Shown: positions 1 through 64,000, counted from the stretch's first letter. The stretch is 64,000 bases of DNA from a virus (IMGVR_UViG_3300044557_000151:59723-123722), one strand, 5' to 3'. Notes: generated by a model not told the origin, from the sequence alone. Numbers and translations are program-made.

Positions 1-220
1 TTTTCCCAGATGGATAGTGAAGATGATGCGCAATGGACACTTGATGACATTGAGCACACTATCAAGGCGATTGAACCGGCATGGAAATTTGAAAAACGTC
101 AAGTGTTCGCATGTTAGCCGATAAAGAATTTTAGTAGGAGAAAGAAATTATGAAATTATATGCCAATGAGGCTTGGGTAACGCTAAAGGTCGTAGATGAA
201 GGTGAGGAGTTTGAACCCTA

Positions 221-577
221 ATGGCTAAATATAATATGTCGCAGAGTGATGCTGCGAAGAAATTTGACGAGCAATTAAACGGCATTGATTTAATTCACAC
301 GGTTGAGAATATTATGGGTGTTAAGGCCAAGGAGGAAGAAGTTATGGGCAAGCTAGATTCTGTTTTTGTATTGACTGAAGTTGACGACGGAGTAATTTCG
401 CCAAACGTTTTCTTAAATAAAGAACAATGTCGTCATGAGTTTGATGAGGTAATTCATGAAATGTTAGAGCCTGAACAGATCGAGGCAAATGTCGAGTATA
501 CCGATGAAGAAAATCACGGTTGTTTCGATACAGGAAATGGTTGGCAGCTTGATTGGAAAGAAGTTTCAATCCAGTAA
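221..577 (+). CDS. hypothetical protein
   Basis: ORF track (118 aa), part of the co-directional plus-strand gene chain. No recognisable motif. Confidence 0.45.
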   Translation: MAKYNMSQSDAAKKFDEQLNGIDLIHTVENIMGVKAKEEEVMGKLDSVFVLTEVDDGVISPNVFLNKEQCRHEFDEVIHEMLEPEQIEANVEYTDEENHGCFDTGNGWQLDWKEVSIQ

Positions 578-659
578 TTGATTGCGTGGTGGCCACGGCT
601 TGATGGTGGCTAGTCTGGAGTTAATTACAATATATTATAGGAAGAAAGAGGTAATAATT

Positions 660-992
660 ATGGTTACGAAGAAATCACAGCGAGTATTTATTGTCTGGGA
701 CGGTGATCTTGGCGAATACTTGCCAGGTGCATGGTTAACACGCTCCATGGCTAGTAAAAATCATGCACGAGAAGATGGATTTGAGGTTGAATCAATTGAA
801 TTTGAAATGCTAGATCATCACGATCAGCAAGAAATTTTAGATCAACGAGAAAAACAGATGATTGATGACGGTGATTATCGTCGCATGAGCGAGAATGTTT
901 TCGGTAGCGATCCATTATGCCACCATATTGCAAGAGCTGATTTTGATGGGAATGGACGCTGCATCAAGTGTGGCGCATGGGAGAGTAACTAA
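660..992 (+). CDS. hypothetical protein with C-terminal CxxC zinc-ribbon-like pair
   Basis: ATG at 660 sits behind the SD AAGAAAGAGG (ORF track began at 582). C-terminus carries CHH...CIKCG cysteines. Confidence 0.45.
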   Translation: MVTKKSQRVFIVWDGDLGEYLPGAWLTRSMASKNHAREDGFEVESIEFEMLDHHDQQEILDQREKQMIDDGDYRRMSENVFGSDPLCHHIARADFDGNGRCIKCGAWESN

Positions 993-1090
993 AAGGCGCA
1001 TTTCATAATACGAGGAAATTTTCACGTATATATGTTGTATAAACGCCCGGTTTAGTTTATACTGTGTTTATACAAAACGGAGGTGCTTTC

Positions 1091-1378
1091 ATGGAAGAAA
1101 TTAAAACAAGCAGCCGTATCCCGTTAGGCTCTGTTACGGCGGGCAAGGTGGGAAATTCAATCAAGGTTACAATCCCGTCGGATGCTGATGTCGAGGTCGG
1201 TACTGAATTCAACGCCTTTATCGAAGAACGAGATGGGCGTGATCGAATTGTGTTTGAGGTCAAGCCCAAGAAGCACGTAAATATCTGGCACACGGATTTT
1301 GTTAAAGAGCATGACTTTCAAAAAGATAAAGAAATTATCGGTGAACTTCAGGGCAATCCGGTAGGTAGGGAGATTTAG
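1091..1378 (+). CDS. MazE/PemI-like antitoxin (AbrB/SpoVT swapped-hairpin fold)
   Basis: ATG 1091 follows the SD AAACGGAGGTG. The motif GKVGNSIKVTIPSD resembles the MazE/AbrB family VGNSxxVxIP signature. Lies directly upstream of a MazF-like ORF. Confidence 0.5.
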   Translation: MEEIKTSSRIPLGSVTAGKVGNSIKVTIPSDADVEVGTEFNAFIEERDGRDRIVFEVKPKKHVNIWHTDFVKEHDFQKDKEIIGELQGNPVGREI

Positions 1379-1382
1379 TCGT

Positions 1383-1751
1383 ATGGGGAATGTCTTTCCA
1401 CGTCAGGGTGATATTGTAAGAATTGATGCAGAGCCACATGCCGGGATCGAGTATGGCGGGCATGATCCGGAAGGCGGAAATATCCAACGTCCAATGATTG
1501 TATTATCAAACGATGATTATAACGAACACGCAAAGATGATTGTCGGTATGGTCATAACATCCACGAAGCGCTACCTAGATCCAGCGTTGCATAAAGAATT
1601 TTTAGACATGGATTCTGGAGTTCACGGTAAGATCGTTATGTGGCAAATTCCGAATTACGATTATGCTGCGCGTCACCTAAAAGTAGTGGGGCACGTTAAA
1701 GAAAAATTACTGAAAGAACTCGTCCAGCGTGCAATTGATATCTTTCAGTAA
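1383..1751 (+). CDS. MazF/PemK/Kid-like toxin (endoribonuclease fold)
   Basis: 122 aa. PRQGDIVRIDAEP...RPMIVLSND...MIVGMVITST matches the MazF/PemK pattern GDI..VDF.P..G.E..G.RP.VVLS. Sits 5 bp after the antitoxin-like ORF. Confidence 0.6.
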   Translation: MGNVFPRQGDIVRIDAEPHAGIEYGGHDPEGGNIQRPMIVLSNDDYNEHAKMIVGMVITSTKRYLDPALHKEFLDMDSGVHGKIVMWQIPNYDYAARHLKVVGHVKEKLLKELVQRAIDIFQ

Positions 1752-1765
1752 GGAAAAGGAGATTT

Positions 1766-2137
1766 ATGTCAAACTTGTTGGAAGGATTTGAAGCTTTTCA
1801 AAGGATTAGTCCAATCACAATGACTGTGGCTTCGGGTGCTGTGAGGTTCTCAAGAGGGGCCGTGAGAATATTAGATCGACCAAAATTCGTTCGTGTGTTG
1901 ATGGGACCCGACGGTGATCGGCTTGCCCTTCAACAAGCTGATGGAGTAACTTCTGACTCGATACATTTTTATGATAATGGTCAGGATTCTGTAAGATGGG
2001 CGTTCAGCTATTTTGCAAAAGAGTTGGCAGAAAATATGGGTTGGAATCTCACAAAGAATAGTTATCGGGTAAAGGGAGAATATTTACCAGATAAACAGGC
2101 CGTGCTGTTTGATCTAGAAATGGCAACTACTTGTTAG
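1766..2137 (+). CDS. hypothetical protein
   Basis: ORF track 123 aa. RBS AGGAAAAGGAGA upstream. Confidence 0.45.
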   Translation: MSNLLEGFEAFQRISPITMTVASGAVRFSRGAVRILDRPKFVRVLMGPDGDRLALQQADGVTSDSIHFYDNGQDSVRWAFSYFAKELAENMGWNLTKNSYRVKGEYLPDKQAVLFDLEMATTC

Positions 2138-2171
2138 GTCAAACTTTTCTTTTAGAAATGGAGGTTTTAGC

Positions 2172-2657
2172 ATGAATGAGTTGAGCTATGACGAATTGAA
2201 AGATTTGAGCTGGAAAGAATTTAATGCGCCATTTCCATGGGAATCACATTTCACCTCTCTTCCACGTCGTAAAGAAGTTATCCTTAAACTAGACTTATGG
2301 CGCGCATTTGCCAATCAGGCAATCAATACCCCGGAAGTCCCGCAAAGTTTAATTGATGCAGTGAACGGGGACGCGCCGTTGTCATCATTAGTTGAAGCCC
2401 CAGAAGAAGATACCCAGATCAAGGGGTTTCGATCAGACTTTGATGATTTGTTAGATTTCTATAATATGGATCACAATTTGGATAAATTCCAAAAACAGTC
2501 AGAAAATCTGTTAATCGAAATCGCCAATGAGTATAGCGAGGGTTTGTCTGTTAGTGGGCATTATGGCATCACAGATAAGTCAGCAAGAAAGTTATACGAC
2601 GAAGTTGTCGCTAAGCGTGATGGGGTTATTGCCCGACATGGACAGACACCGAACTAG
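2172..2657 (+). CDS. hypothetical protein
   Basis: ORF track 161 aa. RBS GGAGG upstream. Confidence 0.45.
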   Translation: MNELSYDELKDLSWKEFNAPFPWESHFTSLPRRKEVILKLDLWRAFANQAINTPEVPQSLIDAVNGDAPLSSLVEAPEEDTQIKGFRSDFDDLLDFYNMDHNLDKFQKQSENLLIEIANEYSEGLSVSGHYGITDKSARKLYDEVVAKRDGVIARHGQTPN

Positions 2658-2669
2658 GACGGTTATCTC

Positions 2670-2933
2670 ATGGAAGATATGAAACAATATGGCAGTGAAT
2701 ATGCGATTCAGTATGATGGCAGCGAAGAAATGAATTGGATGTGGCACATTACCACTGGTCAACGTAGTCTTAAGCCTTTTGTTGATGAGATAATTCAGCA
2801 GAATTATTTTCATGACGCTCCAATAGATCGGGGTGACTGGATTGTTCTGTCACCGAGAACGCAAAAGTTTCGAGTGTTGCCGGATATTGAGTTCCAATAC
2901 AAGTATGGTGAATTGCTAAAATCTAAGTTTTAG
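2670..2933 (+). CDS. hypothetical protein
   Basis: ORF track 87 aa. Confidence 0.4.
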   Translation: MEDMKQYGSEYAIQYDGSEEMNWMWHITTGQRSLKPFVDEIIQQNYFHDAPIDRGDWIVLSPRTQKFRVLPDIEFQYKYGELLKSKF

Positions 2934-2951
2934 AAAGAAGGAATTGAGGTA

Positions 2952-3272
2952 ATGGATCGACAATTATCCGAGATGTCCCGATACGCCCCAGAGGCAATCG
3001 ATTTCACTCTTGAGAAGGAGAGTATTACTGATTTAAGACTTGCGCGAGAAATCTATGAGGCAAGATTGAGTAAATTAAACGAAAGTAATCCCGTGTACCT
3101 ATCGGAGAGCATGTTATTTGGGCTTAATTTTGGTGAAGCAGATATTTCGCCGGCGTCTCACAGAATTAATGAGCTAGGCAAAAGCCAACGCAAACTCATA
3201 AACGAATTGGTTGGGAAAGTCCGCGATTCGATCGACAAGATTGATCGAGAACTTCGCTCGCGTCACAACTAG
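2952..3272 (+). CDS. hypothetical protein
   Basis: ORF track 106 aa. RBS GAAGGAATTGAGG upstream. Confidence 0.4.
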   Translation: MDRQLSEMSRYAPEAIDFTLEKESITDLRLAREIYEARLSKLNESNPVYLSESMLFGLNFGEADISPASHRINELGKSQRKLINELVGKVRDSIDKIDRELRSRHN

Positions 3273-3535
3273 CAGAAAACCATGTGGAACCAAGACGAAA
3301 AATTGAATGCTGTTCAAGATGTAGAATTAGCGTTAGGTGACATTGGACGCATTGCCCGTGATTGGTGATTTGAAGAAGATCCGGCAGTTTCCAAGATTGA
3401 TAAGCAGGGGACAAAGTTGCTTACCGATATGAAGCAAACGTCAGTCGAAGAAGTGGGATAGGATGTTGTGTCATCCATCTTGTCGTGGTATGATTGAGAT
3501 GCTAAAAAATCTCGCAACTCAACAACACCACCACA

Positions 3536-3573
3536 AATCCCCACTTCGGCCAATGAAGTGGGGATTATTTTTT
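3536..3573 (+). terminator. rho-independent terminator
   Basis: Hairpin AATCCCCACTTC-GGCCAAT-GAAGTGGGGATT followed by ATTTTTTGG. Confidence 0.6.
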
Positions 3574-3853
3574 GGCAAAACATAACACACTTAACGATAA
3601 AGCGGAACTTTATTATATCAACACTCAACAAAGCAATGCAGACGTTACGCTGCGACTATTGGATCACGCAAAGAATAAGAATTAGGTATACCATCCTAAA
3701 AGCGCCCGATGGGTACGGACGCTTTATAGGGTGAGCTACCACCCTGAACCTGAACCAACTGGTATAGATTGATGATCTGAAAATTAATTGTGAGGGAGGA
3801 TTAGTTCGATATAATATCTGGGTATAAGAATATATATATGTGGAGGGATCATA

Positions 3854-4651
3854 ATGGGATGGATTATTGTAATTGTTATAATATTCGGACTAGCGTATTG
3901 GTGGAATGATGCACCTGAACGTGCCCGTAAGCGTGCTGAACAAGATGGAAAAGAACTTTTTGAAACACGAAATGCTCAGGTGAGGGATTGGGAGAGCAAG
4001 GCCCGGCCAGATCAAGAGGGTGATTTTTATTGGCGATTGGTTACAGTTCGCTCAAGCGATGTCGCAAAATTAACTGGTGGTTCGTATGGGAAAGACGACA
4101 TGGAATTATATTTCGTTCGCCCAGAAGATTCTGGATACATGCACATTTCACAGAGTACAAGAACCCCTGATCTCAAACTGACCGGAATTCAATATAATGG
4201 GCAATATAGTCACACGACCACCGGGGAATTATCAAGCAACGCGAGCAACGCAATGCTTGGCGGAATGATAGCGGGTTCTGCTGGTGCGCAAATTGGTGCG
4301 GCAGGAAAGAGAACAATCACAACTACGACAATCGATCAGGAAATCAGTTCATGGAATATCCTTGAATTTGAAGTAGTTGAAACTGGTGAACAATTTGCGG
4401 TTGAGGCTGTTTTGGATAAGAACGTCTACCAATCCTTGTACAAGAATTATTTGTTCCGAGGAGAGGGTCCTGCTGATAAGTTGTCAGAGATTGGGGAATT
4501 TACGGACAAGGTAGCTGAATCGTCAGTAACAGAAACGTCTGAATCAATATCGGCTGATCGTACTGCTAAACTCGTGAGCTTATCTAAGGCGCATGAAGAT
4601 GGAATCTTAACTGATGAAGAGTTTAGTCGAAAGGTATCTGAATTAGGATAG
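3854..4651 (+). CDS. membrane-anchored protein with C-terminal SHOCT-like motif
   Basis: N-terminal TM helix (IIVIVIIFGLAYWW). C-terminus KAHEDGILTDEEFSRKVSELG matches the SHOCT short C-terminal domain pattern. Confidence 0.5.
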   Translation: MGWIIVIVIIFGLAYWWNDAPERARKRAEQDGKELFETRNAQVRDWESKARPDQEGDFYWRLVTVRSSDVAKLTGGSYGKDDMELYFVRPEDSGYMHISQSTRTPDLKLTGIQYNGQYSHTTTGELSSNASNAMLGGMIAGSAGAQIGAAGKRTITTTTIDQEISSWNILEFEVVETGEQFAVEAVLDKNVYQSLYKNYLFRGEGPADKLSEIGEFTDKVAESSVTETSESISADRTAKLVSLSKAHEDGILTDEEFSRKVSELG

Positions 4652-4654
4652 TGA

Positions 4655-4680
4655 AGACCGCCTCGGCGGTTCTTCTCATC
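4655..4680 (+). terminator. rho-independent terminator
   Basis: Stem ACCGCC-TCG-GGCGGT followed by a T-rich tract, directly after the stop codon at 4651. Confidence 0.5.
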
Positions 4681-4764
4681 CTTTCAATTAAATTAGAATA
4701 TATAGTTGACAAATAATATCCTCTTGGATTATGATATATACATCAGATAACAGGAGGGGAATAT

Positions 4765-5433
4765 ATGAATGACTACGGCGAGACTAGAGAACAAAAACTC
4801 CAAACAGTCAAGAATGAGATTGAGCGCCTAAATCTTGGCCCTATTCCATCTCAGGATAAGTATAAAAAGCTTCGGGGGAAGCCGTCTATTCCATGGATTC
4901 GCAAACATCTGCAACTGAGTTGGAGAGAACTCTTAATTGAGCTTGGCTATGAAACACGACCAGAAGTTAAGGCGAATACAAAAATATGGGACGCAATGTC
5001 AGATCAGGACCTATCATCTCATATCATGAATTTTATGGCCAACAACAATGTGATTAGCCGTACCGATTTTGTGAAGAAAACTAAAGCGTCAGAAGTCCCA
5101 AGTCAGGAATATATTGTGAAACGTTTCGGTAAAAACGGGGTTTCGATACTCCTGGAACGAACCTACGAACATTACGGAGTGCCGTCAAACGTAAAACGCC
5201 GTATGTGGATGTACCTTACGAAGAATGAATTGCTTGACCATGCACACTATGAAATTGAGGATCAGGGGTTAAATACAGTATTAGCATATATTCAACAATA
5301 TGATCGGAGAATTGCGCCGTCGCTTCAAGTATTACGTAATACGTTCGGCGGGCAAGCTCAATTGTATGATGCGTATCGAGAGCGTTTTGGAAAAGAAATG
5401 TTCATGACTAGCTATGCTAAACGAAATAATTAG
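4765..5433 (+). CDS. hypothetical protein
   Basis: ORF track 222 aa. RBS CAGGAGGGGA upstream. Confidence 0.5.
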   Translation: MNDYGETREQKLQTVKNEIERLNLGPIPSQDKYKKLRGKPSIPWIRKHLQLSWRELLIELGYETRPEVKANTKIWDAMSDQDLSSHIMNFMANNNVISRTDFVKKTKASEVPSQEYIVKRFGKNGVSILLERTYEHYGVPSNVKRRMWMYLTKNELLDHAHYEIEDQGLNTVLAYIQQYDRRIAPSLQVLRNTFGGQAQLYDAYRERFGKEMFMTSYAKRNN

Positions 5434-5447
5434 AGGGGGTAGTCATT

Positions 5448-6509
5448 ATGACTAAATCAATTTCAGAAATCTATCGGGTTTGGCTTGATGGACAATCATC
5501 AGAGGAAACGGCAAAGGTTTACCGCAACTATGTTAACAAGTTCTGCTCCTATGTTTTTGACAAGACTCCAGAACAGTTGTCTGAAGACGATATTTCTTCA
5601 GACAACTTCTATCCGGGTCTTGTCCAAGATAAGTTTATTAATCGTTTACGCGATGAAGATGTGCAAGATTCAAGCATTCGTAATTATATGAACGCCGTGT
5701 CATCTTTCATGGATGCACTGGAATCAAACCGGGTTTCTTCCGAAGCAGACTTCCTATATATCAAGAAAAACGTACTAAACAAAAAGAGCCTGAAAAAAGA
5801 TGGTGGTCATGTCTCAATGATCTCGCGGAATGATCTTGCAGCGTTTGAGGATTTCTTGAGGAATCGGAAGTATCGTAGTAAGGCAGAAAACGTTGGCCTT
5901 AAGTATGCAGGCGTCGTGGACTTCATGTTCACCTTTGCAACTCGTGTTTCAGCTACATTCAATATCAAATGGTCAGATATTAAGGATATCACTGATATCA
6001 AAGGGAACACTGACAAATGTGCATATGTTCATGATAAGGGCAAGGGATCTGGTAGTCGGGCTAATCAAAAGGTAATTGCGCCAGACTACTATGCCAAGAT
6101 GCGTGAATTATACTTCACTGGCGACGAATCAGACACCATATTCCATGAATTAACTCAGGACACATTTACGCGAATGATGAAGGAGTTCTCTGAAAAAACC
6201 GGTCGGGATATGACTCCTCACTCAATTAAAGTTGGGGCGGTTAGCTGGTTGTACGAATTAACCCACGACATTGTCCTTTGCCAGCAATTTGCGGATCATG
6301 AAGATATTGAAACTACCCAACGTTATATCCGTCTAAGTGGTGCCAATCGTAGTAAGGGTACTTATATCATGTCTGAGGGTGTTAACGTATCAGATATTAA
6401 TGATATCTCACTTGAAGAGATTGCAGCAATTGTTAAGAGTGACCCCGTATTGGCATTCAACGTATTGCGAGAATACCGCGAAGCATCACACAAAGACCAA
6501 ATTGCCTAG
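5448..6509 (+). CDS. tyrosine recombinase/integrase-like protein
   Basis: N-terminal SAM-like core-binding region. C-terminal TPHSIKVGAVSWLYELTHDIVLCQQFADHEDIETTQRYIRL fits the integrase box II pattern HxxR...LGH...TxxYxH including the catalytic Tyr. Confidence 0.6.
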   Translation: MTKSISEIYRVWLDGQSSEETAKVYRNYVNKFCSYVFDKTPEQLSEDDISSDNFYPGLVQDKFINRLRDEDVQDSSIRNYMNAVSSFMDALESNRVSSEADFLYIKKNVLNKKSLKKDGGHVSMISRNDLAAFEDFLRNRKYRSKAENVGLKYAGVVDFMFTFATRVSATFNIKWSDIKDITDIKGNTDKCAYVHDKGKGSGSRANQKVIAPDYYAKMRELYFTGDESDTIFHELTQDTFTRMMKEFSEKTGRDMTPHSIKVGAVSWLYELTHDIVLCQQFADHEDIETTQRYIRLSGANRSKGTYIMSEGVNVSDINDISLEEIAAIVKSDPVLAFNVLREYREASHKDQIA

Positions 6510-6545
6510 TAAACAAATACTAACCGTATGTTGAGCAGTTCTGTG

Positions 6546-6574
6546 TTGACAAACACTAATGCGTTTGATAGTAT
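6546..6574 (+). promoter_or_regulatory. sigma70-type promoter with operator palindrome in the spacer
   Basis: TTGACA-N17-TAGTAT. The spacer contains AACACTAATGCGTTT, the variant of the window-wide palindrome. Lies upstream of the 6622 gene. Confidence 0.5.
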
Positions 6575-6621
6575 GAGTAAGTCAAATCAGGAACAACGAA
6601 TAATAAAGGGAGGCGAAGAGC

Positions 6622-7884
6622 ATGGTTGATCTGAAACTATATAAATATAACCAGAAAACTGCTTTTCCCAATGCGGATAGTATTTTTACTGCAAGAAGGT
6701 TATTAAGTGGATTATTTGAAGAATATCGTATTGATAATTTAATAAACGAATTTGAATCTGAGTTCCCAAAACTATCTTTCGAGGAGAAGGCTAAGCTTTG
6801 TCAGAAGTTTTCTGACTTTAATCTTCCATCATTTAACAGGGGTGCTTCGATTAGTTTTGCCCGTGCAGACGAGTTCGTTACGCGGGCAAATGTAAGTACG
6901 TTTTACGCATATGATAATACACTTAAGAAAGCGTTATTGTCTTTCTGCTATATTGATAATGACCAAGGAATCGCTCAGGCATCTCGGGCAAACAATCTTC
7001 TTCGAATTGCAATTCCTTACGAGAAAAAAGTAAACAAAACAATTTTCCAATGGGACAAATCCGAGTTCGAGTCCTATATCAGAGGAGTTCGCGAAGAATA
7101 TACTGACGTTATTACGTTCCAACAGGTCATGGTCACTCTATCACAGTTAATTGATGGGGCTAGGAAAGTTAGCAACGTCATTGTCGCGCCTTATGTGCTA
7201 CACGATATTGCTAAGGAATCCCAGCCGATTGTGAGCGAAATTTATCCAACCTTGAGTGACTTACATGAAGTCGCATATAGAATGGATGACCCACAAGCGT
7301 CTGCAATGGTAATCTTATGCTATTTAGGCGTAAAAATTAGCAGGAATTCAGAGTCTGACGAAATGCTCAGCCTAAAGAAGTCTGATCTTGATGGGAATGT
7401 GTTAACAATTTCTGGTAATGCGCCACGCAAAATCAAACTTGATAATCGAAGTGCAAACATCGTTAGAGCAGCAATTAGAACTAAATTCGAAATATTTGAT
7501 TCCGCTTCCGGGTCTCAACGGAAAATGTACTATGTGAACAGTGATCGAATTTTCCGGCCACTTGATACCAACCGAACAACTGAGCTGACTTGGGCAGGTA
7601 TGTCAAATCGAGTTCGGAAGTTTGCTAATGCGTATAAGGATTCATTCAACACGACCCAACTAATGAATGTTCGACGTTTTGAAACGGCAGGGAAAATGAA
7701 TAGTGTCCACACAATCCTCTCTGAAGAAGGAGTTGGAGATGATGAAATGTTTGAGACCTGGGACAGTCTCAAAGTATTGGACGATGCGTTAATGAAAACA
7801 GCAAATCGTTTTGGGCAAGACGCAATTAAAGCAATTTCTCGTATGCGTGTAAGATATCGGGAATATCTTAAATTAAAAAAATAA
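6622..7884 (+). CDS. divergent tyrosine-recombinase-like protein
   Basis: 420 aa. The segment ILCYLGVKISRNSES...LKKSDLD...ISGNAPRKIKLDN resembles the Arg-I region and strand of the integrase catalytic domain. The remaining catalytic residues are unclear. Confidence 0.35.
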   Translation: MVDLKLYKYNQKTAFPNADSIFTARRLLSGLFEEYRIDNLINEFESEFPKLSFEEKAKLCQKFSDFNLPSFNRGASISFARADEFVTRANVSTFYAYDNTLKKALLSFCYIDNDQGIAQASRANNLLRIAIPYEKKVNKTIFQWDKSEFESYIRGVREEYTDVITFQQVMVTLSQLIDGARKVSNVIVAPYVLHDIAKESQPIVSEIYPTLSDLHEVAYRMDDPQASAMVILCYLGVKISRNSESDEMLSLKKSDLDGNVLTISGNAPRKIKLDNRSANIVRAAIRTKFEIFDSASGSQRKMYYVNSDRIFRPLDTNRTTELTWAGMSNRVRKFANAYKDSFNTTQLMNVRRFETAGKMNSVHTILSEEGVGDDEMFETWDSLKVLDDALMKTANRFGQDAIKAISRMRVRYREYLKLKK

Positions 7885-7963
7885 AATAGGTCACAGGTAA
7901 TCCGAAGTCTAAAGACACGGTGTATAGGGGTCGGATCTACTTGCACGCCGTGGAGGAATATCA

Positions 7964-8413
7964 TTGAAGGACAACGCTTTTACTGGGAAGGTATATAACA
8001 ACTTATTCGATAAGTACATGATTGAAATTAGTGAATATTTACAAAGCATTGGAATGGTTACGGCGAGTGAGTTTATGCGAGACTATGAAACAGCGCTATA
8101 TTTATTTAAGAAGTGCGCCAACATTGATCGGATCGCCACTCTGGCCGATGCTGCGTGCAACGAGGTTGAAAAGAGCGAAACGGACGTCTACCAAAAGGGT
8201 TTTGCAGATCAATACATCTCATCATATGGTGAAAGCTTCGAAGAGGCTTTCCTCATCCTCATTGAAGACCGTATAATTGAAGGTTTTGTGATCGCATGTC
8301 ACGCCATGGAGTCTGCCGGGAAAACTATCAATGATATGGCAAACTTCTTCTACATAACATGTCAAGAGGCCCCACTTGAACAGGTAATTCGATATAATGG
8401 GGAGGTGGACTGA
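7964..8413 (+). CDS. hypothetical protein
   Basis: ORF track 149 aa. Confidence 0.4.
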   Translation: MKDNAFTGKVYNNLFDKYMIEISEYLQSIGMVTASEFMRDYETALYLFKKCANIDRIATLADAACNEVEKSETDVYQKGFADQYISSYGESFEEAFLILIEDRIIEGFVIACHAMESAGKTINDMANFFYITCQEAPLEQVIRYNGEVD

Positions 8414-8625
8414 TGACCACCGATCAACTAGATGAAGAGTTCTCAGAACTTGAAAGTGTTGTCCGATTATTTAAGATTGAATCAGAAATCGCGTTCAATG
8501 CGGAGTCCTTTAGTAAGATGATGCAACATGTTACTGACTTCCTTAAGCATGTGATGAACTCTGATGAACCAGAGGATATCTCAACCACGCGTCTGAGAAT
8601 GGTTAGTGAAATTTTAAAAATTTAG
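8413..8625 (+). CDS. hypothetical protein
   Basis: ORF track 70 aa. The ATGA start/stop overlap with the preceding gene suggests translational coupling. Confidence 0.4.
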   Translation: MTTDQLDEEFSELESVVRLFKIESEIAFNAESFSKMMQHVTDFLKHVMNSDEPEDISTTRLRMVSEILKI

Positions 8626-8645
8626 CCTTCGGGCTATTTTTAAAA
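8615..8645 (+). terminator. rho-independent terminator
   Basis: Hairpin TAGCC-TTCG-GGCTA followed by TTTTTAAAATTT, overlapping the stop codon of the 8413 gene. Confidence 0.5.
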
Positions 8646-8655
8646 TTTATCAGTC

Positions 8656-8671
8656 AAACACTATTGTGTTT
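8656..8671 (+). promoter_or_regulatory. copy of the operator palindrome (AAACACTATTGTGTTT)
   Basis: One mismatch from the recurring AAACACTAATGTGTTT. Sits just upstream of the 3D-domain gene, with no clear -10 element. Confidence 0.35.
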
Positions 8672-9317
8672 ATTGAAAGGTGGTGATACAATTAGTTCAC
8701 AGGCAAGTAAGACTGATCGTAGACCTATTAAGGTGGGTTTTCTAGCATTTGTTTCTGCGTTCGCGTTTGCAATCCTCCCGGCGAAGCACGCTGGTGGCGA
8801 TCAAATCATTCAAACACAGAAAAACGATGACCATTATCGATATTCACGAATTGTAAAAGAAGCAGATCGGCGCGTTGAGCAGAGGCGCGTTCGATACTTT
8901 CGAAGTTTAATGAAGTCTTGGCGTTCAGCTAAGGTTCATTCAGATGAGGTTGCAAGAAAAGAAAAGGCCGCGGCTATGGCTGCGGCTAATAATTCTAGGC
9001 AAACAAACACTAATGTGTTAAAGCCCGTGACAGTTGCAAGATATTCTAACTTCAGGCTTTCATTTTATGATCCAGCAGTATTGGGAGCACTTACCATGCC
9101 GGGCGGTATGTATTCTGGCGTAGCGGCGGATTTGTCGCTATTTCCAAAAGGTACGCACCTACGAATTACCGCTAATAATGGCATGATAATTGATCGGGTC
9201 GTTAATGATACTGGAACGTTTATCTATAGTAATCGATACCAGTTAGATGTTGCTTGGCCGAACAATCAAATACCTAGCGCTGGCGTTCTATACGCTACGG
9301 TTGAGGTTGTTCAATAA
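8664..9317 (+). CDS. 3D-domain protein, putative peptidoglycan-binding/lytic transglycosylase-like
   Basis: The C-terminal ~100 aa (FRLSFYDPAVLGALTMPGG...GTHLRITANNGMIIDRVVNDTGTFI...QLDVAW) fit the 3D (MltA/RlpA-like double-psi beta-barrel) domain. N-terminus is hydrophobic. The start codon is uncertain (TTG in the ORF track). Confidence 0.5.
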   Translation: MCLLKGGDTISSQASKTDRRPIKVGFLAFVSAFAFAILPAKHAGGDQIIQTQKNDDHYRYSRIVKEADRRVEQRRVRYFRSLMKSWRSAKVHSDEVARKEKAAAMAAANNSRQTNTNVLKPVTVARYSNFRLSFYDPAVLGALTMPGGMYSGVAADLSLFPKGTHLRITANNGMIIDRVVNDTGTFIYSNRYQLDVAWPNNQIPSAGVLYATVEVVQ

Positions 9318-9333
9318 GAGAGGGGGTACATGT

Positions 9334-9966
9334 ATCAGAACTATCAAAGTTACGGCAGAGGTTGATCTTGATCCTTTCAAGTCTGATGACGCGAAGGCGG
9401 CAATTCAGATGGTAACAGGAATGGAACAAACAGACTTCGCTACATTATTTTCAAATGATGTTGGTACTCAAATCGCATCATTGTTGAATAAACGTGGTTT
9501 CAAAGATATTCATGTTGATTTTGACGATGCAGACGCTGGTACTGACTGGACTCCGAGTCCTGAAGATACAATTTTAGGTCCAGAGCCTGTCGAACCGGAT
9601 TTTTTAGAAGATGAGTCTGATTCAGTAGACATGTCTGAAGAAGATTCGAATGTGACATTGGCCGGCCAGTTTGATTTGAAGATCGGATTAGAAGATTCAA
9701 TCATTGATTCGGTTGCAGATATCCGTATGGAAATGGATACGCCGACGAATATTGATTTAAATTCCAAACAAATTGATCCGGTGATTTTGGGGGCGATTGA
9801 TGAGGAGTTCATTGAGAATCGCATTGGTAAAAACATCATTTTATCTACCGTAGAAATGCCAGATGAAATTACATATGCAATTACGTCTGAAGGTTTTGAC
9901 GGTAACTTCAACACGCATAAATACGCCTATAATGGCGAAACAACGGAGGAACTGAATGGCAAGTGA
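9334..9966 (+). CDS. acidic hypothetical protein
   Basis: ORF track frame 9247..9966. A strong SD GAGAGGGGGT is followed 6 nt later by an in-frame ATC (9334). The first in-frame ATG is at 9409, preceded by AAGGCGG. Start is ambiguous. Confidence 0.4.
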   Translation: MRTIKVTAEVDLDPFKSDDAKAAIQMVTGMEQTDFATLFSNDVGTQIASLLNKRGFKDIHVDFDDADAGTDWTPSPEDTILGPEPVEPDFLEDESDSVDMSEEDSNVTLAGQFDLKIGLEDSIIDSVADIRMEMDTPTNIDLNSKQIDPVILGAIDEEFIENRIGKNIILSTVEMPDEITYAITSEGFDGNFNTHKYAYNGETTEELNGK

Positions 9967-11080
9967 ACAACTGAAAGCAAAGTATAACAGCTTTCATATT
10001 ATTGGTAAGGTTAAGATTGAATCGGATACTTTTGCAGAAGCGAAGCAAGCCGCGAACAATCCCGAATGGGAATATATCCGCGATCAAATTCCAGTTGAAA
10101 TCAGCGAAGGTCGCATCGTGTATGTTGGCTTAACTGATGGTCACTACACAACCCGTCCACTCACCAAGTATGACTCTGAAGGTGAAAAGCACGAAATCGA
10201 TTGGGAAGACCGTTTCGACGAAGAACAGTTGAAGGATTTGCCTAATTATTCATTCTTCCGTGCAGGATTGGTCATTGGCGAAGATGGTAAACTTGTTCGC
10301 AAGCAATATTTATCCGGCATTGATCTGGCTGAATACCTTAAGGAAAACCTTACTGATGGCACACGAGTATCAATCAGTGGTCAAGTTGAATACAACGAAT
10401 ATAATGGCGATGTTCGTCGTAACTACAACATGAGTTCCATCTACGTTGCCAACGAAGAAGCTACTAACGAAGCTACCATGAGTCAAACTTACCTGATTGA
10501 CGAAAACGCTTTGGAACGCACATGGAAAGATGACGCCAAAGAAAAGCACGAAGTTACCGTTTCTGCTTACGTTCCTTCGTATGTAAGCAAGCGTAACGGT
10601 AAGAAGATTGGTAAGACGTTGCCATTGGCACAATCTTTCGTTGTTCGCCCTCAAGATGAAGAATCAATTGCTCAAATGCCTGAATTTGTAGAAGCATTAT
10701 TCTCCATCAAGCGTGGCAAGGTGCGTGAAATTACCCTGGACCTAGATATTATCGAAGGTTATTCCACCACTACTGTTGCGGCTACTGAAATCGACCCTAA
10801 GCTTGCAGCCATCTTCAAGATGATGTCTCAATCCGATGTTGAAGGTATCAAGTCTCGTGTAGCGGTCACTGGTGATCGTGTGCATGAAGTTGTCTTACGC
10901 GGTCCTCGTGCTACTAATGAAGGTGGCACGTTGAAGCTGATGTTGGATGATGACAAGTACGACACTTCTATTTTTGATGAAGAAGACTACGACGATGATG
11001 AAGACGAACCATCCGGTTCTTCTGAAGCAACCGTTACTAACATCAATAGCGTTTTGGCAGGCTTAAAGGCCGGTATTTAG
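9956..11080 (+). CDS. putative ssDNA-binding protein (acidic C-terminal region)
   Basis: 374 aa. A DE-rich tail (IFDEEDYDDDEDEP) and its position immediately upstream of a Sak4-like ATPase suggest an SSB-like role. No firm motif. Confidence 0.3.
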   Translation: MASEQLKAKYNSFHIIGKVKIESDTFAEAKQAANNPEWEYIRDQIPVEISEGRIVYVGLTDGHYTTRPLTKYDSEGEKHEIDWEDRFDEEQLKDLPNYSFFRAGLVIGEDGKLVRKQYLSGIDLAEYLKENLTDGTRVSISGQVEYNEYNGDVRRNYNMSSIYVANEEATNEATMSQTYLIDENALERTWKDDAKEKHEVTVSAYVPSYVSKRNGKKIGKTLPLAQSFVVRPQDEESIAQMPEFVEALFSIKRGKVREITLDLDIIEGYSTTTVAATEIDPKLAAIFKMMSQSDVEGIKSRVAVTGDRVHEVVLRGPRATNEGGTLKLMLDDDKYDTSIFDEEDYDDDEDEPSGSSEATVTNINSVLAGLKAGI

Positions 11081-11095
11081 GAAGGACGATAATAA

Positions 11096-12061
11096 ATGGG
11101 TTTATTTAGAAAACCAGCTGCATCTAAAAAAGGCTTAATGCTTTTGGCATATGGTGATTCTGGTGTGGGTAAGACCACATTAGCATTATCTGCGCCAAAA
11201 GTTGCCGCAATCGACTCTGAAAAGGGTATGTCGTGGTACGAAGGTCGAGAAGCCGGTAAGAATCTTGTCGGCGTATTCAATACCCAAGACTTCTTTAAAC
11301 TTGAAGATGCCATGAATGAAGTTAAGGAAGACCACGAAGATGTCGAATCCTTAGTAATCGACTCTGAAACTAAATTCAAGGAAAACATCGAAGAAGTGTA
11401 CATTGAAATCGAAAAGAAACGTGCACGTAAAAATCACAAAGACCCGGATGACGCTAACATTTCAATCCGTTCATGGGGTCAAATCGGTCAAGTGTCTAAC
11501 CATTTGCAAAATAAGAAATTGGACCTTGCAAGTCAAGGCATCAATGTTATTTCTATTGCGCAACAAGCGGATATTAAAGACGAAAAAGGCAAAGTTCTTG
11601 GTCATAAACCAGCTATGAAGAAGAACGCCGATTATGATTATGATGTTGTTCTCTACTTGTTTGTCAAAGAAGCAGAAGGCAAGACTCGTCATTACGCCAA
11701 AGTAATGAAGGATCGGACCGAAACCTTTGCCATTGGTCAAATCGTTGAAAATCCTACCTTTGATATGTGGCAAAAGGTTACTGATGCGGTTAAAGATTCC
11801 AAGGTAATTGAACATTCTTTTGCCGATGATAACGTTGCCGCAAAAGATCAATACGAAGAACAAACCGAAGAACAAGATATTCCAGTCTTGGAACGGTTCA
11901 CTACATTTGTAGAAAACAATCCAGACAAGATGGATGAAATCCAAAAGATGATCTCTTCTGTCAAGCTGTCGAAGGACGGGTTGGCAAACCCTACTGCGGC
12001 TGACATGAAGAAACTGGAAACTATTCTGGCACAATTTAAGACGACTGAAAAGGTCGCCTAG
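11096..12061 (+). CDS. AAA_24/Sak4-like RecA-fold ATPase
   Basis: N-terminal Walker A LLAYGDSGVGKTTLA and overall layout are typical of phage Sak4/AAA_24 recombination ATPases. Confidence 0.6.
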   Translation: MGLFRKPAASKKGLMLLAYGDSGVGKTTLALSAPKVAAIDSEKGMSWYEGREAGKNLVGVFNTQDFFKLEDAMNEVKEDHEDVESLVIDSETKFKENIEEVYIEIEKKRARKNHKDPDDANISIRSWGQIGQVSNHLQNKKLDLASQGINVISIAQQADIKDEKGKVLGHKPAMKKNADYDYDVVLYLFVKEAEGKTRHYAKVMKDRTETFAIGQIVENPTFDMWQKVTDAVKDSKVIEHSFADDNVAAKDQYEEQTEEQDIPVLERFTTFVENNPDKMDEIQKMISSVKLSKDGLANPTAADMKKLETILAQFKTTEKVA

Positions 12062-12098
12062 GGTCTAAGGGGTAGACTGAGGTATTCGGAGTGTAAGA

Positions 12099-13340
12099 AT
12101 GCCCAGTTATACAAACAGAAAAAACAGTAAAGTCGCAGTATCTCAAGAGCACTTGGATACTGCGATTGAAATCAAGAGAGAACTTGAGAAGCGAAGTCCT
12201 ACTCATAAGGTCTCTTGGGCGGAACACAAGCGTTTGATGGAGGCGGCTGGGTTTTCGGACTCCGAAAATTCTGGTAACTATAGACTGATGATTAGAGCCG
12301 AACTCAATCGACGGGGAAACCCAACAAGAGTTGATAGCTTAGATCAGTATGTGAATCCTGAAAAGACGTCATCGTTGCGTGAAGCTGTGGGGGACTTAAA
12401 GTTCCGACAGTTGGAAATGCAGGCTGAGGGCAGAGACCTGAATAAGCTGAAGAAGCAAACTTCAGAAGCTCTGTTGTGGCAAGATAGACTCTTAGAAGGA
12501 CTAGCCGAACATCAATTTAGCCCGATCAAAGAGAATCCAATTGTCCATAGCGAATCAGATGAACACGAGATGATCGCAGTCCTCTCAGATATTCATTTTG
12601 GCGCAGTTGTGGATTTAGAAGAGAATCAATATAATACCGAAATCGCGGCTCAGCGTTTGAATGACTATGCGGATAAGCTTATCGAAATGGGTAAGCAAAA
12701 CCATGTTGAGAATATCCATGTTGTGAATATCGGGGATATTATCGAGAACCCTTATATGCGGCACAGCGCAGCATATAATTCTCAACGCACATTAGTTGAC
12801 CAAACGATTGAAGTAACAGATTTGATTATTGGTTTCTTGGGCAGATTAGCTCAAGAATTCCATGTTGATTATGCAGCAATTGCTGGTAATCATGACCGAA
12901 TCGTCGGGAAGAACCATGGCGATGATAACCTGTTTGCCGATGATGTTATCACCATTAGTAATAAGATTATCGAATACGCAATCAAGACCATCTCAGATCG
13001 AATTAAGTACATCCAAGCTCCAAAGTACCATTACGAGCTTTTCTGTAAGTGGAATTGGTTCGAGTTCGTCCATGGTGATCGGGATAAGTTGAACAAGCCT
13101 ACGATCTTGGCAGAATTAAGCAACCTATACGGCAAGCAGTTCTCATTAGTCGTAGGTGGGCATATCCATCATAACGTTCAAAACGAAGTTGGTGACGACC
13201 AGTATGTTACTACTGTTGGGTCATTGAAGGGTACAGACGATTTCTCTCTCCGAATTGGAGCAAGAGCATCAGTATCCCAAGGTGTAATCCTTGTCGATTC
13301 CAACTCAGGTGAATTTGAAACAAAAATCGTAAAGTTGTGA
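12099..13340 (+). CDS. calcineurin-like metallophosphoesterase (SbcD/Mre11-like nuclease)
   Basis: Phosphoesterase motifs are present in order: DIHFG, GDIIEN, GNHD and GGHIHH. Confidence 0.65.
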   Translation: MPSYTNRKNSKVAVSQEHLDTAIEIKRELEKRSPTHKVSWAEHKRLMEAAGFSDSENSGNYRLMIRAELNRRGNPTRVDSLDQYVNPEKTSSLREAVGDLKFRQLEMQAEGRDLNKLKKQTSEALLWQDRLLEGLAEHQFSPIKENPIVHSESDEHEMIAVLSDIHFGAVVDLEENQYNTEIAAQRLNDYADKLIEMGKQNHVENIHVVNIGDIIENPYMRHSAAYNSQRTLVDQTIEVTDLIIGFLGRLAQEFHVDYAAIAGNHDRIVGKNHGDDNLFADDVITISNKIIEYAIKTISDRIKYIQAPKYHYELFCKWNWFEFVHGDRDKLNKPTILAELSNLYGKQFSLVVGGHIHHNVQNEVGDDQYVTTVGSLKGTDDFSLRIGARASVSQGVILVDSNSGEFETKIVKL

Positions 13341-13350
13341 GGGAATTGAA

Positions 13351-13956
13351 TTGATTTGTTATTACTGTGGGAAAGAACTGAGTGAAGAGGACATGGTCAT
13401 CAAAAAGTACCCGATGGTATGTAAGAATGGCAAGGTCAGAAATTACTCGCGTAAGTTACATTACGACTGTGTTCCCAAGTATAACGCTGGTCGAAATGAT
13501 TTTGCGGGACGATCCGAGGAAGCAAGCTCGTGGGATAGAGCATACAAAACATTTAGGACCGATATTCTCGGTTTAGATGACGACAAGGCTTTATCGGAAC
13601 ACGCAGTGAAGCGACTATTAGGGTTGCGCGTAGGTAGATATTATCCGAATGGAAACAATACTCGCATTTTGAAGCGCGGGTATGACTTTGATACCATCTA
13701 CTACACGATTGTTGTGTGCACCCAACAAATCCAACGCGCGTTTGACACACAAAAGTTTAAAGACCAAGATCATAAAATCAATTTCGCGATGAAGATTATC
13801 ACCAACAACATCGATTTTGTACAAAAAAGTGTTGACCAGTCCGAGAAGCAAGCAGAACGTGTTGACAAGATCGACGTTGAAATTGTTGAGCAGCCACAGG
13901 TAGCTGAATACAAACGACGTGGAACAGGGAAAGCGCGTTTTGCAGATATTGAATAG
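13351..13956 (+). CDS. hypothetical protein with N-terminal CxxC...C...C zinc-finger-like segment
   Basis: TTG start in the ORF track. N-terminus reads ICYYCGK...VCKNGK...HYDC. Confidence 0.4.
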   Translation: MICYYCGKELSEEDMVIKKYPMVCKNGKVRNYSRKLHYDCVPKYNAGRNDFAGRSEEASSWDRAYKTFRTDILGLDDDKALSEHAVKRLLGLRVGRYYPNGNNTRILKRGYDFDTIYYTIVVCTQQIQRAFDTQKFKDQDHKINFAMKIITNNIDFVQKSVDQSEKQAERVDKIDVEIVEQPQVAEYKRRGTGKARFADIE

Positions 13957-13964
13957 GAGTTTTT

Positions 13965-14279
13965 ATGTCTCAAAAATTTGGATATGAATTGGCGCTTGAA
14001 TTGATTGTAAGCAATCCTAATTATGAATTGCTCGTTAGTCAATGGGGTGCAACTAGCCTAAAGAAGTCGCATTTGATGATGAAAGAATACTCCGATATGA
14101 TTGAAAAAATCTGTATTGAAGGTTCTACGTTGGATGAAGCAATCTATGAATTCTTTGATGCGTTGACGACGGTTTATATCGATGATCACCCTTTGAAGAA
14201 TGTGTATTCCGAAGCGGAACTTGAAGCGTTTGCTTTGGAAGAACGAGGCTATTACAAAGCGCAACTTGTCTTTGCGTAA
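13965..14279 (+). CDS. hypothetical protein
   Basis: ORF track 104 aa. Confidence 0.4.
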   Translation: MSQKFGYELALELIVSNPNYELLVSQWGATSLKKSHLMMKEYSDMIEKICIEGSTLDEAIYEFFDALTTVYIDDHPLKNVYSEAELEAFALEERGYYKAQLVFA

Positions 14280-14282
14280 CGA

Positions 14283-15746
14283 ATGGAGTTTTTGAGTGTG
14301 GGGGAGACCTTCAGAGAGTCATTAATTAAGGATAAGGCGTTAGCAGAAGGGCAATTCGTCCTTTCGATGGCAAGCGATCCCGATTTGTATTACGACTACC
14401 CGTTGAAGACGGCAGACTTCCACACCCCTGGTTGGGCACTATACTTTGGTATTCTTGCAACACTTATCAGAGACAAGGGCGTGACCAAGGTTGATAGTAT
14501 TGCCTTTGAAACACAGGTAAAGAGCTTGCCTAAAACAGGGCAGGATGTAGTGGATGATTTTGGTGGGTGGACAACCATCCAAAAAGGTATGCGTGTTGTT
14601 GAAGCGGAAAATGCAGAGACATACTACTCAGAAATTAATCGCTATAAAGTACTTATCAAACTTCTCGACGATGGGTTCCCTATCGAAAAGAAGTGGGGCG
14701 TACTTAAAAACCTCAGTCTTGAAGAGATTAGCGATTATCTCGAAGGAAAACTGAGTGCAGCATTCATTGATACAGAGTCAACAGGTGAAGTTGTCCACGA
14801 TATTAACGATGGATTGGACGAGAACCTGAAGGCGGCTGATGAGGGTATTCACGCTGGATTACCTTTCTCAAGTGTACTGATTAATTCGGTGCAGAATGGT
14901 ATGAGCACAGGGAACATTACGATGTTCGCCGCTCAGTCCGGGTTGGGGAAGTCGTTTATGGCTTTAACCCAGATGTTACCAGTCGCAGTGAGATTCCAAG
15001 AACCAATGATGCTGTTAATCAACGAAGAAGATCGAAAAAAGTGGCAATACGAAATCATTACATGGGCTATCAACAACCTGTTCGATGGTGATTTTAATAA
15101 GTCACGATTCTATCAAGGCCATTTCTCGCCAGAGGAATGGGAGTTGATTAATAAAGGGAGCGATTGGATGAAGACGAATATTGAATCAGGATTGATTCGA
15201 TTTGTTGAATTCCAGTCATTCTCTATGGGTAAGGCAATCAAGTATATCAAGAAGTACAGTAAGCTGTATGAGGTGAAATACTTCCTGATTGATACGCTGA
15301 AACTAGATAACGACACCTCTGATCCGTCTGTAAGCGACAAGTCGTGGTTACAGCTTCAACAGAACATGGTAAAGCTGTATAACGCGATCAAAAAGTCTGC
15401 TGCGGATTGTCACGTTGTCGTCACCTATCAGATGAACAAATCACAGCGCGAACGCTACCTGACTCAAAATGATTTAGGTATGTCCAAGAACGTTGCTGAT
15501 GTGGTCACGTCCCTTATTTTGTTCCGCCTAGCTGGTGCAAACGAAAAGGGTGACGGAAAGACCGCACTTACCGTAAAGACTCAAGATGGGAAGCGTAAGA
15601 AGCTAAATCCCGATAAAGACTACTTTATCCTATTCTGGGACAAGAACCGGCAAGGACAAACCTCTCGACAGGTTGTTGTAGAGGTCGATCGTGGGCGTAA
15701 TATTGTTAAAGATATCGGGCTAACACAAATTTCTCCAGAATATTGA
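14283..15746 (+). CDS. DnaB-like replicative DNA helicase
   Basis: C-terminal RecA-like domain with Walker A FAAQSGLGKSF and Walker B-like LIDTLKLD. The N-terminal domain is helical. Confidence 0.6.
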   Translation: MEFLSVGETFRESLIKDKALAEGQFVLSMASDPDLYYDYPLKTADFHTPGWALYFGILATLIRDKGVTKVDSIAFETQVKSLPKTGQDVVDDFGGWTTIQKGMRVVEAENAETYYSEINRYKVLIKLLDDGFPIEKKWGVLKNLSLEEISDYLEGKLSAAFIDTESTGEVVHDINDGLDENLKAADEGIHAGLPFSSVLINSVQNGMSTGNITMFAAQSGLGKSFMALTQMLPVAVRFQEPMMLLINEEDRKKWQYEIITWAINNLFDGDFNKSRFYQGHFSPEEWELINKGSDWMKTNIESGLIRFVEFQSFSMGKAIKYIKKYSKLYEVKYFLIDTLKLDNDTSDPSVSDKSWLQLQQNMVKLYNAIKKSAADCHVVVTYQMNKSQRERYLTQNDLGMSKNVADVVTSLILFRLAGANEKGDGKTALTVKTQDGKRKKLNPDKDYFILFWDKNRQGQTSRQVVVEVDRGRNIVKDIGLTQISPEY

Positions 15747-15755
15747 AATAAGTAG

Positions 15756-15818
15756 TAGACAAACACTAATGTGTTTGGTAATATAATAGACGTAGGTTAA
15801 ACAAACACTAACGTGTTT
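15756..15818 (+). promoter_or_regulatory. promoter-operator unit driving the tRNA array
   Basis: TAGACA-N17-TAATAT at 15756..15784. The palindrome AAACACTAATGTGTTT lies in the spacer and a second copy, AAACACTAACGTGTTT, at 15803..15818. Confidence 0.6.
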
Positions 15819-15836
15819 ATGAACCGCTTCTATTGT

Positions 15837-15910
15837 GTCTCCGTAGCTCAGATGGATAGAGCATAGATCTTCTAAATCTACGGTCATCGGTTCAAATCCG
15901 ATCGGAGACA
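15837..15910 (+). tRNA. tRNA-Arg(TCT)
   Basis: Manual cloverleaf: acceptor GTCTCCG/CGGAGAC, anticodon loop CTTCTAA, T-arm ATCGG-TTCAAAT-CCGAT. 74 nt. Confidence 0.8.
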
Positions 15911-15994
15911 TTGAGCTGAATTAATTATTCACCTGGTTTGACAACCCTCCAATTTAACTCAAACGTGTGCAGGACTGATCAACCTGTTACATAT

Positions 15995-16065
15995 GCGGAT
16001 ATAGTTCAATGGTAGAATTCTAGTTTTCCAAACTAGCGACGCGAGGCCGGTACTCGTTATCCGCT
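15995..16065 (+). tRNA. tRNA-Trp(CCA)-like with atypical T-loop
   Basis: Acceptor GCGGATA/TATCCGC. Anticodon stem CTAGT/ACTAG with loop TTCCAAA. The T-loop GCCGGTA lacks the conserved TTC. May be a pseudo-tRNA. Confidence 0.4.
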
Positions 16066-16096
16066 TTATATATTTATAAGAAGAGGAGGTTAAAGT

Positions 16097-16780
16097 ATGG
16101 AGATTTGGAAGCCGATGGTTGGATATGAGGGCCTTTACGAAGTGTCTAATGACGGACATGCGCGTTCTGTATCAAGAGAAATTGTGGATAGCGTTGGACG
16201 CAGACGCACCCTAAAAGGCAAGGCAGTCTCGTTCACTATAAATCCCAGAGGATATCTTACCTTTCACGCCACGAAAAACGGTAATAGAAGAACAGCATTC
16301 ATTCATGTTGAAGTGGCGAAGGCGTTTATAGAAAAACCTATTTCTGACGAGCGTTTAGATGTGAATCACAAGGACCATAATAAATTGAATTGCTCAATTG
16401 AGAATCTTGAGTGGTTGACACACGGAGATAATGTGAGAGATCTCAGCATATACCGGGCAAGGACATCAAACACATTAACGAGATTTACAAGGGTCAATGA
16501 TAAGATTGTCAAGCTACCAGATAAGACTTGCGTAGATTGTGGAAAAACCGTTGAGTTCACATCCACTCGTTGTCCTTCATGTGCGGCAAGCGCGTCAATG
16601 ACTTTCACAAACAACGTCGGAGTTATCCCGAAAAATATGCTAGTTTCCGTCCTTCGTGAGAATAATGGGAACTTTGTTAAGGCTGCTGCTGAGTTCGGAA
16701 TTACAGATAACTCCTTGAGAAAGTGGTGTAAGAAATATAATTTGCCATTTCACTCATCGGACTATAAGAAAGCATCATAA
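16097..16780 (+). CDS. HNH homing endonuclease (NUMOD4 + HNH + C-terminal HTH)
   Basis: GYEGLYEVSNDG (NUMOD4 motif), VNHKDHNKLNCSIENLEW (HNH motif) and a C-terminal helix-turn-helix. RBS AAGAGGAGG. Confidence 0.75.
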   Translation: MEIWKPMVGYEGLYEVSNDGHARSVSREIVDSVGRRRTLKGKAVSFTINPRGYLTFHATKNGNRRTAFIHVEVAKAFIEKPISDERLDVNHKDHNKLNCSIENLEWLTHGDNVRDLSIYRARTSNTLTRFTRVNDKIVKLPDKTCVDCGKTVEFTSTRCPSCAASASMTFTNNVGVIPKNMLVSVLRENNGNFVKAAAEFGITDNSLRKWCKKYNLPFHSSDYKKAS

Positions 16781-16798
16781 TGAATTGCATTCGCTTTT

Positions 16799-16882
16799 GC
16801 CGAAGTGGTGGAACTGGAAGACGCGCAGGATTTAGGCTCCTGTGTTGGGAACAACGTGTGGGTTCGAATCCCACCTTCGGCA
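16799..16882 (+). tRNA. tRNA-Leu(TAG)
   Basis: Class II tRNA with long variable arm. Acceptor GCCGAAG/CTTCGGC, anticodon stem CAGGA/TCCTG with loop TTTAGGC, T-arm GTGGG-TTCGAAT-CCCAC. Confidence 0.75.
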
Positions 16883-17120
16883 TCGCCCCTCACTTCACGG
16901 TGGTGAGAGGCGTGAATCAATACTAGTCATGCGGTGTTGGTTCCTCCTTATATATGATATTCGTGCGACCGTCCTGAACGAAGGATTTAAGTCTTATTGC
17001 TTGAATCGGGTTTGAATCCCGACAGCCGCATTCCAGCAAACGTGTATGGCCGCGTGGCGGCGACGAGCGCTGGAATTTAGGTGTGGCACCCTTAACCACA
17101 CCACTCGTTATACTGAAGTG

Positions 17121-17344
17121 GGCAAGAAGACATGTTCTTTAAAGGACGTGATGAATTGCACGTATCTGCGTCAGCAGGTACAACAGCCTTGGTAGCGAAA
17201 ACCAAACTACCAACCTGAACTCAACGTTAAGGCGCGGAACGCGCCGTGGTCAATAACCGTAACCTCTGCATTGTTAGTTTAATGCTAATGGTGTAAGTCA
17301 GCGGTGTTCCCAGAAGCTCGGTCATTTATGACCGAGTAGTTCAC
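17121..17344 (+). mobile_element. ORF-less miniature IS200/IS605 derivative (left end + right end/omega-RNA scaffold)
   Basis: 17121..17160 is nearly identical to the left end of the full IS at 54477. 17245..17344 is nearly identical to the right end at 56190..56287 and ends in the same GAGTAGTTCAC. No ORF between the ends. Confidence 0.6.
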
Positions 17345-17348
17345 GAGT

Positions 17349-17421
17349 GCAACTGTAGCTCAGCGGTGGAGCGGCTGCTCAGAAGAGTAGAGTGTCGCTG
17401 GTTCGATTCCAGCCAGTTGTA
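17349..17421 (+). other. degenerate tRNA-like element (pseudo-tRNA, Phe-like loop CAGAAGA)
   Basis: Good acceptor stem, D-arm and T-arm (GCTGG-TTCGATT-CCAGC) are present. The anticodon stem cannot pair. Begins 4 nt after the mini-IS right end. Confidence 0.35.
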
Positions 17422-17574
17422 GATCCGTGGACTATGTCTAAAATACCTATGTTCTCCTGGTGTCGGTTTGAGGAGACTAACTTTTGGCGGGATGTTCGCA
17501 CATAAGATTGCGAACTTTGTTTCGGATAGTAAAACCGTTAGTCGTGATTGCGAAGTACAAGCTTTCGCGCATAT

Positions 17575-17648
17575 GCTTTCTTAGCTCAGTTGGTTAGAGC
17601 ACCTGACTGTTAATCAGGGTGTCACAGGTTCGAGTCCTGTAGAAAGCG
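17575..17648 (+). tRNA. tRNA-Asn(GTT)
   Basis: Acceptor GCTTTCT/AGAAAGC. Anticodon stem CCTGA/TCAGG with loop CTGTTAA. T-arm ACAGG-TTCGAGT-CCTGT. Confidence 0.85.
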
Positions 17649-17933
17649 TATCTGGATAAATTAAGTTTACGACCAAAAAGCATCCAGAGAAACGCTAACG
17701 TATTGCAGCTGGACTTTAGAGCGATACGAGAGGGCAATCAGCTGTCGGACGGCAGGAAGTTGTCGTAGGTGGATTTGCAACACTTATAGAAAAAGGCTGG
17801 CATGTTCTTGCGCACGAACAAAGCTGGTTAAGATTAAAGTGTGGCGCAGTAGTCGGATAGGTGATTAGTAGTCTGGTGGTCGCAGATGAAAGATCTTACC
17901 GGACTAGGTAGTTCGACTCTACCATCCACCATT

Positions 17934-18006
17934 GGTTGTGTGGTGTTAATGGCTAACACGCCTGATTGTCTATCAGGAGCTTAGGGTTCAATTCCCTACA
18001 CGACCG
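17934..18006 (+). tRNA. tRNA-Asp(GTC)
   Basis: Acceptor GGTTGTG/CACGACC. Anticodon stem CCTGA/TCAGG with loop TTGTCTA. T-arm TAGGG-TTCAATT-CCCTA. Confidence 0.8.
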
Positions 18007-18476
18007 TCAAGCCGAAAGGTTTGAGTTCTTTGCTGTTAATATAACTACCTATCGGATTGGCTAATGACCGCCGATATTTCGGGGATGTAACGGTCTCGAC
18101 AGGATATGCTTAACTGACAAAGCATGTAGAGTGATGACTTAATCATCAACTTGCTAAATGCAAAACAAAACGATTTAGTTGCGGCCTAAGTTTAACTTAG
18201 TATAGCAACACTTACCCCAACGTATGATACCAGATACAAGACGTTGGCTAAACAGGCTGGTGTAGGATGACACTTACTTATTTTCATAAGCTTATCCGAA
18301 ATCTATTGAAAATATGCTCGTCTACTCCGATTGCCCATTTGCGGAAGACGCTAAGACTAATAAGTGAGCTAAGCATGTAGAATTGTCAGATAGAAGCATG
18401 TGTTGGAAACGGGTTCAACTCCCGTCATCTCCATATAGTATGTCGTTACACAATAACATACTAGATATAGTGCAAC

Positions 18477-18564
18477 GGAAAGTTACTCAAGTGGCTGAAG
18501 AGGCGCCCCTGCTAAGGGTGTAGGTCGAGAAATCGGCGCATGGGTTCAAACCCCATACTTTCCA
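18477..18564 (+). tRNA. tRNA-Ser(GCT)
   Basis: Class II tRNA. Acceptor GGAAAGT/ACTTTCC, anticodon loop CTGCTAA, long variable arm, T-arm ATGGG-TTCAAAC-CCCAT. Confidence 0.8.
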
Positions 18565-18628
18565 TACGTCACTATCCTTAAGTGGGTACGATGACGTTTA
18601 ATTTAACAACAATATAAGGGGTGGAATT

Positions 18629-19732
18629 TTGGAAGCACAGGAGCTTAAGGATTATCTGTTGGAAGATACAGAGAGAATCCTAAAACTACTTGAGGATTCA
18701 GGATTTCACTCCTTTTCTGTATCATCAGGTGAGATTAGATGCGCCTTGCCTGACGGTGACAATGGACAATCCGTTTCAGTTCGTCTTGAGGAGATGATTC
18801 CCGCAAGTATATTCAGCCGAGATTCTTACCACAGTGATCTATTCGGAATGCTTCAGCAGGTCCGTGATGAGTCATTTGCCGATGTCATGGCGTATATTCA
18901 TGCAAAATTCGGTATATCTAGAAAATACCATAAACAGAAGTTTGATCTACTTTCTCCACTAATGTCCCTGTACTCTGGAGAGAGCGCTAAAACCATAAAG
19001 ACGAATAAGCTTTATGAAAGTTCAATTTTATCGCGCTATATTCATTTACCGCATATTAATTTAATTCAAGAGGGAATTGATCCATCGGTTATTGACAAGT
19101 TCAGAATCTGCTTTGACCCGCAGCAGTCTCGTATTATCTTTCCTCATTATGACTGGAAAGAGCCGGATAAGATTGCTGGTGTAGTGGGACGCACAACTAT
19201 GGATGCTGAATTGGCGCGTAAGCTTGATGTTCCGAAGTATTGGAATTACATAAGCGGATATCTTAAGCGACTGAATCTGTATGGGTATTTAATAGGTAGA
19301 GACACGATTGCCAAGCAGAGAATGATGGTTATTTTCGAAGGTGAGAAGTCGGTACTGAAACAATACACATATACGCATGGTGAGGGCTATAGCGTGAGCG
19401 TTGGTGGTCACGAAATTTCGGAAGAACAAATTGAATTCATTTCGAAAGAGGTTCCTACCGATGTTGAAATAGTCGTTGCGTTCGACCAGGATGTTATCAC
19501 CAACCCGGTCGTATTCGCCCCGATTGTTCGTCAGCTCATGGATTTGACGCTCACGAAAAAGGTCAGCGTCATTACGGATAAGCTAGGATTATTGAAGTCG
19601 AAACAAGCACCGGTCGATAATTATTTTGAAGTCTGGGATTACCTCCTAGATCAGAGGATTACTGTCAATGAGACATATGCACGTAAATTGGAACGAGAAG
19701 CTGAAAAGCTAAAGGAGAAAAAGCATGACTAA
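18629..19732 (+). CDS. TOPRIM-domain primase-like protein
   Basis: MMVIFEGEKSVLKQ (TOPRIM glutamate motif) and VVAFDQDVIT (DxD motif). TTG start after the SD AAGGGGTGG. Confidence 0.5.
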   Translation: MEAQELKDYLLEDTERILKLLEDSGFHSFSVSSGEIRCALPDGDNGQSVSVRLEEMIPASIFSRDSYHSDLFGMLQQVRDESFADVMAYIHAKFGISRKYHKQKFDLLSPLMSLYSGESAKTIKTNKLYESSILSRYIHLPHINLIQEGIDPSVIDKFRICFDPQQSRIIFPHYDWKEPDKIAGVVGRTTMDAELARKLDVPKYWNYISGYLKRLNLYGYLIGRDTIAKQRMMVIFEGEKSVLKQYTYTHGEGYSVSVGGHEISEEQIEFISKEVPTDVEIVVAFDQDVITNPVVFAPIVRQLMDLTLTKKVSVITDKLGLLKSKQAPVDNYFEVWDYLLDQRITVNETYARKLEREAEKLKEKKHD

Positions 19733-20036
19733 ACATTTCGAATTATATGTACGTCCTAATTGGCCTGATTGCCAAAAGACAATTGATTGGTTGGAAAAAC
19801 ATCATCAGCGATATACGGTTTCTGTCATTAATGTTAATGATGTGGATATGAAGCACCGCGAATGGAGTCTTAAGAAGATCAAAGAATTCAAGCAAAAAGG
19901 CTTGTGGAAATTGCCTGTAGTTAAGGCGAATAATGACAACTATATGGGAGAACGTGGTGTTCAAACATGGTGTGGTCTTGATTACAACAAGTTAAAAGCC
20001 AACGCGAAAACGGAAGGAGAACATCAGGTAGCGTGA
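19725..20036 (+). CDS. small thioredoxin-fold (glutaredoxin/NrdH-like) protein
   Basis: 103 aa. LYVRPNWPDCQKTIDWL resembles the N-terminal redox-motif region of NrdH/glutaredoxins. Weak call. Confidence 0.3.
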   Translation: MTKHFELYVRPNWPDCQKTIDWLEKHHQRYTVSVINVNDVDMKHREWSLKKIKEFKQKGLWKLPVVKANNDNYMGERGVQTWCGLDYNKLKANAKTEGEHQVA

Positions 20037-21247
20037 GATACAGTAGAGCGGTCCAAAAGGAACTCGCAAAGGCTTTTGGCGTTGATCGAATTTGGTCATA
20101 CAGCCGAATCAGCACTTTTGTGAATTGCCCTTGGGAATACAAAGTTAAATATATTGACCATGTAAGAGATGCTGGAAATGTCTATTCATTCTATGGGACT
20201 CAATGCCACAATATCATTCAAGGATTCTATGATGGGGTATATACCTACGATCAAATGTCCACTGAATATACCGATTTCGTTCGTCAATGGATGGATGACC
20301 AAGATCATTTCAATTTTCCGAAATCGAAAGATGGATCTGATAAGACCGAAAAGAGTTATATTAAGAATCTGACTCATTATTTCAAGAACACTCAAGTTGT
20401 TGATACTTCGAATGGAATTGAAATTCACAACGAAGAGCCAGTACTTGTTCAGATTCCTAAAGATGACAACCCGGCGGCGTTCGTTCTAGTGGGTTATATT
20501 GACTCGCTATATAAGGATGGCGACGATATCTACCTGTTAGACTACAAAACATCCTCGAAGAGTGGATTCACTGGAAAGAAGCTTATTGAACACTCGCAAC
20601 AATTGCGTCTATATTCAATCGGCATTCATCAACAGAAGGGCATTCCATACGACAAAATTAATCCTCGTTTTGACATGATGAAGTATGTGAAAATCCGGTT
20701 TAAGCAAGAAAATGGTAAGTGGAAGGAGACAATCCAGGAACGGGCATCTTGGGTATCGGGAATTGCCACCAAGCTAAAGACGAAGCTCAAGAAGGCAGGA
20801 CTTGGACCGCTTGAAATTCAACAAGCGATTGATCTTGCAGATGCCCATGGAAATCTGGATAACTTACCGGAATCCGTTCAGAAACAATTCGAAGTTGGCA
20901 ATTGCTATATTGACGTTGAAATCAACGAAGAGATCGCGGCAGAGACTCTCAAGAATCATGCCGACACCATTACTGAAATTATGCGTCGTGAAGCGTGTGA
21001 TCCAGCGACTTATCCAGAAGTGTTTGAACGCGATTTGGCACCATTCCAAAACTCGTTAATGTTTGGGCACATGGCTGAAGCACTCTCTAAGGAAACCATC
21101 GATTACACAGATGATGCTGGAAAGAAACAAGTGTCTAACGTTGTTGATTTAGTATCGTTATTCAAGCCACAGGGGGCAGACAATGGTAAAGAAAAACCAG
21201 AAGAGCCGGGGAACAGTCTTGAACGCCTCGGTTTACATGTATCATAA
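20033..21247 (+). CDS. PD-(D/E)XK family nuclease (RecB/Cas4-like fold)
   Basis: Core motif GYIDSLYKDGDDIYLLDYKTS carries the D...D/ExK catalytic triad of PD-(D/E)XK nucleases. Confidence 0.55.
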   Translation: MRYSRAVQKELAKAFGVDRIWSYSRISTFVNCPWEYKVKYIDHVRDAGNVYSFYGTQCHNIIQGFYDGVYTYDQMSTEYTDFVRQWMDDQDHFNFPKSKDGSDKTEKSYIKNLTHYFKNTQVVDTSNGIEIHNEEPVLVQIPKDDNPAAFVLVGYIDSLYKDGDDIYLLDYKTSSKSGFTGKKLIEHSQQLRLYSIGIHQQKGIPYDKINPRFDMMKYVKIRFKQENGKWKETIQERASWVSGIATKLKTKLKKAGLGPLEIQQAIDLADAHGNLDNLPESVQKQFEVGNCYIDVEINEEIAAETLKNHADTITEIMRREACDPATYPEVFERDLAPFQNSLMFGHMAEALSKETIDYTDDAGKKQVSNVVDLVSLFKPQGADNGKEKPEEPGNSLERLGLHVS

Positions 21248-21431
21248 AAATGAGAAAGAACCACAATTTATTGCTGCGTTGAATAAGAGCGAATTACACA
21301 GTCCAGACTTCAATCAATATGTCGCGGCAGTTACTGAAAAGTTTGGGAAGCAAATTTATGTTAAGATCGATAAAATTGAGTATGCGGTAACACCTCAAGC
21401 GAACGGTTGGTTGCTATATGACAAACACTAA
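21239..21431 (+). CDS. hypothetical small protein
   Basis: Frame of ORF 21183..21431. ATG at 21239. Overlaps the dnaE start. Confidence 0.3.
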
Positions 21432-24400
21432 TGTGTTTATTAACCTACACCAGCATACCGATTATTCTAACGGGTCTATGTTCGAAGTAGTTTCAACAAC
21501 GCAAGATTACATTGATTATGCTAAAGAGCATCAACTTCCGGCTGTGTGCATTACCAATCATGGGAATGTAGTTGGGTGGCTGAAGTCAAAACGTGCAATT
21601 GAAAAGGCCGGGCTGAAATACATTCATGGCATTGAAGCCTACGTTACGATGACCTTAGACGAAAAGATTAAAGATAGCTATCACACAATCTTAATTGCTA
21701 AGAATTATGAAGGTGTCAAAGAGATTAATCGCCTTTCATCTGGAGCATTCAATCGAGACGACAATCATTACTATTTCAAGCCACGCATCCTATTCGATGA
21801 TTTGGTAAAGACTAGCGATAATGTGATTGTAACTACAGCCTGCTTAGGCGGTGCAATTTGGCAGAGTATTAGCCATAACCAACCAGACGTCCTTACAAAA
21901 TGGCTTGAATTTGCTCAAGCAAACCCGGATCGTGTTTATCTTGAGGTCCAACCTCATATGGATGACGACCAAAAGGCGCTTAACAAAGCTCTGTTAGAAA
22001 TCGCAAAGACGTCTAGTTTAAAGCTGATTGCAAGTAACGATGTCCACGCCGCAACTCAAGAACACAATACCATTCGTCAAATCATTAAGAAGGGCAAAGG
22101 CATTGAGTATGAAGGTGATGACGCATTTGAATTATGGTCTAAAGACTACGATGAGATGTACGCCGGATTCAAAGCTCAAGGTGTTCTAAGCGACGAACAA
22201 ATCAATGACGCGTTAACTCAAACTGCCAAGATTGTACAACAGGTCGAAGAGTTTGAAGTTGACCGTACAGCCAAGTATCCTCACGTTTCTGATAATCCAG
22301 ATCAAGAGTTGCTAGACTCGATTCAGAAGGGCTATCACGAGCATGGTTTAGATCAGTTACCAATTGATGACCAGCAGGTTTACCTGCAACGCATTCAGCA
22401 CGAGGTTGAAACGTTCCGTCATAACGGAGCGGTCGAATACATGGTTTTGGACAACATGGTTGCCCAAGAGGCTCATCGTCAAGGTCGTCAGTTTGGATAC
22501 GGTCGTGGTTCCGCCGCCGGTTCGTTAGTTATGTTCCTAACTGGAGAAACTGCGGTTGATCCAATCAAATGGGGATTAAGCTTTGAGCGCTTCATGAACC
22601 CCGAACGAGTATCCCTAGCCGATGTGGACAGAGACTTCGAGAGTGTCGATCAACAGGCGATGCAGAGGTGGTTGGTTCACAACCCAAGCTTCCATTCAGC
22701 CGCAATCATGACTATTAATACTTTCGGACTCAAAAGCGCTATTCCAGCCTTGGCAAATGGTATGCCTGAATACGCCGGAAAGAAGTCTATGATCGAGTCC
22801 ATTAAGAGTTCGATTGCCGATGATGGTAGTTATGCACCCAAGCTTCGCGCCCAGAACGAAAAACTATTCCAATATGCTGAGGCGATTATGGGCGTGACCT
22901 CATCATTTGGTCGTCACGCAGCGGGCATTCTCGTTAGCTCAGATCAAATTGATGAGACTGTTGGCACAATGACGCTGAAGACTAGCACTAGTCCAGACGT
23001 GTATCTAACAACTCAACTCGATATGGGCGACATCGAATACATGAAGTATGTAAAGATGGACATCCTTGGTCTGGATAATGTCGGATTGATTAAGAAGGCG
23101 TGTGATTACGCAGGCTTACCATATTTGACACCAGAAAGTACGGACATCATCGATCCAGAAGATGAAGCCGTTTGGAATTCATTAACCGAAAGCACAATCG
23201 GGATCTTCCAATTTGAAGGCGAACGTGCTGAAAACTTCCTTCAGAAACTTTTCTCCAAGGAGACGATGGCAAAAATTAAGGCTGGAGACCCAGATATCAA
23301 GATGATGGATATGTTGTCTTTGGCAAACGCCGCAATGCGTCCAGCTGGGGCAAGTTATATCGAATCGTTAACTCGTGGTGAATTCTATGACAACGGTCAT
23401 CCAGCACTGAACAAGTTCCTTGGGAAAACAATGGGACGTTTAGTTTATCAAGAGAGTTTGATTGAGTTTTTGGAAAAGTTCTGCGGTTACACAGCAGGGA
23501 AGGCGGACATTATCAGAAGAGGTATAGGCCACAAGATTCCCGCTGTTATGAATGAAGAGGTCCCAAAAATCAAACCCGCGTTTGTAAAGACTATGGTTAA
23601 TAAATATGGTGATACGAAAGAGCACGCCGAATCGATTGCTGATGCTTTTATTCAAGTGTTCATGGACGCTGCCAACTATGGGTTCTCCGTCAACCATTCA
23701 ACACCATATTCGTGGATTGGTTACATCTCCGCTTGGTTGCGTTACTACTATCCAATTGAATTCATCACTGCTGGTCTTGAAATCTGGAAAGATAAGCCAG
23801 AAAAGACTAACAAGCTGATCCAGTACGCACAATCAAAGGGTATTACGATTCAGACTCCTAAGTTTCGTAAGTCTAAGGGGGCATACTTCTTTGACAAAGA
23901 AACTAACGTGATTTATCAAGGAACCGCCCCAATCAAGGAAAACAACGCACAAACCGGTGATACGCTGTACGAACTGAAAGACGACAAATTTAACACGTTC
24001 ACCGACTTTTTGTTAAAGATTACCGATAACGGGGTCGTCACCGATCACGGAGTTGGCTATGAATCATTTGAGTCAACGTTTAATCGCTATCAAGATAATG
24101 AAGACGCAATCAAAGACCTAGACAAGATGATTAGGGCTCAGGATATGTTTGTTGAATCAAATCCAATGTCGATTAATAAGAGTCAGATGGAAGGATTGAT
24201 TTCCATTGATTATTTCGCTGAGTTCGGTAAACGGGACAAGCTGATGAAGATTTATACGTATTTCCGAGACAATTATAAGAAGACTGCCAAGACGATGAAG
24301 ACAAAGTTTAAGAAGTATTGGATGATTCGTGACTTCGAATCGTCCTGTGCAGATGAGGACTTTTCATATAATCGGACTGTTCAGGCTGAGTTGTATTACT

Positions 24401-24711
24401 TCGGTGCCCCCGTATCAGTCGATAAGACTGTCCCTACGAACTATGCGTTTATTGTGGGCGTTGAAGCTAAGTCATATCGTGTAAAAGCAGCGTTGTATAT
24501 CCCATCAACTGGAGACACGGTTAACGTGCTAATGCGTGCCCGACTATATCGTGACGTTCCATTTGGTGTAGGCGATTTAATCAACATCAAGAGTCTAGCA
24601 TCTAAACCACGCAACGTAAATGTGGATGGAGAATGGGTGGCAAGTAAAACCGAAAGCGATGTTTGGCTTGAACACCTTGAAATCATCAAGAAAAAAGAAG
24701 GTAAAAAATGA
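21418..24711 (+). CDS. dnaE: DNA polymerase III alpha subunit (DnaE-type, PHP domain N-terminus)
   Basis: 1097 aa. N-terminal PHP motif INLHQHTDYS. GYGRGSAAGSLV polymerase core motif. HhH and OB regions follow. Confidence 0.9.
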   Translation: MTNTNVFINLHQHTDYSNGSMFEVVSTTQDYIDYAKEHQLPAVCITNHGNVVGWLKSKRAIEKAGLKYIHGIEAYVTMTLDEKIKDSYHTILIAKNYEGVKEINRLSSGAFNRDDNHYYFKPRILFDDLVKTSDNVIVTTACLGGAIWQSISHNQPDVLTKWLEFAQANPDRVYLEVQPHMDDDQKALNKALLEIAKTSSLKLIASNDVHAATQEHNTIRQIIKKGKGIEYEGDDAFELWSKDYDEMYAGFKAQGVLSDEQINDALTQTAKIVQQVEEFEVDRTAKYPHVSDNPDQELLDSIQKGYHEHGLDQLPIDDQQVYLQRIQHEVETFRHNGAVEYMVLDNMVAQEAHRQGRQFGYGRGSAAGSLVMFLTGETAVDPIKWGLSFERFMNPERVSLADVDRDFESVDQQAMQRWLVHNPSFHSAAIMTINTFGLKSAIPALANGMPEYAGKKSMIESIKSSIADDGSYAPKLRAQNEKLFQYAEAIMGVTSSFGRHAAGILVSSDQIDETVGTMTLKTSTSPDVYLTTQLDMGDIEYMKYVKMDILGLDNVGLIKKACDYAGLPYLTPESTDIIDPEDEAVWNSLTESTIGIFQFEGERAENFLQKLFSKETMAKIKAGDPDIKMMDMLSLANAAMRPAGASYIESLTRGEFYDNGHPALNKFLGKTMGRLVYQESLIEFLEKFCGYTAGKADIIRRGIGHKIPAVMNEEVPKIKPAFVKTMVNKYGDTKEHAESIADAFIQVFMDAANYGFSVNHSTPYSWIGYISAWLRYYYPIEFITAGLEIWKDKPEKTNKLIQYAQSKGITIQTPKFRKSKGAYFFDKETNVIYQGTAPIKENNAQTGDTLYELKDDKFNTFTDFLLKITDNGVVTDHGVGYESFESTFNRYQDNEDAIKDLDKMIRAQDMFVESNPMSINKSQMEGLISIDYFAEFGKRDKLMKIYTYFRDNYKKTAKTMKTKFKKYWMIRDFESSCADEDFSYNRTVQAELYYFGAPVSVDKTVPTNYAFIVGVEAKSYRVKAALYIPSTGDTVNVLMRARLYRDVPFGVGDLINIKSLASKPRNVNVDGEWVASKTESDVWLEHLEIIKKKEGKK

Positions 24712-25040
24712 ACTATACCGCAAAGGTAACACGCGTGTTATATCGCCAAGACGATGAGCTAACACGAAAGCTAATTAACGCATATGCAAATGTGCGTTGG
24801 TTGGAATCAGAAAAGCGCGATCAAAAACACGAAGTCCGTATGACGTTTGATGCGATGGTAAGACGTGTGTTGGATACCAACCAAGTCGTTATTGTCCAAG
24901 TATTGAAGGATGAAGATGATAATCAACTGTTGCGCTTCATCGAATTTGACATCGTCAACGAAGGTCACGTTTATGAGATTGCGTCTTTAGACGTTCAGGA
25001 TGGATTACCAAATGTTGGTGTGTTAGAGGTGGAGGATTAA
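24708..25040 (+). CDS. hypothetical protein
   Basis: ORF track 110 aa. ATGA overlap with dnaE. Confidence 0.45.
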   Translation: MNYTAKVTRVLYRQDDELTRKLINAYANVRWLESEKRDQKHEVRMTFDAMVRRVLDTNQVVIVQVLKDEDDNQLLRFIEFDIVNEGHVYEIASLDVQDGLPNVGVLEVED

Positions 25041-25819
25041 TGGCAATGAAAATGATGACAACGAAGACATTTCAAAAGAAAATCGATGATAAATACAATC
25101 ACAAGTTTTTACTCATTGATGATGAATCTGAGACAATTCCTGTAAAAGCAGTCAGAAAACTGTACTGTAGATCGTGCGGGTTAGTCCAGGAATTTCAAGT
25201 TAGGAGATTACTTGTAAAAGAGTATGAGTGCCCGAAGTGTAGACGTAATGAGGCTTTGAGCGGGTGGAACAATCAGAATGATTATTGGCGCACCGTAAAA
25301 GATTATGAAGGGGTGTATGAAGTTTCTCGAAGGGGTGAGGTGCGAACACTTCCTCGGTTACTTAGAAGTAGAAATGGAACACTTTCGTTTGAATCGTCAA
25401 AAATGCTCGTACCAAATCCTGGGAGACGAGGATATCTAAGATATGTTTTATCGATGAGCGGAAAAACCACGCTTCGTTCGGCACACAGAATGGTCGCGGA
25501 TGCGTTTATTCCAAACCCACATAACCTTCCGCAAGTTAACCATATCGACGAGAATAAGACCAACAATTGTGTTGAGAATCTGGAATGGTGTTCAGCCAAA
25601 TATAATTGCAACTTCGGCACAAGAATTGCAAGAATTTCTAAAAACCGTAGAATGTATCGTAATATCATTGCGGTAGATACAGATGGGAATAAAACGAGTT
25701 TTGAAAACGTAAAGGATTTTTGCAAAAAGACAGGAGCAAACAGTTCTTGGGCTCGCGAATGTTTATTGAAGAAGACCGGTACGTGCCGGGGTTATAAACT
25801 TATGATTGGAGTTAATTAA
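25040..25819 (+). CDS. HNH homing endonuclease with N-terminal zinc finger
   Basis: YEGVYEVSRRGEV (NUMOD4 motif) and VNHIDENKTNNCVENLEW (HNH motif). N-terminal CRSCG...CPKC. Confidence 0.7.
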   Translation: MAMKMMTTKTFQKKIDDKYNHKFLLIDDESETIPVKAVRKLYCRSCGLVQEFQVRRLLVKEYECPKCRRNEALSGWNNQNDYWRTVKDYEGVYEVSRRGEVRTLPRLLRSRNGTLSFESSKMLVPNPGRRGYLRYVLSMSGKTTLRSAHRMVADAFIPNPHNLPQVNHIDENKTNNCVENLEWCSAKYNCNFGTRIARISKNRRMYRNIIAVDTDGNKTSFENVKDFCKKTGANSSWARECLLKKTGTCRGYKLMIGVN

Positions 25820-26400
25820 TGGCGAAATTTATATATCGTTATGCCGCGATGTCGGCTGGCAAGTCCTTAGATCTATTGAAAGTTGCGCATAATTACAAGG
25901 ATCAAGGACGAGAAGTCCTGCTAATGACTCCGGCAATTGACACGCGCAATGGTGAAGGGGTTATCAGCAGCCGCGTTGGATTACAATCAAAAGCAATCGC
26001 GTTATCTGTAGAGGATTCACCAGTAAAGATGTTGAATGCTCTAAATAATCCATTACCGGATTGCATCCTTGTTGATGAGGCACAATTCCTGACGAGCGCA
26101 CAAGTAGATGACTTCGCCTGGATTGTTGATTTTTTGAACATTCCGGTGATTTGCTACGGACTTAGAACTGATTTTCAAGGCAATCTTTTTGAGGGCAGTC
26201 AAGCGCTAATGTGTTTAGCTGACAGCATTGAAGAAATCAAAACAATCTGCGCTAAATGCAATCATAAGGCAATTATGAACCTTCGAACCGTAAATGGGAA
26301 ACCAGTTACTGAAGGAGATCAAATTGTCATTGGCGATACCGAATATATCAGCCTTTGTCGCAAACATTGGAAAGAAGCTACAAATTCTTTGCCATTTTAG
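25819..26400 (+). CDS. tdk: thymidine kinase
   Basis: P-loop AAMSAGKS. C-terminal zinc ribbon CAKCNHKAIMNLR...LCRKHW. Typical 193-aa Tdk. Confidence 0.9.
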   Translation: MAKFIYRYAAMSAGKSLDLLKVAHNYKDQGREVLLMTPAIDTRNGEGVISSRVGLQSKAIALSVEDSPVKMLNALNNPLPDCILVDEAQFLTSAQVDDFAWIVDFLNIPVICYGLRTDFQGNLFEGSQALMCLADSIEEIKTICAKCNHKAIMNLRTVNGKPVTEGDQIVIGDTEYISLCRKHWKEATNSLPF

Positions 26401-26401
26401 G

Positions 26402-26464
26402 TAGACAAACACTAATGCGTTTAGTATACTAATACTCGTAAGTTAAACAAACACTAATGTGTTT
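26402..26464 (+). promoter_or_regulatory. promoter-operator unit
   Basis: TAGACA-N17-TATACT at 26402..26430. Second palindrome copy AAACACTAATGTGTTT at 26449..26464. Confidence 0.6.
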
Positions 26465-26579
26465 ATTGGAGGGTGCTAGTCGAGAAAACTCGTTACTTTA
26501 GTGACGAGATGAATCAACGTATTGGGCAATCACCGGTGTAGTGTTCTAATAGCGTACCATAGGGTACACGGGAAAGGAG

Positions 26580-27731
26580 ATGATAAATATTGTTTTAAAA
26601 GGCATTAAACTAAGAATATACCCTAGCAAAGAGCAACAGCTAAGTATAAAGCTTAACTTTGGATATAACCGATTTGTTTGGAATCAGATGCTGGGTATGT
26701 TACAAGAAAGATATGCTAATAACCCTAAGCTATCTTTTCCTAGCGCCTTTACTTTAAATAACTTGTTACCAACAATGAAGATAGAATATTCTTGGCTTAA
26801 CGATGCTGAAAGTCGTAGCTTACAAATAACCTGTAAAAACTTAGTTGATGCTTACAAGAAGTTCTTTAAGACCCATAAGGGGTTTCCTAAGTTTAAATCA
26901 AAGAAGTATCCTAAGCAAAGCTACCAAACAAATTCTACAATAAAGCTAAAGGCCAACGAAGTTAAGTTTCCGAAATTAGGCTATATGAAGTTTAAAGGTA
27001 GTAGCAAAAAACTAAATGAGATTACTAAGATTAAGCTAGGAACTATTAAACTTACACCTACTGGTAAATACTATCTTGTACTGATTGCAGAGTGTGAAAA
27101 CCAAGCACTCCCTAAATCAGGAAATCAAGTAGGTATTGATATGGGGTTAGCTGATTTGATGATTACTAGTGACGGTGTAAAGTATCCTACTTTAAGATTT
27201 GACAAGATACTAGCTAAGAAAAAACGTTACTGGGAAAAGCGTTTAGCTCGTAGACGACTTCAAGCTCAAAAAGAGATTGCTTGGGATAAGCATAATAAGG
27301 TATTAAATCCTAGGGAACTTTCCAACTTTAAAAACTATCAGAAAGCAAAGCTAATGGTTGCTAAGTATTCAGAAAAAATAGCTAACCAGCGTAAAAACTA
27401 CCTTCATATGCTTTCAAAACAGCTTGTATCACAATATGATGTGATTAAGATAGAAGATTTGAAAACCAAGAATCTTCTTAAGAATCATAAGTTATCTAGA
27501 GCAATAGCTAATGCAAGTTGGAAAGAACTTAGAAGACAACTAGAGTACAAGTGCTTATGGTATGGGAAACAGTTAGTCACTGTGAACCCTAGAAAAACCT
27601 CACAAATATGTTCTAGTTGTGGCTATGATGACGGTAAGCATACCTTAGATATTAGAGAGTGGACATGTCCCAAGTGTGGTGTTCACCACGACAGGGACAT
27701 TAACGCGGCTATCAATATCTTAAATGCTTAA
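26580..27731 (+). CDS. tnpB: TnpB RNA-guided endonuclease
   Basis: N-terminal KLRIYPSKEQ...FGYNRFVWNQ. RuvC-I GIDMG and RuvC-II IEDLKTK. C-terminal CSSCG...CPKCG zinc finger followed by RuvC-III DRDINAAINIL. Confidence 0.9.
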   Translation: MINIVLKGIKLRIYPSKEQQLSIKLNFGYNRFVWNQMLGMLQERYANNPKLSFPSAFTLNNLLPTMKIEYSWLNDAESRSLQITCKNLVDAYKKFFKTHKGFPKFKSKKYPKQSYQTNSTIKLKANEVKFPKLGYMKFKGSSKKLNEITKIKLGTIKLTPTGKYYLVLIAECENQALPKSGNQVGIDMGLADLMITSDGVKYPTLRFDKILAKKKRYWEKRLARRRLQAQKEIAWDKHNKVLNPRELSNFKNYQKAKLMVAKYSEKIANQRKNYLHMLSKQLVSQYDVIKIEDLKTKNLLKNHKLSRAIANASWKELRRQLEYKCLWYGKQLVTVNPRKTSQICSSCGYDDGKHTLDIREWTCPKCGVHHDRDINAAINILNA

Positions 27732-27854
27732 ATGACTAGTGTGGGCTGGAACAGCCCTTAGTAAATAGTCGTAACCGCTACACCTCATTCAACGAATGAA
27801 GTGCAAGTCAGCGATGTTCCTAGAAGCTCGGTCATTCATGGCCGAGTAGTTCAC
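27732..27854 (+). ncRNA. putative omega-RNA scaffold / IS right end
   Basis: Structured segment 3' of tnpB with hairpins. Conserved with the other two right-end copies (GTTCC-AGAAGCTCGGTCATTCATGGCCGAGTAGTTCAC). Confidence 0.45.
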
Positions 27855-28015
27855 TCAGCAGTCCATCATTCATTCAAAATCTTACCTTTGACCTTATGAA
27901 TGATGGCTACTATGTTCACTACTTTGGAATTCAAGGTGAAGTTGGGATTCCATTCTCTGTCGGCGGTAAGCGGGGCGTTAAATTTAGCGTCTCAAGTATG
28001 GTTTAGGAGGCTATC

Positions 28016-28204
28016 ATGAGGATTCGAGATTTCTTGGATTATGTGATTGGTAAGAACGTGAGTGAAGATGCTGAATTAAATGTCATCAATAAATCTGGTG
28101 AGATGGAAAAGGCTAAATTCATTATTGACGGGGAGAATGGCGAAAAGATTGCATTCTATCCTTGCTCCTTTGCTACATATGAACAACAAAAAGGGGAACT
28201 ATGA
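28016..28204 (+). CDS. hypothetical protein
   Basis: ORF track 62 aa. RBS GGAGG upstream. Confidence 0.35.
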   Translation: MRIRDFLDYVIGKNVSEDAELNVINKSGEMEKAKFIIDGENGEKIAFYPCSFATYEQQKGEL

Positions 28205-28359
28205 AACCTAAACGTAAGCACTACGGTCATGGTACGAAACGATACGACAAACAAAAATTAGCCAAGCTTGTTGATCGTGTGTCAAAAGAAGATAAGAAAG
28301 AGATTGCCCCAATCAAACGCTGGCGTTTGTGGTGGCGCATGGTTGAGGGGAAATATTAA
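28201..28359 (+). CDS. hypothetical small basic protein
   Basis: 52-aa ORF not in the track (below 60 aa). ATGA overlap upstream and TAATG overlap downstream, so it fits the gene chain. Confidence 0.3.
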   Translation: MKPKRKHYGHGTKRYDKQKLAKLVDRVSKEDKKEIAPIKRWRLWWRMVEGKY

Positions 28360-28634
28360 TGATTAGCAAACAGAAACTTCAAGAGCAGGCCGATCGTATT
28401 CGAAATAACCGAATCAAAAGTATGCAACAACGAATTGAAACCCGAATGGTGAATGCTTTGGCGGAAGATCGAAAATCAATCGTTATCTACCGAAAAGAAG
28501 ACTCCGATTTATATACCGCGCTCAGCTTAGGGCTCATCTCATCAGACCCATATCGTATGGAACCATGCCTCAAGAATGGTAACGATGGACTCGTAATTTA
28601 TTTCGACTTGGATGGTGAAGACGATGGAAACTAG
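28359..28634 (+). CDS. hypothetical protein
   Basis: ORF track 91 aa. Confidence 0.4.
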   Translation: MISKQKLQEQADRIRNNRIKSMQQRIETRMVNALAEDRKSIVIYRKEDSDLYTALSLGLISSDPYRMEPCLKNGNDGLVIYFDLDGEDDGN

Positions 28635-28941
28635 CGCGACTCTATTAGAAAAAACGATTAGCGGAATTGAATCTGATTATCGCGAAGGGATTAAAGAGTT
28701 GATGATCATCTTAAGCGATGCTGCACGAGTGCACGCGACTCGGGAGACGATTATCTTTGCAGAGGAATCGGTATCTGACTTTCCACATGCGATTGACTTC
28801 CTGAAAAGTCGGTGTGCAGAACAATATCTAGGATATTACGGATACAGGTTCTATCAAGAAAACGATTGGGTAAAGAAGCACTTCTGGAACATTGCACAGC
28901 CAATCCATGTTGGGTGCACCATTAGTTGGCCGGTTGAGTAG
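28621..28941 (+). CDS. hypothetical protein
   Basis: Frame of ORF 28612. ATG at 28621. Confidence 0.4.
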   Translation, partial: TMETSATLLEKTISGIESDYREGIKELMIILSDAARVHATRETIIFAEESVSDFPHAIDFLKSRCAEQYLGYYGYRFYQENDWVKKHFWNIAQPIHVGCTISWPVE

Positions 28942-28973
28942 TTTATAATATTGAGATTTTAGGAGGCGCCACG

Positions 28974-29282
28974 GTGAGTACATCAAGTATGCCAAGCACA
29001 CAAACTGGGATTATGGAATTAGCTGATGCGTATTTGCGCGAACGCTATCGTTTAAAGAGTCTGCACAAAAAGCCAAGTGATTTGAACATGTTCCAGTGGA
29101 CGCGCAAATGCCTATGCGTTACTCAAAAACAAATGGCGGACATATTGAATGTCTCTGTGGCCTCTCTCAAGGCTTATGAGTATGGGAGCCGAAATCCAGG
29201 GGAAGACGCATGGAAACGTCTCTCGGACGTCACCCACATGTCAGTTGCGGATTTATTAGAACTGGAAAACAAGAATCGGTAA
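28974..29282 (+). CDS. XRE-family helix-turn-helix protein
   Basis: VTQKQMADILNVSVASLKAYEYGSRNP is a canonical HTH_XRE segment. Lies 30 bp upstream of the second tnpB. Confidence 0.6.
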   Translation: MSTSSMPSTQTGIMELADAYLRERYRLKSLHKKPSDLNMFQWTRKCLCVTQKQMADILNVSVASLKAYEYGSRNPGEDAWKRLSDVTHMSVADLLELENKNR

Positions 29283-29311
29283 AAGTTTGATTTTGTAAAG
29301 GAGGTGAGGCC

Positions 29312-30448
29312 GTGGATACCTATCAAGCATACAAAGTCCGTATCTATCCCACTCAATTACAAGCTGATATGATTATGCAATTTATCGGAAATAGTCGATT
29401 CGTGTATAACCAAATGCTTGCCATGCAGGCTGATCGTTACAAGAACGGCGGAAGGTACGTTGGATACATGGCAATGTCCAACCTAGTCAAACCACTCAAA
29501 CAAGAGTACGCATTCCTCAAGCTGTCACCATCTCAATCGCTACAACAGGCGTGTGCGGATTTGAACGCCGCTTTCCAGAACTTCTTTGCTAAGCGCGCAG
29601 ACTATCCACGGTTCCACTCCCGAAAAGGTGCGAAGCAATCTATGCGGGTCATGCAGGCTTGTTCCATCATCGCTTCGGGAGTCAAGCTGCCAAAGCTCGG
29701 TATCATGCGTTTCCGTTATGGATATAGTCTCGACCCGTCACTTAAAATTCGGCAAGTGACCGTCTCGTACACCTCATCTCACAAGTTTTACGCCAGCATC
29801 TTAGTTAAATGCGAAAAACAAGCATTGTCTAAAACTGGTGAACAAGTGGGATTGGATATGGGCGTGGCTGACTTAGCTATCCAGAGCAATGGCAAGAAAA
29901 TTCCAACTCAGAAGCATGACGAGCTGGAACACTCTCTTCACATTTGGCAACGTAAGTTGGCTCGCCGTAGGGAGTTAGCCAAGGCGGAAATCGCTAAATC
30001 CAAGCACTATGACCACACTGAATTGACGCTTGATGACTTCTCCAATTACAACAAGGCGAAAATAATGGTTGCTAAGTTGCATGAGAAGATTGCTAACAGG
30101 CGGAAGGATTACCTACACAAGACGACAACCAAATTGGTGCGGGAATATGACCTTATCGCTATGGAAGATTTGAGGACCAAGAATATGGTCAAGAATCACC
30201 ATTTGGCGAAGTCAATTACCAATCAAGGCTGGAACATGTTTAAAACCATGCTTCAGTACAAGTGCGAGTGGTATGGGAAGACAATAGTGGTGGTAAACCC
30301 GCGGAATACCAGTCGCGTATGTTCTGATTGTGGTGTGGATAGCGGCAAGAAACCACTAGATGTGCGGGAATGGACGTGTCCAGGATGTGGTACATGGCAT
30401 GATCGTGATGTGAATGCAGCACAAAACATTTTGAAATTAGCAGTGTAA
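29312..30448 (+). CDS. tnpB: TnpB RNA-guided endonuclease
   Basis: KVRIYPTQLQ...GNSRFVYNQ. RuvC-I GLDMG, RuvC-II MEDLRTK. Zinc finger CSDCG...CPGCG. RuvC-III DRDVNAAQNIL. Confidence 0.9.
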   Translation: MDTYQAYKVRIYPTQLQADMIMQFIGNSRFVYNQMLAMQADRYKNGGRYVGYMAMSNLVKPLKQEYAFLKLSPSQSLQQACADLNAAFQNFFAKRADYPRFHSRKGAKQSMRVMQACSIIASGVKLPKLGIMRFRYGYSLDPSLKIRQVTVSYTSSHKFYASILVKCEKQALSKTGEQVGLDMGVADLAIQSNGKKIPTQKHDELEHSLHIWQRKLARRRELAKAEIAKSKHYDHTELTLDDFSNYNKAKIMVAKLHEKIANRRKDYLHKTTTKLVREYDLIAMEDLRTKNMVKNHHLAKSITNQGWNMFKTMLQYKCEWYGKTIVVVNPRNTSRVCSDCGVDSGKKPLDVREWTCPGCGTWHDRDVNAAQNILKLAV

Positions 30449-30568
30449 CTGATAAACAAGGGCAGGGACTGTCCGTGGTAATAGAGTCGAACCTCTTGAG
30501 GTGCTCATGTGTAACACACAAAGTTCGATGCTCCCAGAAGCCTGTCATTTTAATGACGGGTGGTTCAC
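30449..30568 (+). ncRNA. putative omega-RNA scaffold / IS right end of the second tnpB element
   Basis: Hairpin-rich segment ending in GGTGGTTCAC. Architecture parallels the other right ends (CCCAGAAGC + hairpin + GTTCAC). Confidence 0.45.
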
Positions 30569-30616
30569 TTCCGCTACGTTGGGTATGACGTCAAAGATCA
30601 TTATAACGCTTTGGGC

Positions 30617-30808
30617 GAAGTAGACGGTTACGTCATCTCATGGAATAACGAAAAGGGACGGTAGATAATGAAATTTGAACCATATCAACATGTACAACGT
30701 ATGGGCGTTGACGAAGTAGACGGTTACGTCATCTCATGGAATAACGAAAAGGGACGGTAGATAATGAAATTTGAACCATATCAACATGTACAACGTATGG
30801 GCGTTGAC
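30617..30808 (+). repeat. perfect 96-bp tandem duplication spanning RBS and start of the RNA ligase gene
   Basis: 30617..30712 equals 30713..30808 exactly. A 12-bp junction GAAGTAGACGGT recurs at 30809. Copy 1 creates a decoy 30-codon ORF (30668..30760). Confidence 0.9.
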
Positions 30809-31696
30809 GAAGTAGACGGTATCCTGGATGGTAATGTTGTCATTCAACCGAAGATTGATGGAACAAACGCATCAATCTGGTTAGACCAAAATGGAACCTT
30901 GGGATTTGGAAGTCGTCGGCGAAAGCTGACTTTAGAAAAGGACAACGCGGGGTTCATGACCTTCTTCACCTCTGAAATGGCTCAAGGCGACGCCGCCAAA
31001 TTACAAGAGTATCTCGAAGATAACCCAGATTACACCATTTACGGCGAATGGTTAGTCCAACATGTCGTTCATTACAAAGATAACGTTTACCATCAACTGT
31101 TCATTTTCGACGTCTACGACAATGCGAATGAACGATATCTCAACATCGAAGAATATCAAGATGACCTTCAAGAGTTGGGCATGTCGTATGTGGTTGTGAT
31201 CCCGGCGATTTACAAAGGTAAAGCAACAAACGAGATGATTGTAAAGCTCGCTAAGGATAACCACTATCTTCTGGAAAAAGACCAGGTCGGTGAAGGCGTT
31301 GTAGTTAAACGATATGACTTCGTGAATCGATATGGGCGTACCACTTGGGGTAAATACGTGCTTGCAGATTTCAAGAAGCGCAAACATGATGGACGTAATT
31401 ACTCTCAGGATGTTGATGGTATTGGGAACAGTTATGCAGAACCTATTGCTAAATTCATTACACCAGCGTTTGTCGAAAAAGAGTTCATTAAGTTTAAAGA
31501 GCGATTGGATCACCCGTTTAGTGGAAAAGATATTCCGGCATTGCTAGGGACCGTGTATCACGAATTTGTTTCAGAAGAGACGTGGCATTTCTTGAAAGAA
31601 CTTGGGAAGAGTCCGGTTGTCAACTTTGGAACTGTACAGCGCGAATCGTACAAACAAATTAAGCGGTGTTTGCCTGTCTTATTCGGCCAAGCATAG
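30764..31696 (+). CDS. ATP-dependent RNA ligase-like nucleotidyltransferase
   Basis: Motif I KIDGTNA (ligase/capping-enzyme lysine adenylyltransferase). 310 aa. RtcB lies nearby. Confidence 0.5.
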   Translation: MKFEPYQHVQRMGVDEVDGILDGNVVIQPKIDGTNASIWLDQNGTLGFGSRRRKLTLEKDNAGFMTFFTSEMAQGDAAKLQEYLEDNPDYTIYGEWLVQHVVHYKDNVYHQLFIFDVYDNANERYLNIEEYQDDLQELGMSYVVVIPAIYKGKATNEMIVKLAKDNHYLLEKDQVGEGVVVKRYDFVNRYGRTTWGKYVLADFKKRKHDGRNYSQDVDGIGNSYAEPIAKFITPAFVEKEFIKFKERLDHPFSGKDIPALLGTVYHEFVSEETWHFLKELGKSPVVNFGTVQRESYKQIKRCLPVLFGQA

Positions 31697-31703
31697 GAGA
31701 TTT

Positions 31704-32066
31704 ATGAAAATTAAATTAATTGATGTAACAACCGAAGAGGAATACATGGAACTTGGCACATGCGAACTCTGCTTCAGCTATGGCGAAGAAGAGATCCCAA
31801 CCTTTCATTTCGAGAAAGACGACGGAACCAAGTTTGATGTTGAGGCTTTCTATATTGAATGGGGTTGCCCGTATTCTCTCTATGTTGACAACGCAATTAC
31901 CTTTGCTGGGTATCTTGCAAGTTTAGACTTCGACCCTGACTTCGACAAACAAATCAATGCTAAAGGTTATAACGAGTGGGACGATTACGCGTGGCTTAGT
32001 AATTTGCTCCGCGATTATGCCGAGTCCACATTCTGCAAAGATCCAGAATACGATCCATCGTGGTAA
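31704..32066 (+). CDS. hypothetical protein
   Basis: ATG 31704 follows AGGAGA (ORF track frame began at 31602). Confidence 0.45.
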   Translation: MKIKLIDVTTEEEYMELGTCELCFSYGEEEIPTFHFEKDDGTKFDVEAFYIEWGCPYSLYVDNAITFAGYLASLDFDPDFDKQINAKGYNEWDDYAWLSNLLRDYAESTFCKDPEYDPSW

Positions 32067-32089
32067 AAGTACGATTTTAGGAGGTTAAC

Positions 32090-32395
32090 ATGATTACACC
32101 AAGAGGGTTAATGGACAAGGTTAAGGTTCGAAAATTAGAACTTGATAACCAATTTGAGCAAACGTATCTGGATCAAAAAGATGCAATGGAATTATTGCTA
32201 GAAGAACTGTTAGTTGATGCCATTGCTCGTAATGGTAGAGGTGTATGGATTGATGAATACGGTAATAGTTCATTGTATAACTTCCTTGTAAAATACTCCG
32301 ATCGCATTGATGGATATTCGTTTGAAATCGACGACGTAACATGTGATATGTATGTAACGCCAATCTTGGACGACGATTCGTGGAATGAATATTAA
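32090..32395 (+). CDS. hypothetical protein
   Basis: ORF track 101 aa. RBS AGGAGG upstream. Confidence 0.45.
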   Translation: MITPRGLMDKVKVRKLELDNQFEQTYLDQKDAMELLLEELLVDAIARNGRGVWIDEYGNSSLYNFLVKYSDRIDGYSFEIDDVTCDMYVTPILDDDSWNEY

Positions 32396-32412
32396 CTGAA
32401 AGCTGGTACGTC

Positions 32413-33603
32413 TTGGAAATCAAAGGTAAATACGGCGTTGCAAAAGTAATGACCGAGAATATTGAGCAAACCGCTCAAGAACAGTTGAAAACGTTACTGG
32501 ATCAGCCATACATGAAGGGCAACGATGTTCGAATCATGCCGGATGTTCACGCTGGTAAAGGCGCAACAATTGGCACTAGCATCAAGTTAAACAACGACTT
32601 CATTTGCCCAAATACGGTTTCGGTCGACCTGGGCTGTGGAATGCACGTATTCAAGCTTGACATCGATCATGTAGACTTTGAAAAGTTGGATCAGTTAATC
32701 AATAACGAAGTACCATCTGGTTTCAACGTTTACGAAAATCCGATTCGTAAATTCAGACAAATCAATTATACTCGCATTACTCATCTGAAAAACTACGATC
32801 ACATCTTGAACAGTATTGGAACTCTTGGTGGTGGGAACCATTTCATTGAAATCGATCAGGATACCGATGGTGTTTACTACCTGGTAATTCATTCAGGCTC
32901 ACGCAACTTGGGCGTTCAAGTTGCCAACTATTATCAACGCTTAGCAATTTCGAATCAGTCAAAGAATGTTGAGTTACGCGACGCTGTGATTGCAGCATGT
33001 AAAGAGGTTGGACAAGAGCGTCAGATTGAGGGTTTGTTGAATACGTTGAAACAAACGAATCCAATCATTCCAGACGAGTTGGCTCCTGTCAGCGGCCAAG
33101 ATGCTGAAGACTACTTATACGACGTATCGATTGCACAAGAGTTTGCAGCGTTGAATCGTTTGACGATGGCCGAAACAATTATCTACGGCATGAATTGGCA
33201 AGTTGATTCAGACTTTGATTCAATTCACAACTACATTGATATCGATAATCGAATTATTCGCAAAGGTGCTACCGATGCCTCGTTGGGGAAACAATTGGTT
33301 ATCCCATTGAATATGCGTGATGGCTCGATTATTGCAACTGGCATGGGTAACTCTGACTGGAACTACTCAGCTCCACATGGTGCAGGTCGCGTAATGTCTC
33401 GCAAGAAGGCGTTTGAAACAGTTGCCATGAACGACTTTACCAAATCGATGGAAGGTATCTACTCGACTTCTGTTGTCAAAGAAACGATTGATGAATCACC
33501 GTTCGCATACAAGCCTGCACAAGAGATTATTGATGCAATCAGTGAGAAGACTGTCCACATCGATAAGGTGATTAAACCGGTTTACAACTACAAGGCACAT
33601 TAA
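32413..33603 (+). CDS. rtcB: RtcB-family RNA 3'-phosphate ligase
   Basis: MPDVHAGKGATIG, GGGNHFIEID and APHGAGR motifs. Start uncertain: TTG at 32413 or ATG at 32449. Confidence 0.85.
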   Translation: MEIKGKYGVAKVMTENIEQTAQEQLKTLLDQPYMKGNDVRIMPDVHAGKGATIGTSIKLNNDFICPNTVSVDLGCGMHVFKLDIDHVDFEKLDQLINNEVPSGFNVYENPIRKFRQINYTRITHLKNYDHILNSIGTLGGGNHFIEIDQDTDGVYYLVIHSGSRNLGVQVANYYQRLAISNQSKNVELRDAVIAACKEVGQERQIEGLLNTLKQTNPIIPDELAPVSGQDAEDYLYDVSIAQEFAALNRLTMAETIIYGMNWQVDSDFDSIHNYIDIDNRIIRKGATDASLGKQLVIPLNMRDGSIIATGMGNSDWNYSAPHGAGRVMSRKKAFETVAMNDFTKSMEGIYSTSVVKETIDESPFAYKPAQEIIDAISEKTVHIDKVIKPVYNYKAH

Positions 33604-33604
33604 G

Positions 33605-33931
33605 ATGATGAATATTATTTGTGTAGGAGTTGTAGTTGTCATGCTGGGTTTATCCTGTGCCAAGATTGTTGATATGAAGTGTCACCACCAATGTCCATAT
33701 CACCATAGACAATCAAACGGAAAGTGTGAACCATTCCCAAGCGATTATGACTACGGTGAAGGCTACATGTCGCTGTATCAGATCATCGAAACTGGAAGTG
33801 GTTATGTACTAGACGTTCATAGCCAATCGTATCTAGGAGACGATCATATCGATATTGACGAAAACCAAGTTCCGATTACTCACTGTCCACTATGTGGCGG
33901 ATATCTATGGAGGTCACGAAGTAAGTGTTAG
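33605..33931 (+). CDS. Cys-rich small protein
   Basis: CHHQCPYHH...CPLCGG. N-terminal hydrophobic segment. Confidence 0.4.
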   Translation: MMNIICVGVVVVMLGLSCAKIVDMKCHHQCPYHHRQSNGKCEPFPSDYDYGEGYMSLYQIIETGSGYVLDVHSQSYLGDDHIDIDENQVPITHCPLCGGYLWRSRSKC

Positions 33932-34248
33932 AAACAAAACGAGAGATTTTCGACTTCTTAGTCGATCATACTATCCAGATTGCTCAACAAGTCGAAGTAG
34001 GCGAAACCAGCAAGCGTTCTGAAGAGTTTCGGCGCGATATGAACGCACTGTGGGACAGCGCTGACGATCAACGAAAAGGGTGCCCACATTGCTTAAAAGG
34101 TATGCCGTTAATCGACGATGCTTGGAATTATATCGGCATTGAACGTGAGACTAAGCGGATGTTCTTCAACAGCAATAAGGCTGTTGGACATGACGAAGTG
34201 GGTATTGTTCATATCAAGTATTGTCCTGAATGCGGGGCGAAGCTGTGA
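33925..34248 (+). CDS. small zinc-ribbon protein (paralog family)
   Basis: CPHCLKG ... YCPECGAKL. Confidence 0.45.
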   Translation: MLETKREIFDFLVDHTIQIAQQVEVGETSKRSEEFRRDMNALWDSADDQRKGCPHCLKGMPLIDDAWNYIGIERETKRMFFNSNKAVGHDEVGIVHIKYCPECGAKL

Positions 34249-34436
34249 GCGAAACAAAAGAAGACGTGTTCGAAGCCGCAATCGATTTAGTCAAAACTTG
34301 GTGGCCGTATCCCGGTAATGCCATTGACCAGGCCGACGATCTGATTCGCCGATGGAAGAATGCCCCCTACCATAAGCCATTGATTTCATATTGTTACGAC
34401 CAAGACGGGGAGCCGACTCAGGTGGAGATTTCATGA
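34230..34436 (+). CDS. small protein of the ETK-DVF paralog family
   Basis: N-terminus SETKEDVFEAAIDLV matches the N-termini of the 34433, 38070 and 39490 proteins. Confidence 0.4.
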   Translation: MRGEAVSETKEDVFEAAIDLVKTWWPYPGNAIDQADDLIRRWKNAPYHKPLISYCYDQDGEPTQVEIS

Positions 34437-34789
34437 AAGAGACCAAAGAAGATGTATTCCAAAAGCTACTAGATGAATACTGTAAAGACGAGGCGCGAAT
34501 CGACACCTTAGTGTATGAACCAGATCAGCACATTCCAGATCTCGATCGCGAGTATTTTATGAAGCGATATGAGGAGGCAAAACAGGGCGATTCCAAATGC
34601 CCATACTGCCATAGTGACGGGCACACTCGTTGGGATAATAGATCGGTGTGGGGGTCAAAAGAGATTCTTGACTGTTATGGAGAATCCAACAATCTGTTTA
34701 TCAACCTCAGTAGCAAAACTCTGTTGGAAGGTTACGCGATGAGTGAATTTGAGATTTACTACTGTCCGATGTGCGGACGCAAATTATAA
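34433..34789 (+). CDS. small zinc-ribbon protein (paralog family)
   Basis: MKETKEDVFQKLL... CPYCHSDGH ... YYCPMCGRKL. ATGA overlap with the upstream gene. Confidence 0.45.
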   Translation: MKETKEDVFQKLLDEYCKDEARIDTLVYEPDQHIPDLDREYFMKRYEEAKQGDSKCPYCHSDGHTRWDNRSVWGSKEILDCYGESNNLFINLSSKTLLEGYAMSEFEIYYCPMCGRKL

Positions 34790-35032
34790 AACTGAACTTT
34801 TAGAAGGTAGAAAAACTTGAGAAAGCTGTTTTGGATTCCGGCATTACCATTCATTGTCATCGGAGTTCCACTATATACAATTGGGACGCTCGTTATCGCT
34901 TGTGCCTACTGGATTAGTTCGTGGGCAGTCAAGGGTTGGGAACACGAATGGGTGTTTAAGGACTTGTTCGGGCTATGGAACTGGTAGCAACAAAAACAAA
35001 TAAAACTAAAATTTTAGAAAGTAGGAAAGGCA

Positions 35033-35287
35033 ATGGCAGACAAAATTACAATTTATGATCGAGACAATTTTTTTGATCTGATTGAAAACGCGATTCAAGA
35101 TGACATCACTGAGGCTAGTGATTATGAAAACTATCACACTGCGATTGTTGAATATGAAGGACAGACATACGAAGTCGGCTACTCCACAAATATCACGTGG
35201 GGCGTCAACGACGAAAGTGGCTGGGTGCTGACCCCTGTATATCCTTACGAAGTGACGACTACGCGATATTCTTACACACCGCGATAA
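35033..35287 (+). CDS. hypothetical protein
   Basis: ORF track 84 aa. RBS AGGAAAGG upstream. Confidence 0.4.
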   Translation: MADKITIYDRDNFFDLIENAIQDDITEASDYENYHTAIVEYEGQTYEVGYSTNITWGVNDESGWVLTPVYPYEVTTTRYSYTPR

Positions 35288-35315
35288 AAGATGAGTTTTG
35301 CAAAGGAGATCCCGA

Positions 35316-35681
35316 ATGAGTTTTAAGGATATTTTCGAACGAGCAGCGGTCAAGGCTCTGTTTAACATCGATGACTACGACCACATCAGCTTCAATCGGA
35401 CTAATGAAACTGAAGAAAAGTACGGATTGACGCGATTCAACTATAATTTTGACGTTTATATCAAAAAGTCAATCATGTATGTAATCCCCATGGAGGGGAC
35501 CCAAGATGAATACGGAAACTACCGTTATGCCTATCTTGATGATGATGATGTTTGGGCGGTATCCGGTTCCCATCTTTCCGGCATGGAAAGTCCTGCACTT
35601 CGATGGCAGGTTTCATCGACCGAATTTGAAAATGCTCCGAGTTGGATTAGAGACCAGACACCAATTGAGGTGCCAAAATGA
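35316..35681 (+). CDS. hypothetical protein
   Basis: ATG 35316 after AAAGGAGA (track frame began at 35298). Confidence 0.45.
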   Translation: MSFKDIFERAAVKALFNIDDYDHISFNRTNETEEKYGLTRFNYNFDVYIKKSIMYVIPMEGTQDEYGNYRYAYLDDDDVWAVSGSHLSGMESPALRWQVSSTEFENAPSWIRDQTPIEVPK

Positions 35682-35902
35682 GCAATACGGTTATCTTAGC
35701 AATCATCTGGGCGATTATTGTGTTAGTCACAACTGGTGAGACTGTTTATCAGAACATTTGGCAATCAAAGATTATCAATCAGCAACGCGAACTGATCGAA
35801 AAGCAGCTTGATGTTCAAAATAAGGCATTCAAGTCATCTGAAACGCTAATCCGTATCATGTCGGATGTTGATAAGGTGATCGGAGCGAAGAATGATGACT
35901 AA
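35678..35902 (+). CDS. small membrane protein
   Basis: N-terminal TM helix (VILAIIWAIIVLVTT). Confidence 0.4.
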   Translation: MSNTVILAIIWAIIVLVTTGETVYQNIWQSKIINQQRELIEKQLDVQNKAFKSSETLIRIMSDVDKVIGAKNDD

Positions 35903-36203
35903 GACCAAGATTACTCGCGAAATCGAGCGAACTCTTTGGCAGAAGTTTGTAGCTGACAGTATGAATGTCTTTGGTGCATTTGAGGTAACGGTTGGCTATA
36001 CGGGGTATAAAGTCGCCTGTGTTCGGATTCCATATGGACTTAGTTTGACGGATTCCTCACGCAAAGTTTATTACGAGGATTCAATCACTGTGCGATTTGA
36101 TATTCCGAAAGTCGAACCGATAGCAAATAATCCAAAAACCAATATCTCGGATGAGGTTATTGCGTCGATGAAGCGTATGGGTAGCCCGTGGCATCATTGG
36201 TAG
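35892..36203 (+). CDS. hypothetical protein
   Basis: ORF track 103 aa. Confidence 0.4.
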   Translation: MMTKTKITREIERTLWQKFVADSMNVFGAFEVTVGYTGYKVACVRIPYGLSLTDSSRKVYYEDSITVRFDIPKVEPIANNPKTNISDEVIASMKRMGSPWHHW

Positions 36204-36283
36204 AAAAAAGAATCCCTTATATTAAAGGGCTTACGACGCACAAATATATGGTAAAAGTCATATTTTAGAAAGCGGGATATTAC

Positions 36284-36670
36284 ATGATGAGTAGTTTAGA
36301 TATGTCTGGAGACAATATGGTCTCTGTTAAAATGAAACATCCAGTCGAGGCATTTCAACTCACAAACGCGTGGTCAGATGATTATATTGCCGAGTATAAG
36401 AAGGCTGATTCGATCAAAGGCCATGCGGGTACGGAGGCGATCTGGAATTTGTTCTCTAAACATCATGGCGTGATGTACTCAGAATTCTTATACAGAGACG
36501 AGGGATACTTCTCAGTGAAAAACCATTACGGGAACGAAACTACGGTTCATATTGGCGACTGGATCGTCCCTATTGGTCAAGACAAGTATGGACATGATCT
36601 CTGTTTTGCAATGACTAATGAACAATTCGAACAATATTTCACTGAAGATGGGGTGGCTGTGCTTGACTAA
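36284..36670 (+). CDS. hypothetical protein
   Basis: ORF track 128 aa. Confidence 0.45.
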   Translation: MMSSLDMSGDNMVSVKMKHPVEAFQLTNAWSDDYIAEYKKADSIKGHAGTEAIWNLFSKHHGVMYSEFLYRDEGYFSVKNHYGNETTVHIGDWIVPIGQDKYGHDLCFAMTNEQFEQYFTEDGVAVLD

Positions 36671-37097
36671 ATACAATTATGATGATTACCAAGAATACGA
36701 TCCGGATTACCCTGGCGGGCCATATCAAAAAGACTACGACAAATTGCGAGAACGCTTGCTTTATCATCGTATCGTGAAGTGGGATAAACACTCACTGACC
36801 TTGGACGATGGTACTAAAATCGAGATTGTATGTAGCGAACAGGATTGTTGTGCATGGGCAGGTGGCGTTTGGAATGATGTCGAGCTCGATGCAGTAATCA
36901 CTGATGTTTCGAACCCGAAGAGTTGGGACGTACCAGATGACGACACTCATGTTGTAGCGGGAGTTGTTACTATCTTTCATAACCAAAATCCAATCGCGGT
37001 CGCTGATTGTGAAGGCAACGCTGGTAATGGTGGGTATTATGGAAGTGTCTGCTCGTTGCGAATTGGTGATATTGATTATCCAGTATTGGAGGCCTAA
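36618..37097 (+). CDS. hypothetical protein
   Basis: ORF track 159 aa. Start uncertain (candidate ATG at 36648). Confidence 0.35.
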   Translation: MNNSNNISLKMGWLCLTKYNYDDYQEYDPDYPGGPYQKDYDKLRERLLYHRIVKWDKHSLTLDDGTKIEIVCSEQDCCAWAGGVWNDVELDAVITDVSNPKSWDVPDDDTHVVAGVVTIFHNQNPIAVADCEGNAGNGGYYGSVCSLRIGDIDYPVLEA

Positions 37098-37322
37098 ATG
37101 CGAAAAGACATGGAACAGACAGATATGCTCTATGCACTTGTCTACGAATATCCAGATGGACATCAGGAGTTTAAGTCACGTTATCCAAATCGTGGTGTTT
37201 CGGTATATCGATCGAAGAAAATGGCATTATCCAAAGCTAAACAAGCTCCAGTAATTTACACGCAAGATGGGGAAGTAGTTCCACGAGTCGTCTCTTTCAA
37301 ACGATCAGAGGTAGTTGAATGA
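37098..37322 (+). CDS. hypothetical protein
   Basis: ORF track 74 aa. Confidence 0.4.
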   Translation: MRKDMEQTDMLYALVYEYPDGHQEFKSRYPNRGVSVYRSKKMALSKAKQAPVIYTQDGEVVPRVVSFKRSEVVE

Positions 37323-37507
37323 GTAAATGGGAAGCTTTTCTAAAAGGAATGGAATTTCTTTTCTTCTTCTTTATTGCTACTGCGGCGGTTGCGGACGGCG
37401 TTGTTAAGTTTGGCGCATTTGACTTGCTTACTGGTCTAGGTAGATGGGTAACTCTTGTGATCAGTATCGCGATCATGGGGCTAATCATCTGGGAAATGAC
37501 GAGGTGA
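37319..37507 (+). CDS. small membrane protein
   Basis: Two hydrophobic segments (FLFFFFIATAAVA and VTLVISIAIMGLII). Confidence 0.35.
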   Translation: MSKWEAFLKGMEFLFFFFIATAAVADGVVKFGAFDLLTGLGRWVTLVISIAIMGLIIWEMTR

Positions 37508-37511
37508 TTTA

Positions 37512-37694
37512 GTGCGAAACAGCTATTACATTCGTCCAGGCAGTGTTTTAATTAAAATGGCATATGGATACTGGGAAAGCCTACATACAGATCAACCTTT
37601 CGAAGATTGGTTCAAACAGCTTAGATGGGTTGATCCAGAAAAGGAATATATGTTTGATAAAACGTTTACGATTGTGGAGGAACGTGAGCATTGA
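37512..37694 (+). CDS. hypothetical protein
   Basis: ORF track 60 aa. Confidence 0.35.
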   Translation: MRNSYYIRPGSVLIKMAYGYWESLHTDQPFEDWFKQLRWVDPEKEYMFDKTFTIVEEREH

Positions 37695-37891
37695 AACCAG
37701 ATAGAATTACACAAGAAGTTGTTGAGCATTACGGCGAACGCATTTACGAGGCGATGTGCAATAAGCTGGACGATGGAAAACTCATTAATACAATTCGAGC
37801 ATGTTTGTTAGATGCGATCAAAGATGACTGGCATTATCATCATCCACCATTGATTACAGACTATATGGATGCGGGCTGTGGCTGGCAGTGA
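37691..37891 (+). CDS. hypothetical protein
   Basis: ORF track 66 aa. Confidence 0.35.
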   Translation: MKPDRITQEVVEHYGERIYEAMCNKLDDGKLINTIRACLLDAIKDDWHYHHPPLITDYMDAGCGWQ

Positions 37892-38069
37892 TCATTCATT
37901 CGGTTTTCGGGGGAGGTACGAGATGAGCTTATATGATTATCTTGGATTCAAGTTCTGGTTCGAGGTCGTTGCTACAATCATTGGCTTCACCGCGGTTGCT
38001 ATCTTGCTAATTTACAATTGGTGGCACGATCGTTGATTACAACAATGACTATCGTGGAGGTGACTGACG

Positions 38070-38465
38070 ATGAGCAATGAGACGAAGCGGGACGTGTTCG
38101 AAGACGCGTTGGCATATGCGCCAGTCGGCAGGGAATATGACCCAGTGAACGACGATGAGGCTGGCGACCTACGTAGCCGCCTGTCTGCTCGCTATGCTGC
38201 CGCCCTACCAGATGATCTGCCAGTTATTCCGAAAGCGGTGGGCGAATATATTCAAGAGCACAAAGCCGCACATGAAAGCCTTGCATTCGCACTAACTGCA
38301 CGTTGGGTACCAAAGGAAGTTATTGATTGGATGTGTATGGTTGCTGGTGATTCTGATACTGAATTGAGTCAGATTGAGTATGTGAAACAGCAAGACATAT
38401 TCGCCCGTGCATGGGGGCTAGGTGTCTGGCGCGTCGAAGAAACAGGAGAGGTGGTCAAACTATGA
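38070..38465 (+). CDS. hypothetical protein (ETK-DVF N-terminal family)
   Basis: N-terminus MSNETKRDVFEDAL. Confidence 0.45.
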   Translation: MSNETKRDVFEDALAYAPVGREYDPVNDDEAGDLRSRLSARYAAALPDDLPVIPKAVGEYIQEHKAAHESLAFALTARWVPKEVIDWMCMVAGDSDTELSQIEYVKQQDIFARAWGLGVWRVEETGEVVKL

Positions 38466-38743
38466 AAGCAAAGAAATATCGGAAAACGGCAACCATTGAG
38501 GCGGAGCAATTTAACGAAGCTGAGTGGCAAGAAAAATATCGTGCATGTCACAACCCTGATCAGTGGGAAACATTGGCTCGTCCGTACGGAATTGACCGTT
38601 ATCATGGTCACTTTATTATTATGACTCTTGAAGGCGACCTTATCCTGCATGATGGGGACTGGATCGCAACTGGTATCAACGGCGAGCACTGGCCAATTGC
38701 TGATGACATTTTTCGGAAGACATATGTGGAGGCGAAGGACTGA
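38462..38743 (+). CDS. hypothetical protein
   Basis: ATG 38462 overlaps the upstream stop (ATGA). Track frame 38411. Confidence 0.45.
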   Translation: MKAKKYRKTATIEAEQFNEAEWQEKYRACHNPDQWETLARPYGIDRYHGHFIIMTLEGDLILHDGDWIATGINGEHWPIADDIFRKTYVEAKD

Positions 38744-38898
38744 TGGCAGTGAATGATAATCGAGTATGGGCCGAATGCAACGACGGCCACACTAAGCTTG
38801 CAGGGCTGAACGCTGACAAGTTCACGATTGACGAGCTACGCAAATGGTCTGGCGTTATCCTGACGGCGTTCATAAAGGATGCGGAGGCGTCGAAATGA
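38743..38898 (+). CDS. hypothetical small protein
   Basis: 51-aa ORF not in the track. ATG 38743 overlaps the upstream stop. Ends ...EASK like the next gene. Confidence 0.3.
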   Translation: MAVNDNRVWAECNDGHTKLAGLNADKFTIDELRKWSGVILTAFIKDAEASK

Positions 38899-39092
38899 CT
38901 GAAAATTGGAAGACACGGTATTCACGTGCTATTACGTCACTTGACGAGTTGAGTGCTTTTCCGGCCGTAATGCCAAAAAATGAATATCGCGACGATTGTC
39001 TGAACTATTTGGAAAAGGCTAAAGATGCGCTAGAAATGGCTGGACTTGCGTACGGAGCGACGTTTGAATCCGAAAGAGAGGCGTCGAAATGA
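38895..39092 (+). CDS. hypothetical protein
   Basis: ATG 38895 preceded by GGAGGCG. Track frame 38844. Confidence 0.4.
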   Translation: MTENWKTRYSRAITSLDELSAFPAVMPKNEYRDDCLNYLEKAKDALEMAGLAYGATFESEREASK

Positions 39093-39493
39093 AACGAGAG
39101 ATTAAGTTCAGAGTTTGGAACAACCGGGATAAGAAGATGCTTAACGTTGCTGGAGCTGAATTTATCAGTGGCCGAGAAATTATGTCAGCAGGCACTCTCC
39201 TACCCGATGAAGTGGTTTATGGGAAGAATAATGGCGAATATTTTTCGCCTATGATGCAATACACCGGGCTATTCGATAAGAACGGACGGGAAATCTACGA
39301 GGGCGACATTTTAGATATTGGACTCCGAGATCAGGACGGCAAGCCGGTAGTGGCCCCGGTAAGCTACGAAGCATATCTCGCTGGGTATGTGCTTGACAAT
39401 AGAGGATACGGCATCTGGCAACGGCTAGGTGGTGATTGCGAGGTCGTCGGCAATATCTTTGAAAATCCGGAGTTGCTGGAGGATGAGGAATGA
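39089..39493 (+). CDS. YopX-family phage protein
   Basis: N-terminus MKREIKFRVWNNRDKKM and the central MQYTGLFDKNGREIYEGDILD match the YopX signature. Confidence 0.65.
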   Translation: MKREIKFRVWNNRDKKMLNVAGAEFISGREIMSAGTLLPDEVVYGKNNGEYFSPMMQYTGLFDKNGREIYEGDILDIGLRDQDGKPVVAPVSYEAYLAGYVLDNRGYGIWQRLGGDCEVVGNIFENPELLEDEE

Positions 39494-39804
39494 GCGAAAC
39501 CAAATATGATGTATTTGTTCGTCTAATGAGTAATTACCTTGTAGAGAAGATTCAGCTTGATAGTATAACGCGAGACCCCCACCACATCGATATTCAACGT
39601 GAAGCAGATTCGTGGTTGGAAGAATACAACCATGCGGTTGATAACGCGGAACGTCAGGTTGGATGCAAGGAATGTCGCCGAGGTGGAAGCTTAGACGTGG
39701 CAATCAAAATGGTTGAAAAGCTTACTTCGCAACTAATGTCTGCAATCAAATTCTGTCCATATTGCGGACGAAGAATCAACATAAAACTTTCTGACTTATA
39801 CTAG
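39490..39804 (+). CDS. small zinc-ribbon protein (paralog family)
   Basis: MSETKYDVF... CKECRRGG ... FCPYCGRRIN. Stop codon overlaps the -35 element of the next promoter. Confidence 0.45.
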   Translation: MSETKYDVFVRLMSNYLVEKIQLDSITRDPHHIDIQREADSWLEEYNHAVDNAERQVGCKECRRGGSLDVAIKMVEKLTSQLMSAIKFCPYCGRRINIKLSDLY

Positions 39805-39887
39805 ACAAACACTAATGTGTTTGGTAATATAATAAGAGTAGTCAAACACTAATGTGTTTTTAAGGCCGACTGCATCGGCCTTTTCTT
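39802..39887 (+). promoter_or_regulatory. promoter-operator unit with leader hairpin and intrinsic terminator
   Basis: TAGACA-N17-TAATAT at 39802..39830. RNA-level palindrome AAACACTAATGTGTTT at 39844..39859. Terminator hairpin AAGGCCGA-CTGCA-TCGGCCTT + TTTTCTT at 39862..39887. Confidence 0.55.
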
Positions 39888-39934
39888 GTGGATTACATAC
39901 AATTCAAAATAGCATCAGGGGGACAGGCACTAGC

Positions 39935-40462
39935 ATGAAGTCTTACATCGTTTTGGATACAGAGTTTAACAATAAAACAAACCGAATCACGCAGTTAGCA
40001 GCAATCAAAATTTCAAACGGCGTATTCATCAAGAGTCAATTTAATAGATACATTCCATCTATGGATAAGGAAGATCAATTCAAAATCTGGGCGGGTGGGA
40101 ACATGCGTTATTCAGATTATGGCAAGTTGCCACGACCAACACAAACAGTTCGAGATTTCATCGAATGGGTCGGGACAACTCCCGGGACACCGCTTGTAGG
40201 CTGGGGAGTTCATGGCGATTCAGAACGAGTAAAAGGGCTATTCAAAATGTGCTCGCATACAATCCTGAAAGGTTGGCACTTCTTGGATGCGGCAAAACCT
40301 ATTTGTACCGCTTGCGAATTAGATTACACGATTCCGCTACAATCAGCCGCTAATTTTGCTGGTGTTCCGAAGAACCATGCGCATAACGCATTGGATGATT
40401 GCCTACGTACATTTGGGTTAATTAAGACATTAGAACAACGCATGGGAAAACCCGTAATCTAG
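39935..40462 (+). CDS. DnaQ-like 3'-5' exonuclease (DEDDh)
   Basis: Exo I motif YIVLDTEFN and Exo III motif HNALDDCLRT. ATG 39935 after AGGGGGACAGG (track began 39854). Confidence 0.7.
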   Translation: MKSYIVLDTEFNNKTNRITQLAAIKISNGVFIKSQFNRYIPSMDKEDQFKIWAGGNMRYSDYGKLPRPTQTVRDFIEWVGTTPGTPLVGWGVHGDSERVKGLFKMCSHTILKGWHFLDAAKPICTACELDYTIPLQSAANFAGVPKNHAHNALDDCLRTFGLIKTLEQRMGKPVI

Positions 40463-40561
40463 GAGGGGATTGAGTCATGAGTTCACATGCTGTACAAAAT
40501 AAGAACGGAGAATACCTGTACTTTGATAGTCGCAGTTTGGGAATCAAACGAGGAGAAAATC

Positions 40562-41026
40562 ATGAATAAAAAAATTACATTAACGGCAACGGTATTAGCA
40601 GGCCTTATGTTCGGAGCAGGTGCGACCACGGTGGCCGACAATGTGTGGCAAGGACATCAGAACATCGTAGAAACCAAGAACAACATCGACAAGCTGGCGG
40701 CAAAAATCAATGCCTCGCAATCCAGCTTGTCCGACCTGAAACATCAATTAGCCGATGCGCAGGCACAATATTCGGTACTCAAACAGCAATACGATGGCGA
40801 CATGGCAAGCAAAGATGCACAGATTCAACAGAAGATAGCCGAGGGGCAACGGGCGGTGGCTCAGAAGCAAGCGGAAGTGGACCATAAACAACAAACCATC
40901 AATAACCTCAATGCGCAACTGGAGGCGGCTAAGCAAGACAACAATAACCTATCTCAAGCGATTCTCGATGCGCAAAGTGTCCGGGAATATTCCGATCAGG
41001 CCGTTAAAAATACAGGCGCGCAATAA
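40562..41026 (+). CDS. secreted/anchored coiled-coil protein
   Basis: ATG 40562 after AGGAGA. Signal-peptide-like N-terminus KKITLTATVLAGLMFGAGA followed by a Q/A-rich coiled coil. Confidence 0.5.
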   Translation: MNKKITLTATVLAGLMFGAGATTVADNVWQGHQNIVETKNNIDKLAAKINASQSSLSDLKHQLADAQAQYSVLKQQYDGDMASKDAQIQQKIAEGQRAVAQKQAEVDHKQQTINNLNAQLEAAKQDNNNLSQAILDAQSVREYSDQAVKNTGAQ

Positions 41027-41041
41027 GAGGAGGTAAGAGCA

Positions 41042-41620
41042 ATGAGCTTTTATATTATTGAAGACGAAGACGGCAACACCATGGATTATAACGGATATTT
41101 TAATTTCCCAATTAGCCAAACGGAGTTGTTCGATGAACCAAATGAGCCAGCTAAATTTGCAGAGGAATTAGGCGGCCACGTAGTCGAGCTAGTCGAGGAG
41201 CAAAAAGTCAAGTTACCGCAAGATGTATGCGAAGAGCTCGACGACTGGATGGCTGATAACCAAGATAGGTTGGTTGGCCGCATTGGTGAATTGATCTTCG
41301 ACATGATGACCCACGAACCTAAATTAACTAATGTATTTTGTTTTGTTGGTGATAGTGAAGAAAACTATTTCAAGATTATTGATGCTTACCGGTATGGTTG
41401 GGAAGCAGAACCGGAAGCTAAGTGGTATGTAAAAACGCCGGAAGCTTGGGAAAGCGAAGACGGTGATTTTGGCTGGCTATATAAGTCGATCTACGGAGGG
41501 ATAGACACCACTAGCCACTTCGATGGTGAAGAAAACGAGCAGTTCACCCGTGCTGAGATCAAGCAGTATCACCTAGATAGCGACATCTTTACACTGGTGC
41601 CAGTGGAGGAAGAAAAATGA
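41042..41620 (+). CDS. acidic hypothetical protein
   Basis: ORF track 192 aa. RBS AGAGGAGG upstream. Confidence 0.45.
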   Translation: MSFYIIEDEDGNTMDYNGYFNFPISQTELFDEPNEPAKFAEELGGHVVELVEEQKVKLPQDVCEELDDWMADNQDRLVGRIGELIFDMMTHEPKLTNVFCFVGDSEENYFKIIDAYRYGWEAEPEAKWYVKTPEAWESEDGDFGWLYKSIYGGIDTTSHFDGEENEQFTRAEIKQYHLDSDIFTLVPVEEEK

Positions 41621-41768
41621 ATGATGCCAAACGATTTCAAGTTTGCGACGAAGAAGAAGTAATGGCTGACTTCGCCACCAAGGAAGGAGCCTTTGTATAT
41701 ATCGAGTCTTATGACCGTTTTAATACCATGTACGTTTACGACACCGAAAAGGATGAGGTGATTTTTAA

Positions 41769-42329
41769 ATGAGCTTATGGGCAGTTAAAGATGCAGACGG
41801 CTGGTTCTGGGACTTCACCGATGAGGGTTTTTACGAAGAAAATGATACTCGAACGGCTGGCATTCCGAACCGAGATTATGCTAACCAAATCGCAAAGGAA
41901 CACAATGGGACACTTACTGAGTATGTGCAGAAGTCCGCACCGATCGTGGTGAGCCAAGAGGAAGCGGAGATGCTGGAGCGGGCGAAGAGTGGACATTTAT
42001 GGGCCACCAATGTGATACAAAATTACATCGATATGCACATGGATGGCATGTCAAATGATGAAAAACAACAATTTGAAGACCGCCTCATGCGCGCCTACGT
42101 CATCGGCTACACCGTGGCAAAGGAGACGCTGTACAACGTCAAGGTGCCACATTCAACTGATGGCTATTACTGGCGTGGAATTAGTGGACAGGTACACACA
42201 TACACTGAGCCTGACCAGCATGCTCATGTTTTGAAAACCGAAGCGTATGTTTGGGCACAAGAACAAATTAATGATGCTGGCTTGCAGGGCTGCGAGAAAG
42301 TGGAGGTGACTGACGATGAAAATGATTAA
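41769..42329 (+). CDS. hypothetical protein (paralog A of a two-member family)
   Basis: Shares VSQEEAEMLERAKSG and EDRLMRAYVIGYTVAKE with the 42694 protein. Confidence 0.5.
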   Translation: MSLWAVKDADGWFWDFTDEGFYEENDTRTAGIPNRDYANQIAKEHNGTLTEYVQKSAPIVVSQEEAEMLERAKSGHLWATNVIQNYIDMHMDGMSNDEKQQFEDRLMRAYVIGYTVAKETLYNVKVPHSTDGYYWRGISGQVHTYTEPDQHAHVLKTEAYVWAQEQINDAGLQGCEKVEVTDDEND

Positions 42330-42534
42330 GCTAGAAAACGGTAATTTGATAAATCTATCGGCAGTGTCATATATCTCAAAAACTGAAATGGTGGCTTATT
42401 TCAAAAAGCCGGTTATCAAAAGTGAAGGTGACTTTCAAACATATAAATGCTATGGCGTTGGTGTAACAGAAGCCGACATTGAACGAATCGCAGCGAGTAC
42501 GGTGAACAAAGAGGTAAAACGAGATGAAAATTGA
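42316..42534 (+). CDS. hypothetical protein
   Basis: ORF track 72 aa. Confidence 0.35.
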   Translation: MKMIKLENGNLINLSAVSYISKTEMVAYFKKPVIKSEGDFQTYKCYGVGVTEADIERIAASTVNKEVKRDEN

Positions 42535-42693
42535 TCTCATTGAACAATGGATTCATAGCCAGGCAAAATCTGTATATGACATCAAAAGTCGTCAAGCGTG
42601 GGTCAAGGCTATGCGGATCGCCGGACTTGATGAACAGACTATCATGCGTGTGTATGAAATTCGGTTCGAGAAGCAGTTTGTGGAGGTAAAACA

Positions 42694-43230
42694 ATGAGCT
42701 TATACATTATTGAAGATAGATATGGAGCATTACTAGATTCATCTGTAAATTACAATTATGCCAAGTCATTACAACATAGAAATTACCCCGACGGACACGT
42801 GGTTGAGATGGTGCCAGCAAAGCCTAAGGTTAAAGTCAGTCAGGAAGAAGCGGAGATGCTGGAAAAAGCTAAGCACAATCCTACGTTACGGCCGTCATTT
42901 TTGATTACGGAATATTCAAATAGCCACAAAGGCTACATATTAGGCAACGACCTTGAAGATCGACTCATGTGTGCCTACGTAATTGGCTGGACCGTGGGGG
43001 AGAAGCCTAAGCGCTACGTCCTACCGATGCCTGGCACTGAATATCGCAGCAAGCTGATGCACGGAAACGCTCAATATTACGCAATCAAAGGAACTGGAAA
43101 CTGGCGGCCTGACGCAATTGCTTTAGGCACTGACGATGCCGTCAAACACGGATACACCGTCACCAAGTCAGAAATCGACACCGCGCCTGATTGGGTTAAG
43201 GGTATTACGCCAATCGAGGTGACGGAATGA
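42694..43230 (+). CDS. hypothetical protein (paralog B)
   Basis: VSQEEAEMLEKAKHN and EDRLMCAYVIGWTVGEKP. Confidence 0.5.
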   Translation: MSLYIIEDRYGALLDSSVNYNYAKSLQHRNYPDGHVVEMVPAKPKVKVSQEEAEMLEKAKHNPTLRPSFLITEYSNSHKGYILGNDLEDRLMCAYVIGWTVGEKPKRYVLPMPGTEYRSKLMHGNAQYYAIKGTGNWRPDAIALGTDDAVKHGYTVTKSEIDTAPDWVKGITPIEVTE

Positions 43231-43399
43231 ATTTGGTTGTGATTGGTTTATCCGCATCAATTTGCTTGGTTGCATTTCGTTCATGGCAGAAGGGTTTGAG
43301 GTAGCAACGTGGCAAGAGAAACAAAGCGAAGCGTATTCAATGAAGCGATGGAGTTAATTCTTTAGTATTGGTAAAACTAACATTTTAGAAAAGAGTGAA

Positions 43400-43906
43400 A
43401 TGATGGAATTAAAAGAAGCTTTGAAAGTGATGTATGAAAACGACTATTTGTATGACGATCAATTAGATGGATGGAAAGCCCCGGGATATACAAACCTTTC
43501 AAACGAATTAATGGGTGAATTAGTTTCTAATGGATTGGCCGATTATGCTGTGGGAACAGACGAATACGGTTGTTTAACTCTCGCAGCCTACTTAAACGAC
43601 AAAGGCATTGAACTATTCGAAGACATGCAGCTCAAAGCCGCACCTAAGAATAAGCTCGAACAATCCGACATCGATGCAATTATGGATGCGTCTGAATGGG
43701 AATATGATACCCTTTACGGAAAAGTGACTGTAGTATCGGCTAAGTTGCCCAATGGATTCGTGTTGACGGAAACCTCTGGCGCAATTGATTCTAAGAATTA
43801 CAACTTCGAAACGGGCAAGAAGATTGCTCGTGAGCAGATCGAACATCGTATCTGGGAGTTAGAAGGTTATGCTTTGGCGAAACAATTACACGAGGTAGAT
43901 GCCTAA
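43400..43906 (+). CDS. hypothetical protein
   Basis: ORF track 168 aa. Confidence 0.45.
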   Translation: MMELKEALKVMYENDYLYDDQLDGWKAPGYTNLSNELMGELVSNGLADYAVGTDEYGCLTLAAYLNDKGIELFEDMQLKAAPKNKLEQSDIDAIMDASEWEYDTLYGKVTVVSAKLPNGFVLTETSGAIDSKNYNFETGKKIAREQIEHRIWELEGYALAKQLHEVDA

Positions 43907-44262
43907 TGTATGTAATCGAACTACCAAACGGTATGCTGGTTGATTTGAATGAGATTGTCGCGATGGTCCCCGTTCCTAGCGAACCTAATTTGCAATCCGA
44001 GAACTCCGTAATTGCGTTTAAGAGTGGTGATCGATGGGCGAAGAAGGACGTCCCTGACGACGTTCATAAGGTAATCTACGACGAATATCGCAAATTCGCT
44101 CGCAACACCAATAAGAAGTTGCCAGAGCCATATGCTTGGGAGACAAAAGAGGGAGATATCTTGTTCAGCTATGACGATAAAGTTTCCTATGAACACTTGT
44201 ATAACTCTAGCGCAAACCCATTATGGGACGAAGATACTCTCTCAAATGCGGGTATTATCTAA
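43906..44262 (+). CDS. hypothetical protein
   Basis: ORF track 118 aa. ATGA overlap upstream. Confidence 0.45.
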   Translation: MYVIELPNGMLVDLNEIVAMVPVPSEPNLQSENSVIAFKSGDRWAKKDVPDDVHKVIYDEYRKFARNTNKKLPEPYAWETKEGDILFSYDDKVSYEHLYNSSANPLWDEDTLSNAGII

Positions 44263-44450
44263 TGTCTGCTCGATCAGAATTAGACGCCGTTCTTGATGGA
44301 CTGTACAAGAACATGGATTCGTTAACGATGAAGTATTATGCAGATGAATTGCACGTTGATGAATATCCTGATATTGAACCACAGATTCTTGCATTGTGGG
44401 ACTTGCTCGAAGACTTACGAAATATAACCTTGGATGGTGAAGATGATTAA
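44262..44450 (+). CDS. hypothetical protein
   Basis: ATG 44262 overlapping the upstream stop (track frame 44223). Confidence 0.4.
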   Translation: MSARSELDAVLDGLYKNMDSLTMKYYADELHVDEYPDIEPQILALWDLLEDLRNITLDGEDD

Positions 44451-44661
44451 CTCAAGCAACACACGATATTACCTGCATCGGTTGGTCCATGGGTATGACG
44501 AATACCTCTATCGTGATGAAGCAACTGGAGAGTACAACGAACTTCCAGTTCATCAAACAACTACTTTTACTGCTGAAGAAGCAGATTTAATCGATCCAGA
44601 AAATCAATACACAAGAACGGAGGCGCGATTCGTTGTCAGAAACAACCGAAGAGACATTTGA
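44434..44661 (+). CDS. hypothetical protein
   Basis: ORF track 75 aa. Confidence 0.4.
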   Translation: MVKMINSSNTRYYLHRLVHGYDEYLYRDEATGEYNELPVHQTTTFTAEEADLIDPENQYTRTEARFVVRNNRRDI

Positions 44662-44917
44662 AGAGGCATGTCGTAGACAAACACTATACGTCATGCAGAT
44701 CGCGCGAACATATAAGTTTAACGATCCATCTAAAATAAAACAATCAGGATACAGCCCATACAACGAAGCGCTTAAGGCATTTGCAGCATACGAAAAGATC
44801 ATCGATGATTTGATGGCAGAAGTTGAACGGCTGAATGAGGTTATTGATGGAATGGTCGAGCAAATGGAGCGCGAGAACGAGTTACAAATTGAAGAAATGG
44901 AAGGAGAGGATTACTAA
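44633..44917 (+). CDS. hypothetical protein
   Basis: ORF track 94 aa. Confidence 0.4.
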   Translation: MSETTEETFEEACRRQTLYVMQIARTYKFNDPSKIKQSGYSPYNEALKAFAAYEKIIDDLMAEVERLNEVIDGMVEQMERENELQIEEMEGEDY

Positions 44918-44920
44918 CAA

Positions 44921-46054
44921 ATGGTAAAAATTACCTCGTCTGACGTCGTCTCAAGGCTTAATACTTCCCACCCCGGACAGTATGAGCTGCTGGAATATAG
45001 GAACGGGCGAGCCACTGTACTTTGTAAAAAGTGTTCACATCAATGGTCCAACGTATTGCTCGGGAATATTCTAAAAGTCACTAGAAATTGTCCAAACTGC
45101 AATAAGATCGATCGAGCAATTTCTAGAATGGAAAAGTGGAATCATCAACTCAAACAATCGGGGGAGTCATCGCTGGTTGTCGTATCGTTTAACCCAACAG
45201 AAAAAGGTGCTATGCGGGTATTATGCGAGAATTGTAATTCATACTTCAACTCTAGAACGGACTGCTTACCAACCCACTGCATCAATTGCTCTAAATACCA
45301 GAGACCTAATGTCTTTCAATTCTATCAGATGACTCGGTCCGTTGGGAACCATTACCACATTCATAACCCGGAACTGTTTACCTCAGCTAATCAGAAGGTG
45401 ACAGTGACATGCCAAGACTGTGGGTATGAGTTTACTGCAATTGGTAGATCATTGACGATAGGTAGATGTCTACGATGTTCCGGGTCGGCAAAAACAACTG
45501 AAATAGTGTCAAGAGAACTGTATGAAAAGACCGGTGGAAACATTGAGCTTCGTTCAAAGTATATCAATGCACAAACAAAGGTTCAGTTCTACTGCAATGT
45601 ATGTCATCACAGTTTTAAAAATAAGCCCTTTAATATTCTAGTTGGTGGTTCTGGATGTCCGGTATGTCATGAATCGAAAGGTGAGCGCGCAATTCGAAAT
45701 TACCTTGAGGAAAATAATATTGAATTTGAATCCCAAAAAGTATTTCCCTCATGTCGGTTAAAGCTCCCCCTTCCATTTGACTTCTTCATCAATAAATCAT
45801 TGCTTGTAGAATTTGACGGGCCTCAACACTATTCGCCGAATATGTTGATGAATAAACGCGAAGGGTTTCAGGTTCAGAAGGCACGCGACGATGCGAAAAC
45901 GTGGTGGGCACTTAAACATGACTATACGTTGGTGAGAATTAGATATGATCAGATGGAGTTAATACCACGTATTTTGAAGAATGAAATAAATAGGAGTGAA
46001 GTAAAACTTGGTAGCAAACAAAAAGTTCAAGTATCCAGATCGAGTTGCGCATGA
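44921..46054 (+). CDS. multi-zinc-ribbon protein with C-terminal Vsr/DUF559-like PD-(D/E)XK endonuclease domain
   Basis: Five or more CxxC pairs. C-terminus GERAIRNYLEENNIEFESQK...LPFDFFINKSLLVEFDGPQH...LVRIRY fits the Vsr/DUF559 pattern (FDF...iE.DG..H...vlR). Confidence 0.5.
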   Translation: MVKITSSDVVSRLNTSHPGQYELLEYRNGRATVLCKKCSHQWSNVLLGNILKVTRNCPNCNKIDRAISRMEKWNHQLKQSGESSLVVVSFNPTEKGAMRVLCENCNSYFNSRTDCLPTHCINCSKYQRPNVFQFYQMTRSVGNHYHIHNPELFTSANQKVTVTCQDCGYEFTAIGRSLTIGRCLRCSGSAKTTEIVSRELYEKTGGNIELRSKYINAQTKVQFYCNVCHHSFKNKPFNILVGGSGCPVCHESKGERAIRNYLEENNIEFESQKVFPSCRLKLPLPFDFFINKSLLVEFDGPQHYSPNMLMNKREGFQVQKARDDAKTWWALKHDYTLVRIRYDQMELIPRILKNEINRSEVKLGSKQKVQVSRSSCA

Positions 46055-46508
46055 CTTTGTAGTCAAGCGACTTGATGAAAAGGGAGTGTCTTTAGAGGCC
46101 ATCGCCGAAGAGGCTCGCCTTCAACAACTTAGCCACAATGATAAGTTAACATTTGAAGACTGCTTTGATGCTGTTCAAAAAGTCTTGTGGAAGCGAGAAA
46201 TCCTTAACAATATTATGGTCGCCTTAGAGCTAGACCGAATGGCAACGGAAGGACTGTTGGCAGAGCCGCTTCAATCAATCATTGCCAACGACAGTTCCGT
46301 GATGTCAGTAGACGAAGGGTTGGCCCTGTCTATTTCAATGCTATATGGCGAGATTGCACAAACCAACTTTTCGTACCTAGACGTTGTGAAACATGGTCTT
46401 TCGAAGAAGCTTGATAACAGTCACGAAGAAGTAAACACATTCGTCGATGACATCGTAAGCGCGCTGATTGCTTGTACTGAAGCTAAAGTCGCACACAAGT
46501 ATGAATAA
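46008..46508 (+). CDS. hypothetical protein
   Basis: ORF track 166 aa. Start uncertain. Confidence 0.4.
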   Translation: MVANKKFKYPDRVAHDFVVKRLDEKGVSLEAIAEEARLQQLSHNDKLTFEDCFDAVQKVLWKREILNNIMVALELDRMATEGLLAEPLQSIIANDSSVMSVDEGLALSISMLYGEIAQTNFSYLDVVKHGLSKKLDNSHEEVNTFVDDIVSALIACTEAKVAHKYE

Positions 46509-46520
46509 AGGTAAGCTCGT

Positions 46521-46787
46521 ATGTATATGTATTTAGTTATTGGGCGAATGGAAAAGCCTAAAAAGACATTGTATTATCTTTATCGCACTTTTAAATCAGC
46601 ATTAGAGCTCGCTAAGATGCAACTATTGATGCAAGCCGATTACGATGATTGGTTTGAATTCGATCATGAAAACAGTAGGATTGGGACCGATTCTGCATAT
46701 CTTACAACCAAAGATCCAGTGAACGAATGGACTTATGAAGTTAAAAAGCTTGAGGTTCAATATGACTGGATTTACGACAAAGAATAA
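46521..46787 (+). CDS. hypothetical protein
   Basis: ORF track 88 aa. Confidence 0.4.
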   Translation: MYMYLVIGRMEKPKKTLYYLYRTFKSALELAKMQLLMQADYDDWFEFDHENSRIGTDSAYLTTKDPVNEWTYEVKKLEVQYDWIYDKE

Positions 46788-47208
46788 GGTGGAAACTGTA
46801 TTGAAAAACAAACTCACTAAGATTTTAGTAGCGTTATCGTTGTCTGTTGTATTGGGTGGAAGCCTTGCAGCATGTGAGAATGAAACATCTGCTCCCACAA
46901 AGACTGCTCAAGGCAAAAAATTTAAACTGAAGCCTGGCACATACAAATTAGCCTATTTCGATCAGAACACAAACTACAATTCAGACAGCAATCAAAAAGC
47001 GGCGTTTGGACTTGTAATTGACGGAAAAACAAAAGAGTTAACGGTTAACCTCCGCCGCGTCAAAGAACATGTCGGATTAAAGTATGCGGACTCTCCATAT
47101 GTGGTCGTTAAAGAGAGCGATCTTGGCGAAATGCGTCTCAACATTTATCGCGGCCCGTATCAGCAGTATATTCAGACAGACGTTTCTGGCACTGTGACGG
47201 ATAAGTAG
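46762..47208 (+). CDS. lipoprotein
   Basis: Signal peptide with lipobox: LVALSLSVVLGGSLAAC. Start is ATG 46762 or 46735. Confidence 0.55.
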   Translation: MTGFTTKNKVETVLKNKLTKILVALSLSVVLGGSLAACENETSAPTKTAQGKKFKLKPGTYKLAYFDQNTNYNSDSNQKAAFGLVIDGKTKELTVNLRRVKEHVGLKYADSPYVVVKESDLGEMRLNIYRGPYQQYIQTDVSGTVTDK

Positions 47209-47218
47209 AGGCCGGCCT

Positions 47219-48037
47219 ATGCGTAAATTCAAAGGTTTATTATATGGACTGATCGCATTACTGGTCGTATCTGGCGTTGGTGTCGGGGTCGAAACGACTA
47301 TTTCGCCGGCAACGCCCGTTGTAGCATATGGAGGGCATTCGTCTGGAGGACACAGTTCTGGCGGGCACGCGTCCACGTCACATGCCTCAACTGCACACAC
47401 GAGTACGTCTCACGCATCAATTTCTCACTCGTCTGGGACAATGGCACGATCGACAAGCCCAGCAAGTCGATTTGGCGGTTCGACAAGCAGTCATGGTGGA
47501 TTCAGTAGTTCTCCAGCTACGCGGTTTGGCGGCTCGAGTTCAACGACCAAGAGTGCAATTAGCAAGTCGCCAGCAACACGATTTAACAGTACTCCATCTC
47601 GGACATACTCAAGCTCATTCACCAAGAATCCAGCAACACGGGCCAAGGTGTACAACAGTTCGGCAAATAAGAGTTTGGGAACTACGCGAAGCGCTTTAGG
47701 ATTGAATAGCTCGACTCGAACTTACACTAGTTATTTCCATAATCCATATAGTCATTCGTATTATCGACACGGGAGTTTCTATAATACCTACTACCCATAT
47801 TGGATTTGGAATTCAAACCTGACGCGTTCGCAACACGACATTTTGGTAACTCAGGGCATCGATCACGATCAACTTATGAAGTCCAAAACAAAGATTAAAC
47901 ACATCATGATTCGCGACTCGAAAGGGAATAAGAAGAGTGTGATCGTAACACCGCAACAGTATAAGGCAATCAAGGCTGGAGACAAGATTAAGATTCAGGC
48001 TGGATTGCTATATGTGAATGGCGAGGTAGTCAAATGA
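47219..48037 (+). CDS. secreted Ser/Thr/His-rich repeat protein
   Basis: Signal peptide. GGHSSGGHSSGGHASTSHASTAHTSTSHAS tract. Four SPATRF(G/N) repeats. Structured C-terminal domain. Confidence 0.5.
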   Translation: MRKFKGLLYGLIALLVVSGVGVGVETTISPATPVVAYGGHSSGGHSSGGHASTSHASTAHTSTSHASISHSSGTMARSTSPASRFGGSTSSHGGFSSSPATRFGGSSSTTKSAISKSPATRFNSTPSRTYSSSFTKNPATRAKVYNSSANKSLGTTRSALGLNSSTRTYTSYFHNPYSHSYYRHGSFYNTYYPYWIWNSNLTRSQHDILVTQGIDHDQLMKSKTKIKHIMIRDSKGNKKSVIVTPQQYKAIKAGDKIKIQAGLLYVNGEVVK

Positions 48038-48603
48038 TCTTTTACTTCATTGGAGTCGGAATCTTCTTCGTCGGAATGATGACGCTTATCTGGTATCCAA
48101 CTTGGAAACTCAAGCATTCTGAAGTTGACGTGTATGAGGTTGAGCTATCTGAACTTCGGAAGAGACTCAAGCAATACGATACGTTGTTCTTAGACCCACT
48201 AAATCAACCCGTCGGGAAGTTTGGAATGAGCCATTCAATCGACCCTAGCTTGTATCGAGAAGGACTCGCGACAAAGGCATCTCCAACCGATATCATCGCG
48301 TATTCTCAGCAACATTTGTATAGCAAATGGTCATATGGACTCAGAATGCAATGGGATCAATTCCTATTTGCCCAACTTGAAGTGTTATTGCCGGTTGTTA
48401 AAGGTGAGGTTCAAGATTATGTGTTGGGTAATGGGTCTATGACCAATACGGAGATTACCAAAGCGAATGAGACTTTGAGCAATCCGTTACTTGAGTTCAC
48501 AGAACACAACCTCTACAGTCTGGCGGATTTGACTAATACCTATACATTGGTCTCCGCAACAGCCAATATGGAAGCTTATAAACAAAAGGTGGGTAATTAT
48601 TAG
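48034..48603 (+). CDS. membrane protein
   Basis: N-terminal TM helix IFYFIGVGIFFVGMMTLIW. ATGA overlap with the upstream gene. Confidence 0.45.
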   Translation: MIFYFIGVGIFFVGMMTLIWYPTWKLKHSEVDVYEVELSELRKRLKQYDTLFLDPLNQPVGKFGMSHSIDPSLYREGLATKASPTDIIAYSQQHLYSKWSYGLRMQWDQFLFAQLEVLLPVVKGEVQDYVLGNGSMTNTEITKANETLSNPLLEFTEHNLYSLADLTNTYTLVSATANMEAYKQKVGNY

Positions 48604-48818
48604 TGGGTAAGAAGAATAGAGAAACGATTGGTCTGCTTTATCAGTTATCTAACAAGGTGAATAGTGATCGCCGTAACTTCTCTATCGCGGCAAATAGTTG
48701 TAGCGATAGAGGGGACGCAAAATATGACGCTTTTGCAGACCTTACGGTATATGCGCATGATGTCGTTGGGGAGATTGAGAAGATGATTACCCTGGCTGAG
48801 CAAAATGAGTATCTATAA
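48603..48818 (+). CDS. hypothetical protein
   Basis: ORF track 71 aa. Confidence 0.4.
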   Translation: MGKKNRETIGLLYQLSNKVNSDRRNFSIAANSCSDRGDAKYDAFADLTVYAHDVVGEIEKMITLAEQNEYL

Positions 48819-48947
48819 AAGGGAGATTTTATGAAGGATCAGATTTTTGACGCAACAAGCATTAAGGTCAATCCACTAGACGGATACGTAGTAACTGTTA
48901 AGGGAGAGCCACTACACATTTTAGGAGACGTGAAAATTATGAAACAA

Positions 48948-49415
48948 AACACGGTATATATGGCGGAATCTTGGTTTAATGATGAACAAAACGCATTACG
49001 TGAGGCCGGTATGGAGGCGATGAAGCAAAACCAAACAATTGACTGGGAAAACAGCTTCCGCCCAATTGAACATCAATACAAGGGTTGGAAGATTACAGAT
49101 CATCCCGACATGCTCAATAATTCCGAATGGCAGTTAGCGACATTTCGTTCAGACTGTCATTCTGTTGAGGCAATGGACATCACGATTGCGTTGTACGATC
49201 CGAAGATTGAGAACTCAGATCCTGGCGTTTTGTGGGAACTCGGCTATGCTTATGGCTTAAACAAACCAACATTTTTGGTGTTGCCAGATGATTGTGATAC
49301 TCCATTAAACCTAATGCCCGCGTTAGGTGCAACTCGCGTATTACATCTTGCAGACTTGGAGACTTTTGATTTTAACAACAAAGCATTTACAGTATTTACC
49401 GGGGAGGTCTACTAA
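48948..49415 (+). CDS. nucleoside 2-deoxyribosyltransferase
   Basis: YMAESWF...ENSFRPIEHQYKGWKITDHP...WELGYAYGLNKPTFLVLPDD...NLMPALG...FDFNNKAFTVFTGEVY aligns end to end with Lactobacillus NDT. ATG 48948 after GGAGACG. The alternative start at 48831 adds 39 aa. Confidence 0.8.
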   Translation, partial: NTVYMAESWFNDEQNALREAGMEAMKQNQTIDWENSFRPIEHQYKGWKITDHPDMLNNSEWQLATFRSDCHSVEAMDITIALYDPKIENSDPGVLWELGYAYGLNKPTFLVLPDDCDTPLNLMPALGATRVLHLADLETFDFNNKAFTVFTGEVY

Positions 49416-49417
49416 TT

Positions 49418-49900
49418 ATGCAACAACGAAATGTAATGTTATCAGCATCATGGTTCTCACCAGAGGAAGCCGAATTCCTCGAAAAGGTGAAAGCCTCACT
49501 TCATGCCAACGAAACGATTTCAGATTTCAGTTGGTGTTTGGATAAAGATGGACAGTGGGGAGAGACGGATGTTACTCTGCATCCTGAAGTCGCGAGTGAT
49601 TTGTTGTGGCGCTCTCGTACCTTCCTCAATGATGTAACATCTGTAAAAAACGCAGAAGTAATTGTGCTTATGATGGTTCCTGGTCACGAAGATACCGGAG
49701 CAGTTTCCGAGGCAAGTATGGCTTACGCTTGGGGTAAACCCGTAGTCATGGTCCTGCCAGACGCTGATTATGATAACAAGACCACCCCAATTAACTTAAT
49801 GCCATCCATGTTGGCTGACGTCGTAATCCCATATCGTGAACTCGCCACATATAACTTCGGTCACTTACGCAATCGTCCTTACGACGGTCCTTGCTTCTAG
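49418..49900 (+). CDS. nucleoside 2-deoxyribosyltransferase paralog
   Basis: SASWFSPEE...VSEASMAYAWGKPVVMVLPDADYDNKTTPINLMPSM preserves the NDT catalytic Glu region and the PINLM motif. Confidence 0.7.
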   Translation: MQQRNVMLSASWFSPEEAEFLEKVKASLHANETISDFSWCLDKDGQWGETDVTLHPEVASDLLWRSRTFLNDVTSVKNAEVIVLMMVPGHEDTGAVSEASMAYAWGKPVVMVLPDADYDNKTTPINLMPSMLADVVIPYRELATYNFGHLRNRPYDGPCF

Positions 49901-49911
49901 GAGGTACTAAC

Positions 49912-50283
49912 ATGGATAACAACGATTCTAACAAGCAACTAGACGAAGACATCGATCAAGCTAAGATCGAATTGCAAGAGAAGGCCAATGAGGTTCTCCC
50001 AAAGTTTGCTATTATGATTGTATCCTTGATCATCTCGCTCGTCATCAATCCAATCATCTGGCGTTGGGGTTTCAACAGCTTCCTTGCTGACGTTTTTAAC
50101 CTTTCTCATATTACGTTCTGGCAAGCATTTGGACTTTCATTGTTCGTAGATTATGCTATTTGGACGCCACTCAAGGAGAACCTAGACCTTGATACTCCAA
50201 CTCAATATAAAATGCTGATTTCATCCATTGGAACAATCATCATTACGGTATTCGGATTTCTACTCGCAGGCTTATTCGTCTAG
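49912..50283 (+). CDS. membrane protein
   Basis: ATG 49912 after AGGAGG. Three hydrophobic helices. Confidence 0.45.
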   Translation: MDNNDSNKQLDEDIDQAKIELQEKANEVLPKFAIMIVSLIISLVINPIIWRWGFNSFLADVFNLSHITFWQAFGLSLFVDYAIWTPLKENLDLDTPTQYKMLISSIGTIIITVFGFLLAGLFV

Positions 50284-50292
50284 GAGGTTGAC

Positions 50293-50460
50293 ATGTACAA
50301 ACTAGTTTTATATAACGATATTGGTATTGAGGATATCTATTTTCAAGATTACCAAACGTTCTTTGCGGCTCAGATTCAGGTATTCAAAATCTATTTTGCT
50401 CAACACGTCTGGTATCGGGTGGTCAAGGTGAACCCAAATGCAATTGCCTTTAACTTTTAG
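50293..50460 (+). CDS. hypothetical small protein
   Basis: 55-aa ORF below the track cutoff. ATG after TAGGAGGTTGAC. Confidence 0.3.
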   Translation: MYKLVLYNDIGIEDIYFQDYQTFFAAQIQVFKIYFAQHVWYRVVKVNPNAIAFNF

Positions 50461-50461
50461 G

Positions 50462-50558
50462 TAGACAAACACTAATGTGTTTAGTATACTAATCAGTGTG
50501 ATATAGACAAACACTAATGTGTTTTGGCTGACGTGAAATCACGCCAGTCTTTTTGTTT
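50462..50558 (+). promoter_or_regulatory. promoter-operator unit with leader hairpin and intrinsic terminator
   Basis: TAGACA-N17-TATACT at 50462..50490. Second TAGACAAACACTAATGTGTTTT at 50503..50524. Terminator GGCTGACGTG-AAAT-CACGCCAGTC + TTTTTGTTT at 50526..50558. Confidence 0.55.
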
Positions 50559-50597
50559 AAATCAATACATAATGCAGAGGTGAACAACATAGAACAG

Positions 50598-50987
50598 ATG
50601 AAAGACAAGGTGTTACGTATGCTTGACGAAGCACCTGAACGAACTGTAGAAAGATTGAAAAAGGCGGCTTTTGATTGGAGTGAATACGACCTGACAATCA
50701 TTTCCAATGAGATAGGAAATGAGTTATCTACTGTACGAGGGGCCATTCGACAATACTTGGACGATCCGTTGGTCAAATCAATGAATCCAAAGCGATCTGA
50801 ATCATCGTTGGATAATAAAACAATCAACAATTTAGTCGAAGCAACTCAATCTCAGAAAATTGATATTGAGGCATTATCCGATGTGATGTTTGGTCTGGCA
50901 GCGGAATTCGCCGCAGGGCAAAAAACTGCAAGTATGACACAACTTCAAATGCGAAAGTTCTTACTTAACCTATTCAAACAGGGGTAA
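50598..50987 (+). CDS. hypothetical protein
   Basis: Frame of ORF 50553 (TTG). First ATG at 50598. Start uncertain. Confidence 0.4.
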   Translation: MKDKVLRMLDEAPERTVERLKKAAFDWSEYDLTIISNEIGNELSTVRGAIRQYLDDPLVKSMNPKRSESSLDNKTINNLVEATQSQKIDIEALSDVMFGLAAEFAAGQKTASMTQLQMRKFLLNLFKQG

Positions 50988-50994
50988 ACATTTA

Positions 50995-51192
50995 ATGGAA
51001 AACTTACGACTTAAAGCTATTTCATGGTTAGTTGTATTTGCATCAGGGCTACTCATCATCGGGCTCTGCCTGATGTGGTTTGGTCCGTGGGTCACTCTAG
51101 CATTTCTGACATTTACATTCGTGATTGATTCATTATTATTACTTAATTCTGTAGCTTGGGAAGAGGGGGACATGCAACATGTCGAAGATTAA
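50995..51192 (+). CDS. small membrane protein
   Basis: Two TM helices. Confidence 0.35.
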   Translation: MENLRLKAISWLVVFASGLLIIGLCLMWFGPWVTLAFLTFTFVIDSLLLLNSVAWEEGDMQHVED

Positions 51193-51412
51193 AGATGCAA
51201 TTGCTGACCTGATGTGCCGTTTGCTCGATGGATGGGGTTACACAGCTCTTATCCATACTGACATTGATGGTAAAATCAAATTTCGATCACGCAACGCTTA
51301 TATGTATCACGTAAAAATGTCTGAAGATCCAATTCAAGAAAACGGAGTTCCGTTCCGAGTCCCCACTGGCAAGTTTAAGGTAACTACTGATGACAGCGAG
51401 GTTCAAGAATGA
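51179..51412 (+). CDS. hypothetical protein
   Basis: ORF track 77 aa. Confidence 0.4.
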   Translation: MSKIKDAIADLMCRLLDGWGYTALIHTDIDGKIKFRSRNAYMYHVKMSEDPIQENGVPFRVPTGKFKVTTDDSEVQE

Positions 51413-51708
51413 GTAGACCAGACGCAAAGCGAAAAATCGAGAACGCTAATCTCCTGCTGGCAATTCGCGAGCAGCTAGAAAATGATGGGTTCACTCCAAC
51501 AACTTGGAACATGTACAAGCGGTTAGACAACAATATCTTCGTTATTCAACCGGGCGATGGTATTAATCAGTTCATGGTTGTAGCGGATTTTAACGAAGAT
51601 GGTTCAGTTGCTTTCTGGTCTCCAGCATACATGGATATCTCAAGTTCGTTCCGGACTGTTCACACGATCGCTAAGGCAATAGAAGGGCAAGGTATCCCAA
51701 TTGAATAA
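51409..51708 (+). CDS. hypothetical protein
   Basis: ORF track 99 aa. Confidence 0.4.
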   Translation: MSRPDAKRKIENANLLLAIREQLENDGFTPTTWNMYKRLDNNIFVIQPGDGINQFMVVADFNEDGSVAFWSPAYMDISSSFRTVHTIAKAIEGQGIPIE

Positions 51709-51892
51709 ACGTCAAATTAAAAAACAAGATGATATGTGGTTACATGGTGATCGTCGTATTCTACTCCCAGGCGAAATGAACATGAACGATTTTCTTCATG
51801 AAGCTCATTTAGCGAATGGACGTTGGCGATTGCGTCATCGAGTTTTCATCAAACAATTACGGAAGATGTTCAAGGCGACTATTAATGAATAA
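51701..51892 (+). CDS. hypothetical protein (MNKRQ-KK family)
   Basis: TTG start. N-terminus MNKRQIKK parallels the next ORF. Confidence 0.35.
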   Translation: MNKRQIKKQDDMWLHGDRRILLPGEMNMNDFLHEAHLANGRWRLRHRVFIKQLRKMFKATINE

Positions 51893-52055
51893 ACGTCAAC
51901 ATAAGAAGTGGTACAAACTTTGGTTAGTCTCATTTAATCCAAAGTGCTATAAAGCATCTATCCGTATTCAAAAGAAGCGTTGGTGTTCTGGCACAAATCG
52001 CTGGCGTTTATGGTGGCGCGTGAGCACATCAAGCAAACAAACACTATATAAATAG
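51891..52055 (+). CDS. hypothetical protein (MNKRQ-KK family)
   Basis: ATG 51891. N-terminus MNKRQHKKWYKLW. Within track frame 51816. Confidence 0.3.
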   Translation, partial: KRQHKKWYKLWLVSFNPKCYKASIRIQKKRWCSGTNRWRLWWRVSTSSKQTLYK

Positions 52056-52066
52056 GAGATTACATT

Positions 52067-52903
52067 TTGGAAATTTCAACATTAATTAAAACAGGCGTTA
52101 CCGGTGTCGTTGTCTTGGTCGTAGGGACTGTAGCAGGTTTCAAGTTCTTTGAAAAGGTTGATAACGGCAATGTCGGGATCGAATACAGCATGAACGGTGG
52201 CGTCAAGAAGGAAGCCCTGGGTCAAGGTGTTCATTTCGTTGGCCTGGATCACGTTACTGCCTACCCGATCAAGACTCAAACAATCTCACAAACGATCCCG
52301 TTAGCAACTCGCGATGGTAAGAAGACGGACGTTAAGGTTAGTTTGTCATATCACATCGATGCAACCAAGGCTACGTCCGTTTACCAGAAGTTTGGGAACG
52401 TCGAAGTTGAATCTATCGAAAAAGGTTGGTTAAATCAACAATTGACCGCTGCGGGTCGTAATGCCTTATCTAAGTTTACATTGCTCGATGTCGTGGGTGA
52501 AGATTCAACCAAGGCACAAGCTGAAATGTTAAAGGAAGTACAAGATCGCACAGCTTCTCAAGGTTTCGTTATTGAAGACTTGTCAATGGGAACTCCATCC
52601 TTAGACCCTCAGACTCAACAATCCATCGATAACATCATCAAGGCCAACCAAGATCAAAAGCGAATCGCTCTAGAAGCTAAGAGTCAACAGACTAAAGCTG
52701 AAGGTGATGCGAAAGCCAAAACGATTGCTGCCGAAGCAGATGCCAAGGCAACAATTGCAAAAGCTGATGCTACAGCCAAAGCGAATGAAAAAATTAACAA
52801 CTCCATCACGGATAAGACTATTCAATATATGACTGCCCAGGCGCGTCAATCCCATGGTTGGGTGGAAGTACAAGGTGCTGGTTCAACCATCGTAGATAAG
52901 TAG
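52067..52903 (+). CDS. SPFH/band-7 (stomatin-prohibitin-HflK/C) family protein
   Basis: N-terminal TM helix. SPFH core (GVHFVGLDHV...KTDVKVSLSYHID). Ala/Lys-rich coiled-coil tail. TTG start after AGGAGA. Confidence 0.6.
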   Translation: MEISTLIKTGVTGVVVLVVGTVAGFKFFEKVDNGNVGIEYSMNGGVKKEALGQGVHFVGLDHVTAYPIKTQTISQTIPLATRDGKKTDVKVSLSYHIDATKATSVYQKFGNVEVESIEKGWLNQQLTAAGRNALSKFTLLDVVGEDSTKAQAEMLKEVQDRTASQGFVIEDLSMGTPSLDPQTQQSIDNIIKANQDQKRIALEAKSQQTKAEGDAKAKTIAAEADAKATIAKADATAKANEKINNSITDKTIQYMTAQARQSHGWVEVQGAGSTIVDK

Positions 52904-52911
52904 GTGTCTAC

Positions 52912-53091
52912 ATGGCATTCTTCTTATCCAAATTAGTGATTGGTGTAATCGTTATTATCATCGTTGTTGGATTGTTTTCCATGTGGAGTAAACCACTAAC
53001 TCCAAAATCAAAGGCAGTCCACACAACACCAGAACGACCAATTGCACCGAAGCCGGAACCTAATCATAAAGATGAATGGAGTGACTTCTAA
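52912..53091 (+). CDS. small membrane protein (possible NfeD-like partner)
   Basis: 59-aa ORF below the track cutoff. One TM helix (LVIGVIVIIIVVGLF). Immediately after the SPFH gene. Confidence 0.3.
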   Translation: MAFFLSKLVIGVIVIIIVVGLFSMWSKPLTPKSKAVHTTPERPIAPKPEPNHKDEWSDF

Positions 53092-53270
53092 TCGATACAT
53101 TAACTTATCTTAGCGAGATGTTCGTAATCTTATTTACTGGATATGGAATGGTTTATTCGAACGCCGGTATCGAGCTTATTGGGCTACTCATGCTGATCGT
53201 GATGCACACACTTGATTGGGTGCTTTCTTCCAAAGTGAAGAAGGGTAAGCACGCAAAATAGGAGATATAC

Positions 53271-53522
53271 ATGAAAGAATATAAGGTTTATGGAACTGAT
53301 TCAAACGGTAAACGGTTTATTTACTCATTAGAAAACGGACATCTGTGGAAAAATAATGGAGAGTTCGTGAAATGGCATCCAGAGGTTCTGGCGAAATCTC
53401 ACTTCACCTGGGCTCAAATCATTGAATTAAATAACAGTTTTGAAGGCTGTGAGGTTGTTGAAGTTGGAACATATGCCTTCAAACAGTCAGAAATCATGTT
53501 TGAGGACCGGGCTAATGCCTAG
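53271..53522 (+). CDS. hypothetical protein
   Basis: ORF track 83 aa. RBS AGGAGA upstream. Confidence 0.4.
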   Translation: MKEYKVYGTDSNGKRFIYSLENGHLWKNNGEFVKWHPEVLAKSHFTWAQIIELNNSFEGCEVVEVGTYAFKQSEIMFEDRANA

Positions 53523-53535
53523 AAAGGGTGATCGA

Positions 53536-53841
53536 ATGACAACAGGTAAAATGACAGTTTCATCAAGAGAAGGAACCAATTGGGTAATCTCAGAACAGGA
53601 TGCAATTAATTATTACGTTAAGACCGTGATTGACGATCACAACCAGCAAATTAAGGATTTAAACAAAAGGCACGATGCGATGGTTAATCAGCTCAGTGAA
53701 GCGAATGCTAAACTTTCGTCAACAAATGCTCAACTTGAAGATGATGTATCTGAACTGACTTGGAAAATAAAAGCTCTTCAGTGGTGGCTTGTTGGATTAC
53801 TAATCGTGATGGCTGTCGCAACTATCGGATTACTACTATAA
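53536..53841 (+). CDS. tail-anchored coiled-coil membrane protein
   Basis: ATG 53536 after AGAAAGGGTG. C-terminal TM helix LVGLLIVMAVATIGLLL. Confidence 0.4.
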   Translation: MTTGKMTVSSREGTNWVISEQDAINYYVKTVIDDHNQQIKDLNKRHDAMVNQLSEANAKLSSTNAQLEDDVSELTWKIKALQWWLVGLLIVMAVATIGLLL

Positions 53842-54068
53842 TGGAGGAAACCAGTTTGAACGAATTAGAAGATTACATCAACTATCGGAACGAACAACTA
53901 ACCGAAAGCGTAAAGGTTGGAATTGATCTCTATCAGCGAGGTAAGTTAAATCTAAACGGTTTCATCAGCACGGTTGCTGTACTAAAACCAAAGCTTGATA
54001 TATTGCATGGATATGAACGCGCACTTGCTACATTAAAAGGCGAGGGTGGTACTCCATGGCAAGAATAA
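53841..54068 (+). CDS. hypothetical protein
   Basis: ATG 53841 within track frame 53760. TAATG overlap. Confidence 0.4.
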   Translation: MEETSLNELEDYINYRNEQLTESVKVGIDLYQRGKLNLNGFISTVAVLKPKLDILHGYERALATLKGEGGTPWQE

Positions 54069-54228
54069 ACGCAGGTAAGCTTCATATGGAAGGCGTTTTC
54101 CAAGTAGAAGAATCAAAGCTTTTTACCTTCTTACAACAACACAACGAAATTAATCCACGTCAGTTGGTTCAATATCGACCACTTAGAGATGGTATTTACG
54201 AGGTTACATTGTGGAAGAAGGCTGCGTA

Positions 54229-54462
54229 ATGTATCGAGTTAATTCAATTCCGACACCTGGTTGGTTTGATTCCTACTTCGAAGTTGGACAGATCGTATCC
54301 CTGAATGATATCAAGGAAGAGGCGACCAGGTACGCAAACGCTTTCTGGGAACATGCCACTAAACCATCTGCCGATGTTGATTTTAATGTTCCAGAAAATT
54401 ATGCGGATTTCGCCTGTAATTACTGGATCAACTCGGAAGGCGACTTCGAGAAGATTGAATAA
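54229..54462 (+). CDS. hypothetical protein
   Basis: ATG 54229 within track frame 54211. Confidence 0.4.
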   Translation: MYRVNSIPTPGWFDSYFEVGQIVSLNDIKEEATRYANAFWEHATKPSADVDFNVPENYADFACNYWINSEGDFEKIE

Positions 54463-54575
54463 TTTTATCATGTGCAGGAAAGAAGACACGTTCTTTAAAG
54501 GACGTGATGAATTGCCTTCTTTTTAGCGCCAAAGGCGCTACACATGGTACGAAATCGTGTGGTATAATAAGCTAT

Positions 54576-55019
54576 ATGAAAGACACTAATAGACTTACGT
54601 ATGGTAGAACTTCTGTCTACAATCTAAATTACCACATCATCTGGGGAACTAAATACCGTAACCGGGTTCTGAAAGGAAATGTTGAGGTTACGCTCAAGCA
54701 AATTATGTATGAAATCGCAGAGCAATATGGTTTTAGCATCGACCACATGGAAATTGGTCAGGATGACCATATTCACTTGCTGGTGAGTGCACCGCCAAAA
54801 CTATCAGTTACCAATATTGTGCGATGGCTAAAAGGCATTTCAGCGCGCCAGCTATTCGTCGCGTGTCCGGAGCTACAGCGAAGTTACTGGAAACATGCAG
54901 GACGCCACTTATGGTCGCCCAGTTATTACGTAGAAAGTATTGGCACAACTAATCAGAATGCAGTCGCTAAGTACATTGATGACCAAAGGTTGAAGGAGGT
55001 GAAGATTAATGACAATTAA
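54576..55019 (+). CDS. tnpA: IS200-like Y1 (HUH) transposase TnpA
   Basis: YHIIWGTKYR and HIHLLVSAPP (HuH) motifs plus a downstream Tyr. ATG 54576 (track frame from 54504). Confidence 0.85.
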   Translation: MKDTNRLTYGRTSVYNLNYHIIWGTKYRNRVLKGNVEVTLKQIMYEIAEQYGFSIDHMEIGQDDHIHLLVSAPPKLSVTNIVRWLKGISARQLFVACPELQRSYWKHAGRHLWSPSYYVESIGTTNQNAVAKYIDDQRLKEVKINDN

Positions 55020-56148
55020 AGCTTATAAACTTAGGATCTACCCAAATGAGGCTCAAAAGCTTCAAATGGAAAAGAACTTTGGTATGTGTCGATTTGTATG
55101 GAACCAGCTTCTCGCTATGCAGAATGCGCGCTACAAGAACGGTGGTGACTACGTCAACGAGTTTGGCATGAATTACCTATTTAAGCCCCTGAAAAAAGAA
55201 TACCAATGGCTTAAAGAAGCAGACTCAACCAGCTTAATAGCTGTGAGCCACAATCTGCACTTAGCATTTAAAAACTTTTTCAAAAAGCATGAAGGGTATC
55301 CGAAGTTTAAGACTAAGCGGTTCACCCGCCCTGCATATCGTTCTAACGCAGTTAACCACAATATCGTTCTTATGGACGAGCAACATATTCGGCTGCCAAA
55401 ACTTGGATCAATAGCATTTCGATCTGGACAGTTACCAAGGGGTAAAGTTAAAACTGCAACAGTTACTAGAAGTCCCGCTGGTAAATACTATGTACTTGTG
55501 ACTACGGAAGTCGAAATAGAGAAATGGAACCCAACAGGCGCTAGTGTCGGCTTGGATATGGGAGTCGCTGACCTTGTAATCACTAGTGATGGTATGAAGT
55601 TTGCGACCAAACGGTTTGATAAAGCTCTTGCCAAAAAGAAACACTACTGGGAGAAACGATTGGCCCGTAGGCGCGCCTTAGCTCAAAAAGAAATTGCCTG
55701 GGATAAACACCTCAAGGTAGAATCGCCACGTCAGTTATCTGACTTCAAGAATTACATGAAGGCTAAAGAAATGGTGGCGAAATACAGTGAAAAAGTGTCT
55801 AATCAACGTCACGATTACCTTCAAAAGATCAGTACTGAGCTCGTTTCAGAATATGATGTGATTAAATTAGAAGACCTGAAAACCAAGGGCCTGATGAAGA
55901 ATCACAAACTGTCACGAGCAATTGCAAATCAGTCGTGGCGTGAATTACGTCTGATGTTGGAATACAAAGCAGCTTGGTATGGTAAGAGTATCATTGCCGT
56001 GTCTCCGTATAAGACCTCACAACGTTGTTCAGTATGTGGCTACGATGATGGCAAACATGAGCTAGATATCCGCGAATGGACTTGCCCACAATGCCATACT
56101 CATCACGATCGTGACATAAATGCCGCAAAGAACATTCTAGTCGCATAA
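55009..56148 (+). CDS. tnpB: TnpB RNA-guided endonuclease
   Basis: KLRIYPNEAQ...FGMCRFVWNQ. RuvC-I GLDMG, RuvC-II LEDLKTK. Zinc finger CSVCG...CPQCH. RuvC-III DRDINAAKNIL. Confidence 0.9.
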   Translation: MTIKAYKLRIYPNEAQKLQMEKNFGMCRFVWNQLLAMQNARYKNGGDYVNEFGMNYLFKPLKKEYQWLKEADSTSLIAVSHNLHLAFKNFFKKHEGYPKFKTKRFTRPAYRSNAVNHNIVLMDEQHIRLPKLGSIAFRSGQLPRGKVKTATVTRSPAGKYYVLVTTEVEIEKWNPTGASVGLDMGVADLVITSDGMKFATKRFDKALAKKKHYWEKRLARRRALAQKEIAWDKHLKVESPRQLSDFKNYMKAKEMVAKYSEKVSNQRHDYLQKISTELVSEYDVIKLEDLKTKGLMKNHKLSRAIANQSWRELRLMLEYKAAWYGKSIIAVSPYKTSQRCSVCGYDDGKHELDIREWTCPQCHTHHDRDINAAKNILVA

Positions 56149-56287
56149 AAAGCAAAGACCCAAATGGTCTATCGGCACGGGACGTGCCTTGGCTAATAAC
56201 CGTAACCTCTGCATTGTTAGTTTAATGCTAATGGTGTAAGTCGGCGGCGTTCCCAGAAGCTCGGTCATTCATGGCCGAGTAGTTCAC
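56149..56287 (+). ncRNA. putative omega-RNA scaffold / IS right end
   Basis: Nearly identical to 17245..17344. Hairpins GGCACGGGACGTGCC and CTCGGTCATTCATGGCCGAG. Confidence 0.45.
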
Positions 56288-56298
56288 GAATTCAATAG

Positions 56299-56356
56299 TA
56301 GACAAACACTAATGTGTTTGGTATACTATTAGACGTAGACAAATACTAATGTGTTT
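56299..56356 (+). promoter_or_regulatory. promoter-operator unit
   Basis: TAGACA-N17-TATACT at 56299..56327. Second palindrome copy AAATACTAATGTGTTT at 56341..56356. Confidence 0.6.
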
Positions 56357-56388
56357 TTGTTTAACAAGATGTTAAAGGGGAGATTAGT

Positions 56389-56880
56389 ATCACAGAAACG
56401 ATTCGACCTGATTATTACAAACAGGGCGCAAGTGAGACTTGGGACGACATCAAAGCATGGGGACGTACACCATACTTAGGTTTTATCCTTGGGAACACAC
56501 GAAAGTACATTGATCGATATTGGGGAAAGAATGGAGTTAAGGATTTACGTGAACTTCAAACATATCTAGCTCACGTCATTCAGGACCCTGATACTGTTAA
56601 ACCAGCAAAAGTTGCCGACATCCGCGCTAACGTGCAAAAAATTGTTAGCGATGCGGTTGAAGCGTTTGTAGATTCGGCTTGTGAAGATTCATCACAACTG
56701 ACCACCATTCAATTAGTGGTTACTGGATTGATCTCATACGAAGAAGACCTGATTAAGAAGGCTGACGAGACCAACGATGCTGGCGTTACTTTAAAGGAAG
56801 CAGCAGAAGCTGCTACCATGTTGGATGACACCGTCAAGGAGGCTACAACTGTTGAGCAAACGATTAACACTGAAGCGTGA
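56389..56880 (+). CDS. DUF3310-like phage protein, probable non-ATG (ATC) start
   Basis: The open frame from 56365 encodes ...RPDYYKQG..ETWDDIKAWG..GNTRKYIDRYWGK... upstream of the first canonical start (GTG 56632). SD AAAGGGGAG sits 6 nt before ATC 56389. Confidence 0.45.
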   Translation: MTETIRPDYYKQGASETWDDIKAWGRTPYLGFILGNTRKYIDRYWGKNGVKDLRELQTYLAHVIQDPDTVKPAKVADIRANVQKIVSDAVEAFVDSACEDSSQLTTIQLVVTGLISYEEDLIKKADETNDAGVTLKEAAEAATMLDDTVKEATTVEQTINTEA

Positions 56881-57130
56881 TTTCAACTTAACTCGGCTGT
56901 TCCTTAAGATGCGCCCTGATGCTGAACTATACGCTGCTAACGAAGATTCTACAACATTTACTCTTCGTAAGACCGGTTCGGGAATCTTGGGCGGAACTCT
57001 TGATCGTGAAGATGCCGAAAAGATGATGAAGACGAAAAAGGTCGTTGTGATTTATGAAGACCTTAACGAAATTGAGTATTACAACTTCACCAACGATTCT
57101 GAAATCTTTGGCTGGGTAATGAACAACTAG
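56852..57130 (+). CDS. hypothetical protein
   Basis: TTG 56852 after AAGGAGG. Track frame 56825. Confidence 0.35.
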   Translation: MSKRLTLKRDFNLTRLFLKMRPDAELYAANEDSTTFTLRKTGSGILGGTLDREDAEKMMKTKKVVVIYEDLNEIEYYNFTNDSEIFGWVMNN

Positions 57131-57139
57131 GAGGGAACA

Positions 57140-59419
57140 TTGGGACATTCAAACTCAATCAGCGTAACTGCAAAGCTTAAAACGTTACGCTATTCGTCTC
57201 CTGATCCGGAAAATCATTTCTTCATTGGAATATTTGAGGTCATTGACGCAAAAGGGTATGACCTTTCGTATTCCGAGCCATTCGATAAGCTGATTACCGT
57301 TAAGGGAAATGGAGAACCGATCACAGGGGTTACATATAAAGTCTCTGGGACCCTTGAACACAATAATCGATTCGGAGATCAATATCAGGTCTATCAACTG
57401 CCGATTGCGTTTGATTTAACTACTGCAACAAAAGAGCAGGTTCGGACATTCCTGGGATCATTTATCTCGAAAAGTCTTACAAACGCGATTGTAGATGGTC
57501 TACCTAATCCGGGCGAAGTACTTGTATCTGGAACAGTTGAAGAACTGTCACAGATAAAAGGTATCGGGGCGACAAAGGGCGAGAGTATCCTAAACAAAGT
57601 TCGATCACAACTCGATTACAGTGCCGCAATCGTAGCTTTGAAAGACTTTGGCTTTAACTTCTCTCCAAAAGTTGTTCAGAAAGTGGTTCAGGCGTTCAAA
57701 TCACCTGAAGGTGTAGCGTCCGCGCTTAACACCAATCCATATCTCATGACTCGTGTACCTGGTATTGGATTCCTAACTGTCGATAAAGTTGCTATCAAAC
57801 ATGGTATTCAACCAAATGATTCCAACCGGGTTCGCAGTTACATTCAATATTATCTACAAGAAGAACGTGAGAATGGCAATTCTTATGTTGAGGCAAAGGA
57901 CTTTGTCGTGAACCTTAACGATAAGATTTACGGAGTTGATATTCCGGGGGCGATTGAATACATTAATAAGTCGCCATTGTATTCGGTATACCAGGTTGAA
58001 GACGAAATGCGTATTTCATTGTCGTCTGTGAACCAGCGAGAACAGGCCGTAGCCAAAGAATTGAAACGGCTCGTATCATTCAACGGGAAGATGGGTTTCA
58101 AATCGGATCTCGTTGAAAGGGCTGTTGCTCATACTGAAGACAAGCAGGGATTTAAGTATTCAAAAATCCAACGAGCCGCAATTGACGAAATGGTAGACAA
58201 TAACGTCTATCTGTTACAAGGATTATCCGGGAGTGGCAAATCGTCATCGATTGCAGGGTTTGTCAATGCCTTGCGAGAACACCACTTTTCATTCACTCAG
58301 GTAGCTTTATCGGGGAAGGCTGCGAACAACCTCGAACAGATTACCGGTGAAGAAGGATCGACAATTCATCGTCGATTGAAGATTATGCCCGATCAAAAAG
58401 GGAAATACTTCTATGGTCCAGATCAACGCTTAGAAGAAGACGTCATCATTTTAGATGAGTTATCCATGGTCGATCTCGATATTTTCTACGCGTTAATCTC
58501 CGCCATTAAAGACGGTGGCAAGCTGATTATGATCGGTGATATTGCTCAGTTAGAGAGTATTGGGATTAGCGTTATGCGCGACTTTCTCACGTCCAATGTC
58601 GTTCCAACTCGCACACTTGATGAGATTCATCGTCAGGCGCAAAAGTCGGCAATTATCACACATTCAATTCAGATTCGTGGTGGCATCGTACCGGATGGCT
58701 TGGCAAAGTCGCCAGGTACAGTTCGTACCTACGGTGAACTGCAAGATTTAACCTACTCATTCGTTCGTAAGGATGGGGAGCAGGACAGCATCTTACATGA
58801 GTCAATTCGTATCTATAAGGAGTTGCTCAAAGAGCATAAGGTTGACGACATTCAAATCCTTATTCCAACGAAGAAGGGGCTTTGCTCAACCTTCACTCTG
58901 AATAAGGCGGGACAAGCGTTAGTAACACCACACCCAGACGACAAATCGAAACTTACTATCAATCAAGGTAAGGAAAACGAATTTGAGCTTCATGTAGGTG
59001 ATCGTGTTATCAACGTCAAGAATAATACAAAAACTCCAATTGATGACAACGGCAATCCAGCTCCTATCTTCAATGGGAACACAGGTGTCGTACTCAACTT
59101 ATCGAAAGGTGCGATCAAGATTTACTTCGATGGGATTGGAATTGTAAATGTCCTGCCAGATCACTTCAAGTATATCGAATTAGGATATGCAATTACGATT
59201 CATAAATCACAAGGTTCAACTATTCCCTATGTGATTGTTGCCTATCCATTCAACTACATGCTTAACAGTCGGGAATCACTTTATACAGCGATCACCCGCG
59301 CATCAAAACATTGCTGGGTCGTATCTTCTCCTTCGACGTTCGTTGAATCCGTTAAGAAGACAGCATCCACACAACACAACACTAGCTTAGACTATTATAT
59401 CAAAAGGGAGTTTCGTTAA
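57140..59419 (+). CDS. RecD-like SF1 DNA helicase
   Basis: N-terminal HhH (LSQIKGIGATKGESIL). Walker A QGLSGSGKSS. Motif V/VI region: ITIHKSQGST...LYTAITRASK. TTG start after AGGAGGG. Confidence 0.75.
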   Translation: MGHSNSISVTAKLKTLRYSSPDPENHFFIGIFEVIDAKGYDLSYSEPFDKLITVKGNGEPITGVTYKVSGTLEHNNRFGDQYQVYQLPIAFDLTTATKEQVRTFLGSFISKSLTNAIVDGLPNPGEVLVSGTVEELSQIKGIGATKGESILNKVRSQLDYSAAIVALKDFGFNFSPKVVQKVVQAFKSPEGVASALNTNPYLMTRVPGIGFLTVDKVAIKHGIQPNDSNRVRSYIQYYLQEERENGNSYVEAKDFVVNLNDKIYGVDIPGAIEYINKSPLYSVYQVEDEMRISLSSVNQREQAVAKELKRLVSFNGKMGFKSDLVERAVAHTEDKQGFKYSKIQRAAIDEMVDNNVYLLQGLSGSGKSSSIAGFVNALREHHFSFTQVALSGKAANNLEQITGEEGSTIHRRLKIMPDQKGKYFYGPDQRLEEDVIILDELSMVDLDIFYALISAIKDGGKLIMIGDIAQLESIGISVMRDFLTSNVVPTRTLDEIHRQAQKSAIITHSIQIRGGIVPDGLAKSPGTVRTYGELQDLTYSFVRKDGEQDSILHESIRIYKELLKEHKVDDIQILIPTKKGLCSTFTLNKAGQALVTPHPDDKSKLTINQGKENEFELHVGDRVINVKNNTKTPIDDNGNPAPIFNGNTGVVLNLSKGAIKIYFDGIGIVNVLPDHFKYIELGYAITIHKSQGSTIPYVIVAYPFNYMLNSRESLYTAITRASKHCWVVSSPSTFVESVKKTASTQHNTSLDYYIKREFR

Positions 59420-60126
59420 TGTCATACCAAACTATTACTAACTTCGAAGTCTTATACAAAGGTCAACGCGCATTCGTGCGTCGCACTTTTTTTGTCGGCG
59501 AAAAGGAATTCGCTGAAATCATCGTCTTCCCACATCGTGCAGAAAACGACTCTATCAATGTACCACGCGAAGAATTGCGCAGTATGCCTACTGAAAGTAG
59601 CTTAGAATTGGCTCAATTTGGTGCAATTGACGGCCTAGCTGACGGTGGCGCTGGTAAGGATGCTCGTGATATTTCAGACCAACCATTAGATTACCAAGAA
59701 TCCTACATGGAAAACTATCACTTTGCGATCAACAAGTACAACGCCGAACACGCTGAAGATGAAAAGAAGGAACAACAAACTGCCAAAGATACTACTGACG
59801 GTACAACCGCTGGTAAAGCAGATGGTGAAAAGGGTTCTGATCCAGCAGATTTAACTGGTAAGAGTGCTGCATACGTAACTGCTTATAACAAGGCTTACAC
59901 GACTGGCAAGGGTGTATATGACAAGGCTCAAGCTGACACCAAAGCCGGTACTGAAGCTGGTACTACAGATGGATCAAATGGTTCTGCTAAAGCTGATTTA
60001 ACTGGTAAATCAGATGCTTACACCACCGCTTACAACACGGCCTACACTACCGGTAAGGCAGCTTATGGTGCAGCTCATCCAGCAGAAGGTAGCGGTTCTG
60101 AAACTGGTACAACTCCAGAACCTTAA
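59419..60126 (+). CDS. hypothetical protein with C-terminal imperfect repeats
   Basis: Repeats of DLTGKSxAYxTAYNxAYTTGK. G/T/A-rich C-terminal tail. Confidence 0.45.
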   Translation: MSYQTITNFEVLYKGQRAFVRRTFFVGEKEFAEIIVFPHRAENDSINVPREELRSMPTESSLELAQFGAIDGLADGGAGKDARDISDQPLDYQESYMENYHFAINKYNAEHAEDEKKEQQTAKDTTDGTTAGKADGEKGSDPADLTGKSAAYVTAYNKAYTTGKGVYDKAQADTKAGTEAGTTDGSNGSAKADLTGKSDAYTTAYNTAYTTGKAAYGAAHPAEGSGSETGTTPEP

Positions 60127-60218
60127 TTTTAATAAAAGTATGGTAATGTAATCGCTTTCATGTTATAATATAGTTAATCCAAAAGGTGTTCTGGAAGATA
60201 TCTTAAAGGATTAATTAT

Positions 60219-60368
60219 ATGGAACACATTCAAACAAGTGATTACATTGCTCAGCTAAACTACCTCAACGACATCGGTCCCGGCGAATGGTGCACCTATC
60301 TATGGGACGAAGCGTTTAGTGAATTAGCTGACTTCTCGCCATTAATGGCATCATTATATATGGACTGA
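60219..60368 (+). CDS. hypothetical small protein
   Basis: 49-aa ORF below the track cutoff. Extended -10 element TGTTATAAT at 60160..60169 upstream. Confidence 0.25.
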   Translation: MEHIQTSDYIAQLNYLNDIGPGEWCTYLWDEAFSELADFSPLMASLYMD

Positions 60369-60375
60369 AAGAACT

Positions 60376-60402
60376 GGCGGTGATCGCACCGCTATTTCTT
60401 TT
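60376..60402 (+). terminator. rho-independent terminator
   Basis: Stem GGCGGTG-ATCG-CACCGCT followed by ATTTCTTTT. Confidence 0.5.
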
Positions 60403-60566
60403 GCCAAAAATAGCTTAAATAGTCTGAATTAGGTAAGGGAGACGCCAAATGAAGAGTCACGGACCACCAGGATAAAACCCGTATTTTATAACTACGATCC
60501 GCTCACAGAAGCGGGGATAAGGGACCCTACAACGTAGGGACGAAACCTACTAAACGAAAAGAGGAA
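60403..60566 (+). promoter_or_regulatory. structured 5' leader of the pnuC-like gene (candidate riboswitch/attenuator)
   Basis: 164-nt leader. SD-led mini-ORF MKSHGPPG (60447..60473). Hairpins CCGCTCACAGAAGCGG and GACCCTACAACGTAGGGAC lie ahead of the pnuC RBS. Confidence 0.3.
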
Positions 60567-61331
60567 ATGAACAACTTGGAAAACACTAACACAACTAAAT
60601 TTACTGGTACTTATTTTCAATGGATCAAGCATCAATTAACCGGATGGGACACTTTCCCATGGGCATTGTGGGGATTCGGTATCGGATTTGAATTAGCCCT
60701 GCTGCTCACCAATAAGATTACACCATTAGCTATCATTTCATTCATCGGCGTATTCTTCGGTATGTGGTGTACAGTCGCAATGTCGTCAGGCGGTACTGAC
60801 GCTAACGGTAATCGAGTAATCTCTCACTCGATTAATGGATTGTTGGGCGCAATCAGTGTAATCGCCTATGTCTATGTTAACTGGACCGCAGGGCACTGGT
60901 TCAGTGTCCTGGATCAATTTGCCTACTTCTTCTTAATCGATTTTGGTTTGATGATTAACTGGCGCACATGGGGACATGGCGAAAACGGCGGCAAGATGAA
61001 TGAACTCTCCAAAAAAGGCTGGGCAATCGTTACTGCTATTATCCTGATTGGTTGGTTTGCCTTCTACCATCTTGGCGTAGTATTAAACGACAGTAATCCA
61101 ATTTGGGATTCCCTCACGTTCGCTATTGGCGCTACGGCAAGCTGGTTGTGCTTCAAGCGTTACACATCGACATACACATTATGGATTTGTTCAAATATTG
61201 TAAATTTGGTTCTTTGGTTTACTGCCCTGCAAGCAGGGTATAGTCAATCAGCACTCGTTATGCTTGTTATGAACGTATTCTATATGGCTACTGCGATCTA
61301 CGGTAAGTTTGTGTGGAAGGTGGAAAAGTAG
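60567..61331 (+). CDS. pnuC: PnuC-family nucleoside/NMN transporter
   Basis: 254 aa, about 7 TM helices, Trp-rich. NWTAGHWFSVLDQF and the loop layout are typical of PnuC. Confidence 0.6.
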   Translation: MNNLENTNTTKFTGTYFQWIKHQLTGWDTFPWALWGFGIGFELALLLTNKITPLAIISFIGVFFGMWCTVAMSSGGTDANGNRVISHSINGLLGAISVIAYVYVNWTAGHWFSVLDQFAYFFLIDFGLMINWRTWGHGENGGKMNELSKKGWAIVTAIILIGWFAFYHLGVVLNDSNPIWDSLTFAIGATASWLCFKRYTSTYTLWICSNIVNLVLWFTALQAGYSQSALVMLVMNVFYMATAIYGKFVWKVEK

Positions 61332-61334
61332 TCC

Positions 61335-62780
61335 TTGCCAGTATCATTAACATTATCTCAAGTGCAACAACGTATCGACGAAAAGTTTAAGGAAAACATT
61401 GAGGTACATGATGACTTCGTAGGGTGGACACACCCTTGTACAATGAGTTGTCGAAAGTGCGGAACAAGCTGGTTTATGAATCCTAGAAATCTGTGTGACA
61501 TGCGACACGGATGTGGGTGCGACTCGTGTAACAAGAAGACCTTTCAACCTCACAATCTGAAAGCTGCCGAACAGGTACGGGACGAGATTCTTGATGCAAC
61601 CGACGGAACAACGCAATTGCAGGTAAACGCCTACACCCGTTCTCAAGAGAAGTGCGACTTTGTTTGCTTAATCTGTGGCAATACCTGGTGCGCCGTTCCG
61701 TCGGTGCTTTTATGGGAGTCTAAAAACAGAAGAACAACTGGTTGCTCAAAGTGTTCACGTAGGTTGCAGGCGCAAAGACAGCAGCGAACAATCGAAGATG
61801 TAAGAGTGTATGTCGCGGATTGTGCACCGGAAATCACCGTTCTTGCGTATGACCCAATTAAGCACCGTGTCGATATGAAGTGCGATAAGTGCGCGTATGA
61901 GTTTACTACAGGATTCGACTCTGATAAAGAAAAGGGGAAGACGCGCTTCCGCTGTCCTAGATGTACTCCTTGCGAATCATCTGGAGAACGGTTCGTTCGA
62001 CGTGTTCTTGACTACAATCAAATCGAGTATCAACAAGAATACTCGTACTTCAACACGATTGAGAAGACCTGGCAGCGATTTGATTTCTTGCTTCCAGTTC
62101 AAAAGCTAGTAATTGAAATCAATGGTGATCAACACACCAACGAATCGAATTCCTTCTACAAGACTCGCATGGTATACCTCGATAAAGTCAAACGTCAATG
62201 GGCGCTAGATCAAGGGTTGCATGTACTGGATATAGATTATCCAACGGAGTCCATGATTTCACAATTAGTTGGTGAGCTCGGTTTACTCGCTGTGCCTCCG
62301 TTCGATTACAAAGACTCGCGAGAGTCTGAATATCAGGACGTTATTGCGTATCTAACGTCGGGGCATAATCTTATCGAAACACAGGCCAAATTCAACATGG
62401 GTCCCAAGGTAGTGAATAGATACATTAAGATGCGCGGATACGCAAATTATTGGGATTTATACCACACTGAACGGATGAAAAGATTGGGACTAACAAATGA
62501 TCTCATCATCGATTGGCTTAAGCATAACCACTTCTCGCATATTGAAGAAGAGATCGGGATTACTAAGAAGTATGTAATTAACCATATACTTAATAATCCA
62601 GACTACCCATACACCAACCTAACCGACATCAAAGATGAAGCAATTCGGTCAGATGAATTTACAAAGTATCGCAAGACTCACTCCAAGCGAGCAACTAGTA
62701 AATACTTTATGACTGATGCAGCCCACATTATTAAATTAATTGGGGCTGAAAAATGGGATAGAAAAGTTGAGGTGTCGTAA
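61335..62780 (+). CDS. multi-zinc-ribbon protein with Vsr/DUF559-like PD-(D/E)XK endonuclease domain (paralog of 44921)
   Basis: Many CxxC pairs. GERFVRRVLDYNQIEY...FDFLLPVQKLVIEINGDQH...LHVLDIDY matches the nuclease domain of the 44921 protein. C-terminal HTH-like tail. Confidence 0.5.
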   Translation: MPVSLTLSQVQQRIDEKFKENIEVHDDFVGWTHPCTMSCRKCGTSWFMNPRNLCDMRHGCGCDSCNKKTFQPHNLKAAEQVRDEILDATDGTTQLQVNAYTRSQEKCDFVCLICGNTWCAVPSVLLWESKNRRTTGCSKCSRRLQAQRQQRTIEDVRVYVADCAPEITVLAYDPIKHRVDMKCDKCAYEFTTGFDSDKEKGKTRFRCPRCTPCESSGERFVRRVLDYNQIEYQQEYSYFNTIEKTWQRFDFLLPVQKLVIEINGDQHTNESNSFYKTRMVYLDKVKRQWALDQGLHVLDIDYPTESMISQLVGELGLLAVPPFDYKDSRESEYQDVIAYLTSGHNLIETQAKFNMGPKVVNRYIKMRGYANYWDLYHTERMKRLGLTNDLIIDWLKHNHFSHIEEEIGITKKYVINHILNNPDYPYTNLTDIKDEAIRSDEFTKYRKTHSKRATSKYFMTDAAHIIKLIGAEKWDRKVEVS

Positions 62781-62857
62781 GACCCTTATCGACAATGAGA
62801 CCTCGCGTCCGAGTGGGTGGAATGCCCATACATAATCAATGAAAGTGACGGTACAAT

Positions 62858-63589
62858 ATCATTCTGTACATTTTAGGATCAATTGGCGCTGGCAAGACAA
62901 GCCTAACCGATTTATTAGCAAAAGACCTACAAACTACCGCATACTATGAAGACATTAGTGGAAATGGCATGATTGGGAGTATGCTTGAAAAATTCTACGA
63001 ATCAGGGATTGACTCAAGAAAGCGCACGGGTGCGATGCTCCAGATCGCCTTCTTAACATTCCGTTACCAGCAATTAAAACGAGCAATTGTTGAACGTAAC
63101 GCTATTCTGGATTCTAGCCTCGAATCCGATTTTGTAATGGCAAAACAGTTGCATGACAACGGCGAAATTGATGATGTGGACTATAACATCTATACTACCT
63201 TATCACAAGAAATGCAGGCTAACGTGAATGGTATGCCATGGAGCGGATATCCAGATCTCGCCATCTACTTAAAGATTGATCCGGAGAAGGAAATCGAGGA
63301 GATTCAAGGACGTGGCCGCGAAATGGAAGATATCCGCAAAGACCCTGAATTGGTTGATTACTATCATCGCGTCAACAAAGCTTATCGCGAATGGTCTAAA
63401 GGTTATACTCGTGGAATTATGCTGACGATTGATCGTGATAAATACGATTTCGTTAATAATCTCGACGATCGCAACACTGTCCTAAATCAAATCGAACATA
63501 AACTTGTTGATCTCGGCAAGTTGTCCCCCGAAGAGTTTGACGCGATTCGTGCTCGCCGTGAACCATTAACTCGCGGTTTGCCGTTCTAA
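62858..63589 (+). CDS. deoxynucleoside kinase (dAK/dGK family), probable ATC/ATT start
   Basis: P-loop ILGSIGAGKTSL at 62870..62905 lies in frame upstream of the first ATG (62969), with no ATG/GTG/TTG after the in-frame stop at 62846. The C-terminus IQGRGREMEDIRKDPELVDYY...DRDKYDFVNNLDDRN aligns with Lactobacillus dAK/dGK. Confidence 0.75.
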   Translation: MILYILGSIGAGKTSLTDLLAKDLQTTAYYEDISGNGMIGSMLEKFYESGIDSRKRTGAMLQIAFLTFRYQQLKRAIVERNAILDSSLESDFVMAKQLHDNGEIDDVDYNIYTTLSQEMQANVNGMPWSGYPDLAIYLKIDPEKEIEEIQGRGREMEDIRKDPELVDYYHRVNKAYREWSKGYTRGIMLTIDRDKYDFVNNLDDRNTVLNQIEHKLVDLGKLSPEEFDAIRARREPLTRGLPF

Positions 63590-63756
63590 CAATCACAATC
63601 GTTCCATGGGCGGCGCTGATAGCCAAGTTCTACACATGAGTAGATCTAAAGTCCAAATAGTCACGTCATCTTAGAGGGTGACACAGCACTACATTATTAC
63701 AATTTCGATACAATATCGAGCGTCAATTGGAGACGATAACAGGTCAGCAGTTACAC

Positions 63757-63785
63757 AAAAAGCGCCCCTGAATAGGGACGCTTTT
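63757..63785. terminator. bidirectional rho-independent terminator
   Basis: AAAAGCGCCCC-TGAATA-GGGACGCTTTT, with an A-tract on one side and a T-tract on the other. Lies between the plus-strand dNK gene and the minus-strand rplS. Confidence 0.6.
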
Positions 63786-63809
63786 AATAAACATATAAAT
63801 ACCCGTGGA

Positions 63810-64000
63810 TTAACGGCGCTTTTCTTTGATACGCGCAGCCTTACCACGTAATGCCCGCAAGTAGTACAACTTGGCACGGCGTACTTGACCATGACGGGTA
63901 ACTTCGATCTTTTCAACACGTGGGGTGTGTAATGGGAAAGTCCGTTCAACACCAACGCCGCTGGAGATCTTACGAACGGTGTAAGTCGCAGAAACACCAG
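63810..64000 (-). CDS. rplS: 50S ribosomal protein L19, C-terminal part (gene runs off the window)
   Basis: Minus-strand translation ...[56 protein letters not shown] matches the L19 C-terminus. Stop codon complement at 63810..63812. Confidence 0.85.

Follow-up and report, generated by a model that had tools for sequence, protein, structure and literature searches.

A host-derived rplS (bL19) cassette, probably carried by a large Lacticaseibacillus phage, at the end of a 64-kb viral sequence

The stretch of viral DNA analysed here, 64,000 nucleotides long (IMGVR_UViG_3300044557_000151:59723-123722) and referred to as the window, most likely ends inside a host-derived rplS cassette carried by a large Lacticaseibacillus phage, and not at the edge of a prophage. 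We place the probability of this reading at about 0.8; it rests on relatives that are 91-98% identical to the window, which itself stops 196 nt into the cassette. An initial annotation had offered two options and preferred neither: that the phage-like region is an integrated element, a prophage or island that meets chromosomal DNA near the end of the window, or that the virus carries a bL19 of its own. The second is favoured because in the relatives rplS is followed by phage genes, with no trmD-rimM-rpsP context, and it is the prophage or island edge that did not hold.

Upstream of rplS the window consists of a non-structural phage block on the plus strand, the orientation of 45 of the 47 ORFs of at least 150 residues. 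The block encodes a DnaE-type polymerase, a DnaB-like helicase, a primase, exonucleases, RtcB, an RNA ligase and a thymidine kinase, together with nucleoside deoxyribosyltransferases, PnuC, several HNH endonucleases, three TnpB proteins, one Y1 transposase, six tRNAs and a tmRNA. Genes for capsid, portal, terminase or tail proteins were not found in the window. The last gene of this rightward early/replication block, identified by its ORF, by Pfam PF01712 and by its homologues, is a deoxynucleoside kinase gene (dNK, plus strand, 62969..63589), and the plus-strand block ends at 63589 just as had been stated. Phage dNK is 73-84% identical to chromosomal Lacticaseibacillus kinases, with about 30 N-terminal residues fewer, and looks to be a host-derived gene that adjoins the cassette and is older than the rplS capture.

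A non-coding phage spacer (63590..63804), without a match to the host chromosome, separates the kinase gene from the rplS cassette; part of it is shared with a relative that lacks rplS (L105). Within the spacer, folding and sequence comparison with L105 identify a two-way intrinsic terminator hairpin at 63758..63785, confirming the two-way terminator initially placed near 63757..63785. The hairpin has a folding energy of -22.3 kcal/mol on the rplS (minus) strand, where it is followed by a U-run, and of -14.0 kcal/mol on the plus strand, and none of 200 shuffles folded as well on either strand. A consensus terminator scan did not call it. It ends both the early block and rplS, and since its homologue (-17.2 kcal/mol) is present in the rplS-less L105, the terminator is older than rplS in the phage. 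For the same reason the idea that the terminator is an adaptation to integration was rejected.

The junction between phage and host-type sequence lies between positions 63804 and 63805. Five bases past the stop codon on the minus strand (63805..63809, TCCAC on the rplS strand) are identical to the host and form the 3' edge of the captured host segment; host homology ends there, 5 nt past the rplS stop. The host reads TAATCCAC followed by TGAAAAGGTCGC..., the window TAATCCAC followed by GGGTATTTATATG..., and past the junction phage sequence stands where the host has its native rplS terminator. GC content shifts from 42.4% in the phage block to 51.0% in the rplS part, in line with the compositional comparison that had been proposed. 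The break suspected within 63590..63810 is thus a real break in composition and homology, at 63804/63805, but most likely not the boundary of an integrated element. An assembly chimera at this position was considered and rejected. Junction-spanning k-mers recur in a separate assembly, that of Logan contig L001 (SRR16378546), which shows 100% identity over window 56262..63834 and may derive from reads of the same sample as the window; and the left junction is found at the same position in L101, a diverged relative from another sample.

The rplS 3' part occupies 63810..64000 on the minus strand and comprises the stop codon (63810..63812), 62 sense codons of the bL19 C-terminus (63813..63998, from the translation of 63809..63998) and two bases of the next codon. 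The gene is truncated by the window end, leaving 196 nt of the host-like cassette visible (63805..64000). The minus strand had been said to encode a textbook L19 C-terminus, and the translation contains every motif then quoted. All protein matches of the 62-residue fragment belong to PF01245 (Ribosomal_L19; best E 2e-26), so that the fragment is a bL19 family member far beyond chance; the full 118-residue copy in L101 carries the same annotation. All 62 residues are identical to the chromosomal Lacticaseibacillus L19 P0131, and with a full-length query the C-termini of P0131, P0132 and P0134, all chromosomal Lacticaseibacillus proteins, each matched the window at 62 of 62 positions. At the DNA level 63805..64000 is identical to the chromosomal rplS of the Lacticaseibacillus species of P0131 at 195 of 196 positions, the lone mismatch falling at sites that are variable among host strains too. 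A divergent rplS had been suggested by the 62-residue query, which returned short or partial proteins of at most 91% identity; this was overturned by the full-length chimeric query. A GTDB scan for L19 gave, among the matches listed, a best identity of 95% for protein and 83% for DNA.

Relatives that extend past the window end were reached through cluster membership of the kinase and its neighbouring proteins, as Logan contigs from other samples. L101 (ERR13111410, 8350 bp) is 96.5-98% identical to window 54158..64000, except for a stretch around 60600-62790 that differs, and it continues beyond. Its order is dNK, terminator, a complete rplS (118 residues, identical to P0131), 94 nt of host-like upstream region and a phage HNH gene. 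Host-like DNA in L101 amounts to only 456 bp (6827..7282, 98% identity), with non-host sequence from 7283. The HNH gene, on the plus strand, encodes an endonuclease of 268 residues with a C-terminal HTH domain (phrog_374, 5e-50; phrog_3377, 1.5e-44), and has tblastn matches in 1247 phage records. A single contig thus has viral genes on both sides of rplS, kinase on one and HNH on the other, where the window shows the left flank only.

The viral right flank is carried further, as far as endolysin and tail genes, by L103 (SRR13377823, 27.4 kb). This contig opens precisely 30 nt inside the host-like upstream region, and the remainder is without host homology; L104 starts at the same distance inside, and the right junction is common to L101, L103 and L104. 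L103 continues through the HNH gene and the gene for an XRE-type regulator into a minus-strand lysis/tail block encoding an endolysin (phrog_3393, 1e-111), a tail-assembly-like protein, a tail fibre (phrog_26419, 6.5e-44) and a tail protein (phrog_1887, 4e-37). In these relatives the cassette sits in a strand-switch region, between the rightward early/replication block with its dNK gene and two-way terminator, and the HNH gene, XRE-type regulator and leftward lysis and tail block.

The empty site is seen in L105 (SRR7685269, 35.2 kb), which holds helicase, PnuC, kinase (in a version of 242 residues), HNH, regulator and endolysin genes on one contig without rplS and has no host homology at all. 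Here the kinase terminator abuts the ribosome-binding site of the HNH gene. The HNH protein of L105 is 73% identical to that of the rplS-carrying phages, among which it is 97-99% identical. Relative to L105, the carriers have an insert of about 520 nt: a few bases come first, then the 456-bp host segment, then some 59 nt with a weak hairpin that faces the rplS promoter (-9 kcal/mol, no better than shuffled sequence). The genes trmD-rimM-rpsP are absent from L101, L103 and L105. With HNH and not trmD/rimM after rplS in L101, lysis and tail genes in L103 and uninterrupted phage sequence in L105, the integrated element of the initial annotation is contradicted for the relatives, and the inference of a temperate lifestyle that had been made conditional on it falls away.

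Further differences among these phages are seen close by. A gene for an HNH-type endonuclease of 481 residues (61335-62780), located between PnuC and the kinase in the window, is absent from L100, L101, L102 and L105, and a DUF7448 gene further left, between a 49-residue ORF and PnuC, is present in L100, L101 and L102 and missing from L105. Homing-endonuclease turnover surrounds the rplS cassette.

The anatomy of the complete cassette is given by L101. Its 5' boundary lies at position -94 from the rplS start codon, directly before TGCTATACT, which is predicted to be an extended -10 promoter. This is followed by an L19-leader-like hairpin, a Shine-Dalgarno sequence (AAGGAG), the CDS of 118 codons, the stop codon and the five host-identical bases; the host terminator was left out of the captured segment and the phage terminator stands in its place. 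Against Rfam RF00556 the hairpin scores 27.9 bits in L101 (E = 3e-4) and 23.9 bits at the host locus L087 (E = 3.5e-3), both under the gathering threshold of 36, and an Rfam search at gathering stringency reported no L19 leader. Five of the nine upstream differences between phage and host fall within this hairpin (L101 7208-7247, L087 9942-9981), and in the RF00556 alignment the phage hairpin has no non-canonical pairs, the host hairpin two, which suggests that the structure is kept in the phage copy. The 456-bp segment would thus represent a minimal self-sufficient transcription unit, from promoter to stop, and the phage rplS is a complete, apparently expressible copy that encodes a host-identical bL19 within phage DNA.

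To characterise the corresponding host sites, 12 loci encoding P0131 or P0134 were fetched, including that of the 3.4-Mb chromosome CP045068.1. The gene order in all 12 is rpsP-KH-rimM-trmD, a strain-variable island and rplS, followed on the 3' side by the native terminator, a 57-residue ORF, DUF896, UPF0154 and ABC transporter genes. None of the 12 has an insertion after rplS, and the 3' end is unoccupied throughout. Upstream of the host rplS, conservation resumes only at about -96, the sequence beyond being variable between host strains. The island between trmD and rplS in the host species (L085-L098) differs by strain, with glycosyltransferase, PilZ, EAL, Fic or MucBP genes.

Divergence is distributed unevenly along the cassette and its flanks. 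The window and L101 differ at 1 of 196 positions in rplS, and at 41 of 1010 in the flanks (Fisher p = 0.009), these being 29 of 794 in the kinase gene and 12 of 216 aligned columns in the spacer. L101 and the host CP045068.1 show no differences over the 362 positions of the CDS and adjoining 5 nt, as against 9 in the 94 nt upstream (p = 5e-7). L103 diverges from L101 by about 9% beyond the cassette, and over its first 30 nt it agrees with the host at every position, including four at which L101 is changed. The junctions lie at the same base in every phage in which they can be seen: the left one only in the window, both in L101, and the right one only in L103 and L104. Because the two junctions are the same in diverged phages and the rplS-less relative shows the empty site, a single capture is the simplest reading, and it would have come about by illegitimate recombination. 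Over two CDS copies and one fragment, the mosaic fits repeated recombination with the host rplS, perhaps combined with strong constraint; such recombination during infection would keep the CDS near-identical to present-day host alleles while the flanks diverged by some 4-9%. Against our reading, near-identity to the host gene is equally expected of plain host DNA, and the cassette has its 5' boundary where the host sequence itself has a natural breakpoint, being variable between strains upstream of -96.

The ends of the assembled contigs bear on the same question. L001 stops at window position 63834, exactly 30 nt (k-1) inside the host-like sequence, and at the right-hand edge of the shared segment L103 and L104 begin at the same depth. 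A de Bruijn graph breaks where the next k-mer has two predecessors; the sample of L001 therefore holds rplS in two contexts, and breaks at this distance are what would be expected of samples with both a phage and a host copy. The probable source of the window, a JGI contig of 123,722 bp, carries proteins identical to the kinase, PnuC and helicase of the window and no members of the HNH or late-gene clusters; either it stops within rplS or it continues into other sequence, which may be that of the host. A separate contig of 5,691 bp, with members from JGI and Logan, holds the genes for HNH, XRE regulator and endolysin. On the simplest reading the assembly was interrupted at the rplS repeat, leaving the window as the final 64 kb of its contig.

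One alternative accepts that the phage carries the cassette and supposes that in this one contig the sequence runs from the 456-bp repeat on into the host, either by homologous (Campbell-type) integration at rplS or by an assembly join. A near-identical stretch of 456 bp is a good substrate for homologous recombination, de Bruijn branch points occur at both cassette edges in samples that contain phage and host, and the absence of any HNH or late-gene cluster member from the 123,722-bp contig points the same way. Against this, nothing beyond the cassette lies in the window, a contig that simply ends in the repeat is a simpler account given that the HNH, XRE regulator and endolysin genes lie on the 5,691-bp contig, and no junction with phage DNA occurs at any of the 12 host loci. 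We consider such a passage improbable.

Site-specific integration is the usual explanation for an rplS gene found next to phage genes. If it applied here, an element would have integrated just past the rplS stop, 63805..64000 would be host chromosome, and trmD-rimM-rpsP would lie beyond the window. The identity of 195 in 196 positions and the location of the junction 5 nt past the stop codon are as expected from such an event, and two tyrosine recombinase genes are present in the window (5448..6509 and 6622..7884). The 3' end of rplS is moreover a known attachment site, for GBSInt3 in group B Streptococcus (PMC7487436), and a prophage lies between gph and rplS in S. pyogenes (PMC8115907). Of the viral contigs in IMG/VR, 55 carry rplS, and in nearly every one the gene lies close to a contig end or right at it; in the E. 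coli P2-like record ON470592 the flank is ffh-rpsP-rimM-trmD-rplS. What makes a prophage boundary very improbable in the present case is the sequence on the far side of the gene: in L101 rplS is flanked by phage DNA on both sides with only 456 bp host-like, L103 has lysis and tail genes beyond the cassette, and in both the region upstream of rplS is occupied by phage genes and not by the host operon. L105, furthermore, joins the two flanks directly, without an attachment core, and none of the 12 host loci is occupied. The recombinase genes, the only ones found, lie about 56 kb from the junction. The search for attachment repeats that had been proposed gave no support to integration either, as the host sequence 3' of rplS recurs nowhere in the window; the far end of a supposed element would lie outside it. 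A pair of prophages flanking rplS, also considered, was rejected, since it presupposes two distinct attachment sites and L105 contradicts it.

With rplS most likely inside the phage, the question of its effect there arises. The encoded protein is identical to host bL19 and can therefore only alter dosage or timing. The cassette would be transcribed from its own promoter during infection and would add bL19 to the pool. The extra authentic bL19, possibly autoregulated through the leader, might then allow 50S subunits still to be made as host expression fails, which is the weakest step of the scheme. As judged from sequence, the likeliest benefit of a phage bL19 would be sustained ribosome production while host expression collapses. 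A stronger version holds the cassette to be an adaptive device, a copy of host rplS refreshed at each infection that maintains the bL19 supply and 50S assembly after shutdown or degradation of the host genome, or that counters a host cut in ribosomal protein synthesis; we regard this as unlikely. Were it true, the 456-bp identity would also offer the phage a constant point for homologous recombination with the chromosome, within an essential locus.

The cassette may instead be a neutral passenger that sits in the phage without effect, either picked up recently by accident or kept uniform through gene conversion only. This is compatible with the structural conclusion that rplS lies inside the phage, and we see it as a real possibility, if at somewhat worse than even odds. 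A protein identical to that of the host brings no new property, the close relative L105 does without the cassette, and the tRNAs, the tmRNA and the kinase, with its similarity to host kinases, are other traces of host gene uptake. The same two junctions in phages whose flanks differ by 4-9% speak instead for persistence through diversification. The unit is also complete from promoter to stop, with a hairpin on each side, of which only the one 3' of rplS is statistically supported, and its changes lie upstream of the CDS with none inside it, a pattern that gene conversion alone could also give.

The protein concerned, bL19, belongs to the ribosomal core and sits at the subunit interface, in contrast to the loosely attached proteins that make up most earlier reports. 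Virus-encoded ribosomal proteins have been catalogued by Mizuno et al. (2019, Nat Commun 10:752; PMC6375957), the common cases bS21, bL12, bL9, bL31 and bL33 being loosely bound, exchangeable proteins, with viral bS21 about 54% identical to its cellular homologues. In that survey bL19 appears in the supplementary tables only, on three uncultivated host-associated contigs, two of them predicted to be temperate, and in no isolate (PMC6375957). The present gene resembles the catalogued cases as a ribosomal protein gene acquired from the host, with an intact Pfam domain, lying among phage genes and presumed to act through the host ribosome. Unlike them, it is 99.5-100% identical to the host at the DNA level, carries its own promoter and leader, and is present in some and absent from others of a set of close relatives. 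It is better supported than the earlier bL19 examples, and is a rare, well-documented virus-borne gene for a core ribosomal protein. The leader resembles RF00556 in that the host gene and the phage copy share a consensus-like 5' UTR hairpin, both scoring below the gathering score and both lying outside the window.

S. pyogenes phage 1802.2 is among the prophages located at the 3' end of rplS (PMC8115907). As in this phage, the GBSInt3 phages, the IMG/VR proviruses that end in rplS and ON470592, the present rplS converges on phage DNA with a junction just past the stop codon. In those prophages, in contrast, rplS keeps its chromosomal neighbours (ffh-rpsP-rimM-trmD in ON470592), whereas here the upstream side is phage too, with lysis and tail genes next; and whereas the IMG/VR contigs mostly have rplS at the very edge of the element, the relatives place it inside the phage genome. 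Another parallel is offered by cyanophage psbA, a host-derived auxiliary gene that exchanges with host alleles. Like psbA, the present rplS is a host-derived gene in a phage of lytic type, with a pattern suggestive of phage-host recombination. Unlike psbA, it encodes a core ribosomal protein and not a metabolic or photosynthetic one, and the exchange is deduced from mismatch distributions in two phage copies.

When a ribosomal protein gene turns up in a viral contig, a prophage edge or contamination is often suspected, and rplS is a common prophage attachment site, which usually puts it at the extreme end of predicted proviruses. The present case can be checked from both sides, as the junctions are base-exact, the empty site in the phage is known and none of the host sites sampled is occupied. 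With it, bL19 joins the ribosomal proteins that a large phage carries, and a host-identical CDS set in diverged flanks offers a tractable system for the study of phage exchange with an essential host gene. For annotation pipelines the lesson runs both ways: in most cases a terminal rplS does signal the edge of a prophage, yet there are exceptions.

No near DNA relative of this phage was found in reference collections. Megablast of the ends of the window against phage and plasmid records gave only tRNA and TnpB fragments, and scans of viral, genome and metagenome collections for exact patterns of the junction and phage-side sequence gave no match. In IMG/VR the best match to the kinase was 39% identical, and the helicase had none.

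The window contains several other features. The two tyrosine recombinase genes are adjacent to each other, the first Xer-like (PF00589, with SAM-like N-terminal domains) and the other with a MrpR_C_cat annotation. A gene for a MazF/PemK-like toxin (1383-1751) is preceded by a small ORF, the module spanning 1064-1751. Together, the toxin and the nearby recombinases could point to a module for temperate or plasmid-like maintenance, in a large phage that otherwise looks lytic and may be temperate or plasmid-like in lifestyle. The three TnpB genes (IS200/IS605 OrfB) lie at 26580-27731, 29312-30448 and 54504-56148, one of them paired with the Y1 transposase, and two Logan contig breaks coincide with TnpB copies. 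A tRNA cluster at 15836-18564 includes tRNAs for Arg, Leu, Asn, Asp and Ser, an ARAGORN prediction at 17348-17422 whose anticodon is oddly two bases long, and a tmRNA of 353 nt with the tag peptide AKQNDLVAA.

A promoter-like element is repeated through the window, composed of TAGACA, a perfect palindrome (AAACAC-TAAT-GTGTTT) and TATAAT or TATACT, usually with a second copy of the palindrome about 20 nt later. Copies are found at 15745-15821, 26401-26466, 39802-39859, 50461-50524 and 56296-56356, with single copies near 6548, 9003 and 21420. From their sequence these appear to form a set of phage promoters that share an operator for a single regulator. Some host strains have a match to this promoter/operator motif at 29 of 32 positions (23 of 24 in the core; L087 9873-9904, window 15745-15776). 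The host copy lies at -128..-97 of rplS, in a strain-variable region 3 nt outside the 5' boundary of the captured segment, and could be a site for a shared regulator or a trace of past exchange between phage and host at the rplS locus.
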